DNA from: a virus
Lineage: Duplodnaviria > Caudoviricetes
Length of the DNA stretch: 64,000 bases
IMG/VR virus record: IMGVR_UViG_3300026159_000398
Direction: 5' to 3' (one strand)
The notes under the pieces were generated by a model. It was not told where the DNA came from, searched no databases, and saw nothing but the letters and a program-made list of their open reading frames with translations. The translations under genes and the position numbers were made by a program. This document shows positions 1 through 64,000 of this stretch, in pieces; the first letter of the stretch is position 1; the number at the start of each line of letters is the position of its first letter.

Positions 1-507
1 GATTGGGTCAACATCACCTTTTGAATTTGGTTTGGCTTTGATGATGTGAATTTTTTCTGCTACTTCTTCTGAACCAACAATATGGACAGAAAAATCATAG
101 TTGGCTGCCGCTTCAATCATTACTTTAAATGAAGCACCACCCATTCTGATATTATTGCCAAGCATGACATCCAAAAGAAATGATTTTCCTTTGCCTTCTT
201 CACCACTTATAAGAGCGATACGAGAACCAGGAAAACCTGCAAAAAAATCATTTGAGATAATCCAGTTCAATGCGTAACTTCCTGTATCGAGCCAATAAGG
301 AACATTGCCACCATGTTTCAATGATGTGGCACGAATTCCCGTATTACACTCAAGAAAATCTGCCAGATCGTCTGTAAATTTGATGGCATTTGCGTCATCT
401 TTAGAAACTTTTACTTTCTTTGGTTTTTCAACCGCATCAGAAGCTTCTTCTGAAGTTTCATCAATATCAACTTCAGCTTCTATGTCTGATTTTTTTCTTC
501 TTCCCAT
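1..507 (-). CDS. uvsX: UvsX/RecA-like recombinase (5' part; runs off the window edge)
   Basis: Not in the ORF track. My translation from ATG at 507 reads MGRRKKSD...WLDTGSYALNWIISNDFFAGFPGSRIALISGEEGKGKSFLL, which contains the RecA-family DTGSxxLN..G.P.GR motif and Walker A GEEGKGKS. It lies next to a gp32-like SSB. Confidence 0.9.
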   Translation of the reverse strand, partial: MGRRKKSDIEAEVDIDETSEEASDAVEKPKKVKVSKDDANAIKFTDDLADFLECNTGIRATSLKHGGNVPYWLDTGSYALNWIISNDFFAGFPGSRIALISGEEGKGKSFLLDVMLGNNIRMGGASFKVMIEAAANYDFSVHIVGSEEVAEKIHIIKAKPNSKGDVDPI

Positions 508-532
508 TGTTTTTGTCCTATGTTGTGTAATT

Positions 533-570
533 AAAAAATAGGGTGGTGATGCTATCGGTCACCACCACCC
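533..570 (-). terminator. Probable intrinsic terminator after the SSB gene
   Basis: GGGTGGTG (541-548) and CACCACCC (563-570) form an inverted repeat, followed on the minus strand by TATTTTT. Confidence 0.65.
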
Positions 571-604
571 CATTGAATGAAACATTTCTCATGAAAATAA
601 AGAC

Positions 605-1570
605 TTATTCGTCATCGAGTTCGCCGAGCATTTCGTCAACGTCTTCCTCTACGTCTTTTGCAGGCGCAGCAGGTTTCTTTGCGGCTTTCTTGGCGATTTC
701 TTTCATCTCGTCCTTTTGATCTTTATTGACTTTAGGCGCAGTTTCTTGAGCTTTTTCTTCTTCTTCAGATTCAGCTTTTTTGCCGAGGCTGTCGATATAG
801 TCGTTCAGAATTTGCTCGACAACTGCGTAATTCGTCTCATAAGGAACATAAGTCTTGAGATCGATGCGATTAGCAAACAGTTCCATTTCTTCATCATCAA
901 GTTTGCGAACTTTCTTTTGGGCAAAGCTGTCAGCATACGTGATGTCCCAGGAGTTGTCACCATCTTTGGCCATTTTAATTGAGAAGTCATGGCCTTCAGT
1001 TGGGCTGATGAGGTCAAAGTAATCTTTGTCTTCATCAATTTCCAGAGAAGTTTGATCTACCCACTGATCATCAATATCTTTGAAGAATGGGAGACCCATT
1101 GTGACGCAAATAACTCGAGCGAGTTTTCCGTCATTTGAGCGGTCTTGAAGAACACGATATTTTTTGGACATATCAGTTTCATCAACAAGCAGACCATGGA
1201 AGAAATAGTGGCGCTTTCTTTTAAGTGTAGAGGCGATTCTTTTGATTTCCCCATCACTGTTTTTCTCTGCAGCATTGTACCATTCACGAACTGCAACATC
1301 GATGGGATCTTCTTTTTCAACACCATCAACTTTGAAGCGGCGAGGAACATAAACGAACTTTCCGCCTTTTCCATTGTCTCCGGTGCCAGGAATATAATGG
1401 TACGCATGAGTATGGTAAAAGAGATCAGCTTCGTCTTTTGCAGGGAAGAAACGGAAATTGGTTTTTCCAATCTTAGGAATAAAATCGAGAGGATTTCTTG
1501 AGCCGTTTTCAATAGCGTCTTCGGCTTTTTTTCTGAGGCGGGTACGCAAGTCTTGTAGATTGTTAGACAT
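605..1570 (-). CDS. T4 gp32-like single-stranded DNA-binding protein
   Basis: The FRFFPA..., DPIDVAVREWY...KRKRHYF and FDLISPTEGHDFSIK pattern matches gp32. It has an acidic C-terminal tail (EEDVDEMLGELDDE) and is adjacent to uvsX. Confidence 0.8.
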   Translation of the reverse strand: MSNNLQDLRTRLRKKAEDAIENGSRNPLDFIPKIGKTNFRFFPAKDEADLFYHTHAYHYIPGTGDNGKGGKFVYVPRRFKVDGVEKEDPIDVAVREWYNAAEKNSDGEIKRIASTLKRKRHYFFHGLLVDETDMSKKYRVLQDRSNDGKLARVICVTMGLPFFKDIDDQWVDQTSLEIDEDKDYFDLISPTEGHDFSIKMAKDGDNSWDITYADSFAQKKVRKLDDEEMELFANRIDLKTYVPYETNYAVVEQILNDYIDSLGKKAESEEEEKAQETAPKVNKDQKDEMKEIAKKAAKKPAAPAKDVEEDVDEMLGELDDE

Positions 1571-1628
1571 TGTTTTAACTCCTTGTTAATTTTGTTTTTT
1601 GTTTGTAAGTGTTTTATTCTTACTATAG

Positions 1629-1638
1629 AATTATATTA
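1629..1638 (-). promoter_or_regulatory. TAATATAATT candidate phage promoter
   Basis: Exact copy of the recurring intergenic motif, about 60 nt upstream of the SSB start. Confidence 0.55.
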
Positions 1639-1684
1639 CACCACAACAAAAAATTTTTATGCTTTTTCTGTATCAGATGAAAAA

Positions 1685-1915
1685 TTATTCCACTATACTC
1701 CAATCTTCTGCCATGATATCTGTTTGACTTGCGAGCCATGGGCAACGATTGCCATTAGGATATTCAATGTAGAGGTAAGGAAGATTCATCTTACTATTCG
1801 CATCAGGAAATTGTGCTTTGACTTTGAGGTCTTTTCCATTCCATCCTGATCTTTGAATGGATTTGCCAGCTTTTGCAGCCGCCAGTGCTTCTCCGAAATT
1901 CATTGTGTTTTCCAT
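1685..1915 (-). CDS. tad2: DUF2829 / Tad2-family protein (putative cyclic-nucleotide sponge)
   Basis: MNFGEAL..AKAGK.I.RSGWNGK ... PWLASQTDIMAEDW is the DUF2829 signature; 76 aa. Confidence 0.8.
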   Translation of the reverse strand: MENTMNFGEALAAAKAGKSIQRSGWNGKDLKVKAQFPDANSKMNLPYLYIEYPNGNRCPWLASQTDIMAEDWSIVE

Positions 1916-1926
1916 GTTTTACTCCT

Positions 1927-2295
1927 TTACTCTTTTCTTTTTAATCTTTTGGTGACAAAATTCGGCGCTTCTTCTACTTCATCACCGCTGTTTCCGACAT
2001 CGTTTTTTTCAACTTCATTTTCTTCAGGTGATATTATAACACCTTTAGCCAAATCAATTTCAGCATCAGGGTGTTGGACTTCATACTTGGCGCGAATTTG
2101 TTTTGAAAATTCACGATACTTCTCTTCGATAGCGAAGTATGTTTGAGTAACACGAATCTTTTCAATTTCAAGTGCTGCAATTTTGTTTTCACATTCAGCA
2201 ATTGAATTATTAAGCATTTGAAAATACTTTACGTCTTTTTCACTTAGTTTAATTTCCATATTTACACTCCTCAAAAAGTTCACAATTAAAATCAA
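1927..2295 (-). CDS. Hypothetical coiled-coil protein (likely start at MEIKL)
   Basis: ORF packed into the operon, with GAGGAG upstream of the internal ATG. Confidence 0.6.
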   Translation of the reverse strand: MILIVNFLRSVNMEIKLSEKDVKYFQMLNNSIAECENKIAALEIEKIRVTQTYFAIEEKYREFSKQIRAKYEVQHPDAEIDLAKGVIISPEENEVEKNDVGNSGDEVEEAPNFVTKRLKRKE

Positions 2296-2740
2296 AATTT
2301 AAAGCGCAATTATTCAAAAAATCCGTCAAAAAAACGTCCATTTGATCATTGGCACATTTGTAACATGAAATATCATTAGGAATCGGAAAAATAGTTATTG
2401 GAAAACTTTTAGTATTTAATGCCAATGCTGGTACGCCATGCATCAATCTAAAATCCTCTTCAATGATTTTCGCAATACGTTCTTTTAAAATTTTATTAAT
2501 GATGTCTACAATATGTCGTCCACGATTAAAATTAAAAACTTCGTATTTCAATCCTTTATGATTCATTTCGTAATCGAGACACGATTTGAAAATACCACAA
2601 GTTATTTTTAGTCCTTTAACGGTATCATGAGTTAAAGACCATTTACATTTAGTACAGTATTTTTTTCTGAAGTCGTTGTTGATTTCATCATATTTTATCA
2701 CAATATTCCTTCTTATAATTGCACCATTTGCATTGGTCAT
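2249..2740 (-). CDS. Hypothetical protein with Cys motifs
   Basis: ORF overlapping both neighbours; contains CTKC and CYKC. The start is uncertain. Confidence 0.45.
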   Translation of the reverse strand: MTNANGAIIRRNIVIKYDEINNDFRKKYCTKCKWSLTHDTVKGLKITCGIFKSCLDYEMNHKGLKYEVFNFNRGRHIVDIINKILKERIAKIIEEDFRLMHGVPALALNTKSFPITIFPIPNDISCYKCANDQMDVFLTDFLNNCALNFDFNCELFEECKYGN

Positions 2741-3569
2741 ATTTATTACATTTCAATGATTTCAAATTATCTTTCGGAAGATTAAAAATGAATTCATCGA
2801 TTTCGGCCACTTCAGCAAATAAGTCATCAAATTTCTTTTGCTTTCTCTCTTCATCATCAAGAATTTTAAATTGTTGTTTGAGAAATAAAGCTCGCTCCAT
2901 GCGATTCATAACTATAAAAGTAAATGAATCCATCGGAAAACCAAATTGTTGTTTTGTTAAATGTTCATACAAGATACTTTGAATCTCATAATCCCAATCA
3001 ACAAAATAATATTTGGAACTATCAGTGGTGACTTTTAAATCGAATATTTCGTATCTATTTTCGTCATGAAAAAGCGTGACGTCAGTAATTCCAGTCATGC
3101 GGAGTCTTTCATTATAAGGAACATAAATCTTAAATTCAGAAAGAAGTTTATGAAATTGCAGTGGAATAAACTTATTTATAAAAGAAGTAAGTATGCGGGA
3201 ATATTTGTCACCATCACTTAAATAATCTTCTTCATTATAATCTCTGCTCAGCTTGAATTTTTTGCCAGCTGATTTTCTCATATCATTATAACGATCTGCA
3301 AATTGGCCTTTCACCATGCGAAGCAATGATAATTCATCACGTTCACCAGCGTTTATACTATTAAGAACATCTTCGAGAATAGCGTGTTGAACCTTTCCGA
3401 AAAGAGTTCCAGGCCATGTAGTTTCAATATCACCTATGTTGGTGAAATAGCGGAAAACATATTTCAACTTGCAAGTCTCATAACTATTTATCTGACTTTG
3501 GCTGAGACTCCAAGGTGCTTTAATATCTTTGAATTCAAAATCCATTTTTAATACCAACTTATATGGCAA
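2688..3569 (-). CDS. PD-(D/E)XK nuclease, Cas4/RecB-like
   Basis: N-terminal SQSQINSYETCKLKY, GKVQHAILE, catalytic GITDV..IFDLK and QSILY, and a C-terminal C..CKWCNYKKEYC cluster. Confidence 0.8.
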   Translation of the reverse strand: MPYKLVLKMDFEFKDIKAPWSLSQSQINSYETCKLKYVFRYFTNIGDIETTWPGTLFGKVQHAILEDVLNSINAGERDELSLLRMVKGQFADRYNDMRKSAGKKFKLSRDYNEEDYLSDGDKYSRILTSFINKFIPLQFHKLLSEFKIYVPYNERLRMTGITDVTLFHDENRYEIFDLKVTTDSSKYYFVDWDYEIQSILYEHLTKQQFGFPMDSFTFIVMNRMERALFLKQQFKILDDEERKQKKFDDLFAEVAEIDEFIFNLPKDNLKSLKCNKYDQCKWCNYKKEYCDKI

Positions 3570-3817
3570 TCATGTTGTGCCTTTTGTACTGAATATTTTT
3601 GCTTTTCAAAAAAAGTAATGACTTCATCTTCGGGAACAAAACCTATATAAATGACATTTTGAGCATGATTAAAAACCGCTTCCCAAATTTTTCTCTTAAT
3701 AATTTTAATTTCTTTTTTGACAAGTTGTTTATGGACACGTTTAGCATCACGTTCCAATGTGCTATCAAAATAGTTTCTTGTAATAGCTGTCCAATATTTT
3801 GCCTTATGCGCGTTCAT
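3548..3817 (-). CDS. Hypothetical protein
   Basis: 89-aa ORF at the head of the leftward operon; TATATAATT lies just upstream. Confidence 0.55.
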   Translation of the reverse strand: MNAHKAKYWTAITRNYFDSTLERDAKRVHKQLVKKEIKIIKRKIWEAVFNHAQNVIYIGFVPEDEVITFFEKQKYSVQKAQHDCHISWY

Positions 3818-3987
3818 GATAAATTATATAAAGCTAAGAATAAAAACGTATAGGAAAACATCTAAGAGGTATTAAGGAATATGGCATTTGGCCTTTACAG
3901 AGTGATTTTAGTTTTTTTGCATCACTTTTGTTTAGGAAAAGTGGGAGTGAAAATAGTGTATAAAACTAAAAAAAAGAAGACATCCAT

Positions 3988-3997
3988 GAATATAATT
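3988..3997 (+). promoter_or_regulatory. GAATATAATT candidate phage promoter
   Basis: Variant of the recurring motif, about 35 nt upstream of the ATG at 4033. Confidence 0.45.
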
Positions 3998-4032
3998 TTA
4001 ATATATTAGAAAGCTTAGGAGTAAAAAGAGTA

Positions 4033-4857
4033 ATGAGCGAAAATGAAAAACTGCCTACTAACGTCGAAGAAAAACCCTACGTAGACGTCCATCAAAATCT
4101 AAATCAACAAGAACAGGAGGATCTTTTGGCGCCATTTATGACGAAGTTCGAAAAGTTTCGTAACGCCGCAAAGAAGAGTATATTTGTTCGACTATCTGCT
4201 AAACTTTGGCAATTAGCACATGACCCAATTAGAAAATTAAATTGGCTGTCTTTTATAACAATCATCGTTTTATTTGTGAGTATCACTTTTGTTGCAATGA
4301 ACTACAAAGCTTCTCGCACAAGAGAAAGTGGAGTTGGTTACCAACAATTTGGAATCATGAATCAGCTTGAACAATTAAAAAAGACGCATGAGTACTACAC
4401 AAAAGTAGCTACTAAAGAAGAGCGCCTCATGAGATGGGTTATGGCCTTTAGTAATTGGAAATACCAAACTGATGGTGACCCCAAAAAACTTGAAGGTGAT
4501 TGCGTTGGTGCTCTTTATCATTATTTTTCCAAATGGGGTTCTAACTTCCAACTTGAAAATATTCCATGGTTAATAACAAGAACACAGAATCTTGCAAGTC
4601 GTGGTGAGTTAAAAATTCGCAAATCCATTAGTGACGTACAATCAGGTGACATCATCATTTTAAAAATAAGTGAATCCAATCAGCATCTTGGTGTTGTTTA
4701 TACAACTACAGGAAACTGGATTCAATACATGGATATGAACGTTGCTACCAATATGGGTTTGGAAAAAATTCAATGGGGAAACGGCTGGATAACAAGTGTT
4801 GTTGAAGTTAGTTATTCTCTGTGGATTGGAAATTTAATGTCAGAATTAAACAAGTAA
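4033..4857 (+). CDS. Membrane-anchored protein with a CHAP/NlpC-P60-like C-terminal domain
   Basis: One hydrophobic helix (WLSFITIIVLFVSITFVAM), then GDCVGAL ... GDIIILK ... HLGVV, a Cys-His pattern typical of papain-like amidases. Confidence 0.55.
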   Translation: MSENEKLPTNVEEKPYVDVHQNLNQQEQEDLLAPFMTKFEKFRNAAKKSIFVRLSAKLWQLAHDPIRKLNWLSFITIIVLFVSITFVAMNYKASRTRESGVGYQQFGIMNQLEQLKKTHEYYTKVATKEERLMRWVMAFSNWKYQTDGDPKKLEGDCVGALYHYFSKWGSNFQLENIPWLITRTQNLASRGELKIRKSISDVQSGDIIILKISESNQHLGVVYTTTGNWIQYMDMNVATNMGLEKIQWGNGWITSVVEVSYSLWIGNLMSELNK

Positions 4858-5036
4858 TGGGTGATTTTAAGTACAAATTATTTAATACGCTTTTGGCGTT
4901 GTGGCATTATTATCCTCAATTAACTATAGGTCAGTTGATCAAGTTAATTGGGGGTGATAAGTCCATGAACGACGAAGAATTAGAAAAAGAAGCTGCCGAA
5001 TTATTACAAAAATATCAGGAACAGGGTGAGTTATGA
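4857..5036 (+). CDS. Hypothetical protein (likely start MGDFK, TAATG overlap)
   Basis: Coupled to the upstream stop; LWHYYPQLTIGQLI resembles small phage proteins. Confidence 0.55.
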   Translation: MGDFKYKLFNTLLALWHYYPQLTIGQLIKLIGGDKSMNDEELEKEAAELLQKYQEQGEL

Positions 5037-5245
5037 GTGGGAAACATGAAAGTTATATTTGTCTCGAATGTGGTCGTTTAGCAGGAATGAGAGAACCAAC
5101 TCCGTGTTTTTTCTGTGGTGCTCGAAATTTCATGAGTGTAGATCGTTTTGTAGAAACCTGGCCAGAACCACACTTCTTAATGCAAGATATTGCTGCCAAA
5201 AAACAAGGCTTCAAAACGGAATTTAATCCGCAACCTACATCATAG
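5033..5245 (+). CDS. Small zinc-ribbon protein
   Basis: CLEC...CFFC; ATGA overlap with the previous gene. Confidence 0.6.
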   Translation: MSGKHESYICLECGRLAGMREPTPCFFCGARNFMSVDRFVETWPEPHFLMQDIAAKKQGFKTEFNPQPTS

Positions 5246-6134
5246 AACCAAGTGTATCCGCTGTTGAAGGAATAGTAGGAGGAATTCCAGCTGGATTTGT
5301 TCCAGGAGAACCAGATGGAATTGCAAAATGCTGAGGCTTTGATACTATCCATTGCTGAATATCATTTTGAAGATATGTCGTCATCTTCTCGCTTAACTTC
5401 TGTAAAAATAAAGTCCAATATAATTCACCAATAGTACCAAATTGTTTTGTCGAATTATAAGATTGAAATGTTGAATGAACAACATTATTCAAATCACTCG
5501 CCAATGTTTTCGCGTTTAAAGCACTAAAATCTTTTTGCAATTGACTCTTCAAATCTGCTTCAACAAACGGCACTGTAATTTTTGCTGGCACTGGAGCTGT
5601 CAAACCTGACGTACCAGCAGCTAAAGCGCCAATTGGACATGTATTGGTTGCTGAACTATATGAAGTCGTAACCGCTTTACTGACCACATCACAGATGTCC
5701 GTGAATATCTGTTTGAATGCTTCTTCCCAGTTATACATTCCTAATGTAGAAGAAACCTTTTTACCATTGCATGCGGCCTTAATATTTGTATCGATTATTG
5801 TAGCCGATGACGTGATTTTGCTTACAAATTGCGATAGATCGGGAGGATTTATGAAGATGACACTCGACTGCAATGCAGGCAGGTATTTCACTTCAGTCTG
5901 TTGTATATATGTTAGAATATTTTGATTGAGCGTCTGGCTAAAGTCTACATAAAGAATCCCCAACACCGTCTGCCAATACATGAGACCCAAACTTTTTAGG
6001 TTCGGGTCTTGTGCACTTAATGTTGCTTGAACGGCAGAATGTATTGAACTGCCAGTTATTGCTGGAGAATATTTGAATGATGAAAGCATTAAATGAATCC
6101 TAGTACATGCAGAACCACCAGAAGATCGACGCAA
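5235..6134 (-). CDS. Hypothetical, possibly virion-associated protein (likely start MLSSF near 6089)
   Basis: Long ORF with two similar internal segments (HS...G.LYW..). Confidence 0.6.
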   Translation of the reverse strand: MRRSSGGSACTRIHLMLSSFKYSPAITGSSIHSAVQATLSAQDPNLKSLGLMYWQTVLGILYVDFSQTLNQNILTYIQQTEVKYLPALQSSVIFINPPDLSQFVSKITSSATIIDTNIKAACNGKKVSSTLGMYNWEEAFKQIFTDICDVVSKAVTTSYSSATNTCPIGALAAGTSGLTAPVPAKITVPFVEADLKSQLQKDFSALNAKTLASDLNNVVHSTFQSYNSTKQFGTIGELYWTLFLQKLSEKMTTYLQNDIQQWIVSKPQHFAIPSGSPGTNPAGIPPTIPSTADTLGSMM

Positions 6135-6493
6135 TTCTTTTCTTTCATTACATCGACCATTTTTTCTGTAATATCTTCTATTTCATGAAGATAAAGAAGA
6201 GTGTTCAATTCATTGATATATAAAATTTTGAGGCAGCGATCATCAAAATCTTGAGGGTCCATTGAATTACACTTGAACATTGCATCAAGTGTACTAACGA
6301 ATTCCTCGTGTTTTTCTACCAACCACTCTCCAAGTTGTTGGTCGTTCATTGATTTGACTTTCTGCTTATTTGCCTCTAATTCAGTTACCGCTGCTTTTTG
6401 TGCGCGATTAAAATTTTCTATTTCCTTTATTTCTTTTTCGATATCTTCTCGAGCTTCTCTCAAATATTCGTCATTGCTCTTTAATTTGTCCAT
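6089..6493 (-). CDS. Hypothetical protein
   Basis: 134-aa acidic coiled-coil ORF within the operon. Confidence 0.6.
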   Translation of the reverse strand: MDKLKSNDEYLREAREDIEKEIKEIENFNRAQKAAVTELEANKQKVKSMNDQQLGEWLVEKHEEFVSTLDAMFKCNSMDPQDFDDRCLKILYINELNTLLYLHEIEDITEKMVDVMKEKNCVDLLVVLHVLGFI

Positions 6494-6496
6494 ATA

Positions 6497-7255
6497 CTAA
6501 TCCACGATAGATTTTGGTACAGCCTTCTTAGCAGTCTCAAAATTGTCATCAAGAAGAACTTGTCCAACTGGGCTCAAATGAACTCCTTCTGCTGTGACCC
6601 AAGATTTTGGCATGAGACCCCATTTTCCTGCGAAACCTTTAAACATTGGTAGAAACACGCTGTTCGAATCTTTCACAACCCATTTGTAAATAGCAGCCTC
6701 AAATTCAAGACTATGCGCTGTTGCATACATAGTAACAACTGGAGGAAGTCCATAAACAATGAGTTTGGCTTGTGGCCACATTATACGCAATCCATCAAGA
6801 CACTCAATAGACTTGGCAATAACACTATTTATTTCTTGCCATTGAAGGAGCGGATTTCCTCCAAGCGTTCCAATCATAATATATTTTGGATTAAGTTTTT
6901 TTGCATCAAGAACTGGCTTCAGAGTCATAGCCATTTTAAGCATGTGAAAGTGGTGAAAACCACCCACAGAGAACGGCAGATTTATTGATTGCCAACGATC
7001 ATGCCACATATCAACAATGGAGTCACCAAAGTTGATGGAAAGATTGTCCTTAGGACCTTCATACGCAAGGATGTCTTTGACAAATCCTCTAGCACGAGTT
7101 TCGAAAGATGGGTGATCAAGATATGGACCAACCATAGGCTTCATTGTCAAAGTCATGAGTTTATCCATTTCTTTGACCTTCTTCATTTCGTCATTATATT
7201 TGCCTTTGAGAAACGCAGTTTCAACATACGCTCCCATCAATCTTGCTGACATCAT
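6497..7255 (-). CDS. SGNH/GDSL-family hydrolase (esterase-like)
   Basis: Block I FGDSIV, block III GTLGGN and block V EGVHLS (xxH; Glu where Asp is usual). Confidence 0.7.
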   Translation of the reverse strand: MMSARLMGAYVETAFLKGKYNDEMKKVKEMDKLMTLTMKPMVGPYLDHPSFETRARGFVKDILAYEGPKDNLSINFGDSIVDMWHDRWQSINLPFSVGGFHHFHMLKMAMTLKPVLDAKKLNPKYIMIGTLGGNPLLQWQEINSVIAKSIECLDGLRIMWPQAKLIVYGLPPVVTMYATAHSLEFEAAIYKWVVKDSNSVFLPMFKGFAGKWGLMPKSWVTAEGVHLSPVGQVLLDDNFETAKKAVPKSIVD

Positions 7256-7266
7256 GATATTTCTCC

Positions 7267-7650
7267 TTATGGTGCAGGGTCAGGTACTACAGGGGGTTCT
7301 TCTTCGTCAAAAAGATTTCTGACTTGAATATCTACTGGCTCAGTGTAAAGAATTTTTGTTGGAGTAGTGACATCATCGACAATTTTGCCGTGGAATGAAT
7401 AAACCCCGGGGTCATCGAAGTCACCTTCTTCACTTGTATAAGTAATGATATTGTGTCCTGTTCCAGTAATGGAAGCAGTAACTTCACTAGTGGTTTTATC
7501 GGGTTTTTGAATGATAATAGTTGCGGCGCCAGTCAATCCAATCAATGTTTCAAGATCAACTGGAAGATATTGATAATCCACGACTACAAGGTCAACTGTG
7601 ACTCCAATCGAACCAACATAAATTCTCTGTTCTACAGATTGTATTTGCAT
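7267..7650 (-). CDS. Putative virion protein, BppU-N/Ig-like
   Basis: Beta-rich: IYVGSIG..., IQKPDKT, YTSEEGDFDDPGVY. Confidence 0.5.
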   Translation of the reverse strand: MQIQSVEQRIYVGSIGVTVDLVVVDYQYLPVDLETLIGLTGAATIIIQKPDKTTSEVTASITGTGHNIITYTSEEGDFDDPGVYSFHGKIVDDVTTPTKILYTEPVDIQVRNLFDEEEPPVVPDPAP

Positions 7651-7808
7651 AGTTAACCTTTCAGTCGTGTAATCATTCTAACGTGATACGTGCTAAAGAC
7701 TCGAAATGTTACGCCTTTATTAATTCGTGAATTAGCACGTATCAGGTTAGTTAAGAAAATTCTAAATTGATTTATCATAATAAGATATATTTTTGTTTAG
7801 AATTAACT

Positions 7809-8024
7809 TTATGATAAAAATTCTCGCAATTCCATCAAATTTTTATCAAAACGACTACATGGGTCATTCATGTATTTGATTCTCCAGCCGGCTAGATCGA
7901 CATCACTTTCAAAGATAAAATGACCATCTTTGTGATCTATAAATTTGGTGGCCCCATTTGCATCCAATTCTGAGCAAGTTTTTATAAATGCCGCCAGACC
8001 GAGTTTTTTGACTTTCAGTGTCAT
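7809..8024 (-). CDS. Hypothetical protein
   Basis: 71-aa ORF coupled to the upstream gene. Confidence 0.55.
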   Translation of the reverse strand: MTLKVKKLGLAAFIKTCSELDANGATKFIDHKDGHFIFESDVDLAGWRIKYMNDPCSRFDKNLMELREFLS

Positions 8025-8027
8025 TTC

Positions 8028-8549
8028 TTACTTCTCTTCGATGAGTTCATACAGAACATTCATCAATTCTGGAGTAATAAGACCAGTGTCTGGGAGCCAC
8101 TCAAGCTTGATCTTATAGAGATTGTCGATTGCAATTTCTTTTGAAAGAACTTGACGTTCTTTGAGAATTTGCTCCTTTCTAAATTCAAAAACATCATTAA
8201 ATTCTTTTGAAAGTTCTTGAATTTTTTCGTTGAACTCGTCGCGCTTGTCAACAAAAATCTTAAAGTTGTTGTTCTCGATGACTGCTTTTCCGTCGGCGTC
8301 TTTTTCGGAAAACTCAGTGCATATTTCCATACGCTTTGCTTCGTATGCAGCATTTCTGTCTTCGAGTTCTTTTGAGGGTTTTGTTTCTGCTAAGAGTTGT
8401 TCGCGGAGACGATTGATTTCAGGCTCAATTATGTCTTTATTGCGCTTAAGCGCATAAAGAAGCTTGGAATTAATCGTCGTTTCTTGTGATTGCTGATAAA
8501 AAATAACATTCAGCAAATTGTTGAGTTGAAATAACTGTTCGTTTATCAT
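8028..8549 (-). CDS. Hypothetical coiled-coil phage protein
   Basis: Strong AGGAG RBS and an upstream TAATATAATT motif. Confidence 0.7.
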   Translation of the reverse strand: MINEQLFQLNNLLNVIFYQQSQETTINSKLLYALKRNKDIIEPEINRLREQLLAETKPSKELEDRNAAYEAKRMEICTEFSEKDADGKAVIENNNFKIFVDKRDEFNEKIQELSKEFNDVFEFRKEQILKERQVLSKEIAIDNLYKIKLEWLPDTGLITPELMNVLYELIEEK

Positions 8550-8578
8550 TACTCTCTCCTACATTTTAAATGTTAAAT

Positions 8579-8588
8579 AATTATATTA
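8579..8588 (-). promoter_or_regulatory. TAATATAATT candidate phage promoter
   Basis: Exact motif 30 nt upstream of the start at 8549, just after a terminator. Confidence 0.55.
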
Positions 8589-8598
8589 CGCTCTGCAT

Positions 8599-8627
8599 AA
8601 AAAAACGAGAACCGAAGTTCTCGTTTT
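8599..8627 (-). terminator. Intrinsic terminator with a cUUCGg tetraloop
   Basis: The minus strand reads AAAACGAGAAC-TTCG-GTTCTCGTTTTTTT. Confidence 0.9.
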
Positions 8628-8643
8628 AAATAAGTGTGTACAC

Positions 8644-8769
8644 TTATTTCTTTGGTTCTTTTGGTGGAAGAACTGGATTGCCAGTGTTGCTTGATCCGCC
8701 GCTGCCAGAACCTTTAGTAGCAGTTGTGCCACCAAGATGGCCGTGAAGATCTCCTAATTGTTTACCCAT
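8644..8769 (-). CDS. 41-aa Gly/Ser/Thr-rich peptide (below the ORF-track cutoff)
   Basis: Translates as MGKQLGDLHGHLGGTTATKGSGSGGSSNTGNPVLPPKEPKK*. It has a strong TAGGAGG RBS 7 nt upstream and is followed directly by a terminator. Confidence 0.75.
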   Translation of the reverse strand: MGKQLGDLHGHLGGTTATKGSGSGGSSNTGNPVLPPKEPKK

Positions 8770-8798
8770 TTCTAGGCCTCCTAATATATTTTGTAAGC

Positions 8799-9602
8799 TT
8801 ACACGATATCGTCTTTTCTGTTAGATGGCATTAAACATGAAATGCCAATTGATTGTTTGATGACTCTTTCGATTCTTTCATCAATTTCCATTGCTTTAAG
8901 ATTAGTTTCAATCGCGACATCCCTTGCATTAGCAAAAATGTCTTCAAATATATCTTTTATTTTATGATCAACATCATGGAAGGTATTTTTAAGTTCATCC
9001 AATGAAATAAAAGAATCATAAAAATAATTATCTGAAATGTATTCCAGAAATTGAGAAACAATATAATTAAATTTTTCGTCGCAATAATCATCAAATTCAC
9101 GTTCGTTCATTCTTTCGAATCCATTATCTATGAACGCTGAACGTAAAGTTGTTCTTATGTTATTTTGAACATCCTTCAATATCAATCTATATATCTGGAC
9201 ACTTTTATCATCTGGTAAACTATCACCTTTCTTCTTGTTGTAAAGATCAATGTAGTTTTTTAATAACATTGAACGAATTTGTTCAACTTTTTGGTCAGCA
9301 TAATTCATCTGACTTTTTGTTTTTGCTTTCTCTATTAAATGGAATCTCTCATTTGTCAATCGTACCACTTCATTCATCATTATCAAAACGTCCTTGACGT
9401 TTGGACATTCTGAGTGAGGGTTAATTGATGTCTTTTTTTTACCCTTAGAAGAACCAATATGAACTCCATAACCGTCTTTTCCTTTTGTGAAAGAAATTCC
9501 CTTGCGCATTGCAAGAATCGCTACCACCAGTACGCACACAAGAAATAGTACTACGAAAAAGACCTGAAAAGGAATTGCTAATGTTGATAACCAGGTGAAC
9601 AT
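8799..9602 (-). CDS. Membrane-anchored hypothetical protein
   Basis: N-terminal hydrophobic helix (residues about 8-31) followed by a helical soluble domain. Confidence 0.7.
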   Translation of the reverse strand: MFTWLSTLAIPFQVFFVVLFLVCVLVVAILAMRKGISFTKGKDGYGVHIGSSKGKKKTSINPHSECPNVKDVLIMMNEVVRLTNERFHLIEKAKTKSQMNYADQKVEQIRSMLLKNYIDLYNKKKGDSLPDDKSVQIYRLILKDVQNNIRTTLRSAFIDNGFERMNEREFDDYCDEKFNYIVSQFLEYISDNYFYDSFISLDELKNTFHDVDHKIKDIFEDIFANARDVAIETNLKAMEIDERIERVIKQSIGISCLMPSNRKDDIV

Positions 9603-9652
9603 AAATATATATTAAATGTCACCCGCAACATGGTTCAATTTTTTTTAATAAA

Positions 9653-9901
9653 TTATTTTGGACGCGGTTGCGCCATGTGCGCCACCGACATCATCGTGGA
9701 TATCATTTCCACTGGCGTGACGTTGCGTGTGATGACGCCGTTGTGTATTTTGCCAACAATATAAAAATCATTCAAGAATTCTTGATTAAATGGAATAATT
9801 CGTTCCACAATAATAGATACCTTTATCTCTGATTTTCCATCTTTAAGTTTCTCAAGAAGCTCATCACATGACTCTTGAACCATAGTCTGAAGTTCATTCA
9901 T
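9653..9901 (-). CDS. Hypothetical protein, last gene of the coupled rSAM-YcaO block
   Basis: ATGA overlap with the ycaO stop; GGAG RBS. Confidence 0.65.
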   Translation of the reverse strand: MNELQTMVQESCDELLEKLKDGKSEIKVSIIVERIIPFNQEFLNDFYIVGKIHNGVITRNVTPVEMISTMMSVAHMAQPRPK

Positions 9902-11229
9902 ATTTGTTCTCCAATTTCAATTCCAATTTTACTAAAATATTTATACCAACCATCAAGAGCCTCAAAACTTTCAATGGAATATGTCAACCAATCTTGTGTG
10001 TTTTTAGGGTCACCAACAAGATTAAATTGCATATGTGCCAATTCACTTATTCCTGGAATAATTATTCTTACTGTTGGAATTCCAATAAATGGTTGAGTAG
10101 CATCAATAACAATTAAATCAGTATTTAATTTTTGACATGAATTTACTAGAGATTGTATAAAACTATCAGTAGTTTTTTCAGGTGCTTTATACCCTTTAGA
10201 CATGGCCATAAATCTCTGAATATCTGTTAAATCACCCATGAAGCATTGGAAATTTGAACTCCAAAGATCTTTAGTTTTGCGCCATTCTTCACGAGGCAAC
10301 ACTCTATGATTTTGCATATCTACAACGTGGTTTTCCCAACCTTGAAAATATTCTGTAATACATCTCGTTGCCGCGATATTCATATTTGGAGATGCACCAA
10401 AAACAATTTGTCTTCTGCTAACTCGTGTTTCAGGTTCACGAATAGCTTCAAAAATACCAGCAATTACTGGAATAGTACCATTATCGGAATAATCTTTTAA
10501 AGTAACTTTTATTCCTTCTTTTTCAACATTCTCAATAAGTTGCTGAACAAAACTATCAAGACATCTCTTATCAAGTGTTGGAACTTCAATATTGCCAGCT
10601 AAAAGATTTCTTACAGCATAACGTTCAAAACATTCGCTGGCACCTTGAATAATAGCATCTTCAATATTTATGCCAGCAGAAAGTCCACTTGAACCGTTAA
10701 TAATAGACACCAATTGATACGGAACCATGACTTCTTCATTGGTCACAAGAGAAAAACCCTTTATCCAATGTTTAGCAACATTGGTGTTCTTTATTCTTTC
10801 TATATCGTCGTATGAATGTTGAATTTTTGAAAAAATAGATTCAACCGTTACTGGATTTCTTACTTCACTTTGATGCCCATAAAAATAAGCAGTCTGAAGA
10901 TGTTTTCCTCGTGAAGCGGCATGAAGCAGGAATGGAGTTAAATGCGTGGCGCGCATCGTGGTTCCAATTGATGTCTGAAGTCGTTCACATGCTTCTCCCA
11001 TAGCAGAAGCCAATGAAGATTCTGGTGTCGTTCCTTTGCCATTAACACCCATTCCCATTGATGGAAATTTAATAGAACAATAATACGTAGGAACATTTTG
11101 ATAACGAACAGGTTGCACTATCGTATAATCAATGCCAGATTTATCAAGTGCATCCTTCAAAATTATCAATGATTCTTCAATACCAACACTCTTATCAAAT
11201 TCATTCAACACTCTATTCACTAATTTCAT
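9898..11229 (-). CDS. ycaO: YcaO-family ATP-dependent amide-activating enzyme (stand-alone)
   Basis: NGKGTTPESSLASAMGEACER, SSGLSAG..EDAIIQGASECFER, RCITEYFQ and VRIIIPG are the YcaO ATP-binding motifs. Confidence 0.88.
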   Translation of the reverse strand: MKLVNRVLNEFDKSVGIEESLIILKDALDKSGIDYTIVQPVRYQNVPTYYCSIKFPSMGMGVNGKGTTPESSLASAMGEACERLQTSIGTTMRATHLTPFLLHAASRGKHLQTAYFYGHQSEVRNPVTVESIFSKIQHSYDDIERIKNTNVAKHWIKGFSLVTNEEVMVPYQLVSIINGSSGLSAGINIEDAIIQGASECFERYAVRNLLAGNIEVPTLDKRCLDSFVQQLIENVEKEGIKVTLKDYSDNGTIPVIAGIFEAIREPETRVSRRQIVFGASPNMNIAATRCITEYFQGWENHVVDMQNHRVLPREEWRKTKDLWSSNFQCFMGDLTDIQRFMAMSKGYKAPEKTTDSFIQSLVNSCQKLNTDLIVIDATQPFIGIPTVRIIIPGISELAHMQFNLVGDPKNTQDWLTYSIESFEALDGWYKYFSKIGIEIGEQI

Positions 11230-11648
11230 TCAATATCCCACCCATTTTCTACAGGCAAATTGCCATTTATTTTTAAACATTCGATAATATATCTTTCAAT
11301 ATTTGAATCAACAGATTTGCAATTAGAATAAAACTTCTTATTTGGAACTTCTATTTTAGGAAGTTTTTCTTGAACACGCATCCATGTTGTTGGGTCATTG
11401 ATATTAAACAAAGAATCGTTTTTCATTAAATTTTCTACATTCTCTTTTGTATAAGCGAATGAAGGGTCAATCACGAAACTTAATGAATCATCAAGACGGA
11501 CTTCCATCAAATCGGTTTTTATTGTCTTATTATCATGGTACGTATGTGTCAAATACACTTTTACGTACTGAAGCGCATGATCAACCTCAAAACGAGTTAT
11601 TGAATATTCATCAATATTATTGGTGTTTGTTTTCTTTACGTATTTCAT
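11226..11648 (-). CDS. Hypothetical protein in the rSAM-YcaO operon
   Basis: Its stop overlaps the ycaO ATG (ATGA); it starts 13 nt from the end of the Cys-rich gene. Confidence 0.7.
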   Translation of the reverse strand: MKYVKKTNTNNIDEYSITRFEVDHALQYVKVYLTHTYHDNKTIKTDLMEVRLDDSLSFVIDPSFAYTKENVENLMKNDSLFNINDPTTWMRVQEKLPKIEVPNKKFYSNCKSVDSNIERYIIECLKINGNLPVENGWDIE

Positions 11649-11660
11649 AAAATTTTCCTT

Positions 11661-12422
11661 TTAATAAGTTGAACCATGACATAAAACACAATTTATTGCA
11701 TATGAATAACAAGTGGTATTGCATGAACACGAGTGACCATGGCAAGTCGCCGCATCGCATGTTGTACATAATTCTGCTTGACAATGGCATATACCGTTGC
11801 AAGTACAAGTAATAGAGTAACAAGTATTGTTGCAACCACAAAAAGCAGTATAAGTATAAACACCGGCATTATGCCCAGTATTATAACATCCACAACGCCA
11901 ACCATATGTAGTATTATTACATGTGCATGTTTCAGTGTAACATGAGTTATAACAAGTGCAGTTATCACCAGTTGTGCAACTGTCTGCTGAAGTGTGGCAA
12001 TGCGTACACGTTGGCGCCGTATCTCCAGTGTGGCAAGCCCAACATTGTGCTTCAAGACTCAATAAATTGGTGCGAACTTCATTAGCAACACCGTATGCCA
12101 ATTTAGAATCATATTGTGTTACTGATGTCCATGAGAAATTTCCGCCAGTTCCAAGATACGTGTCTTTATAATTGTCTAGTGTGGTTCGAATGCTGTCCAA
12201 CAATGATTTAAGAACAACAGCATATTGTTTATCTGTAGTGCTTTCACCATAATTGCTTCCATACACATAACTAATTTTTTTATCAGCATGCATAGAAGCA
12301 TTATTATATTTCGTCCAATATGCTTTTATTCTATTGATGACACCTTGAACCCAATCGGCACCAACATAAGAATTATATTGTGAAACAGTATTTACTGTTG
12401 TATTGGCAGGGCAATCGCTCAT
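11661..12422 (-). CDS. Cys-rich protein, probable substrate of the rSAM/YcaO enzymes
   Basis: 27 Cys in the last ~127 aa, with repeating CxC(Y/N)xx(C/T)(Y/H) units; TAATG overlap with the rSAM stop. Confidence 0.8.
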   Translation of the reverse strand: MSDCPANTTVNTVSQYNSYVGADWVQGVINRIKAYWTKYNNASMHADKKISYVYGSNYGESTTDKQYAVVLKSLLDSIRTTLDNYKDTYLGTGGNFSWTSVTQYDSKLAYGVANEVRTNLLSLEAQCWACHTGDTAPTCTHCHTSADSCTTGDNCTCYNSCYTETCTCNNTTYGWRCGCYNTGHNAGVYTYTAFCGCNNTCYSITCTCNGICHCQAELCTTCDAATCHGHSCSCNTTCYSYAINCVLCHGSTY

Positions 12423-14059
12423 TATTTATTTTCCCAATATAAGAAGAACATTTCAGCTAAAGATTTTTTCTGCGAATCTTCAAGCTTAATCGTACTCAAT
12501 AATTGATCACGATTAAACGCACCCATATTGCAAATACACGCTTTCATATCTTGTGCATTGGTAATGTTTTTCATTTCTTGATCAACCATTGCTCTAATCA
12601 TCATCATCAATGACAATTGATCTTTCATTTCATCAGTAGCAAGACTGCCATAGAGTTGTCTTCTGACGATATCGTCAATCAAATCAGGAATGCTGGCGTA
12701 ATTAGACATATTACATGCACAATTCATAGCGGCGCCATCGCCATTAAAGGTGGAATAAAATCCTTTAACTCCTAACATACCACTATAATGATAAAGAACA
12801 CCAAATTTTATTGCATTCATAATTTCATAAAAAGCCAATTCATAAAGCAACATTTTAATTTTGCATATTTTTCCATCAATTGTGCCAGTCAATACTCCAT
12901 CATTATCATATTTAACTGCGTAACAACCACCAAGACATAACATTTCAATTGGACAATCTTTACAATGCATGAGTGGTGATTGAGCTCCAAGAAAAGTAGG
13001 AGTCTTAAGATCGTTTAATTCATAATACAATTCTTCATTGGTTATATTTTCAAAGATACTGCCAAGACAGAATTTCTTTTCGTGCCATTCGACATCAAGC
13101 GTATTGTGTTTGTTTGTTCTGTGACAAATATAAATGGCGCCTTCAACACTCACACCCATAAAATTACTGCCAGCTCCACAAGCTCTTCCACTTGGATTAT
13201 TTGGAGTAGGTTTACCTAAAATGCCCCTTTGTAAAACAAAACGACCATTGTCGTCAAGAAACTTAGAACCCAAGAAACGTTCCTTTTTTGCCAATAGTTG
13301 TATACGAAAATCTGCCAATTGCTCCAATTCTTTTTTATAATCTTGAAGATCTTGATCGGTCCAATCGGCATCATAATTTTCAGAAAAGAATATGCTGTCA
13401 AACCCCATCTCATAAAAGGTCTTAATGTTCTCAAACATTCCAATGATATTGCCTGGTGTTGGAGTCATTCGTATGCCAGGAAGGTGCTTGTTAAAATTTT
13501 TATACATTTTAACAACATCTTGCAGTCTCTTTTCAATTATAGGCCATGAAGAACTTCCATCAGGAAAAATACGTTCGCTGTTACGTTCTCCAATACCATC
13601 AATAGATAAAAGAAAATGTATATCTCGTGGAAGCAGCCATGCTAATTTATCTTCATTAAGTAATGTTACGTTGGTTGTTCCACCAAAACGAAATTTCTTT
13701 CCAACTTTATTTGCTTCTTCATCAGCATAAACAACTAATTGTTGAAGCAATTCAAACTTCATTAGTGGTTCACCACCCCAAAAATCAATTACAAGATGTG
13801 AATTCATAGCTTCTAAATCTTTTGGTGCTGGCCCAGATACATCATCACGCAAAAACCAATCAATGACCTGTTTGCCAGTTTCGAATGTTAAATCTTTTGA
13901 GGTGTCTTCTGTTTTGCAGGTATTCTGGTCGAATCCATGGTCGGCAAAACAATATTTGCAACGTAGTGTGCAACGTTCTGTGAGGTCTAAAGAAATAGTT
14001 TGAATTGGAGTTCCCAATTCAACTGGTGATTTGCCTTGTTTTAATTGCTGTGGTTTCAT
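12422..14059 (-). CDS. Radical SAM/SPASM-domain maturase
   Basis: CTLRCKYC (CX3CX2C), DFWGGEPL and LSIDG, plus SPASM motifs CGAG...ICHR and CKDCPIEMLCLGGC...C. Confidence 0.92.
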   Translation of the reverse strand: MKPQQLKQGKSPVELGTPIQTISLDLTERCTLRCKYCFADHGFDQNTCKTEDTSKDLTFETGKQVIDWFLRDDVSGPAPKDLEAMNSHLVIDFWGGEPLMKFELLQQLVVYADEEANKVGKKFRFGGTTNVTLLNEDKLAWLLPRDIHFLLSIDGIGERNSERIFPDGSSSWPIIEKRLQDVVKMYKNFNKHLPGIRMTPTPGNIIGMFENIKTFYEMGFDSIFFSENYDADWTDQDLQDYKKELEQLADFRIQLLAKKERFLGSKFLDDNGRFVLQRGILGKPTPNNPSGRACGAGSNFMGVSVEGAIYICHRTNKHNTLDVEWHEKKFCLGSIFENITNEELYYELNDLKTPTFLGAQSPLMHCKDCPIEMLCLGGCYAVKYDNDGVLTGTIDGKICKIKMLLYELAFYEIMNAIKFGVLYHYSGMLGVKGFYSTFNGDGAAMNCACNMSNYASIPDLIDDIVRRQLYGSLATDEMKDQLSLMMMIRAMVDQEMKNITNAQDMKACICNMGAFNRDQLLSTIKLEDSQKKSLAEMFFLYWENK

Positions 14060-14083
14060 ACTTACTCCTAATATTACTTAGGT

Positions 14084-14093
14084 AATTATATTA
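14084..14093 (-). promoter_or_regulatory. TAATATAATT candidate promoter for the rSAM-YcaO operon
   Basis: Exact motif 25 nt upstream of the rSAM ATG, followed by a TAGGAG RBS. Confidence 0.55.
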
Positions 14094-14096
14094 TGT

Positions 14097-14864
14097 TTAT
14101 ACGAAAATTTTGAGATGATGTTCATGCTTCTCAATGATGACACCAATCAATTTGCTATATTCAATTTCATGTTGGAACATCTCAATACTATCTTTTAAAA
14201 TTCCATCACGAGTAAAATACAATCTTCTGCCTACATGGAATTTTTTGGTATCTTGAACATTGACATCCAATTGACCTTTCATACCAACAAATACTGGATG
14301 CTTGTATTTCTTATTGACTCCAACAATAAAGCCAGGATTCTTCGATACGACGCCTACAAACGCATCAGCAACTCCTTGCCATGCGGTTACTCTAAATGAA
14401 TGATGCATGATATCTACGAATGCCAGATCACCAGGTTTTAATGTGCCATCAGATGGAACTTGTTCAGCAATATCATTCCAAATAGCATTAAAGACGCGGC
14501 CAGAAATAAAGTTAGTTGAAGAGTTTATTGTACTAAAAGTTGATGGAATACCAGTTGAAGTGCCATATTCAAATAGACCCATAATATGGCTAGAAGAGTC
14601 TTGAATAGAAAGTTGTGGAGCTGTTCCACTTCCTTTGATAACACCGGTTGATAATAATAAATCTGAAGTAATAGGGCTGATGAATAATTCAGCACGAGTT
14701 ACGTACTTCTTTCTATTACTATCAGCACTATCTTCGATAAGAATATAATCAGCATCAATTGGTGTTGCTTTATGCGAAAGCGCAACAAATTCTCCTAGTG
14801 CTCCTTTTTGAAAGAAGACGCTAGGGTCGACTGTTGTGAAGAGTATGGCACTGGTATTTTCCAT
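14097..14864 (-). CDS. Short tail-fibre-type protein with a C-terminal intramolecular-chaperone-like domain
   Basis: FNAIWNDIAE...PGD...VGVVSKNPGF...VGMKGQL matches a common fibre C-terminal chaperone pattern. The N-terminal IEDSADS module is shared with the long fibre. Confidence 0.6.
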   Translation of the reverse strand: MENTSAILFTTVDPSVFFQKGALGEFVALSHKATPIDADYILIEDSADSNRKKYVTRAELFISPITSDLLLSTGVIKGSGTAPQLSIQDSSSHIMGLFEYGTSTGIPSTFSTINSSTNFISGRVFNAIWNDIAEQVPSDGTLKPGDLAFVDIMHHSFRVTAWQGVADAFVGVVSKNPGFIVGVNKKYKHPVFVGMKGQLDVNVQDTKKFHVGRRLYFTRDGILKDSIEMFQHEIEYSKLIGVIIEKHEHHLKIFV

Positions 14865-14867
14865 AAA

Positions 14868-16220
14868 TTATTTTTGTTTATTAAGCTCTTGTAAGAACGC
14901 TTTTAAATTTCCGATATACTGTTTTTGTCCAACATGACCAGTAGTCATTGACGAATCTACGTATATCTTTCCACCCAAGTCTCTCCATTTCTTGCAGAAC
15001 ATAATGTCCTCGCTGTATAATTCTCCATCAACGACTCCAATATTGAAGATCATCTTTGATGGAACAGGCTTTTGCGATTCTTTATAGTCTTCTGAACTCT
15101 CATATAGTTTTACAATTGCTTCACGCGAAATACACATGAGACCTGTGCCAACTCCTTCGACTTCAATAATATCAGTCTCGAATTTCGTCTGCGTGGTCTT
15201 CACATTGAATGCAATCTCATCGTTCTTCTTGCGACATGGAGCTGCAATAATTTCTTTTTTTGCGTCAAGTAACTTAAAGATATCTTCAGGATTCCAAAGA
15301 ATATCACTATCAATAAATATCAAATAGTCTGCTTTGGCATCGTAAGCCATCTTGAAAAGATCATTACGCGCTCTTTGGATTAAAGCATCACCACAAAGGA
15401 ATATATGTTGGACTGCAATTCCTTTTTGCGCACCGAGTTGCTTAGTGTTAATCAAACAATCGACGTAATTCGCATGAAGATGCCAATCATGACTTGGAGT
15501 ACCAATAACAACCGTAGTTGATGGCATTCCAAGAATACTCTTAAAAATCTTTTCTTCTTCTTGCAATATACCCTTGTCATACAACTTCAATTCATTAACT
15601 GTTGTAGACTTGGCGTGATAAATAGTCTTATTAGTTATAAAGCCAATAGCGTGCTTTTGATCAAGAATACTTTTATAGATTAAATTATCACCAAAGAAAT
15701 ATTTCAGTTCTTTTGGAATTGGCTTATATTGTTCTTTACGGCCGAACATAAACCATCCTTGGAAATTAAGCACTCCATTTTTATCTGGTTGTCTTGTCCA
15801 TTCAGGCTTCGCTGAATTCTTGACATTAAAATAACCAGAAGCGTCTTCTTTTATAATGTCTTCGGTTTTAACGGTAACCAAATCAACATCATGAGCTGCA
15901 TCTGAATCAAGAACTTTAATGCATGAATCTATGATTGATGGCTCAATAACGATATCATCATTCAAAAGAAGATAATATTCAGTACCACAAATCTCAATGC
16001 CTCTATTCCATGATGGATTTATAAAGAAGTTAGAGTCATTGAAGTAATGAATCTTGTCATTCATCATCCATTCTGGTATTGATTTGTCATCACACTCAGT
16101 ATTGTCAAAGATAAAAATCTCTTCAACATTCTCGTCATCGATACACTTCTGAAGCGTATCTTTTAGAATCTCCACGCTCTTTAAGAGTGTAGGAATTATT
16201 ACAGTTACTCGTCCGCTCAT
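14868..16220 (-). CDS. Two-domain GT-A (GT2-like) glycosyltransferase
   Basis: Domain 1 has VIIPTL, SWNRGI, LLNDD and FFGDN. Domain 2 has ARNDLF, FIDSD, GTGLMCISR and SEDIMFC. Confidence 0.85.
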   Translation of the reverse strand: MSGRVTVIIPTLLKSVEILKDTLQKCIDDENVEEIFIFDNTECDDKSIPEWMMNDKIHYFNDSNFFINPSWNRGIEICGTEYYLLLNDDIVIEPSIIDSCIKVLDSDAAHDVDLVTVKTEDIIKEDASGYFNVKNSAKPEWTRQPDKNGVLNFQGWFMFGRKEQYKPIPKELKYFFGDNLIYKSILDQKHAIGFITNKTIYHAKSTTVNELKLYDKGILQEEEKIFKSILGMPSTTVVIGTPSHDWHLHANYVDCLINTKQLGAQKGIAVQHIFLCGDALIQRARNDLFKMAYDAKADYLIFIDSDILWNPEDIFKLLDAKKEIIAAPCRKKNDEIAFNVKTTQTKFETDIIEVEGVGTGLMCISREAIVKLYESSEDYKESQKPVPSKMIFNIGVVDGELYSEDIMFCKKWRDLGGKIYVDSSMTTGHVGQKQYIGNLKAFLQELNKQK

Positions 16221-16250
16221 TTACATTCTCCAATAAATTGATATTTAAAG

Positions 16251-16260
16251 AATTATATTA
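16251..16260 (-). promoter_or_regulatory. TAATATAATT candidate phage promoter
   Basis: Exact motif overlapping the fibre stop codon, about 30 nt upstream of the glycosyltransferase. Confidence 0.5.
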
Positions 16261-19200
16261 CTTCTTCTTTAATATTTCTATTTCAGTTTTGAGGTCCTCT
16301 ATTTGTTTTGAAAGTTCTTGAACTGCTTTAACCAATGGCAATAAGAGCTTGCCATTTGAAACTTCGAGGCGGTCTGGATTGCTCTCAAGAACCATATTCA
16401 AATAGTCAGCGTCAAAATCCTTTTGTACTTGCTTGATCTCTTGAGCTATGAGACCAACATCCCATGCGTCTGATTTCTTGCTGCCATCAACCACTCCATC
16501 AGGATACCATTCACGACGGTCCCAATGGAACTTGCGAACCTTAACTGCGTTAATGAAGTTCAATCCAAGATCGAAGTCACCAATATCGGCTTTATCTCTC
16601 ATGTCTGAGAGAGCCACAATAGTTTGAGTATTGCAACGAAGTACAGTTACGTTAGCATCACCAAGAGTTATTTCGTTTGTAGCTGTGGCTGCTGAAGCTT
16701 GGGCATTGTAGCCAACAAGAGTTAAGTTACTTCCAGTTGTTATTGTATTTCCGGCTGTATAACCTATAGCAGTATTGTTATTGCCAAATGTATTTGCGCC
16801 TAAAGAACCTCTACCAACGGCAATATTCTGAATGCCTGTTGTATTGGCAATAAGTGCTCCATAACCAACAGCTACGTTACTTGCACCAGTTGTATTTACT
16901 GATAATGCTCCATGGCCAAGAGCAGTATTATAACCTCCAAATGTGTTAGCGGCTAATGTTGAAACACCAATCGCTGTGTTATATTGGCCTGTGGTATTTA
17001 AAGTAAGAGCTAATGTACCAATGGCTGTATTAAATGAAGAAACGTTGGCGTTAAGAGTATTTCTACCAACTGCTGTATTTTGAGTACCAATTACGTTAGC
17101 ACTCAAAGCTCCACTACCAATAGCGGTATTGTATTGACCTGTTGTGTTAAGAGCTAGTGCGTAATAACCAAGAGCTACGTTTCTATCACCTATTGTATTT
17201 GCAGCCAGCGTTTGGTGACCAATGGCAGTATTGTAAACTCCGGTCGTATTAGCAGCCAATGCATTACTGCCAATTGCTACGTTCTGTGTACCAATCGAGT
17301 TAGCAGTAAGAGCATTGTGGCCAATTGCAACATTATCAATACCCGTGATATTCGCATAAAGTGCTTGAAAACCAATTGCTATATTTTGGCGTCCAAATGT
17401 ATTAGTATCAAGAGTTCTATAGCCAATAGCTACATTATCATTACCAGTTCTGTTGTTCACGAGAGCTCGATATCCGAGTGCCAGATTTCTGTTTCCGAAT
17501 GTATTAGCACCTAAAGCATCTCGGCCAATGGCGAAGTTATCGGCTCCTGTTGTGTTAACTGAAAGGGCTTGATAACCAATAGCGATTAAGCTTCCAACTG
17601 TTGAAGCTGCGGCAGCAGCAAAACCTATTGCTACACTATAATTTCCTGTTACACTGGCTGTTAAAGCGTTGTAGCCAATAGCAACATTACTTGCACCGAA
17701 TGTATTAGCATCGAGGGCATAACTTCCAATAGCAATGTTGTAAGCACCGGTTGTATTCGCATTTAGCGCATTATTACCAATGGCTACGTTATCAGTTCCA
17801 ATTGTATTAACACCAAGAGTATTGGAACCAATAGCAACATTACTTACTCCTGTTGTATTGGCATCGAGAGCTTGATGACCAATGGCGATGTTATCGGTTC
17901 CAAAAGTATTGGCAATAAGAGCACTAGAACCTATTGCAACATTATATTGTCCTGTTGTATTTGCAGAAAGAGCACTCCATCCAATGCCAACATTAAAACT
18001 TGAAACGGTATTATTGAGAGTCAAATAACCAATAGCTACGTTTTGTGCACCAGTAAGATTGTTTGTTAAAGCGGATCTTCCAATAGCGACGTTAACATTA
18101 CCCCATGTATTTTTGCCACATGCATCATATCCGATAGCAACATTATGAGAACCTGTTGTATTGTCATAAAGTGCGTAACTTCCAATAGCAGTATTGTAAG
18201 CACCAATTGTATTGGCACTCAATGTGTTAGCACCAACCGCAGTATTATCCCCGCCAGTTGTATTCAAAGTAAGAGATAGATAACCAACAGCTGTGTTTCC
18301 TTGGCCTGTTGTATTGGCTTTAAGCGCTTGATAACCAACTGCAGTCCACCAGCCGTTCGCCATATTAGCAACGTTTAACGCTTCATGACCGATAGCCACG
18401 TTTCCTGAACCAGAAACATTTGCACCTAAAGTATTATATCCAATAGCGACGTTATCAACACCGATTGTATTTGCTTGAAGTGCAGCCCAGCCAACAGCGA
18501 CGTTGTTGTTGCCTGTTGTATTGCTCCAAAGTGCACTAACTCCAATGGCTACGTTATAAACTCCGAATGTATTGAAATACATTGCATTGGCGCCAACGGC
18601 TGTATTTGAATAACCTGTTGTAGTTGAATATAATGCTTGATAGCCAATAGCGGTATTCCAGCTAGTTGTGTTCGTATAAAGAGCTTGATGGCCAATGGCG
18701 GTATTGTTAACACCGATTAAATTTGTATAAAGTGCTCGATAACCAACAGCAATATTGTTTTCACCTGTTGTATTGGCATTTAATGCATAAGCTCCAACAG
18801 CGGTATTATAACGAGCGATTGTGTTGTTTGTTAATGCCCCAGCACCAATGGCTGTATTGTTTGTTCCGGTTGAGTTGGTTCCAAGTGCAGCAGCACCGAA
18901 GGCCGTGTTTCTATCACCTATATCGTTATTATAAAGTGCTAAATATCCAACAGCAGTATTTCTTACTCCAGTTGTGTTGCTTGTTAAAGCACTGTTTCCG
19001 ATTGCTGTATTGAAAGCACCAATTGTATTTGTTTGAAGTGAAGCATATCCAACCGCAGTATTACTTGCGCCAGTTGTGTTGCTTAATAAAGTATTGCTTC
19101 CAACACCAACGTTATAGTTTCCAAAAGTATTGGCACTTAATGCATTATTACCAATACCAACATTCTGAATACCTGTTGTATTGGCATCAAGTGCGGCATT

Positions 19201-22200
19201 TCCAATTGCTAAGTTGGCCACACCAGTAGTATTAAGTGTAAGTGCATTGTAGCCAATAGCAATGTTATAATGTCCAAATGTATTGCTATAAAGAGCTTGC
19301 CATCCAACAGCTACGTTATGATTTCCAGTTATGTTGTTAAACATTGCTTCGTTGCCAATTGCAACGTTATCATAACCATAAGTATTGGATGACATTGCGT
19401 TATAACCAACAGCTGTATTTTGAAAACCAGATACGTTTGCAGCTAAAGTACCAAGGCCGATTGCTGTGTTATAATTACCTGTTACATTGTTGCCTAAAGC
19501 GTTGTAACCTAAAGCAGTATTGTAATTTCCAAATGTATTGTTATGAAGCGCATAATAACCAACGGCTGTATTTTGTGCACCGGTTGTATTGACCAATAAT
19601 GCTTGAGAACCCAATGCTGTATTGCTTGCAATGTCTCCAGCACCCAAACCAATTGTGAGCGAATGAACGGTAAGATCATTTGCAATTGGCTCTAAGAAAA
19701 TTGATGCACGAGTTACTCTCTTCTTATTCCAAGAATCTGCGCTATCTTCAATAATGAATTCATCAAGATCAACTACTGGTGTTTTAGCATCTACGACGTG
19801 AATTTCATTTGGCACATTTGTATGAAGAGCGTAAATGTCTGTAATTGTTGTTGCTAATTCAGACGCGCGATATGGAAGAACGTGAATCGTATTTGCATCT
19901 TCAACAAACAATACTGGATTGCTGAATCCTGTTTCTGGTTCTGTCGCAGTCAAAACACCAGCAGAAGTCGTGCTTACGAAGTAGAATGTTTCAACTGTCA
20001 ATCCATGAGCTGTTATTGTGAATCGACCAGACTGAGCAGCAACAAAGCTATCAAGACCAGTTACTTCTGTAATAACATGAGTAGCCAACGTTAATGAGTT
20101 GTCTGCTAATGCCGCTTTCCAGATACCTGCATCAAAATAGATTGGTGTGAGTACTGTGAATCCATGACCAGTTTGAGCAACAGTAAACGTTGTGCCGGCG
20201 CTTCCACCAGATACTAAATCATCAAGTGTATCAAGAGCTTTTTGGACTGTGTCATCTGCTACAGACAAATTATTGTTAAAATTATCTGTATTAACTGAAA
20301 TACTTGAAGCACTTGTAGCTCCAAGAATTAAGTTGTCTATTGTATCAAGAGCTTTTTGAACTGTGTCATCTGCCGCAGACAAGTTATTATTGAAGTTACT
20401 TGTATCTGTTGGTATTGTAGAGGCGGTGGGCGATGGGCCTGCGGCTCCAATAACAGTACCAGTAGAAGTTGAAACTCGGATGTTGATAAAAGTAGCATCA
20501 ACAAGCTTGATATGTGTGTTTGTAAAAAGACCCGTCGTATTATATAAGAATGTCAAACGATAGATTGGCACAATTTCTTGAATAGCAAGAGCAGCTAAAC
20601 CAGATAGATTATTAAATGACCATCCAGATTCAGAAAGTGTTGTTGTTAAATTAGAACCCACAGATTGCGATTGACCCATAATCGCAATCAATGGTTGGCT
20701 CGTCATGTTTGTTGCACAAAGATATACACAATAGTATCTGTTGGCGGTCATATTGCTCCAACCGCCAGTTGGGTTATTATATTGTGCCGTCATTGAAGCA
20801 ATTGTAGATGCATCTACAGCGGCTCCACCACTTACACCAAGAAAGTCAGTAGTCGGATTTAATCTTCTCCAAGTATAAACTCCACCAACATAACTATCAA
20901 TGTAGAATATTGGAATGCGAGCACCAATTACTATGGCATCTCCTGATACCATTCCAGCTACTGTTGCAACCGTGAAAGATGTACCTGTTCCACCAGCTGA
21001 AATTGTTGTTGTACCACGAACAATAGTAGTGTTTCCTTGCATAACTGTGACAGCTTGTCCAGTCACAAGTGTGTGTGATGTTGAAAATACTATGGTTGTG
21101 TCGTTGGTTCCTACTGTTGCTAATGCCGTAAAACCAAGGAATTGTTCTACCGTAAGAGCCCAATCTGTATATGGAGCTGCAGTTGTAGAAGCTATTGAAG
21201 CGTCAGTGTGGACAATCGCATTACGTATATCTTCATCAAAAAATGAGCCGCTAGAAATTTGAACTTGAGCACGTCCAAAGTTGTCGTTTGTATTTCCCGA
21301 AAGATTAGTAAGTCCATTGTATTGATTGAAAATAAAACCACTATTGTAAACAGCACCTTGCGCGTGGTTTCTTGCGTGTTGGAAAATATCACGGCCTGCG
21401 GTGTGACGTTCTTCACCAATCCATGTGATATTGGTTGTTACTGAATTATAACGAAAATTCCACAAGAGAACATCAGGACTATAAATATCCCAAGGAATTT
21501 GTGTTAATACAAGAACTGGAGTAGCAACATCAGTTGTTGTTTTATCGATATATAAGAACCATAGACCTTCAGCGGCAGTTGCACTTATTGTATATGCTGA
21601 AATATTTCCAGCAGTAACGGTAAATTTCTTTCCATTAATGTAGTAACTAAAAGAGGTGTTTGCCCCAACAAATGAAATTGTAGCTACAATATCAGGAGCA
21701 GAATATGTAATAGCAACTTTAAATTTTCCGCGTTCACTCCATGGAACACCAGTTGCTAATTTAGTGTCAAGGCCGTAATTAACAAAGTTTCTATTTAAAG
21801 AACTGATTGTCACATCAGTAAAAGAAGGAGAATCAGTTGTGTTGATTGCTTGATCTGAATGGTAGAATGATGATGTGTCAACATCGCCACCTTGGAGTCC
21901 TGATAAACCATTGTGAATAGTTATACCAGAGAAAACCATTGTTGTTGCAGTATCTATCTTTGATGCTGTTGAAGCACCAGTTGCTACAATAATACGTCCA
22001 ACCAACATGCTGAAAGTTGTAAACAATGCTGGCAAGTTAGAAGGTGGAGTACTTGCTGCGGCATCTGCCAACGTTCCATAAGCGCTTGTTCCAAGAACAA
22101 CCAAAGTTTGTAAAGAGTTTTGAGTAAGAACACGGTAAATCCAGTTGACAGCGTATTTATTTGGCGTCAGAGCAACAAGATTTGTTCCGTTGTCGTATTG

Positions 22201-23928
22201 TGAATTATTATATTGTGTAATAGTGGTTGATGTCCATACCCCGGCTGAGTGGTAGTACAAAGTCATTTCTTGACCACCGACATCAGACTTAATGGCATCC
22301 AATGTTACATTAGCGGCTCCATACCATACTTTACCCGATGAGATGTTGACAACACGAGTTGCGCTTTCTGTGATAATTAAACTATTTGGTTCTGCATGGA
22401 AGCGGTCTGTTTTAACCAATCGATGTGAGAGTTTGTTTGAGAGGCCTTGAGCCATCAAATCCCACATGAGATAATAGATTGTGCCACCATTATTGAAAAC
22501 AGTCACAATAGGAATTACGTTACTTTGATTGATTGGAGTAACGTCCGTAATCATCTCTACAATAGGATTTCCACTATTGTAGTTGGCTACGATGTAGCTC
22601 GTAACTCCAGAAGTCGGATTAAATGTTCCACCTGCAATTTTGTATCTATTCAGCGATGGGCTGTAATATGTGTCATCATCGTAAAGAAGATATTCACCAG
22701 TTCCAACTGTTATAGAACCAGCTCCTGTACTTATTGATGGGCTTATAAAAATACCAGCACTATCATAGAACACGTAATCTGGCATTTCTTCGACAGAATC
22801 GAAGTATGGGTGCATTACCCCTTCATCTGCTCCCACTTCTATAGCGGCAAAACCAATGTACACACAGTGGTCACGAAGAATTAAGGGCGGTTCAGGAGGA
22901 AGTTCTTGGTGACATTCATCTTCATTGTAGTGTTGTACAGTTCCAAGAGTATAGAATACTTCTCGAACATCGCCAATACTTCTATAGAAGTAACGATTTA
23001 CCCAACGGTTTGCTGTACCGGCGACGGCATTTGTACCATTGTCGTAAAGAGAATTATCGTAGTATGTTTCATGTGTGTATGTCCACACTCCGCCAACGTG
23101 ATTAACACGTGTAAGAGTATGCGTACTTGAATCAAATGGGTTGACAACTATTGGTGTTACACCGGCATAGACTATCGCACTTGTAACAACAACTGTACGA
23201 TAATGTGGCGAACTTGATTCACTGATAATGAGTCCTTTGTCGATTGAACGTCTGTATGATACAGTGTTGTACGCCCAACGGTGAATTTTGTTTGCAAGTC
23301 CAAGACCAAAAGTATCATCACCAATAGAGTGAATTGTTGAATCTTGTCTCCAACAAACAAAGACGGTAAAAATAGAAGAACCATTGATTAAATATTTATT
23401 GGTTTCTTTGCGGCAAATTGGTGTGCCACCATTGTAATCAACAACAACATACTCTTCTGTATTTTCAGTAAAAGTAAGAGTTACTTCAGGAATTGTAAAT
23501 GCTTTAAGAATTCCAGTATAATCAGCATTAGGATATACAAAAGCTACGAATGAACTTATTGTTGCTGTACCATCATTATTATCTGTAAGTGTAGGTTCGG
23601 TAATTGGACCTGCATCTTGTGGAAAAGTAGAATAAGTATTTACTACACCAGCTTCGGCGTATAATACACCATTCTTTGTCAAGAAATTCAAATTGGTAAT
23701 ATTTGCAGTTGTAATATTGCCAGTCGTAATATTATCAGTTGTGATATTGGCAGTGTCAAGATTGGCAGTTGTGGCGCCAAGTGTAGTTATTGTGGCGCTT
23801 GTGGCTCCAAGAGTTGTTATGTCGGCTTCTAACGCGTTTAATCCAGCAGCAGAAAGATCAAGAGTATCACCGTCTTGAATTTGCTGCTTAAGACCACTGT
23901 TGAGAACTAATGGTTTTCTATCTGCCAT
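16258..23928 (-). CDS. Long tail fibre/adhesin (2556 aa) with a beta-repeat shaft and C-terminal peptidase S74 chaperone
   Basis: About 70 tandem 14-aa repeats N(T/V)A(I/V)GxxALxxNTxG, then LSDMRDK...GLIAQE...LVKAVQEL and a terminal coiled coil. Confidence 0.88.
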   Translation of the reverse strand: MADRKPLVLNSGLKQQIQDGDTLDLSAAGLNALEADITTLGATSATITTLGATTANLDTANITTDNITTGNITTANITNLNFLTKNGVLYAEAGVVNTYSTFPQDAGPITEPTLTDNNDGTATISSFVAFVYPNADYTGILKAFTIPEVTLTFTENTEEYVVVDYNGGTPICRKETNKYLINGSSIFTVFVCWRQDSTIHSIGDDTFGLGLANKIHRWAYNTVSYRRSIDKGLIISESSSPHYRTVVVTSAIVYAGVTPIVVNPFDSSTHTLTRVNHVGGVWTYTHETYYDNSLYDNGTNAVAGTANRWVNRYFYRSIGDVREVFYTLGTVQHYNEDECHQELPPEPPLILRDHCVYIGFAAIEVGADEGVMHPYFDSVEEMPDYVFYDSAGIFISPSISTGAGSITVGTGEYLLYDDDTYYSPSLNRYKIAGGTFNPTSGVTSYIVANYNSGNPIVEMITDVTPINQSNVIPIVTVFNNGGTIYYLMWDLMAQGLSNKLSHRLVKTDRFHAEPNSLIITESATRVVNISSGKVWYGAANVTLDAIKSDVGGQEMTLYYHSAGVWTSTTITQYNNSQYDNGTNLVALTPNKYAVNWIYRVLTQNSLQTLVVLGTSAYGTLADAAASTPPSNLPALFTTFSMLVGRIIVATGASTASKIDTATTMVFSGITIHNGLSGLQGGDVDTSSFYHSDQAINTTDSPSFTDVTISSLNRNFVNYGLDTKLATGVPWSERGKFKVAITYSAPDIVATISFVGANTSFSYYINGKKFTVTAGNISAYTISATAAEGLWFLYIDKTTTDVATPVLVLTQIPWDIYSPDVLLWNFRYNSVTTNITWIGEERHTAGRDIFQHARNHAQGAVYNSGFIFNQYNGLTNLSGNTNDNFGRAQVQISSGSFFDEDIRNAIVHTDASIASTTAAPYTDWALTVEQFLGFTALATVGTNDTTIVFSTSHTLVTGQAVTVMQGNTTIVRGTTTISAGGTGTSFTVATVAGMVSGDAIVIGARIPIFYIDSYVGGVYTWRRLNPTTDFLGVSGGAAVDASTIASMTAQYNNPTGGWSNMTANRYYCVYLCATNMTSQPLIAIMGQSQSVGSNLTTTLSESGWSFNNLSGLAALAIQEIVPIYRLTFLYNTTGLFTNTHIKLVDATFINIRVSTSTGTVIGAAGPSPTASTIPTDTSNFNNNLSAADDTVQKALDTIDNLILGATSASSISVNTDNFNNNLSVADDTVQKALDTLDDLVSGGSAGTTFTVAQTGHGFTVLTPIYFDAGIWKAALADNSLTLATHVITEVTGLDSFVAAQSGRFTITAHGLTVETFYFVSTTSAGVLTATEPETGFSNPVLFVEDANTIHVLPYRASELATTITDIYALHTNVPNEIHVVDAKTPVVDLDEFIIEDSADSWNKKRVTRASIFLEPIANDLTVHSLTIGLGAGDIASNTALGSQALLVNTTGAQNTAVGYYALHNNTFGNYNTALGYNALGNNVTGNYNTAIGLGTLAANVSGFQNTAVGYNAMSSNTYGYDNVAIGNEAMFNNITGNHNVAVGWQALYSNTFGHYNIAIGYNALTLNTTGVANLAIGNAALDANTTGIQNVGIGNNALSANTFGNYNVGVGSNTLLSNTTGASNTAVGYASLQTNTIGAFNTAIGNSALTSNTTGVRNTAVGYLALYNNDIGDRNTAFGAAALGTNSTGTNNTAIGAGALTNNTIARYNTAVGAYALNANTTGENNIAVGYRALYTNLIGVNNTAIGHQALYTNTTSWNTAIGYQALYSTTTGYSNTAVGANAMYFNTFGVYNVAIGVSALWSNTTGNNNVAVGWAALQANTIGVDNVAIGYNTLGANVSGSGNVAIGHEALNVANMANGWWTAVGYQALKANTTGQGNTAVGYLSLTLNTTGGDNTAVGANTLSANTIGAYNTAIGSYALYDNTTGSHNVAIGYDACGKNTWGNVNVAIGRSALTNNLTGAQNVAIGYLTLNNTVSSFNVGIGWSALSANTTGQYNVAIGSSALIANTFGTDNIAIGHQALDANTTGVSNVAIGSNTLGVNTIGTDNVAIGNNALNANTTGAYNIAIGSYALDANTFGASNVAIGYNALTASVTGNYSVAIGFAAAAASTVGSLIAIGYQALSVNTTGADNFAIGRDALGANTFGNRNLALGYRALVNNRTGNDNVAIGYRTLDTNTFGRQNIAIGFQALYANITGIDNVAIGHNALTANSIGTQNVAIGSNALAANTTGVYNTAIGHQTLAANTIGDRNVALGYYALALNTTGQYNTAIGSGALSANVIGTQNTAVGRNTLNANVSSFNTAIGTLALTLNTTGQYNTAIGVSTLAANTFGGYNTALGHGALSVNTTGASNVAVGYGALIANTTGIQNIAVGRGSLGANTFGNNNTAIGYTAGNTITTGSNLTLVGYNAQASAATATNEITLGDANVTVLRCNTQTIVALSDMRDKADIGDFDLGLNFINAVKVRKFHWDRREWYPDGVVDGSKKSDAWDVGLIAQEIKQVQKDFDADYLNMVLESNPDRLEVSNGKLLLPLVKAVQELSKQIEDLKTEIEILKKK
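16700..19630 (-). repeat. Degenerate 42-bp (14-aa) coding repeat array in the tail fibre
   Basis: NTAIGxxALxxNTTG periodicity is visible in both protein and DNA; boundaries are approximate. Confidence 0.9.
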
Positions 23929-23934
23929 AATTTC

Positions 23935-24402
23935 CTACAATTGAATTGGGTCGTTGATTCGTATATCCAATTTGGTTGTTGTCAAAGCGATTCCAACCAA
24001 TGTAATAAATCCTGTTGTTGGTGGACTTTCAGTCAATCGTCCACTTGTTGAATCTAAAAAGTAATATGCATCAGGCGTCAGTGCTGCAGTTCCAGTAATA
24101 CTTGTCCAAACAGCCAATTCTAATTGACCACTTACTTGAACAATAGCAGAACCACCACTCACAACAGAAGCATCATAACAAAGGCCACAAACTTTTGATG
24201 CAGCCAAAGAAGTATTGATAGCACGTCTTACGTTGCCTGAAGAATGAATATATAATGGCATTCCTTTTGTAATGGTAACTGCATCGTTGTTTGTCATTGG
24301 CGCGGTGATATTCAGATTTTGAACATCACCACTTATGACGTCCCCAGCAGGAAGAACGTATTTTGTTCCATCGATATAAACTAAAGGTCTTCGTGCTGTC
24401 AT
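23935..24402 (-). CDS. Small fibre-associated virion protein (DUF2190/cement-like)
   Basis: MTARRPLV resembles the fibre start MADRKPLV; contains the [10 protein letters not shown]...G.LT..PP.TG motif. Confidence 0.55.
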
Positions 24403-25085
24403 AGTACTATTGATTCCGAAAGATGAACATAAATTCTAGTAGCTGTAATCGCTTGACCAACTTTTGTACTGAATCCAGTTGATGGAGGTGTATCAGAAAT
24501 TGTAGTTCCATTTAAGAACAGAACTGCACCAGGGTCAAATGTCCATGATGGATTTGTAACTTCACCTTCAGCAACTGCGTCTGCATAATTACCAGCAGCA
24601 ACATCTTCAGTAAGAATTCCAGCTATGCGATTGACATGATTAAGGTCGCTTGAATCGGCAGGACCACCCATAATGGTGACAACAGAGAATGCTGATAAAT
24701 CAACGTCACTAATTATTCGTTTAAGAACAGCGGCAGTTGTTAAACTACCAGGGCCAGGAATTCCAGGGTCGCCTTTATCGCCTTTTTCACCTTGAATTCC
24801 TTGTGGACCAGCAGGTCCTTGAGGACCCATAGGTCCCTGAGCGCCAGTGGCGCCAGCTGCTCCTTTTTCTCCACGTAATCCATAAGGACCTTGTGGGCCT
24901 TGTGGACCCGGAGGGCCTTGTGGACCCGGAGGGCCTTGTGGGCCAGCAGGACCAGCTGGACCTTGAAAACCTTGGAGACCGCGTTTGCCTCTATCTCCTT
25001 GATTTCCTTGTTCACCTTGTAATCCCGGATCGCCTTTTACACCACGGTCGCCTTTCGTTCCTTTTAATGTGATTGCGTCGCCCAT
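24399..25085 (-). CDS. Collagen-like fibre protein
   Basis: About 35 uninterrupted Gly-X-Y triplets followed by a globular C-terminal domain. Confidence 0.85.
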
Positions 25086-25088
25086 GGT

Positions 25089-25397
25089 TTATTTTCCGGT
25101 CAAATTGTAAATATTGCCGTCCCTATCAATTAAAGTGGTGATTTGATTTAAAATTTCTTCAGCGCGTGCTTCTATTTCTTGAGGAGATTTTGTCCAATCA
25201 AACATGTAGTAAGCATATTTTTCAGAATCTTTTGCGAAAGTAACCAAAAGTTTTGCTGTGAGTTTGTTTTTCTTCAATAAGGAAATAAGTTCATAAAAAA
25301 ATTCTTGGACATCTTTGCTTTGAACGCCAAATTTTTTTACAAACTTGTCTTGCAACATCTTATTGATGATAATGTAGTTCTTTGTTGGTTGAACCAT
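25089..25397 (-). CDS. Hypothetical protein
   Basis: ORF coupled within the structural operon. Confidence 0.6.
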   Translation of the reverse strand: MVQPTKNYIIINKMLQDKFVKKFGVQSKDVQEFFYELISLLKKNKLTAKLLVTFAKDSEKYAYYMFDWTKSPQEIEARAEEILNQITTLIDRDGNIYNLTGK

Positions 25398-25603
25398 TAC
25401 TTGTTCTCCTCAAGACGCTTCACCTTCTGTTCAAGAACCTTAATCTTCGCCCAAAGTATTTGGATGAGTTTATGGTCTCTCGCTATATTATTATATTCAT
25501 CGCTGAAGTCTGAATTTAATAATTCTTTTTCCGATAATTCATCAATAATTTTTCCCATATCGGAATATTCAACAACTTGTTTAAGTTCGAATTCTTTTGC
25601 CAT
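25397..25603 (-). CDS. Hypothetical protein
   Basis: 68-aa ORF; its start lies inside the 3' end of the GIY-YIG gene. Confidence 0.55.
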   Translation of the reverse strand: MAKEFELKQVVEYSDMGKIIDELSEKELLNSDFSDEYNNIARDHKLIQILWAKIKVLEQKVKRLEENK

Positions 25604-26225
25604 AATATCCCCACTTAATTAATCGTTTTTGAATTATATTGTATGTACAATTGAATTGTTTTGCAATATTTCTTAACGATTTACCTTCATTTCGTAATTT
25701 AATAATATTAAACTGTTGTTCATCAAGATCTTTTCTATATTTAGGGTCATTCAATCCACTATTTGGTATTCTTCGAATAGTATTAAAATTTTTAATTTTT
25801 CTTATAATTGTACTCTCTGAACAATTATATTGAAAAGCAATTTGTTTATACGTGAAACCTTTTTTACGTAATTTAATTAATCTATTAAGATTAATATCTA
25901 AATCTTTTCTATAATTTGGATGATTTTCTCCAGGTTTATTTCCTATACCGCCTAGTGCTACATTATAAACTTTACCAAATAAAGAATAATAAAAAATAAA
26001 GTATGATTCCATTTGATTCATTTCATCAATACTATCACAATGCAATAAGATATTCCAAATAAAATTTTCTTGACCATACTTTCTAATTGCTCTATAAAAT
26101 AGAGTATCTGTATTATAATGCAATGCATGATAAAGATGTTGGTGCATTCTTTCTTTAAGTGTTTTAGATGTAGCACCAATATAAATATTATGATTTAAAA
26201 TATTTGTTGCACTATAAATAATCAT
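25581..26225 (-). CDS. GIY-YIG homing endonuclease with two C-terminal HTH-like repeats
   Basis: IIYSATN..NIYIGAT...R..QH, AIRKYG, E, YN..GG; duplicated YRKDLD...IKLR..G....IA.Q.NC repeat. Confidence 0.85.
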   Translation of the reverse strand: MIIYSATNILNHNIYIGATSKTLKERMHQHLYHALHYNTDTLFYRAIRKYGQENFIWNILLHCDSIDEMNQMESYFIFYYSLFGKVYNVALGGIGNKPGENHPNYRKDLDINLNRLIKLRKKGFTYKQIAFQYNCSESTIIRKIKNFNTIRRIPNSGLNDPKYRKDLDEQQFNIIKLRNEGKSLRNIAKQFNCTYNIIQKRLIKWGYYGKRIRT

Positions 26226-26226
26226 A

Positions 26227-26982
26227 TTAACGGAACAATTCTAGTGAATAATCAAGTATTCGTGCTGGAGTTTTCAAATCAATATAAGAACCGTCTGCTG
26301 TTTCTGGCAAATTAAACGACATCAACAATCGAGCATTGGTTGCTTTTGGAATATATCTAATTTGAATAATCGAGCCTGCTGGAGGTGGAATGAAAAATCG
26401 AATTGATGGATAAAAATTTTCACCGACTTCTTCATCATCAAAGTTAGGTGGATTTGCGCCAAACACTATCGAGAGGTCGTATGGAGATTTCCACGTAATT
26501 CCACCATCATCACTGAAGCTATGAATTGCGCTAGCCATGTGTTCACCAGAAAGAGTGAATATTGTTTGCGCTCCATTAGCAGTAAATGACTGAACTTTTG
26601 TGATTTCTGTTTTAGCGCCGATTGTAATGTCATTAAACAAATGAACATTATTTGAACCTTCTTTCCACAAGAGCAACATTGCCGTTGAAGGATTTGCTGG
26701 TTCACAATCTTCTTGAATGTAGTAACCGTCAACTTGAAGATTTCCACCAGCTAATGCTTGACCCAATCCATTATTACGTATGATTATTTCATATTGAATA
26801 TCAGGATTTGGAAGCTTATACCACCAAGTAAATGTCTCAAATGGCAAATCTACATCATCTGGAATATAGAGGTCAAATGATGTGTCATGAATTGCAGCGC
26901 CAGATTCTTTTTCAAGAATAACTACACGCGCTATTGGTGCTTCTTCGTTTCTGCGAAATTTTATTCCAATATACTTTGCCAT
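26227..26982 (-). CDS. Putative virion structural protein
   Basis: Beta-rich, FTANGAQTIFTL motif; located in the tail operon. Confidence 0.55.
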   Translation of the reverse strand: MAKYIGIKFRRNEEAPIARVVILEKESGAAIHDTSFDLYIPDDVDLPFETFTWWYKLPNPDIQYEIIIRNNGLGQALAGGNLQVDGYYIQEDCEPANPSTAMLLLWKEGSNNVHLFNDITIGAKTEITKVQSFTANGAQTIFTLSGEHMASAIHSFSDDGGITWKSPYDLSIVFGANPPNFDDEEVGENFYPSIRFFIPPPAGSIIQIRYIPKATNARLLMSFNLPETADGSYIDLKTPARILDYSLELFR

Positions 26983-26991
26983 AGTTCCTCG

Positions 26992-29631
26992 TTAAACTGT
27001 CCAAACTGCGATGTCAGTAAGTCCAGCAGATTTGTAATATCCAACACCACTATCAGCTGTTGTACAATCAGGAGCGTAATTGTGATCAGAGCCATACATG
27101 TAGTGCATTGCATTTTCACGACCAGCGCCAGCGTTGTATTCCCATGTTGGTGCTTCAACAACAAGATGCTTGAAAATCTTGATATTGTCTATTGTCACAG
27201 AATCATTGATGACATGGAATTTGAAAGCGAAATCTCCAGCTGCCCACACTGGAATTGTGGCTGCCCATGTTATTTCAGTTCCATCTATCCAAATTCTTAT
27301 ACGTTCTGTATTTGCATGTAAGCTACCAGTTTGGTCCCACATAACATACACATGGTGGAATGTTGTTCCCAAAGATACAGAGAAATTCGAGAGAGCAAGA
27401 CGTTCAACAACTGGTAAGCTATTGATGTAAATATCCATGTGTGTTTCATCAAAATAGATGAAAGAGTTGGTTCCACCAAGATAAATAATAAATGCTGCTG
27501 TGCTGTTGGTTGCTTCTTCAATTTGAATCCAGAAAGACATTGTTCCTTGAGAGAGCTTATTACCAACAATTACAACGTCACCAATTGTCATTTCATCGAG
27601 ATTATCAACAGTGAAAGATGTTCCAGTTCCACCTGTTGTGAATGACGTAATTCCTCGAACTGCTGTAGTATTTCCAACCATAACAGTAACAATTTCACCT
27701 GGCAAAAATGTTTGTTCGCCAGCAAAAACGATTGTGGTTGAGTTAGTACCGCTTTGCGCAACAAATGATTGTTGATTGCTGTAACCAAATGGATAGACAT
27801 AACCAACATTTGTATATGCTCCAGTAGTTTGAATACCATAACCACCAAATTCTGTTTTGCCCGCTACAATAGAAAAGTTGTCTTCAGTAATTCCAGTTAC
27901 AAATGGAGTCTCGACATCTCTTAATGTTGGATTTGAAAGTTCAGCAACAGAATCACATTTACAAAAATAGTTTGGTCTTGGCAATACAAAACGACCACGA
28001 TTTGGGTCAACATAACATTGTGTTTTTGGTGGTGTTATGTTTGTCGTAGAAAGATCTGCAGCATATACTGCTAATCCAAGACCACCTGCTCCACTGAATC
28101 TAATATTTTTCGCATTGTCAACGATACGGAAAAATTTATTATTAGGAGAAGCTGAAAGAGGACCAGAAGCAGCGGTATCATAAATGCCACCTGATGGGTC
28201 ACCTTCATCTAATCTATCAAAACCGTTATTTGGGTCTTCAGCAACACTCGCATCAAGACGTTTACCATACTGATAATGAGTTCCAGCAAGAACTCCAGCA
28301 TATGCAGCATCTTTTAAAACTTCTTTAAAGCCAATATAACCTTCAGCATATTGAAAATTATTTGCAGCTTCAAGTTGAATTTGTGCGTTTGGTGCAGCTG
28401 TTGGTGGACGAAGTTGCCATGCCGCAGTTTCAAGAACACCACGTTTGTAATAACCAACGCGAGGGTACCAAAGATTTACGAATGTTGGATGCAAAAAGTT
28501 TTCATCATTACCAGTATATTCTGCTCCAGGAGCACTTAAGACATGATTCCAAACTTTGACATTATCAACATAAACAACAGCGTCAGTTTGAATGAGTGAG
28601 TGATTTTGTAATGTTCTTATTTGAAGATCGTTTACATTAAAATTGAGACCGCTCAAACTCATTACTGCTACATTATCAATATAAACTGTAATCGTAGTGG
28701 ATGCTCCAGTATCAGTGGCTGAAGACCATGTCACAGCTAAGTGATGCCATGCGTTACGAAAATTACCAGCAGTAATAGAAACTTCGCCAGCGCCGTTGAT
28801 ATTATATGCGTAACGTTGTCTTGCCCAAATAAAGTTTATGTCCGCAATGATACCAATGTATGTTGATGCGTTGAAATAAACATACAACATTGAATTGGAC
28901 CATGAGCCTTGTGTTAAATAGAACCAACATGTCAACGTACCTTTACCAAGGTTTTGTGACAATGTGAATGGTTTCAACGTAGAATAAGAATCACCCCAAC
29001 CATTATGATAATGGCGATACGCATAACCATATTTTCCTGGTTGAAAATCAAAGATAGCAGTTCCGCCCAATGGAAAATTAGAGCCGGTAAGAATAGTTGT
29101 TGGCATGCTATTTCCATATTGGATTATTGGGTAAACCCAAGAGCTTGTTGAACTTAAATTACTCCAGAAAATAGGACGCGGAAATAAAAACTTTCCTCTT
29201 TGAACATCAACATAAAATTGATTTGCTGGAGGTGATATGAGTTGGTTGTTTGCAAGAGTCAGATTTTTTGCAACTGGGCGAAGTCCAAGAGCACTTTTGA
29301 CGTTAGTTCCTGCACTGTTCATGACACGAAAATATTTATTTGCGGCAAAAGCAGATGCAGCGTTTTGTGTATCATAAATGTCATAAATAGATGGACTACC
29401 GTCTAGATAGTCATCTAGGCGGTAATCAATATTTTCTCTCAGTGATCCAACACTTCCAAGAAGCGCAAGACCACCACCGCTTTTATTTCCAAAAGTGCCG
29501 TAACCATAATAGTTATTAAGTGCACCTTCAGATAATACAGCAGCTGGTGGATTTGAGCCCGTACTCCAATCCCACGCATCTGCATTATATTCTATTGATG
29601 CATCAAATATATCGAGTGCTTTTGTTCGCAT
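26992..29631 (-). CDS. Tail/baseplate-associated protein with two LamG (ConA-like) domains
   Basis: GTLTCWF...WHHLAVTW...IDN..VDNVKVW and GTMSFWI...FHHVYVMW...IDG..IDNIKIF; the protein is internally duplicated. Confidence 0.7.
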   Translation of the reverse strand: MRTKALDIFDASIEYNADAWDWSTGSNPPAAVLSEGALNNYYGYGTFGNKSGGGLALLGSVGSLRENIDYRLDDYLDGSPSIYDIYDTQNAASAFAANKYFRVMNSAGTNVKSALGLRPVAKNLTLANNQLISPPANQFYVDVQRGKFLFPRPIFWSNLSSTSSWVYPIIQYGNSMPTTILTGSNFPLGGTAIFDFQPGKYGYAYRHYHNGWGDSYSTLKPFTLSQNLGKGTLTCWFYLTQGSWSNSMLYVYFNASTYIGIIADINFIWARQRYAYNINGAGEVSITAGNFRNAWHHLAVTWSSATDTGASTTITVYIDNVAVMSLSGLNFNVNDLQIRTLQNHSLIQTDAVVYVDNVKVWNHVLSAPGAEYTGNDENFLHPTFVNLWYPRVGYYKRGVLETAAWQLRPPTAAPNAQIQLEAANNFQYAEGYIGFKEVLKDAAYAGVLAGTHYQYGKRLDASVAEDPNNGFDRLDEGDPSGGIYDTAASGPLSASPNNKFFRIVDNAKNIRFSGAGGLGLAVYAADLSTTNITPPKTQCYVDPNRGRFVLPRPNYFCKCDSVAELSNPTLRDVETPFVTGITEDNFSIVAGKTEFGGYGIQTTGAYTNVGYVYPFGYSNQQSFVAQSGTNSTTIVFAGEQTFLPGEIVTVMVGNTTAVRGITSFTTGGTGTSFTVDNLDEMTIGDVVIVGNKLSQGTMSFWIQIEEATNSTAAFIIYLGGTNSFIYFDETHMDIYINSLPVVERLALSNFSVSLGTTFHHVYVMWDQTGSLHANTERIRIWIDGTEITWAATIPVWAAGDFAFKFHVINDSVTIDNIKIFKHLVVEAPTWEYNAGAGRENAMHYMYGSDHNYAPDCTTADSGVGYYKSAGLTDIAVWTV

Positions 29632-29640
29632 GTCCGCCTC

Positions 29641-32600
29641 TTAAATTAACGTTCTTGTTGCAGGGCCACCATCATCTTTAATAGTAGCTCTATAATAATA
29701 ATATTTAGGGTCATCACAAATAAAGTCTATTGTTTCGTGCTGACATCTATTTTTTTGTTGACCAAAATGGAACATTTGATTTGAAGTAAAAGCAATTCCA
29801 TTCTTAGAATCAAAATCAACTTCTGACGCAGTAGTCAAGAATCTTGGTATTGATGTAGCTGTTATGTTTTCATAAATTGACCATTTATCCAGCATTCCAG
29901 TTGTTGCTTGAACAAACAATTGCTTTTGAATTACTCTTGTGGATGTGCTTGTACCAACGAAGATTTTATCTTCAAAAATATTTCCATTGTAAGTCGTAAA
30001 TGAAGCGACTCCATCGTTTTTATTGGCAACTGGGTCTACTATAGAAATGGTGTTTGTTCCTGTGCCAAAAATAATTGGTCTGTGTTCCCAAATATTTCCA
30101 ACTCTCCAGCAAGGAGAATTAGTAGCGATATCAACCATTGTTGTTACGCTTGGAACGGTAACATCTGTATATTCAGCACTTGTAAGAGTAGTAGTAATTG
30201 TCCAAACTGGTTTAAGTGCTCTTCTCAGAGTTGTGGTTCCATTTGTTCCAAATAAATATCCAGATGCAGGAAGCCATGGTGCTCCAATACCAGTAACTCC
30301 AGAAATAATTCTTTGTGGCGTTCTATTACCAAAACTATCCCAGTTAATTATCAACATACTCAATGTGCTGTTTGTGTTGATAATGACGAATGTTTTAGGA
30401 TTCATTTCAGAATAATCACTAGAATCATTCTTACTGAATGTTCTTGCAATGATTTTTGAACTGATTCCTGTGCTAGAGAATGTAAATCCGTTATCGGCAA
30501 CGCCTCTCACATAACCATTTCCACTGTTCTTGACTGAGAATGAACCATTAAATGATCTACGATAATATGTTGCATTGTCGCCAAAGTAGTATGAAATACC
30601 AGACTTAAGATCAAGCATGAACATTCCAAGTGTTGTACTTCCATTACTTTCAACAACATCCCAGAAAATCATGTCGTGATCGATACAAAGATTTCCAACA
30701 TAATAGTAGTCATGATTCGTTTTTGGACCAGCGAGATAACAATTACTTAAGTCAGCTCCACCCATCTTCAAGTTTTGAACACGAATTTTAGTAACATCAT
30801 AACGATAGTTGCCTGAGTTGTTAACGTCACTTAAAAATTCATCAAGATGGAATAGTAAAATACCAGCAGCTTGATATCCAGAACCGCCTACAAATGGACT
30901 GCGATATGCGTATGCCATGTAACTATTATCAGGGCAATTCAATTGATCATCGAATTCGCTTGGATTAAAAAATCTACTTGCTATCGGTGTTTTATCAACA
31001 ATAGTATATGTGCTTGTAATGAGGTTATTGTCATCAATAAATGTATTGACTTGCATAACATCATTATTTTCCAAGCTTTTAACGACTACGAAATTATTAC
31101 CAGTTTGAAGAGCAATAATATCTCCATTTTCATCAAAGTCGATACCGTTGATATTTGTTACAGCGGCAGCAACAACAAATGGAACATTATATACGTGTGA
31201 TCTCCACCATGCTGAATTGGATTGTTTTATAACTGGTAACACATGAATTTGTGATGAAACAGCGGTGTCTCCAGATACAACAAATATTTTTCCTGATTTG
31301 TATGCCAATCCACGATATGTTCCGCCTGTGACTGGTGTATCAGGAAGTTCATAAACATCAGCTGTCCATGCTGGTGTTCCTAGTGGATCTTCAAGAGTTC
31401 CAATAGTCGTGCTTGTTGCTTCAAGAACATACATGATACTGTCATCATAGTTCCATGCAAGCGCCACTGGACCACCAGTTGGAGTAGCGGTAGCTGTAAA
31501 GTCTCCACCGCCTCCACTTATTGCGTAACTGTGAGCATCATCAAAAACAAGACCACTTGTTAATCGATATGAGATATAAAGTGTTCCACTATTATCAGCC
31601 AACACGAACATATATTCATCACCATTTATTGTGACGAATTTAATATCAAAGATGGTTGTTACGCCAGTGATGCTGATGTATTGTGGTACTATACTTTGTG
31701 GATTGAATTGATAAACTCTAAAGTTGGTATTATTGGCTGTGTAATAATAACCATTAGCATCAACTCCGCAAGCAGTTGAATTAGATAGAACAGTGCCTGT
31801 AGTTTTAAATCCACCAATTTGATTTTCAGCCCACAGTCCACTTACAAGAGAACGTTGAGCCAAGAATTTTGCTGTGCTTCCAGCAACAGCCTCAAGAATA
31901 TCACCACGTTGGTTAATTGTAATACCGCCACCGGTTGCTACTTCACCTTCAGCAAAATCAAACAATCCAGAGCAACGAGCAATGTTTGTACTTGCGTCGT
32001 AGTCATCAACCAAGTTGACTTTAAATATTTTGGCGCAGTTTGCTGCAGTGTAGACCTTGATAAAAAGATCAGTACCGGTTTTTGCCAAAGTCATATTGGC
32101 GTTATTTAAGTTAGCTGCACCAAGTATAACAATATTTTCGAGTTTGTTATAAAATGGAGCGCCAGTTGCGGCAAGATCAGATTTATTTCTTCTGACGTAA
32201 TCAACAGCATTAGGAGTAGAAGCGTCTTGTTGAAGCAATCCTATTGTTGCATCACCATCGATAACAACATCGTGCCATGCAGTATTGGCTCCAGAAGTTG
32301 CTGTAGCGACATACAACGATGTGTCAACAGTTACAGTCGAACCATTGGCGTATTGTGTTGTGTTTCCTATTGTGCCGTTGCTGTTAATAGGAATTTTGTA
32401 CAACAAGCTTGTTCCAGATGGAGAAGCTCCACTTGGCATTGCAGCTATTGTCATAAACAAGAAGAATCCATCAGATGCAATTCCATGATATGTTTTTCCT
32501 GCGGCTGATGTTGGCAAGTACCAAATACCACCAAAGTGAACTGAACGACCATCAAGCGTCAATTTGATAATTGCACCAGCGGCTGCAGCTCCAAGATTGG

Positions 32601-35600
32601 TGATTAACCAATAACACTGATTTACTGGGTCATAAGTAAAACCAGCCATAGCGTGTGCAGATGGAACGATGTCTGCTAATTGATATTTAGCAACAACTTC
32701 TGCCATATAAGTTTGGTGACGTGGTCTCCAATATCCTTGTTTGTATGCGAGAAGACTTGCTTCAATACCTTCTTTCCAGTTCAGATTTGAGCTACCATCA
32801 TCCATGATATCTCCAGGTTTTGCTAATCCATGAATTGAATTAGCACTGGTGTTTTCTATGGATGTGAATGTATCAAGAATGTAGTTGCTTGTTTGAGAAA
32901 CACGACCACCAAGAAATGATACAGAAGTCATCAATTCCATTACTTGACGAGTCAGTTCATCTGATTGACTTGAAAGATCATCACAACGTTTTGTGAGCGA
33001 CTGATTAACGTCGTAAAGAGCGAAGAAAGATGTTTTCGTTGTAAGAACAACAAGACCCTCAGTTACACCCAAACCATTGTTATCTTTGAAAGTCAACATG
33101 ATTGGTTGAGCGATATCAGGTTTGTTTTTGGTAATTTTACCAGCAACTGTTGCACTCAAGTAGTAGATGGTATTCTTTACAAGATTGTTGCCATCTTCAT
33201 CAGTTATATTTGGAACGTAAATATCCGTTAATGTACCAATATTGTTGATGTAACCAATACTGATGATCTTGAATTCAGTGTCGCTAATGCGCTCGATAAC
33301 CATTGCATCTCCAACATAGTGGAAGTTATCAGCGACAGCTTTACACCAACCAAATTGTGGGTTGATATTTGTATCATAGCGAACGACATCACCTGGTTGG
33401 AAATTGTAGTCACCAATTCCAGAACCTGAAGTCAATTGGTATGGAGATATGTTGATGATAGCTGTTGTGCTACCACTCATTGTAGCGGTTGCTGGGTTGA
33501 CCAATTGCTCAATGAGCATTTGGAGATTCCAGATTTCACCATTCATTCTTTCATGGTGAACATCATCTGTCCATATAGCACCAGTAAGAATGCTATTGTA
33601 GTAATATGTTAGCCAAATATCTTCTGGTTGTTCAGCTAATGAAGTGTTGAATGAGATAATACCATTCAAAACGTCGACATAAGCATGACCACTTGTTGTT
33701 GGTTCCGCGTATGCAGCGCCTTCTAGATTGTGTGCTTCAAGAACGAAAGAGCCAAGATTTCTTCCAACACCGTAATACAAGTTACGAGCTTCAGAATAAA
33801 CAGTAATGTCGCCAAATTTATCTTCGATCTTGAATACTTGGTCTCCATTGATCATCAATGGATATAAACCAGCATTTGAAATTACCGTAGCTTTAATGTA
33901 CGAGTTAAGTGTTTGTCCTTCGTTACCAGTTGATGGCGTAGTATCAGCCGCCCATGTCGTATCCATTGTTACGATATTTGGACGAATGCCATATTCCATG
34001 TAAGGAATATTTCTATCTTTGATACTTACACGCGCGAAGTACCATTGATTAAGATTAAGACGAATCTTAAATGGAAAATCTACTTTTGCATATCCACCAA
34101 AAGTTGCTGGTGGGTCTGGCATGTGGTAGAACAATCTATGCGAAGCGTATGGCGTTGCAAGATAAAAATCATCAATGTCAATATTGCCACCATAATAACT
34201 TCCAGCAGTCAATCCCAATGTTGCAAGAGCGCCAGTTCCTTCGGCTATTGTGAAGCCGTATGTGGTTCCAGTGTGCAAGCATTTAAAAGCGATGGTATCT
34301 TCTTTATAACGTTCTGCAATAACTCCACTAGCTCCAGCAGCGGCCAACTGTGCAGTAATATGAGCAATAGCCAATGTTAGAGTAGGACAGTTGACATTCA
34401 GTGTTATAGTCAAAACACCGGTTGTAGTTCCATTATAATCTTGGTTAATTGTGAATGTCTGATTAACTGCTGCCCAGTTATGTCCATTTGTAAGTGTGAC
34501 AGTTCCTTTAGCTTTGGCATATGTAGGTGAAACGTCTTGACCGTCTACAGGAGTTTCAAGTGGAGCATTGATACCTTGACCAGCATCTGGGTCAAAGAGA
34601 TTTGTTCCAACGGTTCCAGCAGCCAAAAGAATACTTGATTTGCTACCAGCGATATTTGATGTACAACGAATATCTCCATCTACAATTTCAAAGAGACACA
34701 TAGTTGAAAGATCAACTGCTACGTGAGGACCAGCAGGAGCAACATAGCGATATACTTGGCCCAAATTACCATTCAAAACATCAAGCAAGTTGCCAAATGT
34801 GAATGGGCTTCCAAGACCTGTAATTGAGAAGAAATATTCTTCTGTGCTTCCTCCATCAACAGTCAATGTAAAATAAAATGGTTCAGGAGCGGCTGGGAGT
34901 AATCCAGTACTCAGACCAGAAACAATTCCAACCAATCCAAATTCTTGATAACCGTATGTAGCATCATGATATGGAAGAGAAGAAATACCAGTATGAGTTG
35001 AATATGGATATTGTTCTGCGTAATCAATTTGATTATCTGCAGTTTGTGCGTTCAAAAAGTCTGATGTGATATCAGTACCAACAAGAGCAATTGTTGATGC
35101 TTTAAAAATCAGAATCTTAGATGTCGTATCAGGAGTAATAGGAAGTGTTTGAATCTTAATGACATGACTATCATCACCAACTGCAACGTCAGTAATCATA
35201 GAAACTTCATACTGACCTTTTCCCGCTACGATGTAAATAAAATCTCCAGCCATTGGTGGGTCAAATGGAGATGGAGAAGTAAAGTCTTTGTTGTTTGCTG
35301 TGAGTTGTGTAAAATCAGTATAAACATCAAAGTCAAGAGTCAATGTAGTATAAAGTCCTGCTACGCTGACTGTTGTAATTGAGCATTGACCAAAGTTATT
35401 TGCATCAACAAAATATTGTGCAGTGTAGATATGAAGTTCAAGACCTTCTTCAGTACGTTTGTTACCATCAACTACGATTGTCAAAGAACGAAGTTCAATG
35501 TCTGTTGCGGCTGCGTAGTCATCAAGAATTTCTGTCATTCTAAACGGGAATGTCAGTAAATCTCCACGAGCAAGATCAGCACGGAATTGAACGTCAGGAG

Positions 35601-36834
35601 TTTGTGGGTCTATACGACCAGATGGGTCAAGGTGACAAATGGTTTCAAGATCATATTCAAAACGAGTGTAGTTATATTGTGCAGCACTTGTTCCAGTATA
35701 AAGATCGAGAGGAGTTCCATCTGGTTTTGTAAATTGGACCGTGTCATGCAGTGAAGAATAAAATCCGCCAAGGACTTTTTCAAATGCTTGAGTATGAATG
35801 AGGTGTGCGGTTTCTTTAAAACCGCCAAACTCAAATACTTGATCGTGTTCAACATACTTAAAAGTTCCAGCATCATTCTTAAATAACACTGACCACAATG
35901 GATATGTATCTTTTGTGGTTGTGATAGTTTTAGAGAGAAGAGTATGTCTTGCTGGAATAGAATCAGTTTCTTCTCCTTCAATGTATTCCAAGTAAGGAAC
36001 TAATTCAGGATTTGCAGTGTCTTTGAAAACAATACGAATAAGGTCGCGTCTGTACCAGTTTAATGTATGAACAATTGGAGCATCAAACACAGAAGTTTCT
36101 GCGAGTTCATACACACTGTAGACTGAATTGCTTTCGTGTAATTTTGCCGCTCCACCAGTAATTGTATTCTCTTTGAGATTGCCAGTGTATGTTCCAGCTG
36201 TTATTCCCAATGTAGCTAATGCGTTTGGTGAACCAGTAGCTAGAACAAATCCATTATAGTCAGGGGTGTTGATAACAGCAGGGTCAGTTTCAACGAGGCC
36301 ACGAATATAAATGCGATTGTATGCATCTACTCTTGCTTCAACATATTCATCAATGTCTTGAGCAATAAATTGTGTGTTGATTGCAGCGGCCACAGCTGCA
36401 GCATCTGCGCAATTTGTTGAAAGAGTTATAGTTTTGACTGCGCCTAAAGAACCATTACTACGAATTTGTATTGTGAAGTTTTGTGATACAGAACTCCAAT
36501 CATGACCACTTGTAAGAACTACAGTTCCATCGGCTTCTGATGAATATCTAAATGTGTAATCAAATTGGTAATTTGGAGATGGAAGAATACCTTCGCAAAT
36601 AACACGGTTGATACCATTGATTTCATTATTGATAGAGTTGTCGTTCTCTATCAAGTCAATCAACATATCCAAAATGCCTTGCGTAGTAATGTCTGCTGCG
36701 TAAGGAATGGCACGCAACAACTGTCCATCATCGGTTCCACTTCCAATTGCTGTGCTTAAAAGACCGCGAGCAAGCGGAACGTAGTATGTAGAATTACCTA
36801 CGATTTTGTAAATCTTATTTCGCAAAGTAGCCAT
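29641..36834 (-). CDS. Very large virion protein (2397 aa), probably a tail/baseplate appendage with beta-propeller-like C-terminal regions
   Basis: Repeated TLT.GH.W....Q.FTI...ALATLG.TAG.Y module; later segments resemble propeller blades. Confidence 0.6.
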   Translation of the reverse strand: MATLRNKIYKIVGNSTYYVPLARGLLSTAIGSGTDDGQLLRAIPYAADITTQGILDMLIDLIENDNSINNEINGINRVICEGILPSPNYQFDYTFRYSSEADGTVVLTSGHDWSSVSQNFTIQIRSNGSLGAVKTITLSTNCADAAAVAAAINTQFIAQDIDEYVEARVDAYNRIYIRGLVETDPAVINTPDYNGFVLATGSPNALATLGITAGTYTGNLKENTITGGAAKLHESNSVYSVYELAETSVFDAPIVHTLNWYRRDLIRIVFKDTANPELVPYLEYIEGEETDSIPARHTLLSKTITTTKDTYPLWSVLFKNDAGTFKYVEHDQVFEFGGFKETAHLIHTQAFEKVLGGFYSSLHDTVQFTKPDGTPLDLYTGTSAAQYNYTRFEYDLETICHLDPSGRIDPQTPDVQFRADLARGDLLTFPFRMTEILDDYAAATDIELRSLTIVVDGNKRTEEGLELHIYTAQYFVDANNFGQCSITTVSVAGLYTTLTLDFDVYTDFTQLTANNKDFTSPSPFDPPMAGDFIYIVAGKGQYEVSMITDVAVGDDSHVIKIQTLPITPDTTSKILIFKASTIALVGTDITSDFLNAQTADNQIDYAEQYPYSTHTGISSLPYHDATYGYQEFGLVGIVSGLSTGLLPAAPEPFYFTLTVDGGSTEEYFFSITGLGSPFTFGNLLDVLNGNLGQVYRYVAPAGPHVAVDLSTMCLFEIVDGDIRCTSNIAGSKSSILLAAGTVGTNLFDPDAGQGINAPLETPVDGQDVSPTYAKAKGTVTLTNGHNWAAVNQTFTINQDYNGTTTGVLTITLNVNCPTLTLAIAHITAQLAAAGASGVIAERYKEDTIAFKCLHTGTTYGFTIAEGTGALATLGLTAGSYYGGNIDIDDFYLATPYASHRLFYHMPDPPATFGGYAKVDFPFKIRLNLNQWYFARVSIKDRNIPYMEYGIRPNIVTMDTTWAADTTPSTGNEGQTLNSYIKATVISNAGLYPLMINGDQVFKIEDKFGDITVYSEARNLYYGVGRNLGSFVLEAHNLEGAAYAEPTTSGHAYVDVLNGIISFNTSLAEQPEDIWLTYYYNSILTGAIWTDDVHHERMNGEIWNLQMLIEQLVNPATATMSGSTTAIINISPYQLTSGSGIGDYNFQPGDVVRYDTNINPQFGWCKAVADNFHYVGDAMVIERISDTEFKIISIGYINNIGTLTDIYVPNITDEDGNNLVKNTIYYLSATVAGKITKNKPDIAQPIMLTFKDNNGLGVTEGLVVLTTKTSFFALYDVNQSLTKRCDDLSSQSDELTRQVMELMTSVSFLGGRVSQTSNYILDTFTSIENTSANSIHGLAKPGDIMDDGSSNLNWKEGIEASLLAYKQGYWRPRHQTYMAEVVAKYQLADIVPSAHAMAGFTYDPVNQCYWLITNLGAAAAGAIIKLTLDGRSVHFGGIWYLPTSAAGKTYHGIASDGFFLFMTIAAMPSGASPSGTSLLYKIPINSNGTIGNTTQYANGSTVTVDTSLYVATATSGANTAWHDVVIDGDATIGLLQQDASTPNAVDYVRRNKSDLAATGAPFYNKLENIVILGAANLNNANMTLAKTGTDLFIKVYTAANCAKIFKVNLVDDYDASTNIARCSGLFDFAEGEVATGGGITINQRGDILEAVAGSTAKFLAQRSLVSGLWAENQIGGFKTTGTVLSNSTACGVDANGYYYTANNTNFRVYQFNPQSIVPQYISITGVTTIFDIKFVTINGDEYMFVLADNSGTLYISYRLTSGLVFDDAHSYAISGGGGDFTATATPTGGPVALAWNYDDSIMYVLEATSTTIGTLEDPLGTPAWTADVYELPDTPVTGGTYRGLAYKSGKIFVVSGDTAVSSQIHVLPVIKQSNSAWWRSHVYNVPFVVAAAVTNINGIDFDENGDIIALQTGNNFVVVKSLENNDVMQVNTFIDDNNLITSTYTIVDKTPIASRFFNPSEFDDQLNCPDNSYMAYAYRSPFVGGSGYQAAGILLFHLDEFLSDVNNSGNYRYDVTKIRVQNLKMGGADLSNCYLAGPKTNHDYYYVGNLCIDHDMIFWDVVESNGSTTLGMFMLDLKSGISYYFGDNATYYRRSFNGSFSVKNSGNGYVRGVADNGFTFSSTGISSKIIARTFSKNDSSDYSEMNPKTFVIINTNSTLSMLIINWDSFGNRTPQRIISGVTGIGAPWLPASGYLFGTNGTTTLRRALKPVWTITTTLTSAEYTDVTVPSVTTMVDIATNSPCWRVGNIWEHRPIIFGTGTNTISIVDPVANKNDGVASFTTYNGNIFEDKIFVGTSTSTRVIQKQLFVQATTGMLDKWSIYENITATSIPRFLTTASEVDFDSKNGIAFTSNQMFHFGQQKNRCQHETIDFICDDPKYYYYRATIKDDGGPATRTLI

Positions 36835-36853
36835 TATTATTTACCTTCTATTT

Positions 36854-38128
36854 TTATCCGATTGGAGCAAGAACGGTCCAAGAAATAAAGAATGCTGTCA
36901 ATGGGTTTTTATCGAAGTTATATGCAGCATCCAAGAATAATGCAGAAAACATATCATCTCTTCCATTAAACAAGAATGCTTCACGATATTTGACATATTG
37001 AGTAGCAAGAGTTGTAACACCGTTGCCATATTGACCAGCCATATTTACAGAGAATGTTGCACTGTAATCATCAACAAAGTCAACATCACCATCGCGATAT
37101 TCAACATCAGAAAGAACTGGATAATAATCTCCAGCTGTCATGTTGTTATAACGAGTAGAGAGTGTTGTTCCTTGACCGACGTTAAAACCATCGCGAGGAA
37201 CCACTGAGTTAATGACATTATAAGTTCCACGATCGTATGAGATAACGATTCTTGTATAACGTGAACCATAACCAGCAACTTCTTCAAGTTGGAATTTCCA
37301 TGTGTTGTCATTGTAGTCATAGAAAAGAAATGTCTTTGAAGAATCTCCAGCTGTAATTAAGTTAGCGCAGTTTGGAACAGCATTGTAAGTATCAGTACGA
37401 GCAGCTGGTGCCATGACTTCATTAGAAGCAACTGTAGCTTCAGTAACAACAATATGAGGATTGATAGCACCTCTTGTATAAGAGTGAACATCAGTCAGTG
37501 TTGTTGGGTCGTAGAAGTAAATTGTTTCAAGAAGCGTAAGTCCATTGAAAAGTTCGACTTTTAATGTATTATGCGAAGGAGGATTATCTTGAAGAAGTCC
37601 ACCGCCGGTTGTTGCATTTCTTATTGGGAAAATCTTGATGTTGGATGTGCTTCCAACAACATAGTTACCAGCAATATTCTGAATTTCGTATGCTACAGAA
37701 GCGACTGCTTCTCCAGAAATAGTGTCATTCACACTACCACCTGCATAGCGAGTTCCTGGAGTTCCAGTTACTGGTGTACATGCGCGAACTGAAGGCTCTG
37801 TCAAACTGTAATAAAGAAGCTTGCTTGGAGTTCCAGAAGAAAGATTGTTGCTGAATCGCATGCGAGAAATTTTGAGGTCGGCTGGAGCAATTTGTCCTAT
37901 ATGAGGAGACTGTCCTTGGGAAATGAGGCGAATCAAATTGCTTTTTGATTGATTGACCAATGTGTTGCATTTACCAAGAGATTGGCCTCTGACGCCTGTG
38001 CGAATGTCATAAGGAATTATCTCTGCGTATCCGCGCAGTGGTCCCATATCATCAACAAGTTTGGATGGATTTTCACCTTTACGAAAAGCTTTATTCCATG
38101 CTTTGCTTAATATTCTCATCTTTTTCAT
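36854..38128 (-). CDS. Baseplate-associated structural protein
   Basis: C-terminal YREAFLFN...MFS....FDK......ISW resembles tail-collar/baseplate proteins; position in the module agrees. Confidence 0.5.
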   Translation of the reverse strand: MKKMRILSKAWNKAFRKGENPSKLVDDMGPLRGYAEIIPYDIRTGVRGQSLGKCNTLVNQSKSNLIRLISQGQSPHIGQIAPADLKISRMRFSNNLSSGTPSKLLYYSLTEPSVRACTPVTGTPGTRYAGGSVNDTISGEAVASVAYEIQNIAGNYVVGSTSNIKIFPIRNATTGGGLLQDNPPSHNTLKVELFNGLTLLETIYFYDPTTLTDVHSYTRGAINPHIVVTEATVASNEVMAPAARTDTYNAVPNCANLITAGDSSKTFLFYDYNDNTWKFQLEEVAGYGSRYTRIVISYDRGTYNVINSVVPRDGFNVGQGTTLSTRYNNMTAGDYYPVLSDVEYRDGDVDFVDDYSATFSVNMAGQYGNGVTTLATQYVKYREAFLFNGRDDMFSALFLDAAYNFDKNPLTAFFISWTVLAPIG

Positions 38129-38242
38129 GTGTCACCTTGTATTGTTTAATTGAAAAGGAAGAATCATTCAATTTACTTAAATTATCTTTAAAAGTAAAGT
38201 CATCCTTTTCTAAATTTTTCTTAAATAATAATGATAATAAAT

Positions 38243-38815
38243 TCATTGTTGCAACTCCGGTAATTCTTGTTCGGTAATAACCATGAATTTACCACCGTAT
38301 AAGTTTTTTGCGGCATTCAATTTAGCTTGAGTTTTCAAATCTTTTAATTGCCATGATGCTTTTAGTTCTACAATACTATTTTCTCTTGGCAAATAAAAAT
38401 CAGGATAATAGTAATGCTCGTTATCTTCAAAAACATATTTTACTCTAAATTGTTTATTGTCTGCTCTGTCATAAGGAATTTTATATTCATCAAGAAACTT
38501 CATGAAATTAAGTTCGTAAGAAGATTGGTAATGAATTCCATTGTGGATACCATTTTTACTTTTGAGTCGTTTGTTATTTGGTTGCCAAGACTCACATAAT
38601 TTTTGCTGGTGTTCTTTAGAACGTTTCTTACCTTTAAGACTATTACTTAATTTTTGTTTATGTTCTTCTGAAAGTGGTTTATGATTTTTACCCAAACAAG
38701 CTTTACTTAAGTTTTGTTTATGTTCTTCAGAAAATGGCAAACGTTTTTTTCCTAAAAATGCTTTACGTATTTTTTGTTTAGTTTTTTCTGATTGTTTGTA
38801 ACCTTTTGGTGGCAC
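38243..38815 (-). CDS. NUMOD3-repeat PD-(D/E)XK (TnsA-like) homing endonuclease
   Basis: SEEHKQ.LS repeats; YQSSYE..F, YYYPDFYL...VELKA; GTG start. Confidence 0.75.
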   Translation of the reverse strand: MPPKGYKQSEKTKQKIRKAFLGKKRLPFSEEHKQNLSKACLGKNHKPLSEEHKQKLSNSLKGKKRSKEHQQKLCESWQPNNKRLKSKNGIHNGIHYQSSYELNFMKFLDEYKIPYDRADNKQFRVKYVFEDNEHYYYPDFYLPRENSIVELKASWQLKDLKTQAKLNAAKNLYGGKFMVITEQELPELQQ

Positions 38816-38832
38816 GTTAATTACCTATACAG

Positions 38833-38842
38833 AATTATATTA
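38833..38842 (-). promoter_or_regulatory. TAATATAATT candidate phage promoter
   Basis: Exact motif about 18 nt upstream of the endonuclease start. Confidence 0.5.
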
Positions 38843-40786
38843 CATAGTTAAGTAAATATTCACAATGCGCTGTGCCATGGCAGCGGTGATTGAATATGTG
38901 GTCGCAAGATATGCAAGTGTGTCTGCAATAGTATGAGTTTGCAGATAGCTGGAATACAAATCACCAACATTTTCTATATTAAGTACTTGTAAATCATTTT
39001 CATTAAATATAACACCTCTGTCATAACGTATTCCAATAGAATCTGCTTCAGCATCATCATATTCATAAATGGTGTCATATTTCAATGGTTGTTCAAGAAA
39101 ATCTTGAAGTTCTACAAATCCACCAAATACAACAGCATCTGTCATTGGACGAAGGTGTTCAATCAATAATCCACGGTTGTCGCCAAAATTTGTAGCACTT
39201 AATGAAGTTCCATGCCATGGTCCTTCATAATCATGATCCAAATTAGTAGGGTCTCCAACTGGCATTACCCAATATGGAATTCCTGGATTTACTGGTGTAA
39301 CAGACAAGGGAGTCATTGTAGTAAAAACATCGGCTTCATTGAGGTAGAATCCACATAATGCAATATAATTTGCTACATAGAAACTGGTAATTTCATCTCT
39401 CAAAATATATTCAGGAGCTTCTCCAACTGTTGTTGTCAAAAATTCTCCAGGATATGTGGTACCATCAATCTCTGTTGAAATAAGACTGATTTTAAACATT
39501 GTCTGAAGATATTCAATATGATTTGGTTTTAGCCATTCAAGATATTGAAGCATCAATACACGTTCGTAATCGGCGTGTTCAGATGATGGGTGACTCAATA
39601 AGTCTGCTTTTAATGAAATAATTGGGCGAACATAAACAGATTTTTGGCAGTAATTGTATTTATTGCCAGGACTAACATCTTTTCTTGGGTCAATATGAGG
39701 AACTTGAATATTGTCAACTGGAGTTCCGTCTGTCGTATAAGCAAAGAACGTAGAATTTTCCAAGTCGTCTGGATTTATTTCAATCAAATTACCATCAGCG
39801 TCAAACCAGTGTTCGAGCATTTCAATGTCATATCCCATGGCTCCAAAAAATAATTCATACGCCAATTTGGTTCCACGAGCTTTGATGAGGTCCATCAAGT
39901 TGACAAGCAACTCGCGATACATTTTATTGTACGCATATTCCCACTTGGTGCCATCATACATTGCTTTCTTTTCAAATCCGAATGATCGACCGACAATATT
40001 TAAAAATTTATCTTTGATTTGAGAATGATCATTGATGCCTTGAATGTCTGCTTGATATGCATAGAGAATATCAAACAACTCGAACATCGTTTTCAGCAAT
40101 ATTTGGAAGCGAGTATTCTTTTGATAAATATTATAGTCGAATGTTGTGAGACCCGCGAGAGCAAAATTGTCTCTTAAGAATCCTTCGTAAATCAAAATTT
40201 CTTGTTTGACAACAAGATCTGAATAATAAGCTCCTATTTGGCATGTGCCAATGGCAAGCATATATAACTTGTAGACATTTGATTCTACTCTTGCAAACGC
40301 ATTGCGGTCAAAAACATTCACATGTAAATTGACATTTGATGCGGCCAAATATGTGAAACTATCTTCGCTGAAATATAATGCTACTTTAAAATCATACGAC
40401 GTATTGGCTATATCCAAAAAACTGGGTTGTCTTACGTCGTTTTTGAAATAATGTATTTGAAGTTTTGGATATTCGGCTTCTTGAAAAATTAAAAATTGTT
40501 CGTTGACTTCCAGATGTGTTCCATCTGCGGTTATAAATACTGCATCAACAGTAAATGTTCCAACACCTAATGGGTATAACCAACGTTTAGATGCAGCCAC
40601 TGTGTAAGTAGCAATAGAACCATGATTGCTGATTGTAAGATTAGGGTCAGTAACTGGAATTTCAGTTTCAGTCGAAGGATTGGTGCACAAAAATACCTTG
40701 AACTCGTAAGGAGAGTTCTTGATATTAAGAAAGCTTAATTGTGCTACTTCATTGTAGTAAGTTACAATCTTGAGTTTAGGGTACAT
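38840..40786 (-). CDS. Baseplate wedge protein (gp7/tail-protein-I-like)
   Basis: YRELLVNL..LIKARGT..AYELFF...GY and LKPNHI; follows the gp6-like gene. Confidence 0.55.
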   Translation of the reverse strand: MYPKLKIVTYYNEVAQLSFLNIKNSPYEFKVFLCTNPSTETEIPVTDPNLTISNHGSIATYTVAASKRWLYPLGVGTFTVDAVFITADGTHLEVNEQFLIFQEAEYPKLQIHYFKNDVRQPSFLDIANTSYDFKVALYFSEDSFTYLAASNVNLHVNVFDRNAFARVESNVYKLYMLAIGTCQIGAYYSDLVVKQEILIYEGFLRDNFALAGLTTFDYNIYQKNTRFQILLKTMFELFDILYAYQADIQGINDHSQIKDKFLNIVGRSFGFEKKAMYDGTKWEYAYNKMYRELLVNLMDLIKARGTKLAYELFFGAMGYDIEMLEHWFDADGNLIEINPDDLENSTFFAYTTDGTPVDNIQVPHIDPRKDVSPGNKYNYCQKSVYVRPIISLKADLLSHPSSEHADYERVLMLQYLEWLKPNHIEYLQTMFKISLISTEIDGTTYPGEFLTTTVGEAPEYILRDEITSFYVANYIALCGFYLNEADVFTTMTPLSVTPVNPGIPYWVMPVGDPTNLDHDYEGPWHGTSLSATNFGDNRGLLIEHLRPMTDAVVFGGFVELQDFLEQPLKYDTIYEYDDAEADSIGIRYDRGVIFNENDLQVLNIENVGDLYSSYLQTHTIADTLAYLATTYSITAAMAQRIVNIYLTM

Positions 40787-40787
40787 A

Positions 40788-43700
40788 TTATGCCTTCAAT
40801 TCTTCAGAAACTGCGCTAACCAAAATTTTATATTTATCAGAAAGTCCAGACAATTGTGTCTTACTGTTTTCCAATAGTCTCAATTGTTCATAAAGCTCTT
40901 CACTTACGAATTTGTATTTATATTGAGTTACTGTTGTAAATGGAGAATCTGTATCTTCATTATTGTTGATAGTAATATCAATTATGCCGTATGTTGAAGC
41001 AATTTTTGCAATTGAATTTTTGATGATTTGTTTTGTCATCAGTGAACCAATTGTGTGCTCATGATTTTGATTTGCATAATCGAAGTCAAGGTTAAGTTGC
41101 TGTTTTGCTGCATCAACCGCTTCAGCTACACCATAACCACGTTTTACTGTGAGTGAAACTAAAATTGGTCGTGGTTCAAAAGTAACTTTCTTAATGATAT
41201 TCTCAAGACCAATAAGACGTTTGCTTGTGTTGTTTAAAACTGCAATAAGACTTGCAGCTTCACCTTCTGGATAATATGGGTTTGGTTCATAATCAATTGC
41301 TACAGTTTCGTACGTCTTTTTGTGATAATGAATTTTGAGGTATGCAAATGTTGCATATCCTTTGACATAGTATGTTATTCCAGAATTTAGAACTCCATCA
41401 ATGAACTTAAATACGATAGCACGATTTGCGCGCTCATATCTATTACCTGGATTTCCTCCATTGGTATAAGTCATATCAACAACGCTTTCAACTGTTTCAG
41501 GTGTTTCAAAAGTATTGTTAATGAGACTATCTTCGATATTGAGAATCTTGGCACTTTCTACAACACTTAATAATCCTAAAGCGTCTCTGTGAATGAATTT
41601 TACCACAATACTATCTCCAATAGAAATGGTATTGTTTTGGTCTGAAGTCATAGTCAGAGTCACAACTGCTCCAGTGCTTGAAGTAATGTCGTATGTGTAA
41701 TTACCACTTGATTCAAGAAATTCTATTGGAGTAAATTCAGTATCTTCTTCATAAACACCAGGAGATGTTTCAATCAATCTAACAATATCAACACGATAAA
41801 TTGTTGGATATGCGGAATCATACACTGGAGTAGTCACGTTGTTCAAAAAGTTGATAGTAATTTTGGCTGCATCATAATCAAATTTACTTACAGTGGTGTC
41901 ATTGAAAATAATTGGAGTTACATTATCAATTGTACCATTGGTGTCTTGTAATGAAGAAATATTTGCGAATGTAAGCGTCTCAAGTAGATTATCGCCCGAG
42001 TCATACGCTTCAACGGTCATACTTTCGGCTTCAAAGAGACGATACAAATACCCATCTTCATCGGTCAAAATAATATTGATAGATGGTCCAGTAACAGAAG
42101 CGTGATTGACGACAATACCCAATGAATCATGTAATCTCGTTTCAGTTACTTCATAATCTTGTTTGAAATTCAATGTCAAAATATTATCATTGTATTTGTA
42201 TGTGTTGCCAAGATCAAATACCAAACCAGTTTCATTTGTTGGGCGATAATTTTTCTTCTCAAAGCCAAGAAATAAATAAATATTATATTGCGGATCTGAT
42301 ACCGTATCAAGAGTTCCATTATCGCGAATAGTGATTTTTGAACTTGAACCAGTTAATGGCGAATTGATTGTGATTGTTCCAAGTGCGCCATTATTTATAT
42401 TGGCTGTGTAAGTGACAAACTGGTAATTAACATAAGAACCAAATATTGTTCCAGCGTTTGCAGCAATGTCAGCTACGATTGCGGCTTGAAGTTCTTCTGC
42501 ATATTCTTTGTAAGTCTTGATTCCTGTTGTCATGATGATTGTGAAAATATAAGGAAAGACATCATAATCAATTGAGAATACCAGCTTATCGTTTCTTCCA
42601 TAAGCATTATTCACAACTAGAATAGTACTGAATTCATTTGAGGTTACTGTTGCATGTTCAGTAAGCGCTGAACTTGATGAGTAACCCTGATTTTTTTGGT
42701 CAGTAACGTAATTTGAATTAAACACAACCGAGTCAACAATGCGGCCATTGATGTCGTATGCATAGGCTCTTAAAGAACCAGACAGAGGATATTTATTTTC
42801 TGGAATGTACGAAACGTATGTCATTCCATTGATGTCAGGATAAACAAAGTCTGTTACTTCCTCACCTTCTACGACTTCACCATGCGCACCAACAACATTA
42901 CAGAAAGTCTGCAGTGCTGCTAAAAATTTTACGTTGTATGTATCAGCTGTATCAGAAGTCTCGACATCTGGAAATTCAAAATTAGCAAAATTTCTGATTG
43001 GTACTATACGATGGAATGCATGAAGTATAGGAACATTTTCAAATGTTGGGTCGTCTGTATAAAGAGGTGACAGAAGTTCATGTTTAATAACACGAGAATA
43101 CAAAGCTGTTTGAGCATCTGTAGCATCAATAATTGTTTTATCGCGTCCAAAACGGTATGGTGCAAAAATTTGTGCTCTAAAGAGATCTTCACGATCTGCG
43201 CCACCAGTAGCATCATTGGCGTTTGTCAATGTGGCAGTAAGAATACGCCCGCCGCTGATGTTAATTGCAAGTTTGTAGTTAATCATTCCAGAATTAACAT
43301 TGGTTCTTTCACCACCACCAGATCTTCCAAAGACGCGAATGTATTTTCCAATGTGTTCATCTTCAAAAGCACCACCAAAAGATTCGTTACCAAACAGAAT
43401 CTTTGCAGAGCCATCATAATTGTATTTTACCGTCCAGTGAGGAGCGCCACTTGATGTTGATTCTGGGAAATAAGGTTCAATATAAACTGGTTCAACAACA
43501 AAGCTGTCAGTGTATGGCAATTCTACTCTTGCACCAGCAGCAGTAATAAAGAAAACACGAATTGAATTATCAATGATGTCAGTATCGGCAATATTGATCA
43601 CGAAGTTTTCTTTCATCTCTGCAGTAATTTCATATTCATACGCAAATGTAGTTCCAGCATATGCCATTACCACAAAGTAATCTCTGAATTCTACAGTAGG

Positions 43701-44174
43701 AGTTACAACGATATTATCAAAATAATTAAATTTGCCATCATTATCTTTCTTAATCAATTCAAATGAAACACGTTCGCCATTTGGGTTTGTACCATAAACG
43801 GTTTGGAATTTTGGAATGACTATGGTTTCATTAAGAAGATCATTTTCAATTATGGCTTGTAATTCAACTTCAGAACCTGTGCACTGTTGCAAATCAACAC
43901 GCATATCCATGAGGTTGTCGTTAATAGCTTGTGGAGAAAATGCTTGATTGAGAAACTTTTCTTTTAATTGGTGATTAGCACTCTTAGCGTTTTTCTTGGC
44001 CAAAAAGACGCCCATTTCCATAATCATTTGGAATGCATTTTGAAATAAATCTCCATCATAGATGGTATTCCAATTGGGGTCTAATTGGATTTTTGTAATA
44101 ATGTCGTCTTTCCAGTCCTGAGTAGAACTGCCAACGAGGTTTGGAGATGCTATCTTGTCGAGGGGGCGTAACAT
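40788..44174 (-). CDS. Baseplate wedge subunit, T4 gp6/baseplate-J-like
   Basis: EKFLNQA, ILFGNESFG, SGGGERTNV, ATGGADRE...RAQIFAP and a C-terminal IGSL motif. Confidence 0.75.
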   Translation of the reverse strand: MLRPLDKIASPNLVGSSTQDWKDDIITKIQLDPNWNTIYDGDLFQNAFQMIMEMGVFLAKKNAKSANHQLKEKFLNQAFSPQAINDNLMDMRVDLQQCTGSEVELQAIIENDLLNETIVIPKFQTVYGTNPNGERVSFELIKKDNDGKFNYFDNIVVTPTVEFRDYFVVMAYAGTTFAYEYEITAEMKENFVINIADTDIIDNSIRVFFITAAGARVELPYTDSFVVEPVYIEPYFPESTSSGAPHWTVKYNYDGSAKILFGNESFGGAFEDEHIGKYIRVFGRSGGGERTNVNSGMINYKLAINISGGRILTATLTNANDATGGADREDLFRAQIFAPYRFGRDKTIIDATDAQTALYSRVIKHELLSPLYTDDPTFENVPILHAFHRIVPIRNFANFEFPDVETSDTADTYNVKFLAALQTFCNVVGAHGEVVEGEEVTDFVYPDINGMTYVSYIPENKYPLSGSLRAYAYDINGRIVDSVVFNSNYVTDQKNQGYSSSSALTEHATVTSNEFSTILVVNNAYGRNDKLVFSIDYDVFPYIFTIIMTTGIKTYKEYAEELQAAIVADIAANAGTIFGSYVNYQFVTYTANINNGALGTITINSPLTGSSSKITIRDNGTLDTVSDPQYNIYLFLGFEKKNYRPTNETGLVFDLGNTYKYNDNILTLNFKQDYEVTETRLHDSLGIVVNHASVTGPSINIILTDEDGYLYRLFEAESMTVEAYDSGDNLLETLTFANISSLQDTNGTIDNVTPIIFNDTTVSKFDYDAAKITINFLNNVTTPVYDSAYPTIYRVDIVRLIETSPGVYEEDTEFTPIEFLESSGNYTYDITSSTGAVVTLTMTSDQNNTISIGDSIVVKFIHRDALGLLSVVESAKILNIEDSLINNTFETPETVESVVDMTYTNGGNPGNRYERANRAIVFKFIDGVLNSGITYYVKGYATFAYLKIHYHKKTYETVAIDYEPNPYYPEGEAASLIAVLNNTSKRLIGLENIIKKVTFEPRPILVSLTVKRGYGVAEAVDAAKQQLNLDFDYANQNHEHTIGSLMTKQIIKNSIAKIASTYGIIDITINNNEDTDSPFTTVTQYKYKFVSEELYEQLRLLENSKTQLSGLSDKYKILVSAVSEELKA

Positions 44175-44175
44175 T

Positions 44176-44805
44176 TTATGCCTCTTTTATTTTCTTTTTA
44201 TATGGTCCTCGTGGACCAAATTTGCGGCCAGTTAATGCAAAACTAATTTTCTTTTTTTGTTCTTCGGACATTGGTTTATGTGTACGATTCTTTAATGTTT
44301 CACTAATTTTTGCTTTTACTTCAACAGAACGTTTTTTTCCTTTATTACCTAAACCAATTTTAATTTTTGTTTCTGCAGAAGGTTCTCCGCGTAATTTTCC
44401 CGTGAGTGCTTGACTAATTTTAGGACGTTTTTGTCCAGTATTAGATGCACTTTGTTTTTTAATTGATTCTAATGAACGTTTATGTCCTATTAACGACATT
44501 CGAATTTTTTGTTTTGTAGTTTCTAAATGTTGCTTTTTATGACCTTCACCGCCAGCCGTTATATTATAACCATAAATAGGATTTTGTGAATCATAAAATT
44601 TAATACATTCTTGTTCCGCGATGTTTAATTCTTCTTTGGTCTCGCAATAACCAAGAATTCTTTTCTCTAATAAATGAGATCGTTTTTTAATGACATTTTT
44701 AATAATTTTTCCAGAACCTAAATAATTAGCCTTTTTGTTGGTTTGTTGACCTACATAAACTTTATTATTGTAATGATCTATTGTTAAATAAATTAAGCCA
44801 CCCAT
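44176..44805 (-). CDS. GIY-YIG homing endonuclease (Seg-like) with NUMOD3 repeats
   Basis: GLIYLT...YVGQ...YLGSG, GYNITAGGEG and ETK.KI repeats. Confidence 0.85.
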   Translation of the reverse strand: MGGLIYLTIDHYNNKVYVGQQTNKKANYLGSGKIIKNVIKKRSHLLEKRILGYCETKEELNIAEQECIKFYDSQNPIYGYNITAGGEGHKKQHLETTKQKIRMSLIGHKRSLESIKKQSASNTGQKRPKISQALTGKLRGEPSAETKIKIGLGNKGKKRSVEVKAKISETLKNRTHKPMSEEQKKKISFALTGRKFGPRGPYKKKIKEA

Positions 44806-44813
44806 AATTCACC

Positions 44814-45182
44814 TTAACTTAATACGAAGACTTTGTGTACAAGAGATTCGTATGATTGTTCTTTAGTTTGATCTGCAAAATGCCATGCTAGATAAATAAT
44901 AATTCCGACAGTCGCGCCATCAGGAACGATATCGCAGCCAACGGCTTCAAGCACAATTCTAGGTTCGTAGTTTTGAATAAGATTGGTCGCCTCTTGAATG
45001 ACTGCGATGGCTGTTTTTTCTACAGCGCCTTCATCGAGATAATCAAGAATACGTGAACCTTTATTCAGGCCGTTAATTGACGTGCCTAATTCTGTGAACA
45101 AAAGACGTTCCAATGTGGCGTGCATTAAGACTTCATTGGCAGCAATCTTTATATCGTTTTCAGTAATTATTAAACCTTGCAC
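44814..45182 (-). CDS. gp25-like baseplate wedge subunit
   Basis: LERLLFTELG....GSRILDYL...IQNYEPRI is the gp25 signature. Confidence 0.75.
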   Translation of the reverse strand: MQGLIITENDIKIAANEVLMHATLERLLFTELGTSINGLNKGSRILDYLDEGAVEKTAIAVIQEATNLIQNYEPRIVLEAVGCDIVPDGATVGIIIYLAWHFADQTKEQSYESLVHKVFVLS

Positions 45183-45796
45183 TCTGTTTTCCTTTTTAAT
45201 CTATCTTGAATTACCATTGTTGAACAATTCAACATTTTTGCTATTTCTCGCATCGTTTTATTTTGTGATCGTAATTTTTTAATTTCTTCTACAGATATAT
45301 TCTTAAAACGAGGATGTTTAGTCCCTCTTCTTTTACTACATTTTTCTTTAAAAATATTTAATTTATTGTTCGCTTCTTCTTGACCGTATTTTTCAATCCA
45401 AACATCACGAACAGATTTTCCATACATTGGATTATTTTTACCAATAGAATTATTGATTCGTTTTAATTTGCCTTCATCAGATAACCTGGAAAAAGTATCG
45501 CCACCATTACCACCATCTGTATGATTATATAATTCATGTTGCGAGTTCATTGCAGCAATAAAAAATTTTTCCATTTCGTTTAATTCTTCTTCAGAACTAC
45601 ATATAAATATCTTATTCCAAATGAAGTTTTCTTTTCCATATTTTCTTATTGAATATTCTAAATGAATCAATCTTGCTTTATCTGAAGAACATTTTGCCAT
45701 ATATTCATGTTCTTGTCTACGTTTCTCAAGTCCATGTTTGGCTCGACCAACATAAAACTTACCAGTTATAATATTTTCGACTAAATAGATTTCCAT
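45170..45796 (-). CDS. GIY-YIG homing endonuclease
   Basis: EIYLVEN.ITGKFYVG, SIRKYG, YNHTDGG.GG, NPMYGK and a C-terminal HTH. Confidence 0.85.
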   Translation of the reverse strand: MEIYLVENIITGKFYVGRAKHGLEKRRQEHEYMAKCSSDKARLIHLEYSIRKYGKENFIWNKIFICSSEEELNEMEKFFIAAMNSQHELYNHTDGGNGGDTFSRLSDEGKLKRINNSIGKNNPMYGKSVRDVWIEKYGQEEANNKLNIFKEKCSKRRGTKHPRFKNISVEEIKKLRSQNKTMREIAKMLNCSTMVIQDRLKRKTECKV

Positions 45797-48700
45797 TACT
45801 TAAAGATTTTCTTAAAAATACTTAGAGCATTATTACGAATAGTGTTAATTTCATCTTTGGCGTCTTCGACTTTACCACCAGTTACTTTAACTTTCTCAGC
45901 CGCCAGAGCATAAAGATCTGTAGCTGAAGAGGTAAAAGACTGTGTTGTTGGCATTCCAAAACAAATTAAAAAGCCACCATAAAACATCTTTTCATTTGGA
46001 TTGAATTCTTCTTCATTTTGTGCAAGAAGTTCTGCAGTTTTTTCGTTAATGAAACTTTCGGTAAGAGTGTTCAATATAGAGTCACAATATGTTAATTCAG
46101 ATTGTGCAATTTCTCGTAGAATTTCTGCTGCTTCCAATCTGCCACCTGAATTAGTAATTTTGGCCGTTGCGTTTTGAACACGACTTGTTATTGGAAAAGT
46201 TTTATCATATCCTTCTTCGAGTTCCAACTCATTATATGTCTGAGTATATGTTGCATCATTCTGACTTGGCATTGTATCAGCTACTAAAGATGCAACCAAA
46301 TTATTGATGGCTGTGTTTTGAGTAGTTATATAATCTTGAAGAGTAGCATCCAATCCTTCTTTAATAAGACGATAATATTCAGCTTGTCTCCAGTGTGTAT
46401 AAGCATTCAAGAGAAGTTTATTTAATTCTTGAGTTTCAATGACACCATTATCATACGTTGCTTGATTTTCTTCTGCTAAAGTTATGTTGGCTTGTTGAAC
46501 AAGAATATCCGCTTGATAACCAGCAATTTGGCCATTTTTAGTTGTGATATCGTCTTCTGCATCACTTATCAACCCTTCTAGTTCAGCAATTCGTGCAGCA
46601 TGTCCAGTTGGGTCAACGGCTTCCCAATAGGTTTTTTCAGCAGTCCAATCAGCTATTTGACCATTTAAAGTTGCAATTTCATTTTGTCTTAATGCAATAT
46701 TTGCATTATCGGCATCAATGGCGTCATTGTAACCATCGACTGCATCAAGATATGCTTGGTAAACAATTTCACGATCAGCTTTAGAAGTTGTTAGTGAACC
46801 TTGCAAAGTACTTATTTGAAGATCATAAATAACCAAGTCATCTTCATTTTCAACAGGATTGGCTGTCACAAATGCAGTTACCGTGTCTCTAGCTTCGGTG
46901 TAACGGTCCAATAATGTCGTATATTCAATATCATGTTCTGATTTTAATTGAATCAAAAGATTCTTTTGAGCAACCAAAGCAGCACGTTGTTGTGTGTAAT
47001 CTGGAATAGTTGGACCGTATGGGTCATTATATTGTGCATCAAGAGCGTCTATTTGAGCTTGAGTACTGGCTTGCGCCTCAGCATTAACAACATTAAATGC
47101 AGATGTAGATGCCAATTCTGCAGTGAATAAAGTAATTTGAGTATCTATCCAAGAACGGCTTCCAGTGGCCGCTATTTCAGCATCGTAAAGATCTGCATAA
47201 CTTGCTATGACAGCATCTTGTGCTTCAATTTCAGCTTCTGTTTCTGCAACTAATGCATCATAATTGGATGCGGCTTTTGCAGTCTCAAATGCTTGAGTTT
47301 CTGTTTGAATGACATTCAAATTAGATTGTTTTACTGTTACAGCTAAATAATTTTCATTTGCAACATTATATTGATCAGCCGCAATTCCTCTATCTTGAGT
47401 AACTTGTTGTTTGTATTTACCAACGTTGTTAATCATTTCAGGAATAGTTGACGCATTTTGTGTAATTGCAAGAACGGCTTCAGGATTATTGGACAATTCA
47501 AACGCTTTGAGAACTTTTGTAATGTTGGTTCTTACGGTTGTAAATGGCTTGGTTTTCTTGAGTGCTTCAATAACTCCAGGAACTCCGTCATTTGTGTCGA
47601 AGTTCAGAATAAATCCTTGCGAAAGCGTCAACAAAGCATCGATCAATTTATTCAATTGCTCGATGATATTAAGAATATGTTCTGCGAATGCGACCCATTG
47701 TTTAATAGTTGTAATAACTGAATCGATATTATCAAAAATAGATGAAGTCAATGGAATATTAATTTTAAAGCCACGCATTCTATCAAGAAGCAATTCAATG
47801 TAGCGGAAAATATCTCTCAAGAATATGTCGAGCGTCACACCAAAGAAATTAGGTTCTTCACCATAACTGGCAACGTCTTGAGGAAAATCAAAATCAGCGC
47901 CAACTTTCTTTAATAGTTGACCATAATGTTTTTCTGCATCTTTAAAACCATCAAACGAAGTCAATGAGGAACTGGCAGCACTTTGAACAATATCAGGAAT
48001 AACTTTAAAACCATCAAACGAAGTCAATGAGGAACTGGCAGCACTTTGAACAATATCAGGAATAACTTTCATTGCTGCCCAAACATCTTTTACAGCGTCA
48101 AGAGATGGAACACAGAAGCCAACAATAACCACTTTCATGTAGTCGCCTTCACTGAATAATGGGCGACCAGATTCGAACACAGCCGGAAAATCACTCTTTG
48201 TTAATGTGGTTATTTTAGGAGTCGAATTATGATGAAGATCTTCTACTTGTTTTCCTGCTGCAGCGTCCTCAATTGTTCTATTCATTAGTGCGAGCACTGG
48301 TTTTCCAGGTTTGTCATTGGGGTCAACAAATGCTTCACAAATAACGTTAATCCATTCGTAATATGTTTCAGGTTTATATTTCCATAAGAAGATCAATTCA
48401 AGAATATCACGAATTTGTTTATTATATGCTTCGTAATATTCAGCTGGCAAATCACGAATAGTTTTTTCAAAATCTTTGAATATAAAAAGCTCATATTCAC
48501 TTGGCTTTTGGCCTTTTTTAATTTTTTCTAGAACACCATTTAATTGAATTTTATATTGTTTTAGACCGGTCTTTTCATCATCTGGTATTTTATTTATTGC
48601 ATCAAGCAACATTTGGTATGAAGAAGCCAATGAAGCTTGTTGATCTGTTATTTTTGAATAAGAAGAAAGTTCACCTTTCCACCATTCATTACCATTTAAA

Positions 48701-49059
48701 AAACTATCATCAGCATACTGAACTGGAAATTCTTGAAAATGGTATGAGAATAAATCAAGACCATAAACACCGGTAGAGCGCACACTATCCATCAACGATT
48801 CTACTGTATTGATGAACGAATCAAGAAAAGCTAATACTCCTCTATCTGCAATTGACTCAATCAATTTAAGAATTTGCATGAATGATTGAACATTATTGAG
48901 AATATCATCAACAGTGTCCATGATTTCTTTAACTGAATCAAGACCACTTTGAACTGATGAAGTTACTTGACGAACTTGGCGAAGTGAAGCACTATCAAGA
49001 AGGTTAAATGTTTTCCATTGAGGAACAGGAGCGTTAGCCATTGGCGTGCTCCTTTGCAA
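45796..49059 (-). CDS. Large helical/coiled-coil virion-associated protein (likely start MANAP at 49041)
   Basis: 1087-aa ORF between the spike and gp25 genes, with long heptad regions. Confidence 0.6.
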   Translation of the reverse strand: MQRSTPMANAPVPQWKTFNLLDSASLRQVRQVTSSVQSGLDSVKEIMDTVDDILNNVQSFMQILKLIESIADRGVLAFLDSFINTVESLMDSVRSTGVYGLDLFSYHFQEFPVQYADDSFLNGNEWWKGELSSYSKITDQQASLASSYQMLLDAINKIPDDEKTGLKQYKIQLNGVLEKIKKGQKPSEYELFIFKDFEKTIRDLPAEYYEAYNKQIRDILELIFLWKYKPETYYEWINVICEAFVDPNDKPGKPVLALMNRTIEDAAAGKQVEDLHHNSTPKITTLTKSDFPAVFESGRPLFSEGDYMKVVIVGFCVPSLDAVKDVWAAMKVIPDIVQSAASSSLTSFDGFKVIPDIVQSAASSSLTSFDGFKDAEKHYGQLLKKVGADFDFPQDVASYGEEPNFFGVTLDIFLRDIFRYIELLLDRMRGFKINIPLTSSIFDNIDSVITTIKQWVAFAEHILNIIEQLNKLIDALLTLSQGFILNFDTNDGVPGVIEALKKTKPFTTVRTNITKVLKAFELSNNPEAVLAITQNASTIPEMINNVGKYKQQVTQDRGIAADQYNVANENYLAVTVKQSNLNVIQTETQAFETAKAASNYDALVAETEAEIEAQDAVIASYADLYDAEIAATGSRSWIDTQITLFTAELASTSAFNVVNAEAQASTQAQIDALDAQYNDPYGPTIPDYTQQRAALVAQKNLLIQLKSEHDIEYTTLLDRYTEARDTVTAFVTANPVENEDDLVIYDLQISTLQGSLTTSKADREIVYQAYLDAVDGYNDAIDADNANIALRQNEIATLNGQIADWTAEKTYWEAVDPTGHAARIAELEGLISDAEDDITTKNGQIAGYQADILVQQANITLAEENQATYDNGVIETQELNKLLLNAYTHWRQAEYYRLIKEGLDATLQDYITTQNTAINNLVASLVADTMPSQNDATYTQTYNELELEEGYDKTFPITSRVQNATAKITNSGGRLEAAEILREIAQSELTYCDSILNTLTESFINEKTAELLAQNEEEFNPNEKMFYGGFLICFGMPTTQSFTSSATDLYALAAEKVKVTGGKVEDAKDEINTIRNNALSIFKKIFK
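47940..48069. repeat. Perfect 63-bp in-frame tandem duplication
   Basis: 47940-48002 is identical to 48003-48065, so KVIPDIVQSAASSSLTSFDGF is encoded twice. Confidence 0.95.
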
Positions 49060-49285
49060 ACTTCAATGCTTCTTCATATTCCTTTTTTGCAGTTTCTATA
49101 TTTTTTGGGTTCTTATCGCGATATTCATGCATATCATGGATTCTCTTACCGTTTTCTAGCAAGTCTTCCACAGCAGATCCAAGATGTTTTACTTTTACCT
49201 TCTGTACAATCAACATCTTCTCAATACCTCGCGTTAATTGTTGTAACGCGTTTGATAATTCATAAAGGGCATTATTATTGTCCAC
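49034..49285 (-). CDS. Hypothetical protein (likely GTG start at 49285)
   Basis: GGAGAG RBS upstream of the GTG; fills the gap between the spike gene and the 1087-aa gene. Confidence 0.5.
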   Translation of the reverse strand: MDNNNALYELSNALQQLTRGIEKMLIVQKVKVKHLGSAVEDLLENGKRIHDMHEYRDKNPKNIETAKKEYEEALKFAKEHANG

Positions 49286-50543
49286 TACACATCTCTCCAG
49301 CATGAGGAATACCAAGAATAGGACAAAACTGAACTGCACAAAATGGTCCAGTCCCTGTTGGCACAACTGTTTTTGGTCCTGCTTTTATAATGTTTGCAGG
49401 ACTCAAATCAAGTTGTGGCGTCGTAGTTTTTATCAAAACTTGGCCAGTAATTTCAACATTGGCAGTAGCATCCAATTTAAATGAAGTTTTTGTCTTCATG
49501 TCAATATCCATTGTGGCATCTACAATGAATTTCATTTTTGGTTTATTTTCAATGTTCATGTCAGTGATCATTGTGGCTGCGCCCTTTGATAATTCAAGAG
49601 AAGCAGAAACTCCAGAAAAGTTTTTGATCTTCAATGACATTGCTTTCACGAGCATTTCAGAATACAACGCCGATGCTGGTTTTCTTCCGGCATAAACAGA
49701 CAATGAATTGATTTCAGAAAGACAGTTTATTTCAATGTCTCCGCCACCTGTACTTGCAATCAAATCACCTTGCGCAACATTAAGTTTAAATGATGTCATA
49801 CTGCCAGAACCAGGTGTGGCCCCACCAACAAACATTCCACTACAAACATTCACTGTAAGAGCACCAGCATCTAAAACCATCATACTTCCAATGCTGATTT
49901 TAGATTCTACTGCTTTCAATAAAAACTTATTTACACCACCAAACTTCTTAAAGAAGTCTGATTCACCTGAATTATAGAGTCCACCAGTTACATAGAGATT
50001 ATTTTTGCATGTAAGATGGATATCACCACCACTTACGAACTTTATTGGTCCAGCAGTTTCAAATGAAGCTTCAGTGTCGGATAATTTAAACTTTGATCTT
50101 TTAGTGGTAACTTTGAATTCAGAATTTGTGAAGTCTAAATGACTATTTCCTGTTGCGATATTAAGACTATTTTTGGTAGCAAGAAAACTTGCTCCAGGGT
50201 TTACAATTGAAATTACATTATCATTGACCTTAACGAATGCATTATTCTTATCGTTCGCAAGAAAGATTTCACCAGGTTTTTGTTCAACTGTTTTTGTGCG
50301 AACATCTTGAACAACATCTTGGATAGCTCCCAACCAAAACATATTTTGGCGATCACCACCAATAATCAATACCAACCCTTGAGTATTAACTTTAGGAATT
50401 CTAGCTCCGCTAAACACAACTGCATTAAATAGTGTATCTGATGTTTCACCACTATTGATCATTACAGACACAAGATTATTTGAAATAGCACTCTTTACTG
50501 TTGCATATTCAATTATTCCTGCTTTTGAACCCATTCCTGACAT
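49275..50543 (-). CDS. Baseplate central spike (gp5/gpV-like)
   Basis: N-terminal OB-fold-like region (IPKVNTQGLV...WLGAI), beta-helix-like repeats and a C-terminal C...CP..G.PH tip motif. Confidence 0.7.
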   Translation of the reverse strand: MSGMGSKAGIIEYATVKSAISNNLVSVMINSGETSDTLFNAVVFSGARIPKVNTQGLVLIIGGDRQNMFWLGAIQDVVQDVRTKTVEQKPGEIFLANDKNNAFVKVNDNVISIVNPGASFLATKNSLNIATGNSHLDFTNSEFKVTTKRSKFKLSDTEASFETAGPIKFVSGGDIHLTCKNNLYVTGGLYNSGESDFFKKFGGVNKFLLKAVESKISIGSMMVLDAGALTVNVCSGMFVGGATPGSGSMTSFKLNVAQGDLIASTGGGDIEINCLSEINSLSVYAGRKPASALYSEMLVKAMSLKIKNFSGVSASLELSKGAATMITDMNIENKPKMKFIVDATMDIDMKTKTSFKLDATANVEITGQVLIKTTTPQLDLSPANIIKAGPKTVVPTGTGPFCAVQFCPILGIPHAGEMCSGQ

Positions 50544-50872
50544 TAAATAACACCTACTGCTATCAAAGCATTGCGATCGAGATAATTTATTTCTCGGCCT
50601 GCGTAATATTCACTTATGCCATTTGTAAAGTGATTTATACAATCCAGAACCCAATCGAGTGATTGGTCACCAACCAGGCTGAACATAAGTTTATCGGGAC
50701 GATATTGCTCTTCTGGTTTAATTATATGCTTTTTAAAGTAGTTTTTATACGCAGAAAAGTCAGGAGTGTATGCAATTCCAAATACATCAATAAATTTTTC
50801 GTCTATATCATCAAAGATACGAAATTGTGTTGCGTAATCGAAATAATTAGCCATTGTAGTTACGTACTCCAC
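50543..50872 (-). CDS. gp53-like baseplate wedge protein
   Basis: EQYRPDKLMF...GDQSLDWVL..IN is the gp53/LysM-like pattern. Confidence 0.65.
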   Translation of the reverse strand: MEYVTTMANYFDYATQFRIFDDIDEKFIDVFGIAYTPDFSAYKNYFKKHIIKPEEQYRPDKLMFSLVGDQSLDWVLDCINHFTNGISEYYAGREINYLDRNALIAVGVI

Positions 50873-51659
50873 CGAGTGTTCGTTTTACATTTACTTGAGA
50901 ATAATCTTGAGAAATTTCTTTATACGCAAAACATGAGTTACCGACTTTGGTCATGAATATTTTATCACCACTTAATGCTTGCCACATAGGATATGAACTT
51001 CTTAATTCAATGGTGATTTTACGAAGCATAGGAAGTCCAGTAATAATATCAAACGGTGGTATTGTTTCGATGTTAATGTCTTTCATAATAACAGGCATCG
51101 ATCTGAAAATGTTTCCAATGTTTAAAAGCAATTTTGGAGGAGGCATAAATCCATTGGTATATGTAGGGAACACCAATGATTCAAGTTTCTTTTGGATTCC
51201 TTCGATGCGCTCAAGAGACCAATATGTTCTAAGATCTGTATTGAGACGAGTTTCAGCTAGGTATTGTAGAACTATTTGGAAGTCTTGTGCATTGCTATTA
51301 GCATAAACACTGATGCCCTCAAAACGACCAATGATTTCAGAATAGTCTGTGTAGTTGGCTGTCTTTTTCCAGTCAGGAATTTTCTCAACATACTGGAATG
51401 GTATTTGTAAATCGCTAGTACGAATAGATGTATTGCGCGATTGGAATGAGCGATCCCAGTCATTTATAACTAATCCAAACATAAAAGCATTTGGATTTAT
51501 CATTGAACCAGTTTTGTGGTAACTCGTGTCCCAATATTTTCCAAGCACACTGAGACCACCAAGTTGTTGAAGTTGTTCAATGCGATCTTTAAACTCTGTA
51601 GTATTTTGAATTTGTGCAATTTTGTTTTGCACATCAGCGATGTTGGCTATATCAATCAT
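50847..51659 (-). CDS. Tail-tube initiator/baseplate protein (gp48/gp54-like)
   Basis: IIGRFE, LESLVFP.Y....PPPKL.LNIG and P......LP....I.IEL; adjacent to the tape measure gene. Confidence 0.6.
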   Translation of the reverse strand: MIDIANIADVQNKIAQIQNTTEFKDRIEQLQQLGGLSVLGKYWDTSYHKTGSMINPNAFMFGLVINDWDRSFQSRNTSIRTSDLQIPFQYVEKIPDWKKTANYTDYSEIIGRFEGISVYANSNAQDFQIVLQYLAETRLNTDLRTYWSLERIEGIQKKLESLVFPTYTNGFMPPPKLLLNIGNIFRSMPVIMKDINIETIPPFDIITGLPMLRKITIELRSSYPMWQALSGDKIFMTKVGNSCFAYKEISQDYSQVNVKRTLGGVRNYNG

Positions 51660-51661
51660 AA

Positions 51662-54388
51662 TTAACTCGTTTTAACAGAGAATGATGTCAAGCCATAACT
51701 TCCAACAAATGTTTTAAAGAAGTCGGCTTCAGATGTCTTAGTACTCTTTGCAAGCAATTCTTTTGTGGCTGCAGTTCCTGCTCCTGTGTTATTCGCAGTT
51801 TTCTTTTCTTCTTCAAGAGATTTCTTCTTAAGAGCCTTAGAAGCTTTGGCTTCATTAAGAATCTCTTGCAACAATAATGCATGAGTATGAAGATCTCGGC
51901 CAGAACCAGTTGTAGCACTTGCGGTTGCTCTAATGACATCGGCTGTGCTTCCTTCAAGACCATATTTGGCAGCTGTTTTGAATTTCTTACCAAGACGTTC
52001 CATTGTATCAAGTTCTGCGGCTTTGGATTTATATGTTGCTTTAGAAATTCCGCCAATACTTTTTGGCAGATAACTTCTTATTTTCCAGATAGCACGTTCA
52101 ATAAGAGTCTGGAATCCAAAGAAGAAATTAAACAAAGGAATTTCCAAATATTTACCAACAACCATTTTAATTTTATGGCCAACTTTTTGAAACTCATCGG
52201 ATATTTTCTTTCCCATTTGACTCCAAGTTTTTGCTTCAAAAACGCTAGAAAGACTTTTGGTAAACTTGTCCCATCCTTCTGCCCATGTGGTATGGTTTTG
52301 GGCTTGTTTATCTGCTATTTTTTCGAGGTTGGCAATTTCTTTTGCTGTTAATTTTTCTCCAGCTTTTTTCTTTTTATCAATTGAAGTCATGAATTGTTGA
52401 TCTGTTTGACTTAATGCTTTATCTGAGAAAGCTTCAAATGCATGCAACATCAATCCAGCTGGAGCTGTCATTGGGTTGGTGAGCATTATGTTCTTCATGT
52501 TTTTGCCAAGAATTGGCGTAATTTTTGTATTAAAAATCGAGTCAATCATTGGAGCAATTCCCAATGTCATGAGACCAGCTTGTGCACCGCCTAATTTTTC
52601 TGCTGTTGTTGCTTTTGGACCCATAGCTTTAAAGCCTTGATATCCACCCATCAGTGCAGAAATAATCAATCCAATTGGACCAGCGGCTTTTGCAGCAGTT
52701 CCTAATCCAGCTCCAAATAATCCACCAGCTTTTGTTCCTAATCCACCAAGCATTTTGCCAAGATTTCCAATTCCTGGAATTCCTTTAATAACTCCAAGAT
52801 TCTTTAGTGTACTAGCAAAAGTTACCATTGTACCAATGCCACTACCAATGCCACTAATTGCTTTGCCGCCAACAAGTGCACTCATTAAGAATGGGTGTTC
52901 TTTAAATAATTGGAAGAAAATTGTGATGGCACCTTTTATAACTTCTTTCATTACTTTCATAATAACTGGCATGTTTTTATGAATAGCATCCATCAATACT
53001 TTGACTAGGTTGTTAATTGATTTACCTATAGCATCACCAATATTTCCTTTGCCCGTGATGGCATCCATGACTGGAGTGATAGCATCAAACACCTTTGACA
53101 TGCCATCAGCAATCCAACCTACTACCTTTTGAAGTGTAGTTGTGATTGCTGGAATATATTTTTGCAGACGACTATACGCTTGCATAACAAAGTTAATCAT
53201 TGGAGAAAGAATCTTCATTCTCAAGAACATAATTTGTTCATCAAAACGTGCAGCATCTGCTTGGGCGCGCTTTTGTTTTTCTTGTGCGGCTTTTTCGCCT
53301 TCGGCTTGTGATTTATATTCTTCAATAACAGTGCGCATTTGAGCACTTGACGCACTTGCCATTTTCATAGCAATTTCAGGCGGTAATCCAATTCCTTTGG
53401 CATAACGGAATCTAGCCAATGGATTAGAGATACCTTGAATTTCTTGAGAAAGTTTAGGAAGGTTGGTGAGTAATTTATCAAAGAAAGTTTCTTTACCACC
53501 GGCAGTTTCCATCATCTTGAATTGTTCTTCTATTGAAATACCAAGACGACGTAACAATCCAGAGGTTTCGTCAAAACGATCAGGATCAAGAAGTTTGTCA
53601 ATAAAACTTGTAGCAGTTTGAGCATTGACACCAAATTTTACAAGAGCGCCACTTGCCATTGTAATACCTTTGGTTAATGCTTTTGCTCCTGCTTCTCCAT
53701 CCTTACTTAGTGCACCTAATCTATTTTGTGCTTCAATAACAGTTCCCATGAACTGCTCCATTTGAGCAGTTGTAGAACCAAAAGCCTTTTGAGCAGCTAA
53801 AACCGATGATACAACTTCACGAGAGCCCTGGACAGAAACATTCCAGTAGTTATGAAGTTCGCCAGTTAATTGTCCCATTTTTTCGGCAGAAATACCAGAG
53901 GCTTGATGCAAATTAGAAATGAAGGTTGTTAAGTTCTCCATTGCTGGACCAACCTGCATACCAGCATTGGCCAATGAATTCATAGAACCTTTAATAGTAG
54001 CCAATGAAGCAATTGAATTGCTCCATGAATTCATCATGACGTTCCATGCGCCACTTACACTTCCGCTTGCATCGGAAAGATTCTTTAATTCATTCTGCAT
54101 ACCAAGAATAGTTTTATTCATATCCCATGCAGCATGAATCAGAGAAGTAAAACCAAGCGTGACGCCACCAGTAATCATTGGGAATTTACCCAATAGACCA
54201 TTGACTTTATTTAAGCCACCTTGCAGCGCACCAATAGCCTTATTTAATTGAGCTTGAACTTTACCGAATTTATCGGCTTTGTCAGCTGCTCCAGTAGCGC
54301 CTTTTATGTACTTATTTATCTCGCTATTGGCTTTATTGAGACTATCGTTGCTGAATACGGTTTTTATATTTAATACGACATCGGACAT
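51662..54388 (-). CDS. Tape measure protein
   Basis: 908-aa Ala/Gly/Lys-rich helical protein with hydrophobic Gly-rich segments, located in the tail module. Confidence 0.8.
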   Translation of the reverse strand: MSDVVLNIKTVFSNDSLNKANSEINKYIKGATGAADKADKFGKVQAQLNKAIGALQGGLNKVNGLLGKFPMITGGVTLGFTSLIHAAWDMNKTILGMQNELKNLSDASGSVSGAWNVMMNSWSNSIASLATIKGSMNSLANAGMQVGPAMENLTTFISNLHQASGISAEKMGQLTGELHNYWNVSVQGSREVVSSVLAAQKAFGSTTAQMEQFMGTVIEAQNRLGALSKDGEAGAKALTKGITMASGALVKFGVNAQTATSFIDKLLDPDRFDETSGLLRRLGISIEEQFKMMETAGGKETFFDKLLTNLPKLSQEIQGISNPLARFRYAKGIGLPPEIAMKMASASSAQMRTVIEEYKSQAEGEKAAQEKQKRAQADAARFDEQIMFLRMKILSPMINFVMQAYSRLQKYIPAITTTLQKVVGWIADGMSKVFDAITPVMDAITGKGNIGDAIGKSINNLVKVLMDAIHKNMPVIMKVMKEVIKGAITIFFQLFKEHPFLMSALVGGKAISGIGSGIGTMVTFASTLKNLGVIKGIPGIGNLGKMLGGLGTKAGGLFGAGLGTAAKAAGPIGLIISALMGGYQGFKAMGPKATTAEKLGGAQAGLMTLGIAPMIDSIFNTKITPILGKNMKNIMLTNPMTAPAGLMLHAFEAFSDKALSQTDQQFMTSIDKKKKAGEKLTAKEIANLEKIADKQAQNHTTWAEGWDKFTKSLSSVFEAKTWSQMGKKISDEFQKVGHKIKMVVGKYLEIPLFNFFFGFQTLIERAIWKIRSYLPKSIGGISKATYKSKAAELDTMERLGKKFKTAAKYGLEGSTADVIRATASATTGSGRDLHTHALLLQEILNEAKASKALKKKSLEEEKKTANNTGAGTAATKELLAKSTKTSEADFFKTFVGSYGLTSFSVKTS

Positions 54389-54440
54389 GTTTTATACCAT
54401 TATAAGTATTTTGACAATCTGGCAGTTCTAATAATAAATT

Positions 54441-57323
54441 TTATTCACCCATATAAGCTTTTTGTTTATCTGAACCATAGATTATAGTTTTCATTTGATT
54501 TGTATATTCTGGTGAGACTGTTCCATCACCGACACCATCACTTCTTATTTGGAATTTTGTAGTAAATTTACCAGCTGAAATTTCATGTGTTATTCCTTCT
54601 ATTTTATACAATCCTGTCAAAATTGACAGAGTACCGTCAATATTGATGACTTTTATGAAAGTCCAATAAGAAAGTGTGTGCATAAATGCAAATGTCGGGT
54701 CACCAAGAAATTCAATATCACCTTTGGCTTCCACGCCAGAAGTCATCATTGCGGCACGAATATTTTGCACTTCGCGCTTTCTTTCTAGCATGTTATAATA
54801 ATCACCTGAATACACACGAGAGTGTTGATAATCTTGAATTGTCACGTTAATTGGATATGCGGCCGTTCTAGCAGGAGATGTTGATGCCAGTTTTGCCGCA
54901 GGGTCTAATGCCAATAATTCATTAAGTTTATCTTTAAGTTGACTCAATTCATTGGCGGACAATGAGTTGCGCAATGGTGCATTAAGATCTTTTGATTTTG
55001 ATTTATCTTTAGCAAGATCTGTTGCTTCTTGAAGTAATTTAGTCTTTTTTGTCTGTGCTTGACTTGAAATAAAATATTGACCACGATCTGTAGTTCCAGC
55101 AACGCGAGCACTACTTGCAACACTTATAGCGGCTTGAAATGAATCTCGTTCAACAGCAAATGAAATAACATCAGGAAAATTGATTTCCCAACATGTTGGT
55201 TCTCCTGGATTAAACATTCCTTCGTATTCACCACCAATCCTGTATGAGAATACTTGAGCAATCATTTGAGAACCAATGTCTGCACCGAATACTTGCGCTG
55301 ATGTAATCTTTATTGTCAACATATTAATGAGATAGTATTTGTCTGTAGTGATTAAGTTTCTTTGTGCTTTTGCATTCTCAATAAGTTGTTGTGTTGAAGT
55401 CAATAAAGAATCTGTTGGAGTAATAGTTGTTGCTTTTGTTTTTGTTTTTATGATAACATCTTTGCTATCACTCTTAATAGAACTTGATAATCTGTCTCGA
55501 TCGGAAATTGGAGTTTCTGTTTTCTTTACGGTTTGTTCAAGATATTTTTGGCGAAGTTCAAGAGCTTGAATCCAAATATCTATGTTTTTGCGGGCCATTT
55601 TGCCATCAAGATACATAACGTTGCACTGAAGTGGCAATGGAATAAACCCTTGAGTTGCGATTGTTTTCTTTTCTGCATCGTCAATTTCGAATTGTAATCC
55701 ACGACTTGGGTTTTTCTTGTCAATTGGGGTATATTTGACAAACATTTTAGCAAAAATCATATTCAAAAATACTTCCCATTTTGTGGATAAAGTCAACGAT
55801 ACGTCAATTGCATTTATAAAAAACGCTTCATCTTCAGGTTTTCCGCCTTGAGCTTTACGAAATACGTACGGTTTTTTATCACGTGCTGCTTTGAAATATT
55901 CTTGTGGCATCAAAGCATTCTGAAGATCAGCATTGTAGTCCCATAATTCTATATACATGTTTTGCTGGTCTTCTGGATTTGTTTTATTTAATTGCGTATA
56001 AATATAATTGGACACATACACATATAAATAATATGGATGAATTTTGAAACAATTGTGAATTGCTGTGCCAGTTTTAGTAAAATAATTAGTAAAAAGTCTT
56101 TGTTCGGCTGAAAGAGTCAATTCACCGTCGATTTTAGAGCGATACTCCGTATGATAAAGTGAAACAGTTTTTTTACTTATAGCATTATCAGCAAGCGCCT
56201 CTATTCCAACATCAGGAGGATTTACAACCTCTTCCATTAAATCATAGATATCAACAAACTTAGGATTATAAAAATGCATTTTATGATTGATGACATAATT
56301 GATGCGGTCTTTGTTCATGTTTTTCTGGTACACAAAAGCATCAAAAATGCTTCCATAATATTTGGCTGCAACTTCAATAATATCTGCAGTTAACTTTACA
56401 TCCATGAGGCCACGATTATACAAGAAAAAACCGAGTTGTTGAATAGCTTTTGTGGCTGTATCTTTGGTATCATTCTTTCTTAATTTGTCAAAGACTAAAC
56501 GAAATAGTCTATTGAGTTCTTCAAAGCAAAGAGTCGTAGCAGGAAATGGGCCAAAAATTTCAAAAGGAGAAGCGCCTCTAAAAACAATTGAAGAAGCATT
56601 TTCAGCATTACATGTGATTGTAGTTTCAGGAAGACCCAAATTATTGAATGTTGTTTTCATTGTTTGAACAACAGCAATAACTTTATTAGTGAAAGCAATT
56701 TTATCCCAGTCTTTTAATCCATTAGGAACATTGTCGGGATTGTGTGACCATCCAAATTCTATTTCAAGGCGAACCCATGATGGATTATTCTCACTGCCAG
56801 CACCATTCAAAACAGTATTAAGAGATGCCAATTGCATACTGAGATACTCGGTAATTTCTTGTTTAGGGTCTATAAAAACCAATTCAACAATACCAGAACT
56901 TCCACTGTCTGCAGTACCGCCAACATTATATTTAAAAGTAACTAAATGATTGTTGGTATCATTAAAAATTCTAAAGCGTCTTTCTTGTGGAAGATCATTC
57001 AGGGTTTTACGATTTTGGAATAATACAACCAAATCAACATTAAGAATTGGCGATAATTGATCAAGATAGAACGCAGGCTTTTTAAACAGTGGTGCTGATT
57101 TAACAAAGTCTTTTTTCTTTTGGACGCGTTTGGTTAATTCTTGTTTTGCTTCTTCAAGAAATTGTGCTTGCTTTTGTTCATCAGCAGTTGGCGTTTTTGC
57201 TGGCGGTGTTTTTGTTTTTGGAGCAGACGCGGCAGCAGTAAGCGCATCCACATAAGCTTGAAGATCAGCTATGGTTGCGAATTTAGTTTTGATTGCGTTT
57301 GTAGTTGAAGGGTTAGTTGCCAT
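54441..57323 (-). CDS. Baseplate hub protein (gp27/gpD-like, extended)
   Basis: LEIEFGW near the N-terminus and C-terminal IEFLGDP...LTGLYKIEGITHEISAGKFTT. Confidence 0.65.
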   Translation of the reverse strand: MATNPSTTNAIKTKFATIADLQAYVDALTAAASAPKTKTPPAKTPTADEQKQAQFLEEAKQELTKRVQKKKDFVKSAPLFKKPAFYLDQLSPILNVDLVVLFQNRKTLNDLPQERRFRIFNDTNNHLVTFKYNVGGTADSGSSGIVELVFIDPKQEITEYLSMQLASLNTVLNGAGSENNPSWVRLEIEFGWSHNPDNVPNGLKDWDKIAFTNKVIAVVQTMKTTFNNLGLPETTITCNAENASSIVFRGASPFEIFGPFPATTLCFEELNRLFRLVFDKLRKNDTKDTATKAIQQLGFFLYNRGLMDVKLTADIIEVAAKYYGSIFDAFVYQKNMNKDRINYVINHKMHFYNPKFVDIYDLMEEVVNPPDVGIEALADNAISKKTVSLYHTEYRSKIDGELTLSAEQRLFTNYFTKTGTAIHNCFKIHPYYLYVYVSNYIYTQLNKTNPEDQQNMYIELWDYNADLQNALMPQEYFKAARDKKPYVFRKAQGGKPEDEAFFINAIDVSLTLSTKWEVFLNMIFAKMFVKYTPIDKKNPSRGLQFEIDDAEKKTIATQGFIPLPLQCNVMYLDGKMARKNIDIWIQALELRQKYLEQTVKKTETPISDRDRLSSSIKSDSKDVIIKTKTKATTITPTDSLLTSTQQLIENAKAQRNLITTDKYYLINMLTIKITSAQVFGADIGSQMIAQVFSYRIGGEYEGMFNPGEPTCWEINFPDVISFAVERDSFQAAISVASSARVAGTTDRGQYFISSQAQTKKTKLLQEATDLAKDKSKSKDLNAPLRNSLSANELSQLKDKLNELLALDPAAKLASTSPARTAAYPINVTIQDYQHSRVYSGDYYNMLERKREVQNIRAAMMTSGVEAKGDIEFLGDPTFAFMHTLSYWTFIKVINIDGTLSILTGLYKIEGITHEISAGKFTTKFQIRSDGVGDGTVSPEYTNQMKTIIYGSDKQKAYMGE

Positions 57324-57952
57324 TATTTATATCCTATTCCACCTAAATCATCTGGAGAACTTGGGCCTTCATCGCCACCTGGTTCTTGAGCATCTGAAGT
57401 CACAGGAGTAATTGTTGGTTGTGTAGTTGCCATTGTAGGTTGTGATGTTGGGTATGTCGGACTAATTTTAGCCAAATTAGCTTGTAAATCAGCAACATCA
57501 ATTCCGCGTAATGTGTACATATTTATCATGCGAACAAGAAGATCTCGCTTTGCCTCTTGCAACATATTTGGATTATAGACTCGAAGATCTGCGTCTGAAA
57601 AATCTTCTTTCTTATTGAGTCCATAATTGAATAATGTGGCACGAGTAATTGCACTATGAAAGTACGTGCGATAACAATGCTTGATTTGATCTCGTAAATA
57701 TGATGTGAATATTCTGTACAAAACCTGTCCAGAATACTTGGAGGCTGTAGGTATTTTTGATAATCGAACAATGGTGTGAACTATTCGAGCTTTATCAAGA
57801 GTACTCAATTGACGTGCGCCAAGATTCAGCGCATGAACTTTATCAAGGACGGGATTGGCGAATAATATAAAAAGATATATTCTATCTGGATTGGTTTTCC
57901 ATCGAGCATAACTTATAGAATAAAGCGCGCCCGTACGCATAAAAAAAGCCAT
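57323..57952 (-). CDS. Possible T4 gp2-like DNA end protector
   Basis: GALYSISY..., HALNL and CYRTY loosely resemble gp2; the match is weak. Confidence 0.4.
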   Translation of the reverse strand: MAFFMRTGALYSISYARWKTNPDRIYLFILFANPVLDKVHALNLGARQLSTLDKARIVHTIVRLSKIPTASKYSGQVLYRIFTSYLRDQIKHCYRTYFHSAITRATLFNYGLNKKEDFSDADLRVYNPNMLQEAKRDLLVRMINMYTLRGIDVADLQANLAKISPTYPTSQPTMATTQPTITPVTSDAQEPGGDEGPSSPDDLGGIGYK

Positions 57953-57968
57953 TATTTTTCCTCTAATA

Positions 57969-57978
57969 AATTATATTC
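57969..57978 (-). promoter_or_regulatory. GAATATAATT candidate promoter of the tail operon
   Basis: Motif about 17 nt upstream of 57952, the head of a ~40-kb co-oriented block. Confidence 0.5.
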
Positions 57979-58000
57979 ATAAGTTTTAATAAATTGTGTC

Positions 58001-58010
58001 TAATATAATT
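58001..58010 (+). promoter_or_regulatory. TAATATAATT candidate promoter for the structured leader and GIY-YIG gene
   Basis: Exact motif immediately 5' of the RNA structure. Confidence 0.5.
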
Positions 58011-58018
58011 ATAATATC

Positions 58019-58097
58019 AGAAGGACAAAGGGTAGCTCCCTGGCTGGTTGCTCTAATCAACCAGCCTCACTTCTATATTTATAATTATATTAGAGGT
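58019..58097 (+). ncRNA. Structured 5' leader RNA (three-way junction with RBS pseudoknot), copy 1
   Basis: P1 AGAAG/CTTCT, P2 AGGG/CCCT and P3 GGCTGGTTG/CAACCAGCC. The P3 loop CTCTAAT is complementary to ATTAGAG (58089-58095) at the RBS. Confidence 0.7.
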
Positions 58098-58104
58098 AAT
58101 TATC

Positions 58105-58773
58105 ATGTCTTATGGTTATATTTATCTGATCAAAGATCATTTTACTAACAAAGTTTATATTGGCAGACGAAAAGGCCATGAATCAAAATCTTTAAATTAT
58201 TTTGGTTCTGGCAAAATTATACACAACATTCTTCATAAAAGAAAACATCATCTTTCTAAAATTGTTCTTGGTTATTGTGAATCTAAAGAGGAGCTTATCA
58301 ACTTAGAAACACAATGTATTGAATTTTTTAACGCTACCAATAAGTTATATGGGTATAATTTAAAATCGACTGGTAATGATGGAGGAGCAATAAGATTCGG
58401 TCCACATTCTGAACAATCGAAACAAAAAATGCGTAAACCAAAATCTAAACAAGCTAGACGAAATATGAAATTAGCACAAAATAAAAATATTAAATTAAAA
58501 CAATTAAATAGTAAACTACTTTGGTCCACTACAACTTACAGATATCAACAAACAAAAGCTTTACAAAAATCTTGGGATGAACATCCAGAACGAAAAAAAC
58601 AATTTTCTAAAATATTTTCTGGCAAAAATAATCCAGCTAATATCAAAATTGATACACAACAAATATTAAAATTATATAATTCTGGTATTAGTATGAGAAA
58701 ATTATCTAAAATGTTTAATTGCACGCATCCAACAATAAGCAAAAGAATTAAAAATCCAGAAAAATATCTTTAG
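58105..58773 (+). CDS. GIY-YIG homing endonuclease (Seg-like)
   Basis: GYIYLI...VYIGR...YFGSG and YGYNL; paralogous to 44176-44805; C-terminal HTH. Confidence 0.85.
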   Translation: MSYGYIYLIKDHFTNKVYIGRRKGHESKSLNYFGSGKIIHNILHKRKHHLSKIVLGYCESKEELINLETQCIEFFNATNKLYGYNLKSTGNDGGAIRFGPHSEQSKQKMRKPKSKQARRNMKLAQNKNIKLKQLNSKLLWSTTTYRYQQTKALQKSWDEHPERKKQFSKIFSGKNNPANIKIDTQQILKLYNSGISMRKLSKMFNCTHPTISKRIKNPEKYL

Positions 58774-58784
58774 AGCACCACCAT

Positions 58785-58816
58785 AAAAAACCTCTTAATA
58801 TATTTTATTAAGAGGT
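58785..58816 (-). terminator. Intrinsic terminator between convergent genes
   Basis: ACCTCTTAATA-TATTT-TATTAAGAGGT stem with a T-run on the minus strand. Confidence 0.7.
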
Positions 58817-58842
58817 CATGAGTTTTTCTACAATATTTTCGT

Positions 58843-59043
58843 TTATCTAGGCCATTTCTTTGATTGCTCGTAACCAGAGTCATAGCCTTTCTTTGCCATG
58901 ACAGAACCGTACGTGATAATTAAATCTAACAAATCATTTGAATTATTAGGTAATTGTTCGCGAATAGTTCTTAATAATCCATCGGGGTCATTGCTGTCTC
59001 TTTTATCTGCTTCGAGATATTGGCTTAATCGTGATTTACTCAT
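58843..59043 (-). CDS. Small protein with a capsid-targeting-like N-terminus
   Basis: Begins MSKSRLSQYLEA. Confidence 0.6.
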   Translation of the reverse strand: MSKSRLSQYLEADKRDSNDPDGLLRTIREQLPNNSNDLLDLIITYGSVMAKKGYDSGYEQSKKWPR

Positions 59044-59058
59044 TTGTTTTTTCCTTGA

Positions 59059-59424
59059 TTAAAATTTCATAGTAGCTAATTCTAAATCTTTTCTATTTAT
59101 TTTTTCAACTGATTCTTCTTTATCAATATTGGCTTTCAGATAAATATCGTATCCCATTTCATCTCTGAGTGCTAATGCCAATTCTTCTTTTTTTAATCCT
59201 GTTTTTTCCGAGTCGAATAAGTACAAATATTTAGGTTTGCTACCATTATCGGTTGTATAGTTGCCACCCATTTCTTGAATGAATTGATACAATCTTTCAT
59301 CATAAGAAAGACCGCGAGTTTCATAGTCGCCATATTCTATTTTGACAGCAAGGTACTTTCCAGTTATTCCAAAGGTGTCTTTTTTCGACTTTACTTCTTC
59401 AAGATATTTTTGTAATTGACTCAT
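59059..59424 (-). CDS. Small protein with a capsid-targeting-like N-terminus
   Basis: Begins MSQLQKYLEEV. Confidence 0.6.
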   Translation of the reverse strand: MSQLQKYLEEVKSKKDTFGITGKYLAVKIEYGDYETRGLSYDERLYQFIQEMGGNYTTDNGSKPKYLYLFDSEKTGLKKEELALALRDEMGYDIYLKANIDKEESVEKINRKDLELATMKF

Positions 59425-59711
59425 GCGAGCTCCATCATGTATTTTGCTTGAATTTCTGGTGCAAGAAACGGACAGTGTTTATAATCTTCTGCACATTCCC
59501 AACAAAGAAAATCAGGTTCCCAAAAATACCATCTGAATTTTTCAAACTTGAACATCCTTTTTCCGGCGATATCAGCAACTGAAATTTGTTCAAGGTTTTT
59601 AACTAACGCATTGACCAAAGTTTCAGTCTTGAAATGATCGCGCAAAAAGAAAACATCAAGATTTGAATGACTTAAATAACAACGGTTCTTATAAATTATC
59701 ACAGTATTCAT
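59421..59711 (-). CDS. Hypothetical protein
   Basis: 96-aa ORF with CWEC...HC; its stop overlaps the next ATG. Confidence 0.6.
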   Translation of the reverse strand: MNTVIIYKNRCYLSHSNLDVFFLRDHFKTETLVNALVKNLEQISVADIAGKRMFKFEKFRWYFWEPDFLCWECAEDYKHCPFLAPEIQAKYMMELA

Positions 59712-59750
59712 AATTTATCGTACTATTAAATGTTATTTTTGTAAATACTT

Positions 59751-60152
59751 TTATTTCAAATATTGAGTGATATTTCCGGAAAGTATGATCTGTCCGCTTT
59801 GAATATCGAGCTCAATAACGCCATTCGTAAATGGAATTCCTACGCCTTTGTATTTTGCAAGGAAAGTATTCACTGCTTCTGGGGTAATTTTCCATGCTTG
59901 GTTTTCTGGTGATTTTAGAAGACCATCGAAAAGACTTTTCGCGGCTGTATCATTCAAGAAGTTGATTGTCATTGTTTGATCGCCAACTTTAACTTCTTTT
60001 GTTTTGCCTGTTGTGGCACCATCAGCCTTTATAGATGCGACAGCTTTTCCTGCGCTTTTAGAACCTTTGTAAAGCGATATTTGATTTGGGTTTGGCATCG
60101 CCACATCAAATGGTGCTTCACTTAATTGCTTGAGATATTCATGTAGTTGCAT
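59751..60152 (-). CDS. Protein with a capsid-targeting-like N-terminus
   Basis: Begins MQLHEYLKQLSEA. Confidence 0.6.
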   Translation of the reverse strand: MQLHEYLKQLSEAPFDVAMPNPNQISLYKGSKSAGKAVASIKADGATTGKTKEVKVGDQTMTINFLNDTAAKSLFDGLLKSPENQAWKITPEAVNTFLAKYKGVGIPFTNGVIELDIQSGQIILSGNITQYLK

Positions 60153-61675
60153 TATCGTTTTGCTCCTTTATGGCCTTCGCCACTTTGGTATTTTTGCATG
60201 ATTGAAACAGCCGCCCAACGATGCCAAATTTCTACAGGAGAATCTGACATGGCGAATTTAACAACATCAGTAAAAGTACGGAAGTCCATCTTTTCAACAC
60301 GTTTTGATGGAACAACTTTATCTTTTATGAATTTCAAAGCTTCACGCTTATGACTTTCTGAAGCTCCCGTAATTTCAATGTATTTCATGACGCCTTCAAT
60401 ACGTTTGACAATTTCATCTAGACTCAAACTAACTTCAACTGTCATGGCACGAGACTTAATAGCGCCAGGAATTTGGTGTAAGTATTTGTTGCTAATGAAA
60501 ATTACACGACCATCAAAGTTAAATCTATTTGGGAGAATAGCATTTCCTTTTGTTGGTGACGATGCACGAATACGTTGAACTTCCCAAACTTTTTGCGCGT
60601 GTTGACTTGACAACATAGCTTCGATATTGACTTTCTTTTTGAGTAACTCATCAATAACATCTTGTGGGATATCTTCAACTAATTCATATTTAAGAATTGT
60701 TTCATATAATAGTGGGTCAACTGTATTATTGCTTAGATAACTGATTTCAGTTTCTTTTCCGGAGTCAAGAGCGCCTTTAAGCATATTGACGCAGTCTCTA
60801 TCATCAAGAAGACTATCAAGGTCATCAAATACAATAATTTTGTTGGGGTCGTTGTTAACGAAAAGAACCTTATACAATGCAGATGCTGAAGTGATGGCAC
60901 CAGTAAAAAATTGGTGGTTCGTTCCTTTTAGTTCGTTTTTAACTGTGAAGGTTTTTCCAATACCTGGGTCACCTGTAATAAGGATAGATTTGTTAATGCC
61001 ATCTTTTACTTTCTTAATTGCATCTTCCATGAGAGCGAAGATTTCTTTTGAATTAAGAGGTTCATCAAAAAGTTCTGACCATTCATCAGGTTCTTTAGCT
61101 GGAAGTTTTTCAGCTGGCGCTGATGAAACATTGACAGTTTTTCCAGATTTTTGTGCGCGATATTCAGCACTAAGCTGTTTCATTAATGCAGTATCGCCAG
61201 CTTCTTTAGCGCGTTTATAACGAGCAGACAAAGAATTTGGGTCTGCTGTTCTTGCCATTTCAGTAAAGAACTCTTCAGTAATTGGTTCCTCATCGGGAGA
61301 TGTGGTTACTAATTGAACTTTGCCTTTACGACCATTATGAATAACTTCATCAATAAGAGTCACAACTTCAGTGATATTTAAATCACTTGTGTTAGCTGTA
61401 AATTGTGGATTGACTGCTGGAGCGAGCCAGAAGTCTATGCTGTCAATGTGAGCACTTTGATTATTTGTTTTCCAATTGAGACGGAATGCGTGTTTGGCGT
61501 CATCAAGCATGAACATTGTTCCATACACAACACCTTGGCCTTCTTTCTCAATTAACATGGTGCCATGTTGAACATAAACTTTCTCATTAAATTTACGTTC
61601 AATACGACTTTTAAGAATATCTACAACACGGCCAGATTTTTGTTCAGCCACAGCTTCAAAATATTTCTTAAGCAT
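60152..61675 (-). CDS. AAA+ ATPase with an N-terminal extension
   Basis: Walker A GDPGIGKT, Walker B IIVFDDLD, sensor VIFISN and Arg finger AIKSRA. Confidence 0.85.
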   Translation of the reverse strand: MLKKYFEAVAEQKSGRVVDILKSRIERKFNEKVYVQHGTMLIEKEGQGVVYGTMFMLDDAKHAFRLNWKTNNQSAHIDSIDFWLAPAVNPQFTANTSDLNITEVVTLIDEVIHNGRKGKVQLVTTSPDEEPITEEFFTEMARTADPNSLSARYKRAKEAGDTALMKQLSAEYRAQKSGKTVNVSSAPAEKLPAKEPDEWSELFDEPLNSKEIFALMEDAIKKVKDGINKSILITGDPGIGKTFTVKNELKGTNHQFFTGAITSASALYKVLFVNNDPNKIIVFDDLDSLLDDRDCVNMLKGALDSGKETEISYLSNNTVDPLLYETILKYELVEDIPQDVIDELLKKKVNIEAMLSSQHAQKVWEVQRIRASSPTKGNAILPNRFNFDGRVIFISNKYLHQIPGAIKSRAMTVEVSLSLDEIVKRIEGVMKYIEITGASESHKREALKFIKDKVVPSKRVEKMDFRTFTDVVKFAMSDSPVEIWHRWAAVSIMQKYQSGEGHKGAKR

Positions 61676-61689
61676 GATTCTATTTTCTC

Positions 61690-62046
61690 CTATACATCTG
61701 GAGTTGCGACCATTTTGCCTTTGGTCTGAGGATTTTGTACAAAATCCGAAGGAGGAGTTTTATCTGGCGCATATTTGGCGCTGCCATCTCTCTTAAGAAC
61801 TTCAAGAACTCCTTTAGCGATTTCAGGATATTGTTTTGCAAAATCTTGAACAGATACATTTACTGGATTTCCATTAATAGTTCCTTTTATTAAATTACCT
61901 GCTAATTCAAGATCGTATGTTGTTGCAACAGTTCCAGACATTCCTTTTCCTGTTGTAAGTTCTTTGCTAGAACCGATTGGAGTTGGCGAACCACCTTCCA
62001 TTCTTTCAGTATAAACTTTTTCCATGTATGTGTCAAATTTGCTCAT
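61690..62046 (-). CDS. Protein with a capsid-targeting-like N-terminus
   Basis: Begins MSKFDTYMEKV. Confidence 0.6.
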   Translation of the reverse strand: MSKFDTYMEKVYTERMEGGSPTPIGSSKELTTGKGMSGTVATTYDLELAGNLIKGTINGNPVNVSVQDFAKQYPEIAKGVLEVLKRDGSAKYAPDKTPPSDFVQNPQTKGKMVATPDV

Positions 62047-62232
62047 TTACATTGCCTTTTCCATTATATATTTAAACTCTTTAAATGTGATTTTATTCTG
62101 TTTTATCCAACCCCAAATTATTTTTAATTTGGCATCATAATCATCATGAAATTTACGTAACTTCTCGACGTATTGTTCAGCTAATGCTTCAGAAAATTTT
62201 TCACCTTCAAGATATTCTTCTAATCTACTCAT
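62047..62232 (-). CDS. Small protein with a capsid-targeting-like N-terminus
   Basis: Begins MSRLEEYLEG; GGAGG RBS. Confidence 0.6.
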   Translation of the reverse strand: MSRLEEYLEGEKFSEALAEQYVEKLRKFHDDYDAKLKIIWGWIKQNKITFKEFKYIMEKAM

Positions 62233-62522
62233 TGAGGACCTCCATAGATATTTGGGTTTGCAATTGAGACATCGTTGTTTTTCTTTTCTCTTGGAATGTC
62301 TCGAATGCTTGTCGTCTGTTTTTTACTATCGTCTTCTTTACTCGCTCTTGGTGGAATTAAAATCCATTTCATTTTCTCTCCACATTCTGGACAACCGTTT
62401 TTAAATGGTTGCTTTTGAAGTCTTCTGCATTTAGAACACATATACAATGGTTCCGTTGCATCTATTGTATCAGGTGGTTGAATTCCTTGATAGTCATCGA
62501 GATATTGTTCAAATTTTCTCAT
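62229..62522 (-). CDS. Zinc-ribbon protein with a capsid-targeting-like N-terminus
   Basis: Begins MRKFEQYLDD; contains CSKC...CPEC. Confidence 0.6.
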   Translation of the reverse strand: MRKFEQYLDDYQGIQPPDTIDATEPLYMCSKCRRLQKQPFKNGCPECGEKMKWILIPPRASKEDDSKKQTTSIRDIPREKKNNDVSIANPNIYGGPQ

Positions 62523-62628
62523 TACACTCCATCCACAAAATTGGCACTAGGAGAAATTGGTTTACCTGCATCTGGCTTTTGTGGAGCGCTTACCTTTTGA
62601 TCCCAATCTTCTCCTTTCACCGGATTAA

Positions 62629-62904
62629 CTACTTTTTTTTTGTAAGGTTACGGATGATAGAGTCCAATGGTTTGCTGCCCATTGGGCCGGCATTAAACTT
62701 CTCGAGAGTGAGAATGATATCTTTCTGTTCGTCTTCGCCACCCTTCTCATATTTGGCAGTAATTTCGCGTTCCAATTGATGCATACGGTCTCTTTGAATA
62801 ATCATGAGACTGTCGGAATTCAAATAGTTGACATAATCACGAACCATCTCAACTAATTGAGATTCATTAAATATTTGAACGTCTTCCATGAATTTGCTGA
62901 GCAT
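62629..62904 (-). CDS. Hypothetical protein; probably extends to 62522 through a -1 shift in an A9 run
   Basis: Begins MLSKFMED and ends ACA AAA AAA AAG TAG. The -1 frame stays open for 36 more codons. Confidence 0.6.
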   Translation of the reverse strand: MLSKFMEDVQIFNESQLVEMVRDYVNYLNSDSLMIIQRDRMHQLEREITAKYEKGGEDEQKDIILTLEKFNAGPMGSKPLDSIIRNLTKKK

Positions 62905-62918
62905 AATGTCCTCTATAG

Positions 62919-62957
62919 AATTATATTACTATTTTGTGCTTTTTGCTTAATATAATT
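62919..62957. promoter_or_regulatory. Divergent pair of TAATATAATT motifs
   Basis: A minus-strand copy at 62919-62928 precedes the start at 62904; a plus-strand copy at 62948-62957 precedes the start at 62962. Confidence 0.55.
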
Positions 62958-62961
62958 TTAT

Positions 62962-63444
62962 ATGAAACGCAAAAAACAGCATAAAGTTTATGGTCGTAAT
63001 ACCAAAAAACGAACCATCAAAAAGGCTCTCAAATCATATACAAATCAAGAAACTGGTGAACGTAAAGAATCTTCAATTGAACAAAAAGTCCGTTTGTTTC
63101 TCGAGTCTGCTAATATTCCACATCAGCCAGAAAAGTTTATTGAACATGCTTTTTATGACTTTTTGGTTACTGACGGACTTAATTATACATTCCTTATAGA
63201 ATGTGATGGATGGTGGCACGGTCTTGATTCTAATGGTGAGCCGCTTCCATCAAATAAATTATTAAAAATTCATAAAAAGAATCAACGTAATGATAAACGT
63301 AAAGATAAAATTGCTCAAAAACTTGGGATTCCTTTAATACGACTCAAAGAATCCGACATCAAGAATAATTTTCAAGATATCAAAAAAACTATTCAAAATG
63401 AAATAGAGCGACAAATATATTTTAAACAGAGAGGACAGGACTGA
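62962..63444 (+). CDS. DUF559/Vsr-like endonuclease
   Basis: SSIEQKV...YDFLV...LIECDGWWHG...ND.RKD..A...GIPLIRL.ESDI. Confidence 0.75.
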   Translation: MKRKKQHKVYGRNTKKRTIKKALKSYTNQETGERKESSIEQKVRLFLESANIPHQPEKFIEHAFYDFLVTDGLNYTFLIECDGWWHGLDSNGEPLPSNKLLKIHKKNQRNDKRKDKIAQKLGIPLIRLKESDIKNNFQDIKKTIQNEIERQIYFKQRGQD

Positions 63445-63503
63445 TCATCTTGATTCAGTACTCCAACTATTGAATCTTACTCTCTGAAATAATTATGTTG
63501 GAG
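63427..63503 (+). ncRNA. Structured 5' leader RNA (three-way junction with RBS pseudoknot), copy 2
   Basis: P1 CAGAGAG/CTCTCTG, P2 AGGA/TCTT and P3 GATTCAGTA/TATTGAATC. The P3 loop CTCCAAC is complementary to GTTGGAG (63497-63503) at the RBS. Confidence 0.7.
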
Positions 63504-63509
63504 ATAATT

Positions 63510-64000
63510 ATGCCTACTGGATATATTTATCAAATCATTAACACTTCAAATTTCCATTCTTATATTGGTTACACTAATAATTTCATTTCTAGAATGAATC
63601 GCCATTATAATTGTCGTGGCAATTCTTTAATTTATCGTACATTTAGAAAACATGGTGTTGATAATTTTATTGTAAGAATTCTTGAACAACCATTAATTCA
63701 AAATTTACCAGAACGAGAAAAGTATTGGATTAACTTTTTTGATACATACCAAAATGGGTACAATATGACTCCTGGCGGCGATGGTGGTCCGACAACAAGA
63801 GGCAAAAAAAAGAAACCGCATAGTCTTCAAACAAAACAAAAAATGAGTGAAGATCGAAAAGGTAAATTACGCACTAAAGAATCTAAACAAAAACAAAGTG
63901 AAAGCTTAAAGGGTAATAAAAACCCTAGATTTATTTTTCTTTCCGATACACAAATCAATCAAATTATAAATTTTTATGAAAAACAAAAGTTGACTATAAA
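63510..64000 (+). CDS. GIY-YIG homing endonuclease with NUMOD3 (runs off the window edge)
   Basis: Not in the ORF track. My translation reads MPTGYIYQIINTSNFHSYIGYT...FRKHG...EREKYWI...GYNMTPGGDG...HSLQTKQKMS. Confidence 0.85.
   Translation, partial: MPTGYIYQIINTSNFHSYIGYTNNFISRMNRHYNCRGNSLIYRTFRKHGVDNFIVRILEQPLIQNLPEREKYWINFFDTYQNGYNMTPGGDGGPTTRGKKKKPHSLQTKQKMSEDRKGKLRTKESKQKQSESLKGNKNPRFIFLSDTQINQIINFYEKQKLTI

Follow-up and report, generated by a model that had tools for sequence, protein, structure and literature searches.

The minus strand of a DNA window (the whole 64,000-nt stretch that was analysed) of a giant phage from anaerobic digesters carries, between positions 8599 and 14093, a single transcription unit in which a radical SAM/SPASM (rSAM) enzyme, a Cys-repeat protein, a 140-aa orphan and a YcaO-domain enzyme are encoded next to tail-fibre genes. 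Both enzymes belong to families that bacteria normally use to make modified peptide antibiotics. The explanation that we favour, with about even confidence, is that the locus is a maturation cassette of the phage tail-fibre module, the 253-aa Cys-repeat protein being its substrate and becoming a stapled fibre element. Such an element would be redox-independent and covalently held, and would suit anoxic habitats where disulfides fail. Of the words sampled from the locus, 93 % and 66 % were present in a biogas fermenter study and an anaerobic digester study, respectively, which counts in favour of this explanation. No description of such a phage cassette was found in the literature.

Organization of the transcription unit

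All features described below lie on the minus strand. The unit starts with a promoter-like motif, TAATATAAT (14085-14093), located 26-34 nt 5' of the rSAM start, and ends with an intrinsic terminator read from the sequence (8627-8599), AAAACGAGAAC-TTCG-GTTCTCGTTTT plus a T run, with an 11-bp stem and a TTCG loop. The window contains nine copies of TAATATAAT where 1.6 would be expected, and none of 100 shuffles reached this number. The sequence-only reading had likewise given the operon a motif of its own. The copies of which the neighbours were checked (16252-16260, 8580-8588, 38834-38842, and 1630-1638) lie approximately 20-60 nt 5' of ORF starts. The terminator is the first clear intrinsic one, as had been proposed, so that a membrane-protein gene and a gene for a 41-aa peptide fall inside the same unit; its stem (8599-8627) is kept in the closest relative (L006), and the next TAATATAAT copy (8580-8588) comes after it.

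The five genes expected from 14059 to 9653 were all found in place. The rSAM and Cys-repeat genes overlap by 1 nt, and the 140-aa/YcaO and YcaO/82-aa junctions are 4-nt overlaps. These short overlaps had been described correctly; the gap between the Cys-repeat and 140-aa genes, previously given as 13 nt, is 12 nt by coordinates. The 82-aa protein (9653-9901), of which the function was not recognised, is translationally coupled to YcaO. Its gene differs from that of L006 by 27 synonymous and 3 nonsynonymous codon changes, indicating strong purifying selection. Also co-transcribed is the gene at 8799-9602; its 267-aa product, which carries a transmembrane segment in its N-terminal part, is 88 % identical in L006 and has no family match in Pfam, NCBIfam, or PHROG. 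The 41-aa ORF (8644-8769) is Gly/Ser/Thr-rich, is preceded by an AGGAGG ribosome-binding site, and shows 7 synonymous and 2 nonsynonymous codon changes relative to L006. Among the loci compared, these last three genes are present only in L006.

The radical SAM/SPASM enzyme and the Cys-repeat protein

The rSAM enzyme (545 aa; 12422-14059) is CteB/PapB-like. Its identity was confirmed in profile searches with Radical_SAM (PF04055, 33.2 bits; cut-off 29.5) and SPASM (TIGR04085, 33.7 bits; cut-off 27). The best NCBIfam match was PapB (1.6e-52), followed by the SCIFF maturase (5e-42) and a QhpD-type model (1.3e-37). All these equivalog models were matched below their cut-offs, which counts against the cassette explanation, while the presence of a QhpD-type model among the best ones counts for it. 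QhpD is an rSAM/SPASM enzyme that makes several Cys-to-Asp/Glu thioether bridges in QhpC, a subunit that is kept in a complex. The match to CteB (PDB 5WGG; 2.8e-23) begins at CteB residue 88, and the phage enzyme is without an N-terminal RRE. It has a C-terminal extension with two CxC pairs, C447xC449 and C508xC510, which are invariant across eight homologues, as are C30/C34/C37 and the SPASM cysteines. Such intact motifs, found in both enzymes of the locus, speak for the favoured explanation, as do the enzyme identities.

The presumed substrate is the 253-aa protein (11661-12422). It contains 28 Cys, 27 of them in the last 127 residues, in line with the 27 noticed earlier in its C-terminal half. 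A conserved, mostly helical N-terminal domain (approximately residues 1-125) is joined at CWACHTGD, with the invariant pattern L-E-A-x-C-W-A-C, to a 127-residue region rich in Cys, Thr, Asn, and Tyr. This region consists of about ten repeats of an 11- to 13-residue unit with the consensus C-[ST]-C-[ND]-x-T-C-Y, and the C-terminal Tyr with which the whole region ends is invariant in the alignments. In the AF2 model the pLDDT is approximately 60-80 over the N-terminal domain, whereas the repeats stay below 35. The protein has no match in Pfam, NCBIfam, or PHROG.

According to the favoured explanation, the N-terminal domain would serve in recognition or assembly, and the rSAM enzyme would cross-link the repeat region through thioether bridges between sulfur and carbon, in the simplest case joining Cys to the Asn/Asp that precedes it by three residues. 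YcaO, probably together with the 140-aa protein, would perform a subsequent ATP-dependent step on the same protein. The product would remain with the virion, where it would form part of the short fibre whose gene lies just 5' or be fixed to this fibre.

The Cys repeats might instead be a metal-binding structural module, the thiolates taking the role of the HxH iron sites of T4-type fibre tips, with rSAM and YcaO acting elsewhere or with rSAM only delivering clusters or metal. CxC and CxxxC recur with regular spacing, and the density of three Cys per 12 residues resembles that of metallothioneins; this potential for metal binding counts against the cassette. The rSAM enzyme itself has the two additional invariant CxC pairs, and the repeat is found on fibre-type proteins, a class with axial metal sites such as those of T4 gp37 and gp12. 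We nevertheless judge this joint reading distinctly improbable: a dedicated peptide-maturase-type rSAM/SPASM enzyme accompanies the repeat at every inspected locus long enough to show neighbours, and this enzyme matches best to maturases that form thioethers in Cys-rich substrates. Partial thioether formation and metal binding can, moreover, coexist.

YcaO and the 140-aa protein

The 443-aa YcaO-domain enzyme (9898-11229) matched PF02624 with 159.5 bits (cut-off 25.7; 1.7e-46), which settles its identity. It is of the short type and has neither a C-terminal domain nor a Pro-rich tail. Residues S75, E79, E82, R83, E199, E202, R203, R289, and E293 are invariant, and the enzyme is intact, its ATP/Mg-site residues being conserved. 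Among solved structures, the closest to it is E. coli YcaO (PDB 4Q84), an accessory factor of RimO, which is an rSAM methylthiotransferase that forms an S-C bond at the Asp β-carbon. No E1-like, Ocin-ThiF, TfuA, or azoline dehydrogenase partner was found at the locus in profile searches. Described earlier as stand-alone, YcaO is nevertheless not without a partner in its layout: it is translationally coupled to a 140-aa protein (11226-11648), of which the stop overlaps the YcaO start. This orphan has five members among 5.8 billion clusters, all in this cassette type. It was modelled by AF2 with a pLDDT of 89, had no match in fold searches, and is a candidate adaptor or partner. YcaO may form azolines or thioamides in the backbone of the 253-aa protein, or it may assist the rSAM enzyme, as E. 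coli YcaO does for RimO. The lack of a Pro-rich C-terminus and of an E1-like or TfuA partner counts against the cassette, as does the small number of lineages, four or five, in which the version with YcaO is known.

Most loci with the rSAM and Cys-repeat pair lack YcaO, which makes it an add-on whose target is read from its position alone and likewise counts against the cassette. YcaO might act on something other than the Cys-repeat protein, its place in the operon being incidental. Its target could then be the Gly/Ser/Thr-rich peptide of 41 aa, the 82-aa protein, or, in a host take-over, a protein of the host, for example ribosomal protein S12. The kinship with the RimO accessory factor, the absence of features of azoline-forming YcaOs, the occurrence of the pair without YcaO in most phages, and the coupling of the strongly constrained 82-aa gene to YcaO fit this proposal. 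We consider it, taken as a whole, quite unlikely, as each of the four or five lineages has YcaO in the same position, behind the Cys-rich and 140-aa genes, whereas the 82-aa and 41-aa genes occur only in the closest relative. Moreover, no phage YcaO outside the cassette was seen in IMG/VR, and only one in INPHARED, an E. coli-type enzyme in an Escherichia phage record.

Conservation and association with tail-fibre genes

The operon adjoins fibre-type genes, as had been claimed. A 2556-aa upstream protein matches PHROGs annotated as tail spike protein or virion structural protein. Directly 5' of rSAM lies a short fibre-like protein of 255 aa without Cys (14097-14864), which shares its residues 8-76 (69 residues; E 1e-8) with the 2556-aa protein and has phage fibre-type clusters as neighbours in the Atlas. 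Its C-terminal 170 residues co-occur with the cassette: this domain is located directly 5' of rSAM in five loci (at 37-48 % identity in L002, L003, L004/5, and L013), which supports a role of the cassette in fibre maturation.

In four other phage-like lineages (L002, L003, L004/L005, and L006) the genes follow one another in the same order, rSAM, Cys-rich, 140-aa, YcaO, at 34-85 % identity, and the rSAM and Cys-rich genes occur without YcaO in L007, L012, and L013/14; both observations count for the cassette. In L013/14, the end of a prophage within a bacterial assembly, the pair lies 3' of large tail-region ORFs, and behind it come small ORFs and a weak match of the peptidase C39 kind. The block thus stays linked in other phage-like contigs. 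The earlier reading needs correction in that the conserved unit, as judged from these comparisons, consists of the short-fibre C-terminal domain, rSAM, and the Cys-rich gene, with or without the 140-aa and YcaO genes, and in that the 82-, 267-, and 41-aa genes are shared by the closest relative alone.

With a profile of the Cys-rich family, the same repeat was found at the C-termini of long proteins in unrelated phages. A 1034-aa carrier in L008/9 lies 3' of the tape-measure gene and adjoins a 33 %-identical rSAM, while a 358-aa carrier in L010 is located between rSAM and a holin-like gene. In further carriers the repeat occurs together with C1q or discoidin (F5/8 type C) domains. At eight of the 13 closest rSAM loci in IMG/VR, the fetched flanks contain same-strand ORFs that are Cys-rich or carry Cys repeats, immediately 5' of rSAM in three; these loci and the C1q/discoidin carriers are likewise counted in favour. 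The fusion of the repeat to tail-protein C-termini, next to the same rSAM family, speaks more for a matured structural protein associated with the fibre than for a secreted antibiotic or a host cluster in decay. The closest bacterial YcaOs are long, E. coli-type enzymes of 24-32 % identity, some within RiPP clusters with SPASM enzymes. With 32 % for the best match and no close bacterial copy, a recently captured, decaying host cluster is not indicated.

A true phage RiPP product or an intracellular effector would have the 125-residue N-terminal domain as an oversized leader (proteusin/NHLP-type). Its Cys-rich core, modified by rSAM and YcaO, would be freed at lysis or intracellularly and directed at competitors, host defence, or host physiology rather than at the virion. 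The conserved N-terminal domain, the invariant junction, and a core predicted to be without fixed structure also fit a large-leader precursor and count against a fibre cassette. The bacterial RiPP clusters point the same way: in one of them, L102, a small precursor with Cys is accompanied by ABC exporters and by an ORF that was read as subtilisin-like (S8), and the phage operon holds a membrane protein and a 41-aa peptide. Yet no leader peptidase or exporter was recognised (Pfam, NCBIfam, PHROG) in the operon or in any of the ten proteins between 8028 and 16220 that were searched, as the sequence-only reading had also noted for transporters and leader peptidases, and this is counted in favour of the fibre cassette. 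The cassette lies directly 3' of a fibre-like gene and, in contigs long enough to reveal it, at the end of the tail module; the short-fibre C-terminal domain travels with it, and elsewhere the repeat is a covalent part of long tail-region proteins. We hold this joint reading to be rather unlikely. The comparative evidence suggests, as had been proposed, that the RiPP-type enzymes serve here to modify a protein of the virion or fibre, not to secrete an antibiotic; the intracellular effector offered alongside is weakened by it.

Comparison with known systems

The ranthipeptide maturases CteB (SCIFF/thermocellin) and PapB (freyrasin) are the best sequence matches of the phage rSAM. They share with it the rSAM/SPASM architecture, the CxxxCxxC motif, and the seven-Cys auxiliary-cluster domain, and the adjacent phage substrate is likewise Cys-rich with Asp, Asn, or Thr close to each Cys. 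The phage enzyme differs in staying far under the equivalog cut-offs, in lacking the RRE, and in its extra C-terminal domain. Its presumed substrate has 253 aa and about ten repeats against approximately 50 aa in ranthipeptides, and its locus lies within a tail module where a protease or exporter was not recognised. The model of QhpD, the maturase of the γ subunit (QhpC) of quinohemoprotein amine dehydrogenase, is matched with 129 bits against a cut-off of 453; the phage locus has no dehydrogenase context and another repeat architecture. NxxcB of the streptococcal NxxC system makes a Cys-to-Asn β-thioether at an NxxC motif, and each phage repeat holds [N/D]-x-x-C; what NxxcB acts on, however, is a short peptide under quorum-sensing control.

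E. coli YcaO is the closest solved or modelled relative of the phage YcaO and shares its ATP/Mg-site residues, but the phage enzyme scores 98.8 bits against a cut-off of 700 and is without the C-terminal domain of approximately 160 aa, and its rSAM neighbour is of the SPASM type, not a methylthiotransferase. The azoline-, thioamide-, and amidine-forming YcaOs (LynD/TruD, Mj-YcaO with TfuA, and BotC/BotCD) have the YcaO domain and Cys/Ser/Thr-rich substrates in common with the phage system. They match the phage YcaO more weakly than E. coli YcaO does, and their PxPxP C-terminus and accessory partners have no counterpart at the locus. Bacterial clusters with YcaO and rSAM/SPASM enzymes, such as L102 from a Lachnospiraceae MAG, combine the two enzyme families with a Cys-containing precursor; they are themselves uncharacterised, and differ from the phage locus in their small precursor, subtilisin-like ORF, and exporters, in having neither the 140-aa protein nor the N-terminal domain family, and in having no phage context. 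Virion parts hardened by cross-links or axial ligands are known from the isopeptide chainmail of the HK97 capsid and the HxH iron sites of T4 gp37 and gp12. These are autocatalytic or metal-mediated and employ no dedicated radical or ATP-dependent maturase.

Organization of the locus

The window comes from a 205-kb IMG/VR virus record with an estimated completeness of 83 % and a G+C content of about 36 %. The fibre and cassette genes lie on its minus strand. A fibre protein of 2556 aa (16258-23928), containing a very long array of NTA[VI]G[YH]xAL-type repeats, matches PHROGs annotated as tail spike protein and as virion structural protein. It has a 69-residue segment (E 1e-8) in common with a 255-aa short fibre-like protein (14097-14864), found by ORF analysis and PHROG search, whose Atlas neighbours are phage fibre-type clusters. 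Residues 1358-1426 of the long protein correspond to the N-terminal part of the short one, and the common segment may be a shared attachment element. Between the two fibre genes lies an ORF for a 450-aa protein (14868-16220) in which Pfam and PHROG matches delimit two glycosyltransferase-like regions, a family 2 glycosyltransferase-like N-terminus and a C-terminus belonging to PHROG 1574. This gene has its own copy of TAATATAAT upstream, at 16252-16260. Its product suggests that fibre proteins or the host surface may be glycosylated.

The cassette itself starts with the gene of a 545-aa radical SAM (rSAM)/SPASM enzyme (12422-14059; Pfam, NCBIfam, and PHROG searches), followed by ORFs for a Cys-rich protein of 253 aa (11661-12422), a 140-aa protein (11226-11648), a YcaO protein of 443 aa (9898-11229; Pfam and NCBIfam), and an 82-aa protein (9653-9901). 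Further downstream are ORFs for a 267-aa protein that has a transmembrane segment at its N-terminus (8799-9602) and, also from reading the sequence, a 41-aa Gly/Ser/Thr-rich peptide (8644-8769). The first clear intrinsic terminator, at 8627-8599, is located past the 41-aa ORF and is followed by another copy of TAATATAAT. This organization had been described in a sequence-only reading of the window, and its ORF coordinates, enzyme families, upstream motif, and terminator were borne out in all essentials; the sole slip was an intergenic gap given as 13 nt, which is actually 12 nt.

The motif TAATATAAT, present at 14085-14093 directly ahead of the rSAM gene, is over-represented in the window, with nine copies (at 1630, 8580, 14085, 16252, 38834, 58001, 58084, 62920, and 62948) vs 1.6 expected. 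The copies of which the neighbours were checked are located about 20-60 nt upstream of ORF starts, and the motif probably serves this phage as a promoter element.

Among the relatives compared, the 82-, 267-, and 41-aa genes are present only in L006, the closest of the related loci. Codon changes between the two loci are 27 synonymous vs 3 non-synonymous in the 82-aa gene and 7 vs 2 in the 41-aa ORF; as synonymous changes dominate, both are taken to be real genes. Translation of the 82-aa protein is coupled to that of YcaO. Searches of Pfam, NCBIfam, and PHROGs gave no family match for this protein, which is 96 % identical in L006 (85 % for YcaO). In L002 and L003, two other YcaO-bearing loci, its position after YcaO is taken by another radical SAM gene, which matches PF04055 and, at a borderline level, DUF512. 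The 41-aa ORF, located just ahead of the operon terminator, contains no Cys and is preceded by a strong AGGAGG ribosome-binding site. It could specify a second small substrate.

The radical SAM/SPASM enzyme

Family searches agree with the rSAM/SPASM assignment made from the sequence alone: The enzyme scores 33.2 bits with Radical_SAM PF04055 (cut-off 29.5) and 33.7 bits with the SPASM domain TIGR04085 (cut-off 27). The CxxxCxxC cluster motif is present, with C30, C34, and C37 invariant in eight homologues. Likewise invariant are the SPASM cysteines of two auxiliary 4Fe-4S clusters (C294, C312, C366, C369, C375, C379, and C399). The best NCBIfam models are PapB (1.6e-52), the SCIFF maturase (5e-42), a Nif11-type (4e-39), and a QhpD-type enzyme (1.3e-37), all of them thioether-forming maturases that act on Cys-rich substrates. 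The phage enzyme scores far below the equivalog cut-offs of all four and is a member of neither the PapB equivalog (178.8 bits vs 340) nor that of the SCIFF (CteB) maturase (144.3 bits vs 425). A reading as an anaerobic sulfatase maturase, which converts Cys to formylglycine, was rejected (45 bits vs 349), and PADLOC yielded generic viperin-core matches to this enzyme and nothing else.

The nearest solved structure is that of CteB (2.8e-23). CteB has an N-terminal RRE, a PqqD-like leader-binding domain, whereas the phage enzyme lacks one, since the alignment only begins at CteB residue 88 (query residue 11). RRE-containing NCBIfam models show the same N-terminal offset. At the other end, a C-terminal extension (residues ~416-545, window 12422-12820) with two invariant CxC pairs is present in all eight aligned homologues. 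The first pair, C447xC449, has an N after it in most homologues; the second is C508xC510. Both echo the C-x-C-N of the substrate repeat and are retained by the enzymes of the unrelated phage loci L008 and L010 as well, although these are shorter. Possible roles are an additional metal or cluster site or a mimic of the substrate.

The Cys-rich protein and its repeat

The Cys-rich protein represents a small family, with 33 profile matches on extension. Its conserved N-terminal 125 residues, modelled by AlphaFold as helical at moderate confidence, are followed by an invariant L-E-A-x-C-W-A-C junction and a C-terminal region of 127 residues with 27 Cys and an invariant C-terminal Tyr. The mean pLDDT of the AF2 model is 49 and drops below 35 in the repeat region, which is thus not ordered in the model. 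The layout of an N-domain plus a core might be that of a RiPP precursor, but in a 253-aa protein and with a folded N-domain of some 125 aa; none of the RiPP precursor family models of Pfam and NCBIfam matched. A NYKDKxxxxGGDFSW motif is common to the N-domains of the sub-clade that also carries the 140-aa protein and YcaO and is absent in the others.

The Cys-rich family (49 repeats) and 17 other carrier proteins (186 repeats) gave the same repeat consensus, x-[SA]-C-[ST]-C-[ND]-x-T-C-Y-G-Y-x, which recurs every 11-13 residues. An [N/D]-x-x-C is present in each repeat; this is the motif that the streptococcal NxxC enzyme cross-links, and it is close to the Cys-x3-Asp of PapB. A region so dense in Cys might also be a metal-binding module; with an enzyme resembling thioether maturases encoded next to it, we consider this improbable.

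Searches with the Cys-rich family profile also find long proteins that carry the repeat at the C-terminus. In L008/9, a 1034-aa carrier is encoded downstream of a tape-measure and other tail-region genes and is immediately followed by an rSAM gene; in L010, a 358-aa carrier is located between an rSAM and a holin-like gene. PapB is the best model for both rSAM enzymes, which align with that of the window over the whole length, C-terminal CxC pairs included. Overall, a Cys-repeat protein adjoins a SPASM rSAM enzyme in or at the end of a tail-fibre module, and elsewhere the repeat is fused to fibres. The rSAM enzyme has 372 relatives in IMG/VR. Eight of the 13 closest of these loci have same-strand Cys-rich or Cys-repeat ORFs within the flanks fetched, directly upstream of the rSAM gene in three cases, and seven proteins in this survey matched the Cys-rich family profile. 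As a module, C-x-C-[ND]-x-T-C-Y is widespread and has no Pfam match. Its carriers (P0016-P0040), ranging from 165 to more than 2200 aa, combine it with C1q, discoidin (F5/8 type C), PKD, or VWA domains, with up to 26 copies per protein (L025).

The YcaO protein and the 140-aa protein

The second enzyme, which had also been recognised by eye, contains a full YcaO domain (PF02624, 159.5 bits vs a cut-off of 25.7; profile positions 1-324 of 325 covered). Its nearest characterised relative is YcaO of E. coli (PDB 4Q84), in which the ATP/Mg-binding residues are S71, E75, E78, E199, E202, R203, R286, and E290. The phage residues aligned to this site (S75, E79, E82, E199, E202, R203, R289, and E293) are all invariant across the phage and bacterial homologues.

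The protein differs from the azoline-forming, thioamide-forming, and E. coli types of YcaO. Azoline-forming (TOMM) YcaO proteins have a Pro-rich PxPxP C-terminus and an E1-like or Ocin-ThiF partner that bears an RRE, whereas the phage protein ends in KIGIEIGEQI and reaches 78.7 bits vs the 219 of the azoline-forming model TIGR03604. With the model of McrA-glycine thioamidation, TIGR03266, it scores 75.1 bits vs 365. No E1-like, Ocin-ThiF-like, or TfuA-like neighbours were matched at the locus in Pfam or NCBIfam; the phage protein may perform a TfuA-independent thioamidation. E. coli-type YcaO, an S12 methylthiotransferase accessory factor (NF040716, 98.8 bits vs 700), is about 586 aa long with a long C-terminal domain, while the phage protein stops some 50 residues past the PGIS motif.

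The 140-aa protein is modelled with confidence (pLDDT 89). No convincing match to its fold was found in the PDB by Foldseek (best E 0.025) or by VIA-align wide (best Z 4.1), nor in shape- and feature-based searches of the ESM Atlas, so that it was not assigned as an RRE, TfuA, or E1-like protein. The family is confined to contigs bearing this cassette. A complex prediction of the 140-aa protein with residues 1-130 of the Cys-rich protein scored 0.00, which is uninformative either way.

Linkage, origin, and habitat

A gene-neighbourhood survey, proposed together with the original reading, showed that the order rSAM, Cys-rich protein, 140-aa protein, YcaO is kept in four other lineages: L006 (YcaO 85 % identical), L004/L005, which are one phage in two samples (39 %), L002 (39 %), and L003 (34 %). 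A counterpart of the last 170 residues of the short fibre, with 37-48 % identity, is encoded directly upstream of rSAM in L002, L003, L004/5, and L013, which makes the fibre C-terminal domain, the rSAM enzyme, and the Cys-repeat protein the conserved core. The 140-aa protein and YcaO are an add-on of one sub-clade. The rSAM and Cys-rich pair is found without YcaO in L007, where it is accompanied by a 139-aa gene and then a glycosyltransferase-like gene, in L012, and in L013/L014, a prophage end in a bacterial assembly. In the latter, the pair comes after large tail-region ORFs; behind it are small ORFs, a weak peptidase C39-like match, and then bacterial genes. The existence of such pairs would be compatible with a YcaO that acts on a different target; with the four-gene order retained in four other lineages, we regard this as rather improbable.

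A QueC-like gene comes next in L012 and also in L011, a partial locus with the Cys-rich gene and an apparent rSAM C-terminal end at the contig edge. This PP-loop ATPase gene directly follows the Cys-rich gene (L011:1496-2095; L012:3892-4551, overlapping in L012), and in L011 a homologue of a queuosine-precursor transporter comes after it. It may be a separate deazaguanine module, because of this transporter homologue, or an alternative ATP-dependent modifier in place of YcaO.

The cassette locus had no megablast match among the INPHARED phages, and IMG/VR gave no match in single-protein scans with YcaO or the Cys-rich protein or in a YcaO profile scan. The same profile retrieved only distant bacterial-type YcaO proteins from JGI metagenome contigs. 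The best bacterial YcaO, from a Spirochaetota MAG, is 32 % identical, there is no close cellular copy, and the bacterial relatives retrieved belong to the long E. coli type of YcaO (about 600 aa). The possibility, raised with the original reading, that the block is a recently captured and decaying host cluster was rejected on the basis of the invariant catalytic residues and the excess of synonymous over non-synonymous changes, and is also contradicted by the low identity to the best bacterial YcaO.

A biogas-fermenter study contains 93 % and an anaerobic-digester study 66 % of the sampled words of the locus; no RNA data set was listed as containing it. An anaerobic-digester habitat suits oxygen-sensitive rSAM enzymes and offers a rationale for the chemistry, as thioethers can replace disulfides in reducing surroundings.

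Proposed mechanism

In the reading that we favour, and to which we give an about even chance, the rSAM enzyme would form thioether bridges within the repeat region of the Cys-rich protein, an ATP-dependent step on the same protein would be contributed by YcaO, probably together with the 140-aa protein, and the modified product would remain with the short fibre. Of these steps, that of YcaO is the least secure. It may be azoline formation, despite the lack of a dehydrogenase and of a Pro-rich tail, or thioamidation, despite the lack of TfuA; by analogy with E. coli YcaO and RimO, it may also be an accessory role. A more specific form of the proposal, which we hold only tentatively, is that the 253-aa protein is a giant RiPP forming the tip of the virion fibre, with a core of about 125 residues carrying many enzyme-made thioether rings as well as YcaO-made azolines or thioamides, and with the 140-aa protein guiding YcaO.

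If this last form is true, a virus structural protein would for the first time be known as a target of YcaO chemistry, and host-binding fibres in anoxic habitats would be hardened without disulfides. With any virion component matured by rSAM and YcaO, RiPP chemistry would reach beyond small secreted peptides to the structural proteins of viruses. C-[ST]-C-[ND]-x-T-C-Y, found on many phage fibre-type proteins, would then be a new kind of repeat substrate, and such maturation suggests how phages of strict anaerobes make robust receptor-binding structures where disulfides cannot form. The compact four-gene system could be used to study how a protein substrate is recognised by an rSAM enzyme lacking an RRE and by a YcaO without a partner, and cross-linked fibre modules may prove useful for the design of stable binding proteins.

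Comparison with known systems

Neither the Cys-rich nor the 140-aa family was found beside YcaO in 11 bacterial loci. SPASM RiPP maturases are encoded nearby in three of them, indicating that this YcaO clade works beside SPASM enzymes in bacteria. In L107 and L101, a long YcaO is paired with SPASM maturases. L102 (222-10318), from a Lachnospiraceae MAG, is an uncharacterised cluster that reads as RiPP-like, with genes in the order methyltransferase, rSAM/SPASM, 87-aa protein, 60-aa ORF ending in GGNCNCAGA, an ORF read as subtilisin-like, long YcaO, and two ABC exporters. Given such clusters and the precursor-like layout of the Cys-rich protein, the phage product might itself be a released RiPP or effector. 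We consider this unlikely: Where the L102-type cluster has a protease-like ORF and exporters, the phage version has neither and its substrate is protein-sized. No leader peptidase, exporter, or immunity gene was recognised with Pfam, NCBIfam, and PHROGs among the ten proteins encoded at 8028-16220.

A full-text literature search retrieved no account of a comparable cassette with a phage YcaO and none of phage fibre proteins matured by rSAM enzymes. To our knowledge, the covalent stabilisation of phage particles known so far is either autocatalytic, as in the HK97 chainmail, or metal-mediated. The enzyme families of the cassette are already known; its novelty lies in the type of substrate, the setting, and the 140-aa partner.

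Follow-up and report, generated by a model that had tools for sequence, protein, structure and literature searches.

What is a protein with a cysteine-packed, repetitive rear half doing at the end of the tail-fibre genes of a large uncultured phage (Duplodnaviria; Caudoviricetes; IMG/VR record IMGVR_UViG_3300026159_000398), and what acts on it? To address this question, we analyzed the 64,000-nucleotide stretch that encodes the protein (hereafter the window) and searched for relatives of the protein and of its neighbours. Coordinates of the features discussed below are collected in the following table.

Features of the Cys-repeat locus and its surroundings in the window
Position	Strand	Feature	Length	Details
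9653..9901	-	ORF overlapping the end of ycaO, unknown, possibly the last gene of the cassette	82 aa	No family hit; no homologue in the related loci
9898..11229	-	Stand-alone YcaO	443 aa	
11226..11648	-	Protein of unknown family, found only together with the YcaO	140 aa	
11661..12422	-	Cys-repeat protein (P0001)	253 aa	
11664..12044	-	Cys-rich core	residues 127-253	27 Cys; seven CxC units of the 11-12-residue repeat C-x-C-[ND]-x-[TS]-C-[YH]-G-[YF]; opened by a conserved C-W-A-C motif
12045..12422	-	N-terminal domain, predicted helical	residues 1-126	One Cys (the invariant Cys4)
12422..14059	-	Radical SAM/SPASM enzyme	545 aa	Stop shares one base with the start of the Cys-repeat gene
12425..12817	-	C-terminal extension of the radical SAM	about residues 415-545	Two substrate-like C-x-C-N-x-x-x-[YF] motifs, at residues 447 and 508
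14097..14864	-	Fibre-like protein directly upstream of the radical SAM	255 aa	C-terminal 160-200 residues belong to the conserved gene set
16258..23928	-	Tail fibre with a C-terminal intramolecular chaperone domain	2556 aa	Pfam Peptidase_S74, 2.3e-7, 31.4 bits against a cut-off of 22
44814..45182	-	gp25 baseplate wedge protein, further upstream		

A preliminary description of the locus had reported that the cysteines are confined, but for one, to the second half of the protein and had listed six related CxC units there; this observation held exactly. The ORF translates without stops, the cysteine counts of the two halves were reproduced by script, and the six units start at residues 155, 166, 177, 195, 206 and 232, with a seventh CxC at residue 212 overlapping the fifth unit. 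The rear half contains 27 C, 25 T, 11 N, 10 G, 10 Y and 8 H among 127 residues; about 21% Cys is far from anything chance would give. No tandem repeat could be found at the DNA level, which rules out a recent tandem duplication and indicates that the units are old and diverged.

We next asked whether the protein belongs to a real gene family. It has no match in Pfam or NCBIfam (at E up to 0.1) or in PHROG, and a tblastn search of 50,697 phage records found none. A word-indexed search nevertheless found five homologues of 263-275 aa at 38-47% identity, and a full profile search of 1.84 billion representatives gave 33 hits, four more of them full-length relatives. Together these nine full-length relatives share 29-52% identity and all come from metagenomes. 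Across the ten members, 13 Cys positions are invariant and 11 more (nine of them in P0001) are kept in at least 90% of sequences, including Cys4 and the C-W-A-C motif. An 88%-identical variant keeps all 28 Cys, with its substitutions spread over both halves. The number of repeats varies among homologues, as the preliminary description had thought worth checking: they carry 5-12 CxC units, and the window's protein is among the shorter, lacking two blocks that are present in its closest relatives.

To define the repeat, 16 proteins were split at CxC and the 82 units of 10-13 residues were compared. These give the consensus C-[ST]-C-[ND]-x-[TS]-C-[YH]-G-[YF]-[ST] with an optional twelfth residue, so that beyond Cys the repeat conserves N/D at position 4, T/S at 6, an aromatic at 8, G at 9 and Y/F at 10. 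Such conservation fits a recognition motif or a defined fold better than plain metal binding. The same repeat sits inside or at the end of tail-module proteins of other phages, of 160-1000 aa, that have quite different front parts: a 358-aa protein with a weak collagen-trimerisation match at its N-terminus, proteins of 398, 433, 475 and 650 aa, a 1034-aa protein that ends in the repeat and is encoded downstream of the tape-measure gene in a prophage-like contig (locus L013; loci other than the window are numbered with an L), and small proteins of 165-185 aa that are almost all repeat. A second subfamily ends in Y-P-W-[TS], and its pre-repeat helices align weakly with helices 2-3 of the window's N-terminal half (hhalign probability 65%, E 6e-5). 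None of these proteins carries a name or a Pfam domain.

The absence of a radical-SAM neighbour beside homologues had been named beforehand as an outcome that would count against an enzymatically modified core, and we therefore inspected the surroundings of each locus. The enzyme is adjacent in the window, L001, L002, L003, L005 (partial, recognised by its C-terminal extension), L006/L007, L010, L013/L014 and L017, and lies 2-4 kb away in L016 and L022, giving 11 independent loci with a clear radical-SAM/SPASM gene within 4 kb. L023 holds the same genes as L022, but its counterpart carries no Pfam hit and is not included in this number. A twelfth locus, L019, has only a weak match (27% over 122 aa) about 2 kb away. 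No radical SAM was seen in L015 (1.4 kb upstream; its relative L016 has the enzyme 4 kb upstream), L020 (4.2 kb examined) and L008/L009 (1.7-kb contigs), in all of which little flanking DNA was present; two further contigs are left out of these counts. Outside such short flanks, a homologue without the enzyme was not encountered. The single shared base of the window is paralleled by an overlap of 8 nt between the two genes in L001, L002, L003 and L006.

What kind of enzyme is this? Pfam Radical_SAM matches at 33.2 bits, above its cut-off. The best NCBIfam matches are the PapB ranthipeptide maturase (1.6e-52; 178.8 bits against a cut-off of 340), the SCIFF thioether maturase (5e-42; 144.3 against 425), the Nif11-peptide maturase (4e-39) and the QhpD-type maturase (1.3e-37; 129.5 against 453), all well below their equivalog cut-offs, such that the enzyme is related to these families but is not an equivalog. 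The best solved relative is CteB (5WGG, 2.8e-23). The closest characterised relatives, CteB, PapB and QhpD, make Cys-to-carbon thioethers. The alignment with CteB starts at CteB residue 88, after its leader-binding RRE domain, and the CX3CX2C motif lies at residue 30 in the window's enzyme and at residues 15-30 in every partner enzyme, which leaves no room for an RRE. Eight Cys lie between residues 294 and 399, four of them as a CX2CX5CX3C string at 366-379, the pattern of SPASM auxiliary clusters. The extension that follows carries two CxC motifs in 9 of the 10 partner enzymes whose C-terminus could be read, down to 29% identity, while L016 has one; in L010 a free-standing 104-aa copy also lies just after the substrate gene.

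A YcaO and the 140-aa protein follow the Cys-repeat gene in the window, L001, L002 and L003 only. The YcaO was absent from L006, L010, L013 and L016 by tblastn and from L022 by its precomputed Pfam listing, and the 140-aa protein was absent from the first four of these. The YcaO matches PF02624 at 1.7e-46 (159.5 bits against a cut-off of 25.7) but falls below the cut-off of every NCBIfam subfamily model, including that of the SagD family (TIGR03604, 78.7 against 219 bits). Its nearest solved relatives are E. coli YcaO (1.7e-16), the archaeal thioamide enzyme MJ1094 (3.7e-12) and LynD (1.8e-8), in that order. Homologues of the 140-aa protein at 29-36% identity hold the same position in L001-L003; AlphaFold2 folds it confidently (pLDDT 77) into a beta-sheet followed by helices, but it has no family hit and a fold search returned no usable match (best Z 4.1) and nothing resembling an RRE. 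The most conserved non-Cys stretch of the Cys-repeat core is an 18-residue unit containing N-A-G-[VL]-Y. It is confined to the five closest homologues, and the four of these whose context is known all have the YcaO, although this link is only a correlation.

The surroundings of the cassette are those of a tail module. In the window it closes a long minus-strand block that includes the gp25 gene and the fibre carrying Peptidase_S74. Residues 8-76 of the fibre-like protein match residues 1358-1426 of that fibre (E 1e-8), and its C-terminal domain, with an invariant N-A-x-W-N-D-I-A-E stretch, is 37-48% identical to the gene upstream of the radical SAM in L001, L002, L003 and L006. The L003 homologue has collagen repeats, but no family or solved relative of the fibre-like protein was found, and a profile search of solved structures with the domain alignment gave nothing. 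In L001 the set follows the tape-measure and baseplate genes, and in L008 the Cys-repeat gene follows a fibre-repeat protein. The conserved core of the system is therefore a fibre-like protein, a radical SAM and a Cys-repeat protein, with the YcaO and its partner as an add-on. A PHROG scan of ten large window proteins gave only one match, of unknown function, and almost none of this phage's structural proteins match annotated families.

To assess structure, AlphaFold2 was run with the ten-sequence alignment. The N-terminal half gave helices at 22-38, 50-54, 72-86 and 110-125 with pLDDT 55-78, whereas residues 126-253 gave no structure (pLDDT about 25); the alignment is shallow, and this fits a core that does not fold unaided but does not prove it. 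A fold search with the N-half model returned a designed filament as the best match (Z 7.8) and TssK baseplate proteins at Z 5.5-6.5, all within the noise for helical models. A profile search of solved structures with the family alignment gave only chance-level hits, the best being an ATP synthase subunit (E 0.017). Prediction of a complex between three copies of the fibre-like protein (residues 60-255) and the N-half of the Cys-repeat protein scored 0.00 against a mark of 0.32, which is no evidence either way.

Based on these results we infer, with moderate confidence, that the protein is a substrate stapled by thioethers that stays part of the tail apparatus, and not a leader-plus-core peptide made for release. 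In this view the co-translated radical SAM, which has no RRE, would recognise the repeat itself, perhaps through its own repeat-like C-terminal tail, and would most likely convert some cysteines into intramolecular Cys-to-carbon thioethers. A plausible pairing in each unit is the conserved Asn/Asp at position 4 with the Cys three residues later; an N-x-x-C spacing is reported to be used by a streptococcal Cys-Asn thioether enzyme and, in the reverse order, by PapB, which is a lead rather than a test. Several units of the window's protein lack the third Cys or the Asn, however, so that a uniform cross-link of this kind cannot hold for every unit. Stapling would turn an otherwise unstructured, reduced Cys-rich chain into a rigid, redox-independent module, to which the YcaO and its 140-aa partner would, in the window's subgroup, add a second ATP-dependent backbone modification, either azoline or thioamide, although the YcaO may have another protein as its target. 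The helical N-half would stay attached and hold the module on the tail-fibre apparatus. The gene family, the repeat, the synteny and the family resemblance of the enzymes rest directly on our analysis, whereas that the radical SAM acts on this protein, that it forms thioethers, what the YcaO modifies and that the protein has a place in the virion are inferred, the chemistry from family resemblance alone. It also remains a concern that the closest families modify short peptides and not proteins of 250-1000 aa, and that the conserved double CxC in the enzyme itself could equally mean that CxC pairs are metal ligands.

The interpretation in the preliminary description, in which the N-terminal half is a very large leader or a virion-docking domain and the core is modified repeatedly, is thus partly supported. 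The core is very likely the target of the neighbouring radical SAM, but the framing as an oversized RiPP precursor fits poorly, and docking of the N-half onto the virion remains no more than a possibility.

Three other explanations cannot be excluded from sequence, but we consider each of them unlikely. The protein could be a true RiPP precursor with a giant folded leader, from which a roughly 125-residue polycyclic peptide would be cleaved and released at lysis as an antibacterial or signalling agent. The layout of a SPASM radical SAM, a Cys/Thr-rich C-terminal core and a YcaO is RiPP-like, the enzyme resembles the Nif11-leader peptide maturase, and long structured leaders exist in proteusins (PMC10858898). 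However, no protease, exporter or immunity gene was found among the neighbours scanned, neither the enzyme nor the 140-aa protein shows an RRE, the repeat is fused to tail-module proteins of 360-1034 aa that lack this N-terminal domain, and the position at the end of a tail module is conserved. Alternatively, the CxC...C units could fold around Zn, Cu or Fe-S clusters, as in metallothioneins or CXC/pre-SET domains, with the double CxC of the enzyme tail as a homologous metal site and no cross-linking by the enzyme. The Cys content of the core, its enrichment in His, the role of CxC pairs as classic cluster ligands and the inability of AlphaFold to fold the apo core are consistent with this, and the C-x-C-N motif that occurs twice in the enzyme tail provides four Cys, enough for one metal site. 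Metal binding would not explain why a thioether-type SPASM enzyme is linked to the repeat in 11 loci, N/D, T, G and aromatic positions are conserved as strongly as a fold or recognition motif would need, Tyr-rich sequence is atypical of metallothioneins, and no family match was found.

The least favoured of the three is a disulfide-stabilised tight solenoid, analogous to the 12-residue Thr/Cys coils of beetle antifreeze protein, that would oxidise after lysis while the radical SAM and YcaO act on another target such as the upstream fibre-like protein. The period of 11-12 residues, with Cys six residues apart and ladders of Thr, Asn and Tyr, and the conservation of the fibre-like gene with the enzyme in five loci favour this idea. 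In L010, L013 and L017, however, no homologue of the fibre-like gene was detected and yet the enzyme and repeat still co-occur, as they do in L022, which was outside that search; the profile search of solved structures found no antifreeze or other solenoid relative, and AlphaFold predicted no solenoid. We also considered haem attachment as in c-type cytochromes and rejected it because the His of CXXCH is not conserved: after the first C-x-x-C it is Tyr in the relatives P0008, P0009 and P0020, the second motif is absent in P0005, and the third has Tyr in the close relatives. By eye, the N-terminus shows no hydrophobic signal-peptide stretch.

Among characterised systems, the ranthipeptide systems CteB/SCIFF and PapB/freyrasin likewise place a SPASM radical SAM beside a Cys-rich, repetitive substrate in which a repeated short motif pairs a Cys with a nearby Asp/Asn/Thr acceptor. 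Their precursors are about 45-100 aa with a leader peptide, whereas the window's protein is far longer and has a predicted folded N-domain, its enzyme lacks the RRE and has a 130-aa C-terminal extension, and the setting is a phage tail module with an added YcaO. QhpD installs several Cys-to-Asp/Glu thioethers in a protein, QhpC, that stays part of a larger assembly (quinohemoprotein amine dehydrogenase); QhpC is a small non-repetitive subunit accompanied by a quinone cofactor, the window's enzyme is not an orthologue of QhpD, and there is no dehydrogenase context here. The CXXX-repeat target system (TIGR04114/TIGR04115) also combines Cys-repeat proteins with SPASM radical SAMs, but the window's protein does not match its model, the Cys spacing is 2, 4, 4-5 and not 4, 4, 4, with three Cys per 11-12 residues and fixed N/D, T, Y and G, the enzyme scores 89.6 bits against the TIGR04115 cut-off of 350, and a YcaO is present. 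YcaO-dependent thiazole/oxazole (TOMM) and thioamide systems share a YcaO domain next to a Cys/Ser/Thr-rich substrate, but no E1-like/RRE partner, dehydrogenase or TfuA was found among the neighbours scanned, the nearest solved relatives of this YcaO are E. coli YcaO and the archaeal thioamide enzyme rather than LynD, and the YcaO is missing from most loci with the repeat and the radical SAM. By architectural analogy only, the T2/S16-type gp38 adhesin is a protein of about 250 aa encoded after the fibre genes, with an N-terminal attachment domain and a C-terminal domain of short repeated motifs; gp38 uses glycine-rich motifs and needs no modifying enzymes, and no sequence or fold similarity was shown.

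SPASM radical SAMs acting on Cys-repeat substrates are already known, and what differs here is the type of repeat, the two-domain substrate, the repeat-like tail of the enzyme and the added YcaO. Literature searches found no description of a radical-SAM-modified phage tail protein or of this repeat, in a collection that lacks most subscription journals. Neither the repeat domain nor the conserved C-terminal domain of the fibre-like protein has a Pfam, NCBIfam or PHROG model. If our reading holds, enzymes known for making small antibiotic-like peptides are also used by phages to build part of the particle that meets the host, and the product would be a scaffold that does not depend on disulfides or on an oxidising environment. 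A defined enzyme and substrate with a clear repeat motif and no apparent leader/RRE requirement is attractive for enzymology and for engineering stapled repeat proteins. More tentatively, it is possible that phages use RiPP-type enzymes, an RRE-less SPASM radical SAM and here a YcaO, to mature a structural host-recognition module, in which a previously unnamed Cys repeat would be stapled into a covalent, redox-proof scaffold on the tail fibre, with the enzyme's own tail as template or docking unit for the substrate repeats; that would be a new class of virion maturation chemistry and a new protein-level use of ranthipeptide and YcaO chemistry.

Further searches touched on the distribution of these elements. 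A promoter scan gave no clear excess (45 against 37.9 ± 6.7 expected), and nothing usable was found among terminator-like hits. Human-faecal and Campylobacter phage records hold radical SAMs at 24-28% identity, but neither of the two human-faecal loci examined (L011 and L012) has a Cys-repeat neighbour, so they are other systems. A scan of viral contigs with the family alignment matched patterns but confirmed no relative, whereas a degenerate DNA pattern for one repeat unit found six loci, four of them real. The window's 205-kb genome has only the one radical SAM described here, while L001 and L002 add a second one after the YcaO.

The C-terminal extension of the radical SAM carries two C-x-C-[NY]-x-x-x-[YF] motifs that mimic the substrate repeat, and these are conserved in 9 of 10 partner enzymes, down to 29% identity (the window and the related loci L001, L002, L003, L005, L006, L010, L013 and L022). 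In L010, a free-standing copy of this double-motif module is encoded right after the substrate gene. In two related phages, L001 and L002, a second radical SAM follows the YcaO; this gene is absent from the window's 205-kb genome, which has a single radical SAM. Within the core of the Cys-repeat protein, the best conserved non-Cys stretch is a unit containing N-A-G-[VL]-Y and ending in A-F. It occurs only in the five closest homologues, the subgroup linked to the YcaO, and it may be the recognition site for the YcaO or its partner.

Coordinates of additional features in the window and related loci
Sequence	Position	Strand	Feature
Window	12515-12727	-	Two substrate-like motifs, radical SAM C-terminal extension
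Window	11850-11903	-	18-residue unit, residues 174-191 of the Cys-repeat protein
Window	14097-14864	-	Fibre-like protein
Window	14868-16220	-	450-aa protein with N-terminal GT2 glycosyltransferase domain
Window	26992-57323	-	Eight large proteins (422-1128 aa) in the structural block
L001	12530-13666		Second radical SAM, 378 aa, DUF512-like C-terminus
L002	4855-6012		Second radical SAM, 385 aa
L010	2540-2854		Free-standing double-motif module, 104 aa

One family member, L006 (NCBI GCA_009885955.1, VFJS01000012.1), lies in a bacterial assembly next to tail-like genes, a TetR gene and an IS66 transposase, and is probably a prophage. It carries the trio of fibre-like, radical SAM and Cys-repeat genes without a YcaO. 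The fibre-like protein of the window has a C-terminal domain of 160-200 residues with an invariant N-A-x-W-N-D-I-A-E-x-V-x-S-D-G stretch. This domain is conserved upstream of the radical SAM in four other loci and has no Pfam, PHROG or PDB relative; it might be a chaperone or autocleavage domain, or a docking platform. Between the 2556-aa fibre and the fibre-like gene sits a protein with an N-terminal GT2 glycosyltransferase domain and a second, Anp1-like match, which suggests glycosylation of fibre proteins. Eight large proteins in the structural block have no PHROG match at E 1e-4, and the phage is very distant from described ones. One 507-aa protein has weak relatives in Bacteroides DAC phages and in jumbo phages.

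What the first reader, a model, noticed from the sequence alone, without database searches (positions are those of the whole stretch)
58001..63512. Covarying structured RNA occurs twice, each copy pairing with the RBS of a GIY-YIG endonuclease
Seen: copy 1 (58019-58097) reads AGAAG-GACAA-AGGG tagct CCCT-GGCTGGTTG ctctaat CAACCAGCC-TCA-CTTCT ... ATTAGAG-gtaattatc-ATG. Copy 2 (63427-63503) reads CAGAGAG-GAC-AGGA ctgatca TCTT-GATTCAGTA ctccaac TATTGAATC-TTA-CTCTCTG ... GTTGGAG-ataatt-ATG. The stem sequences differ but the architecture is the same: P1, a GAC linker, a 4-bp P2, a 9-bp P3 with a 7-nt loop, and a TYA linker. In both, the P3 loop is exactly complementary to the 7 nt covering the Shine-Dalgarno, with compensatory changes (CTCTAAT/ATTAGAG versus CTCCAAC/GTTGGAG). 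Both P2 loops contain palindromes (AGCT, TGATCA). Only the two plus-strand GIY-YIG genes have this leader; those embedded in the minus-strand operon do not. Known: T4 homing endonucleases are repressed by simple RBS-sequestering hairpins. Inference: this is a more elaborate cis-regulatory RNA, possibly a protein- or ligand-responsive switch, that travels with the mobile nuclease. I cannot assign it to a named family.
Basis: partly seen in the sequence, partly recalled or inferred. Interest (0 to 1): 0.82.

Follow-up and report, generated by a model that had tools for sequence, protein, structure and literature searches.

The report
Kissing-loop RNA lock on nuclease genes
A folded RNA leader, repeated in front of the selfish DNA-cutting-enzyme genes of an uncultured T4-like phage, uses one hairpin loop to pair exactly with the ribosome-binding site held in a second hairpin loop. 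It most likely keeps these risky enzymes at a low level, and this design is not in the RNA family catalogue.

Summary
Confirmed and extended. In addition, the Shine-Dalgarno (SD) sits in the 7-nt loop of a second, AU-rich hairpin, so the contact is a loop-loop "kissing" complex.

A covariance model finds 8 copies in this 205-kb T4-like phage record and about 16 more in other viral and metagenome contigs. Of 23 copies with 5-7-nt P3 loops, 22 are perfectly complementary to their own SD loop. The 25 parsed copies carry 20 different loop sequences. Non-cognate pairs reach 6 nt in only 4 of 542 comparisons. P3 covaries at 8 of 9 pairs and the kissing helix at 6 of 7. No Rfam 15 family matches.

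The leader follows the phage's standard, probably late, promoter. It precedes free-standing nuclease genes of at least three folds. Nuclease genes embedded in operons lack it.

Best reading: a cis-acting translational throttle that hides the SD. This is a new structural variant of the RBS-sequestering leaders of T4 homing endonucleases. A ligand switch is not supported. The near-invariant junction core and the often self-complementary P2 loop remain unexplained. No expression data could be obtained.

This scan had already noted the same family on other windows of this genome and in other genomes.

The parts
58001..58010 (+). Promoter motif of copy 1 (phage-wide consensus NAATATAATT). It ends 8 nt before P1, so the transcript should start at or just before P1.
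   Evidence: The motif occurs 27 times in the genome, almost always 14-40 nt (about 100 nt with a leader) upstream of starts. It precedes baseplate hub, tail sheath and gp32-like genes.
58019..58074 (+). Three-way junction of copy 1. P1 58019-23/58070-74; J1/2 58024-28; P2 58029-32/58038-41; P3 58042-50/58058-66; J3/1 58067-69.
   Evidence: RNAalifold recovers P1, P2 and P3.
58051..58057 (+). Anti-SD loop of P3, copy 1 (7 nt).
   Evidence: Exact complement of 58089-58095.
58081..58103 (+). SD hairpin of copy 1. Arms 58081-88 and 58096-103; SD-bearing 7-nt loop 58089-95; start codon 58105-07.
   Evidence: In other copies the arm changes are G.U-compatible or compensated.
58105..58773 (+). GIY-YIG homing endonuclease gene with a C-terminal HTH (222 aa).
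   Evidence: PHROG 314 homing endonuclease, E = 1.2e-19; own GIY-YIG HMM, E = 4e-46.
62948..63444 (+). Promoter motif (62948-56) and a 160-aa DUF2726/DUF559-like nuclease ORF (62962-63444). The ORF's 3' end runs through the P1 and P2 5' strands of copy 2. Its stop codon, 63442-44, lies in the P2 loop.
63427..63486 (+). Three-way junction of copy 2. P1 63427-33/63480-86; J1/2 63434-36; P2 63437-40/63448-51; P3 63452-60/63468-76; J3/1 63477-79.
63461..63467 (+). Anti-SD loop of P3, copy 2 (7 nt).
   Evidence: Exact complement of 63497-63503.
63489..63511 (+). SD hairpin of copy 2. Arms 63489-96 and 63504-11; SD loop 63497-503. The start codon 63510-12 overlaps the 3' arm.
   Evidence: (hairpin present in the MFE fold).
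63510..64000 (+). GIY-YIG/NUMOD3 homing endonuclease gene. It is 194 aa in the genome and runs off the window end.
   Evidence: Pfam GIY-YIG 1.3e-8 and NUMOD3 5.4e-7; PHROG 314, E = 4e-35; full length.

Best explanation
The element is the 5' untranslated leader of a self-contained expression cassette: promoter, leader, then nuclease gene. Free-standing homing-endonuclease-type genes in a lineage of large T4-like phages use it.

Transcription from the phage's standard (probably late) promoter starts at P1. The RNA folds into a three-way junction. Its long arm, P3, presents a 6-7-nt loop that mimics the 16S anti-SD. The gene's own SD is presented in the equally sized loop of a weak AU hairpin that ends at the start codon. 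The two loops form a fully paired intramolecular kissing complex, stacked between the P3 stem and the SD-hairpin stem. This hides the SD from the 30S subunit, so little nuclease is made from each transcript.

Shown here: the structure, its covariation, the exact cognate loop pairing, the gene association and the promoter motif.

Inferred: that the pairing represses translation, that P1 at the 5' end stabilises the mRNA, and the promoter's timing.

In copy 2 the upstream ORF ends inside P2. Ribosomes finishing that ORF should melt P1 and P2, and probably P3. This would couple translation of the GIY-YIG gene to that of the upstream nuclease (inference).
For: Structure and pairing:
- Sequence and folds of both copies.
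- 8 copies in the genome, E from 6.7e-20 to 4.4e-6, with the next hit at E = 3.1.
- 16 more copies in other contigs.
- On 21 copies, P3 has double changes at 8 of 9 pairs and the kissing helix at 6 of 7. 96.7% of cells pair. 0 of 500 shuffles reach this, and slid controls give 35-49%.
- The kissing helix was not part of the model that made the alignment, so it is an independent test.
- 22 of 23 short loops are fully complementary to their cognate SD loop. Non-cognate pairs mostly reach 3-4 nt.
- When the P3 loop is 6 nt, the SD loop is also 6 nt (cF, L095, L135).

RNA-level evidence:
- Changes in the SD-hairpin arms are A-to-G opposite U (L099, L018, L094, L093), a C-G closing pair (L086), or a wholly different 5-bp stem (L135).
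- G.U pairs fit only the sense strand.

Anti-SD mimicry: P3 loops contain CCUC, CUCC or UCACCU, like the 16S 3' end.

Gene association:
- The leader precedes nucleases of three or more folds.
- It is present only on genes with 108-193-nt upstream gaps. Genes embedded with -4 to +10-nt gaps lack it.

Precedent: RBS sequestration is the documented control of the T4 I-TevI, I-TevII, I-TevIII and segB genes and the Aeh1 mobE gene (PMC2988022).
Against: - No transcript, structure-probing or translation data exist.
- A plain anti-SD hairpin would do the same job, and this phage uses such hairpins elsewhere. A simple throttle therefore does not explain the conserved junction core (P1 sequence, J1/2, J3/1), P2, or its recurrent loop types.
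- The SD-hairpin arms are almost invariant, so they might instead be a DNA signal. The 5' arm contains a TATAAT hexamer.
- If that is an active promoter, short transcripts would escape the lock.
- Nearest-neighbour energies of the isolated loop duplexes are modest, -5 to -9 kcal/mol.
Confidence: 0.6

Rival explanations
1. Two-promoter temporal switch, the T4 I-TevI logic. Long transcripts that carry the junction are locked. A second promoter, formed by the TATAAT-containing 5' arm of the SD hairpin, makes a short transcript starting in the SD loop. That transcript lacks the lock and is translated. This reading adds to the cis lock rather than excluding it.
For: - From the 5' arm's TATAAT to the start codon is 25 nt. 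The phage's ordinary promoter-to-gene units span 20-40 nt.
- In the divergent member L135, a consensus copy of the promoter motif lies between the junction and the SD hairpin.
- L176 has a repeat of its upstream promoter-like word over the SD.
- Other genes of this phage place the promoter in the loop of a plain SD-sequestering hairpin (g4145, g6145, g18998).
- T4 precedent: PMC2988022.
Against: - In all kissing-type copies the proximal element lacks the AA that precedes TATAAT in 19 of the 24 promoter-like sites near other genes' starts.
- Outside the leaders, the extended proximal word occurs only about as often as chance predicts (9 copies genome-wide against 3.5 expected, about 6 of them in leaders).
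- cG and L086 have lost the hexamer's A2 yet keep the hairpin.
- L173 and L137 show no proximal promoter-like word.
- G.U-compatible arm changes show the 5' arm is used as RNA.
Confidence: 0.2
2. Factor-responsive switch. A phage or host protein, or less likely a small ligand, binds the conserved junction core or P2 and opens or tightens the kissing complex. All nuclease genes would then be released together at a set time.
For: The P1 sequence, J1/2 (GACAR) and J3/1 (UNA) stay nearly constant across divergent phages, while P2, P3, both loops and even the SD hairpin change. P2 loops fall into a few recurrent types whose stems covary: UAGCU in 13 copies and GGCA in 5.
Against: - The junction strands are too short for the known three-way-junction aptamers (own knowledge).
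- There is no conserved alternative fold.
- P2 loop types are interchangeable.
- No candidate protein was identified.
- The leaders serve unrelated proteins, so autoregulation by each nuclease is unlikely.
Confidence: 0.1
3. RNA-RNA association in trans. Self-complementary P2 loops let two leaders pair. Alternatively, the junction is released as a small RNA that acts on the SD of separate transcripts, with each copy addressed by its private loop sequence.
For: - P2 loops include the self-complementary words AGCU, GGCC, UGAUCA, UUGCAA and GGUACC.
- Cognate loop pairs are the most stable in 7 of 8 rows of the within-genome cross matrix.
- U-rich tracts follow P1 in several copies, and L159 has U7 directly after P1 with no gene behind it.
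Against: - The second commonest P2 loop, GGCA, and several others are not self-complementary.
- 4-nt loops cannot kiss (own knowledge).
- Short perfect DNA palindromes fold into hairpins with self-complementary tips by construction.
- The U tracts are not adjacent to a terminator-like hairpin.
- The SD hairpin, which needs the long transcript, is conserved at the RNA level.
Confidence: 0.07
4. A purely DNA-level repeat: a recombination or shuffling cassette like PeSLs, or a protein-binding palindrome array, with no role for the RNA fold.
For: Nearly identical leaders precede unrelated genes. Leaders c1 and cB are 87% identical but precede GIY-YIG and PD-(D/E)XK genes respectively, which suggests exchange at the leader. 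The palindromic 8-mer occurs three times per cassette.
Against: Compensatory changes at 8 of 9 P3 pairs and 6 of 7 loop-loop pairs, G.U-specific substitutions, and matched changes of loop length have no DNA-level explanation. A shuffling role can coexist with the RNA function.
Confidence: 0.03

Closest known systems
RBS-sequestering leader hairpins of T-even homing endonuclease genes (I-TevI, I-TevII, I-TevIII, segB; mobE of phage Aeh1), reviewed in PMC2988022
   Same: Both sit in the leader of a phage homing endonuclease gene. Both hide the SD by RNA pairing and are linked to late-type promoters. The purpose in both is to restrict synthesis of the nuclease.
   Different: In T4 the SD is one strand of a simple local hairpin, and the late promoter inside it makes an unlocked transcript. 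Here the SD is in a hairpin loop and is bound by the loop of a distant arm of a three-way junction. The cassette's own promoter lies upstream of the lock. No sequence similarity exists.
Antisense kissing complexes of plasmid copy control (ColE1 RNA I/RNA II, R1 CopA/CopT) and the TAR-TAR* model complex (own knowledge)
   Same: Two hairpins with fully complementary 6-7-nt loops, all loop bases paired, with the stems stacking on the loop-loop helix.
   Different: Those complexes form between two molecules transcribed from opposite strands. This one is intramolecular, on one strand, and targets an SD.
Loop-loop repression of SD regions by Staphylococcus aureus RNAIII, followed by RNase III cleavage (own knowledge; reviews)
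   Same: A C-rich hairpin loop pairs with an SD region presented in a hairpin, blocking initiation.
   Different: That system uses a trans-acting sRNA with many targets and is host-encoded. RNase III involvement is untested here.
PeSL promoter/stem-loop cassettes of T4-type phages (PMC2839356, PMC4122927)
   Same: Both are repeated regulatory cassettes of about 100 nt containing a promoter. Both sit at boundaries of variable genes in T4-like genomes and are apparently exchanged between unrelated genes.
   Different: PeSLs are early-promoter plus terminator-like stem-loop units defined at the DNA level. They have no three-way junction, no SD pairing and no covariation evidence of this kind.
SD-sequestering pseudoknot riboswitches (preQ1-II/III, SAM-II; own knowledge) and the int-alpA motif RF02996 named in an earlier scan note
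   Same: A tertiary pairing of a loop with the SD region. int-alpA is an orphan structured RNA of mobile elements.
   Different: There is no conserved ligand pocket here. No Rfam model, RF02996 included, scores at E <= 10 on the two window copies, or at E <= 1 on eight loci that each hold one of the other copies.

Membership tests
T4-type RBS-sequestering hairpin with embedded late promoter | The SD forms one strand of a stable local hairpin stem. | tested here: not met
   The SD lies in the loop of an AU hairpin and pairs with the P3 loop 30-45 nt upstream.
T4-type RBS-sequestering hairpin with embedded late promoter | A promoter lies between anti-SD and SD, so that its transcript lacks the inhibitory strand. 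| tested here: inconclusive
   A TATAAT-containing 5' arm sits at the right distance, but it lacks the AA of the phage consensus. A consensus copy is present only in L135.
T4-type RBS-sequestering hairpin with embedded late promoter | It precedes a homing endonuclease gene of a T4-like phage. | tested here: met
   Gp23-type capsid gene in the genome. Nuclease annotations.
Any Rfam 15 family (including hammerhead, twister-sister, pistol, hatchet, group I intron, tRNA, int-alpA RF02996) | A score at or near the family's gathering threshold. | tested here: not met
   No hit at gathering on the whole window. Nothing above 19 bits at E <= 10 on either copy. Nothing at the leader positions of eight other loci. 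ARAGORN finds no tRNA in the window.
PeSL cassettes | A repeated unit of early promoter plus terminator-like stem-loop that flanks variable ORFs. | tested here: inconclusive
   The unit is repeated, carries a promoter and sits at variable genes. However, the promoter motif precedes tail sheath and baseplate genes, so it is late-type, and there is no terminator-like stem.
Riboswitch | A conserved ligand-binding core, with an alternative expression-platform fold. | not testable with these tools
   Only the short junction strands are conserved, and no conserved alternative pairing was seen. Ligand binding needs experiment.
Fully complementary kissing-loop complex | Two hairpin loops of equal size (6-7 nt), complementary over their whole length, with complementarity ending at the stems. 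| tested here: met
   22 of 23 copies meet this. Loop sizes change together. The flanking bases are not complementary in c1 and c2. Physical formation is untested.

The most novel reading that the evidence does not exclude
The conserved junction core is the docking site of a shared phage or host factor, or a dimerisation module acting through P2. That factor opens all the locks at a set moment. The private loop-SD pairs keep up to eight nuclease messages in one cell insulated from each other. This would be a natural set of orthogonal, addressable translational locks under one master key.
Probability: 0.15. Interest if true: 0.8.

Novelty: new variant of a known kind. Interest (0 to 1): 0.62.

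Why it matters
Homing endonucleases are the commonest selfish genes of large phages, and this genome carries at least 22. How a phage tolerates so many DNA cutters is only understood for T4's simple hairpins.

This leader shows a second, more elaborate solution. It is conserved across uncultured T4-like phages, and its covariation is strong enough to define a new RNA family.

It is also a rare natural case of an intramolecular, fully paired kissing complex used to gate translation, with about twenty naturally occurring, mutually distinct loop pairs. That is ready-made material for studying kissing-loop specificity and for orthogonal riboregulator design.

Tried and rejected
- **tRNA-like reading.** P1, P2 and P3 could be read as acceptor, D and anticodon arms, with the 7-nt loop as an anticodon loop. 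Rejected: ARAGORN finds nothing, the second loop base is C in many copies, and P3 is 9 bp.
- **Ribozyme or group I intron fragment.** No Rfam hit.
No match.
- **Known phage DNA.** blastn against 50,697 phage records found nothing.
- **Leader travelling with the GIY-YIG protein family.** None of 60 viral loci encoding relatives has it, including the two closest at 52% and 49% identity. It is therefore lineage-specific, not family-specific.
- **Pattern scan for the SD hairpin alone.** Only AT-rich chance matches without a junction.
- **Genome-contig scan.** Nine pattern hits, none confirmed by the model. No host clue resulted.
- **SD-hairpin 3' arm as the phage's ordinary SD-to-AUG spacer.** Rejected: the 7-mer occurs before 11 of 280 genes, and 8 of those are leaders.
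- **T4 late consensus TATAAATA as this phage's promoter.** Not enriched near starts: 1 of 30 occurrences.
- **First metagenome scan.** It failed once and succeeded on repeat.
It was redone from the stored loci.

Full report
**1. Observation**

Copy 1 has these parts:
- P1 at 58019-58023 with 58070-58074
- a GACAA linker
- a 4-bp P2 (58029-32 with 58038-41) with loop UAGCU
- a 9-bp P3 (58042-50 with 58058-66) with a 7-nt loop (58051-57)
- a UCA linker

Copy 2 has the same plan at 63427-63486, with different stem sequences. In both, the P3 loop is the exact reverse complement of the seven bases that cover the SD (58089-95 and 63497-503).

RNAfold recovers the three-way junction in both. Copy 1 folds much better than shuffles (z about -3.6). 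Copy 2 does so only mildly (z about -1.5). Between the two copies alone, P1 has three compensatory pairs, P3 five and the loop-SD helix two (and my column count).

**2.

The SD 7-mer is the loop of a second hairpin. An 8-nt AU-rich palindromic word occurs on both sides of it (58081-88 and 58096-103; 63489-96 and 63504-11), and the start codon follows or overlaps the 3' arm. The contact is therefore a loop-loop (kissing) complex between two 7-nt loops. Complementarity stops exactly at the stems.

**3. More copies**

- A blastn of copy 1 against the window's own record, a 205,232-bp IMG/VR virus, found further copies.
- A covariance model built from six copies (R1) finds eight in the genome, at E from 6.7e-20 to 4.4e-6. 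The next hit is at E = 3.1.
- Pattern scans followed by the model added copies from other sources:
  - two viral contigs
  - ten distinct metagenome contigs
  - divergent members in three further large viral contigs: L135 and L137, L173, and L150

**4. Covariation**

On the 21-copy alignment (A6):
- 96.7% of cells are standard pairs, against 76% in column shuffles and 35-49% when partners are slid.
- P3 has double changes at 8 of 9 pairs and the kissing helix at 6 of 7.
- 0 of 500 shuffles reach the observed values.

The kissing helix was not in the model that produced the alignment, so it is an independent test. RNAalifold on its own recovers P1, P2, P3 and the SD hairpin.

I also parsed 25 copies directly from the stored loci. 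Of 23 copies with 5-7-nt P3 loops, 22 are fully complementary to their own SD region, and there are 20 different loop sequences. The one exception, L176, is a doubtful member. Non-cognate loop/SD combinations peak at 3-4 nt and reach 6 nt in 4 of 542 cases.

Three kissing-type copies have a 6-nt P3 loop, and their SD loops are also 6 nt. In the divergent members the P3 loop is longer and the complement grows: about 11 nt in L173 (counted by eye) and 14 nt in L137.

**5. RNA or DNA?**

The SD-hairpin arms hardly vary, which alone would allow a DNA-level reading. The changes that do occur point to RNA:
- A-to-G opposite U in L099 (three), L018, L094 and L093
- a C-G closing pair in L086
- a completely different 5-bp stem around a 6-nt SD loop in L135

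G.U pairs also occur in P2, P3 and the kissing helix. This fits RNA of the sense strand only.

**6. Context**

- The genome encodes a T4 Gp23-type capsid protein, 27 tRNAs and a tmRNA.
- It carries 15 GIY-YIG genes and 6 NUMOD3/PD-(D/E)XK endonuclease genes, plus the DUF2726/DUF559-like ORF upstream of copy 2.
- Seven GIY-YIG genes and one PD-(D/E)XK gene have the leader. These are the genes with 108-193-nt upstream gaps, and most are antisense to their neighbours.
- The leaderless genes mostly sit inside operons with gaps of -4 to +10 nt.
- In other contigs the leader precedes GIY-YIG, zinc-finger/TnsA-like, endonuclease-VII-like and small zinc-finger genes.
- Sixty viral loci encoding relatives of these GIY-YIG proteins lack the leader. 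It belongs to a phage lineage, not to a protein family.

**7. Promoter**

Seven of the eight genomic copies are preceded by the word NAATATAATT, which ends 7-10 nt before P1. Copy 2 lacks it. The word occurs 27 times in the genome, almost always just upstream of starts. It precedes baseplate-hub, tail-sheath and gp32-like genes. L173 has the T4 late consensus in the same place. The leader is therefore probably the 5' end of a late-type transcript, with P1 at its very 5' end.

Copy 2 has no promoter of its own. It is reached from the promoter of the upstream nuclease ORF, and that ORF's stop codon lies in the P2 loop.

**8. Mechanism**

The best-supported reading is a cis-acting lock on the SD.
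- The P3 loops resemble the 16S anti-SD (CCUC, CUCC, UCACCU).
- The cognate pair is the most stable combination in 7 of the 8 rows of the within-genome cross matrix; copy 1's loop ties with copy 2's SD.
- Stacking P3 (9 bp), the kissing helix (7 bp) and the SD stem (8 bp) would give a quasi-continuous helix.

That this represses translation is inferred from the geometry and from the documented T4 precedent (PMC2988022).

A second promoter in the 5' arm, which would give unlocked short transcripts, is possible:
- For: the spacing to the start codon matches ordinary genes. L135 has a consensus promoter there. This phage also uses plain hairpins with the promoter in the loop.
- Against: the proximal word consistently lacks the consensus AA. 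It is damaged in cG and L086, and it is absent in L173 and L137.

I found no support for a ligand switch.

Two features stay unexplained:
- the near-invariant junction core across otherwise divergent members
- the few recurrent P2 loop types, several of which are self-complementary

**9. Comparison and novelty**

The logic is that of the T-even endonuclease leaders. The architecture is not: it combines a three-way junction, an SD displayed in a loop, a full kissing complex and an upstream promoter. No Rfam 15 family matches, and full-text searches found no description. I class it as a new variant of a known kind.

Earlier notes of this scan describe the same family on other windows of this genome and in other genomes. 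My results were derived independently and agree with them.

**10. Limits**

- I could get no expression or probing data.
- E-values from R1 are rough.
- The copies are related by descent, so cell counts overstate the number of independent events. The 20 distinct loop pairs and the cross-pair control do not depend on that.

Noticed in passing
genome positions 4145, 6145 and 18998 (outside the window; L006): Plain inverted repeats whose loop holds the promoter motif and whose 3' arm holds the SD of the next gene. One of these genes is a leaderless-cassette GIY-YIG. This is the classic T4 I-TevI arrangement, used side by side with the kissing-loop leader.
   Followed up: partly
window 62948-62964; also genome 44469, 169260, 192725: The promoter motif starts only 12-14 nt before the start codon. 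These genes would be made from leaderless or near-leaderless mRNAs.
   Followed up: no
window 58084-58092, minus strand; also cD, L017, L089, L091, L094: When the SD loop begins AUU, the reverse strand of the SD hairpin reads the consensus promoter word. That could fire antisense across the junction. This holds for 6 of 21 copies.
   Followed up: no
L009:5386-5922 (genome 64483-65022, minus): A leader-bearing GIY-YIG gene lies antisense immediately downstream of the gp23-type capsid gene. This is the position and orientation of segD in T4.
   Followed up: partly
L007:4740-5110 (genome about 24441-24810): About 370 nt without an ORF between a consensus promoter and a terminator-like hairpin, so a candidate non-coding RNA. 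It begins with a word resembling P1/J1/2 but is not hit by the model.
   Followed up: no
L006 and L007 (genome 4600-19000 and 27607-27953): 27 tRNA genes, including one with anticodon CUA, and a tmRNA. Two leader copies (cC, cB) sit inside the tRNA cluster.
   Followed up: no
L159:4449-4545 and L138:1501-1585: Junction-like elements with the conserved core but no complementary SD and no gene behind them. One has U7 right after P1. They may be orphan or stand-alone forms, and their model scores are weak (E = 0.06-0.24).
   Followed up: partly
whole genome: At least 22 homing-endonuclease-type genes in 205 kb: 15 GIY-YIG, 6 NUMOD3/PD-(D/E)XK and 1 DUF2726-like. This is an unusually heavy load.
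   Followed up: partly
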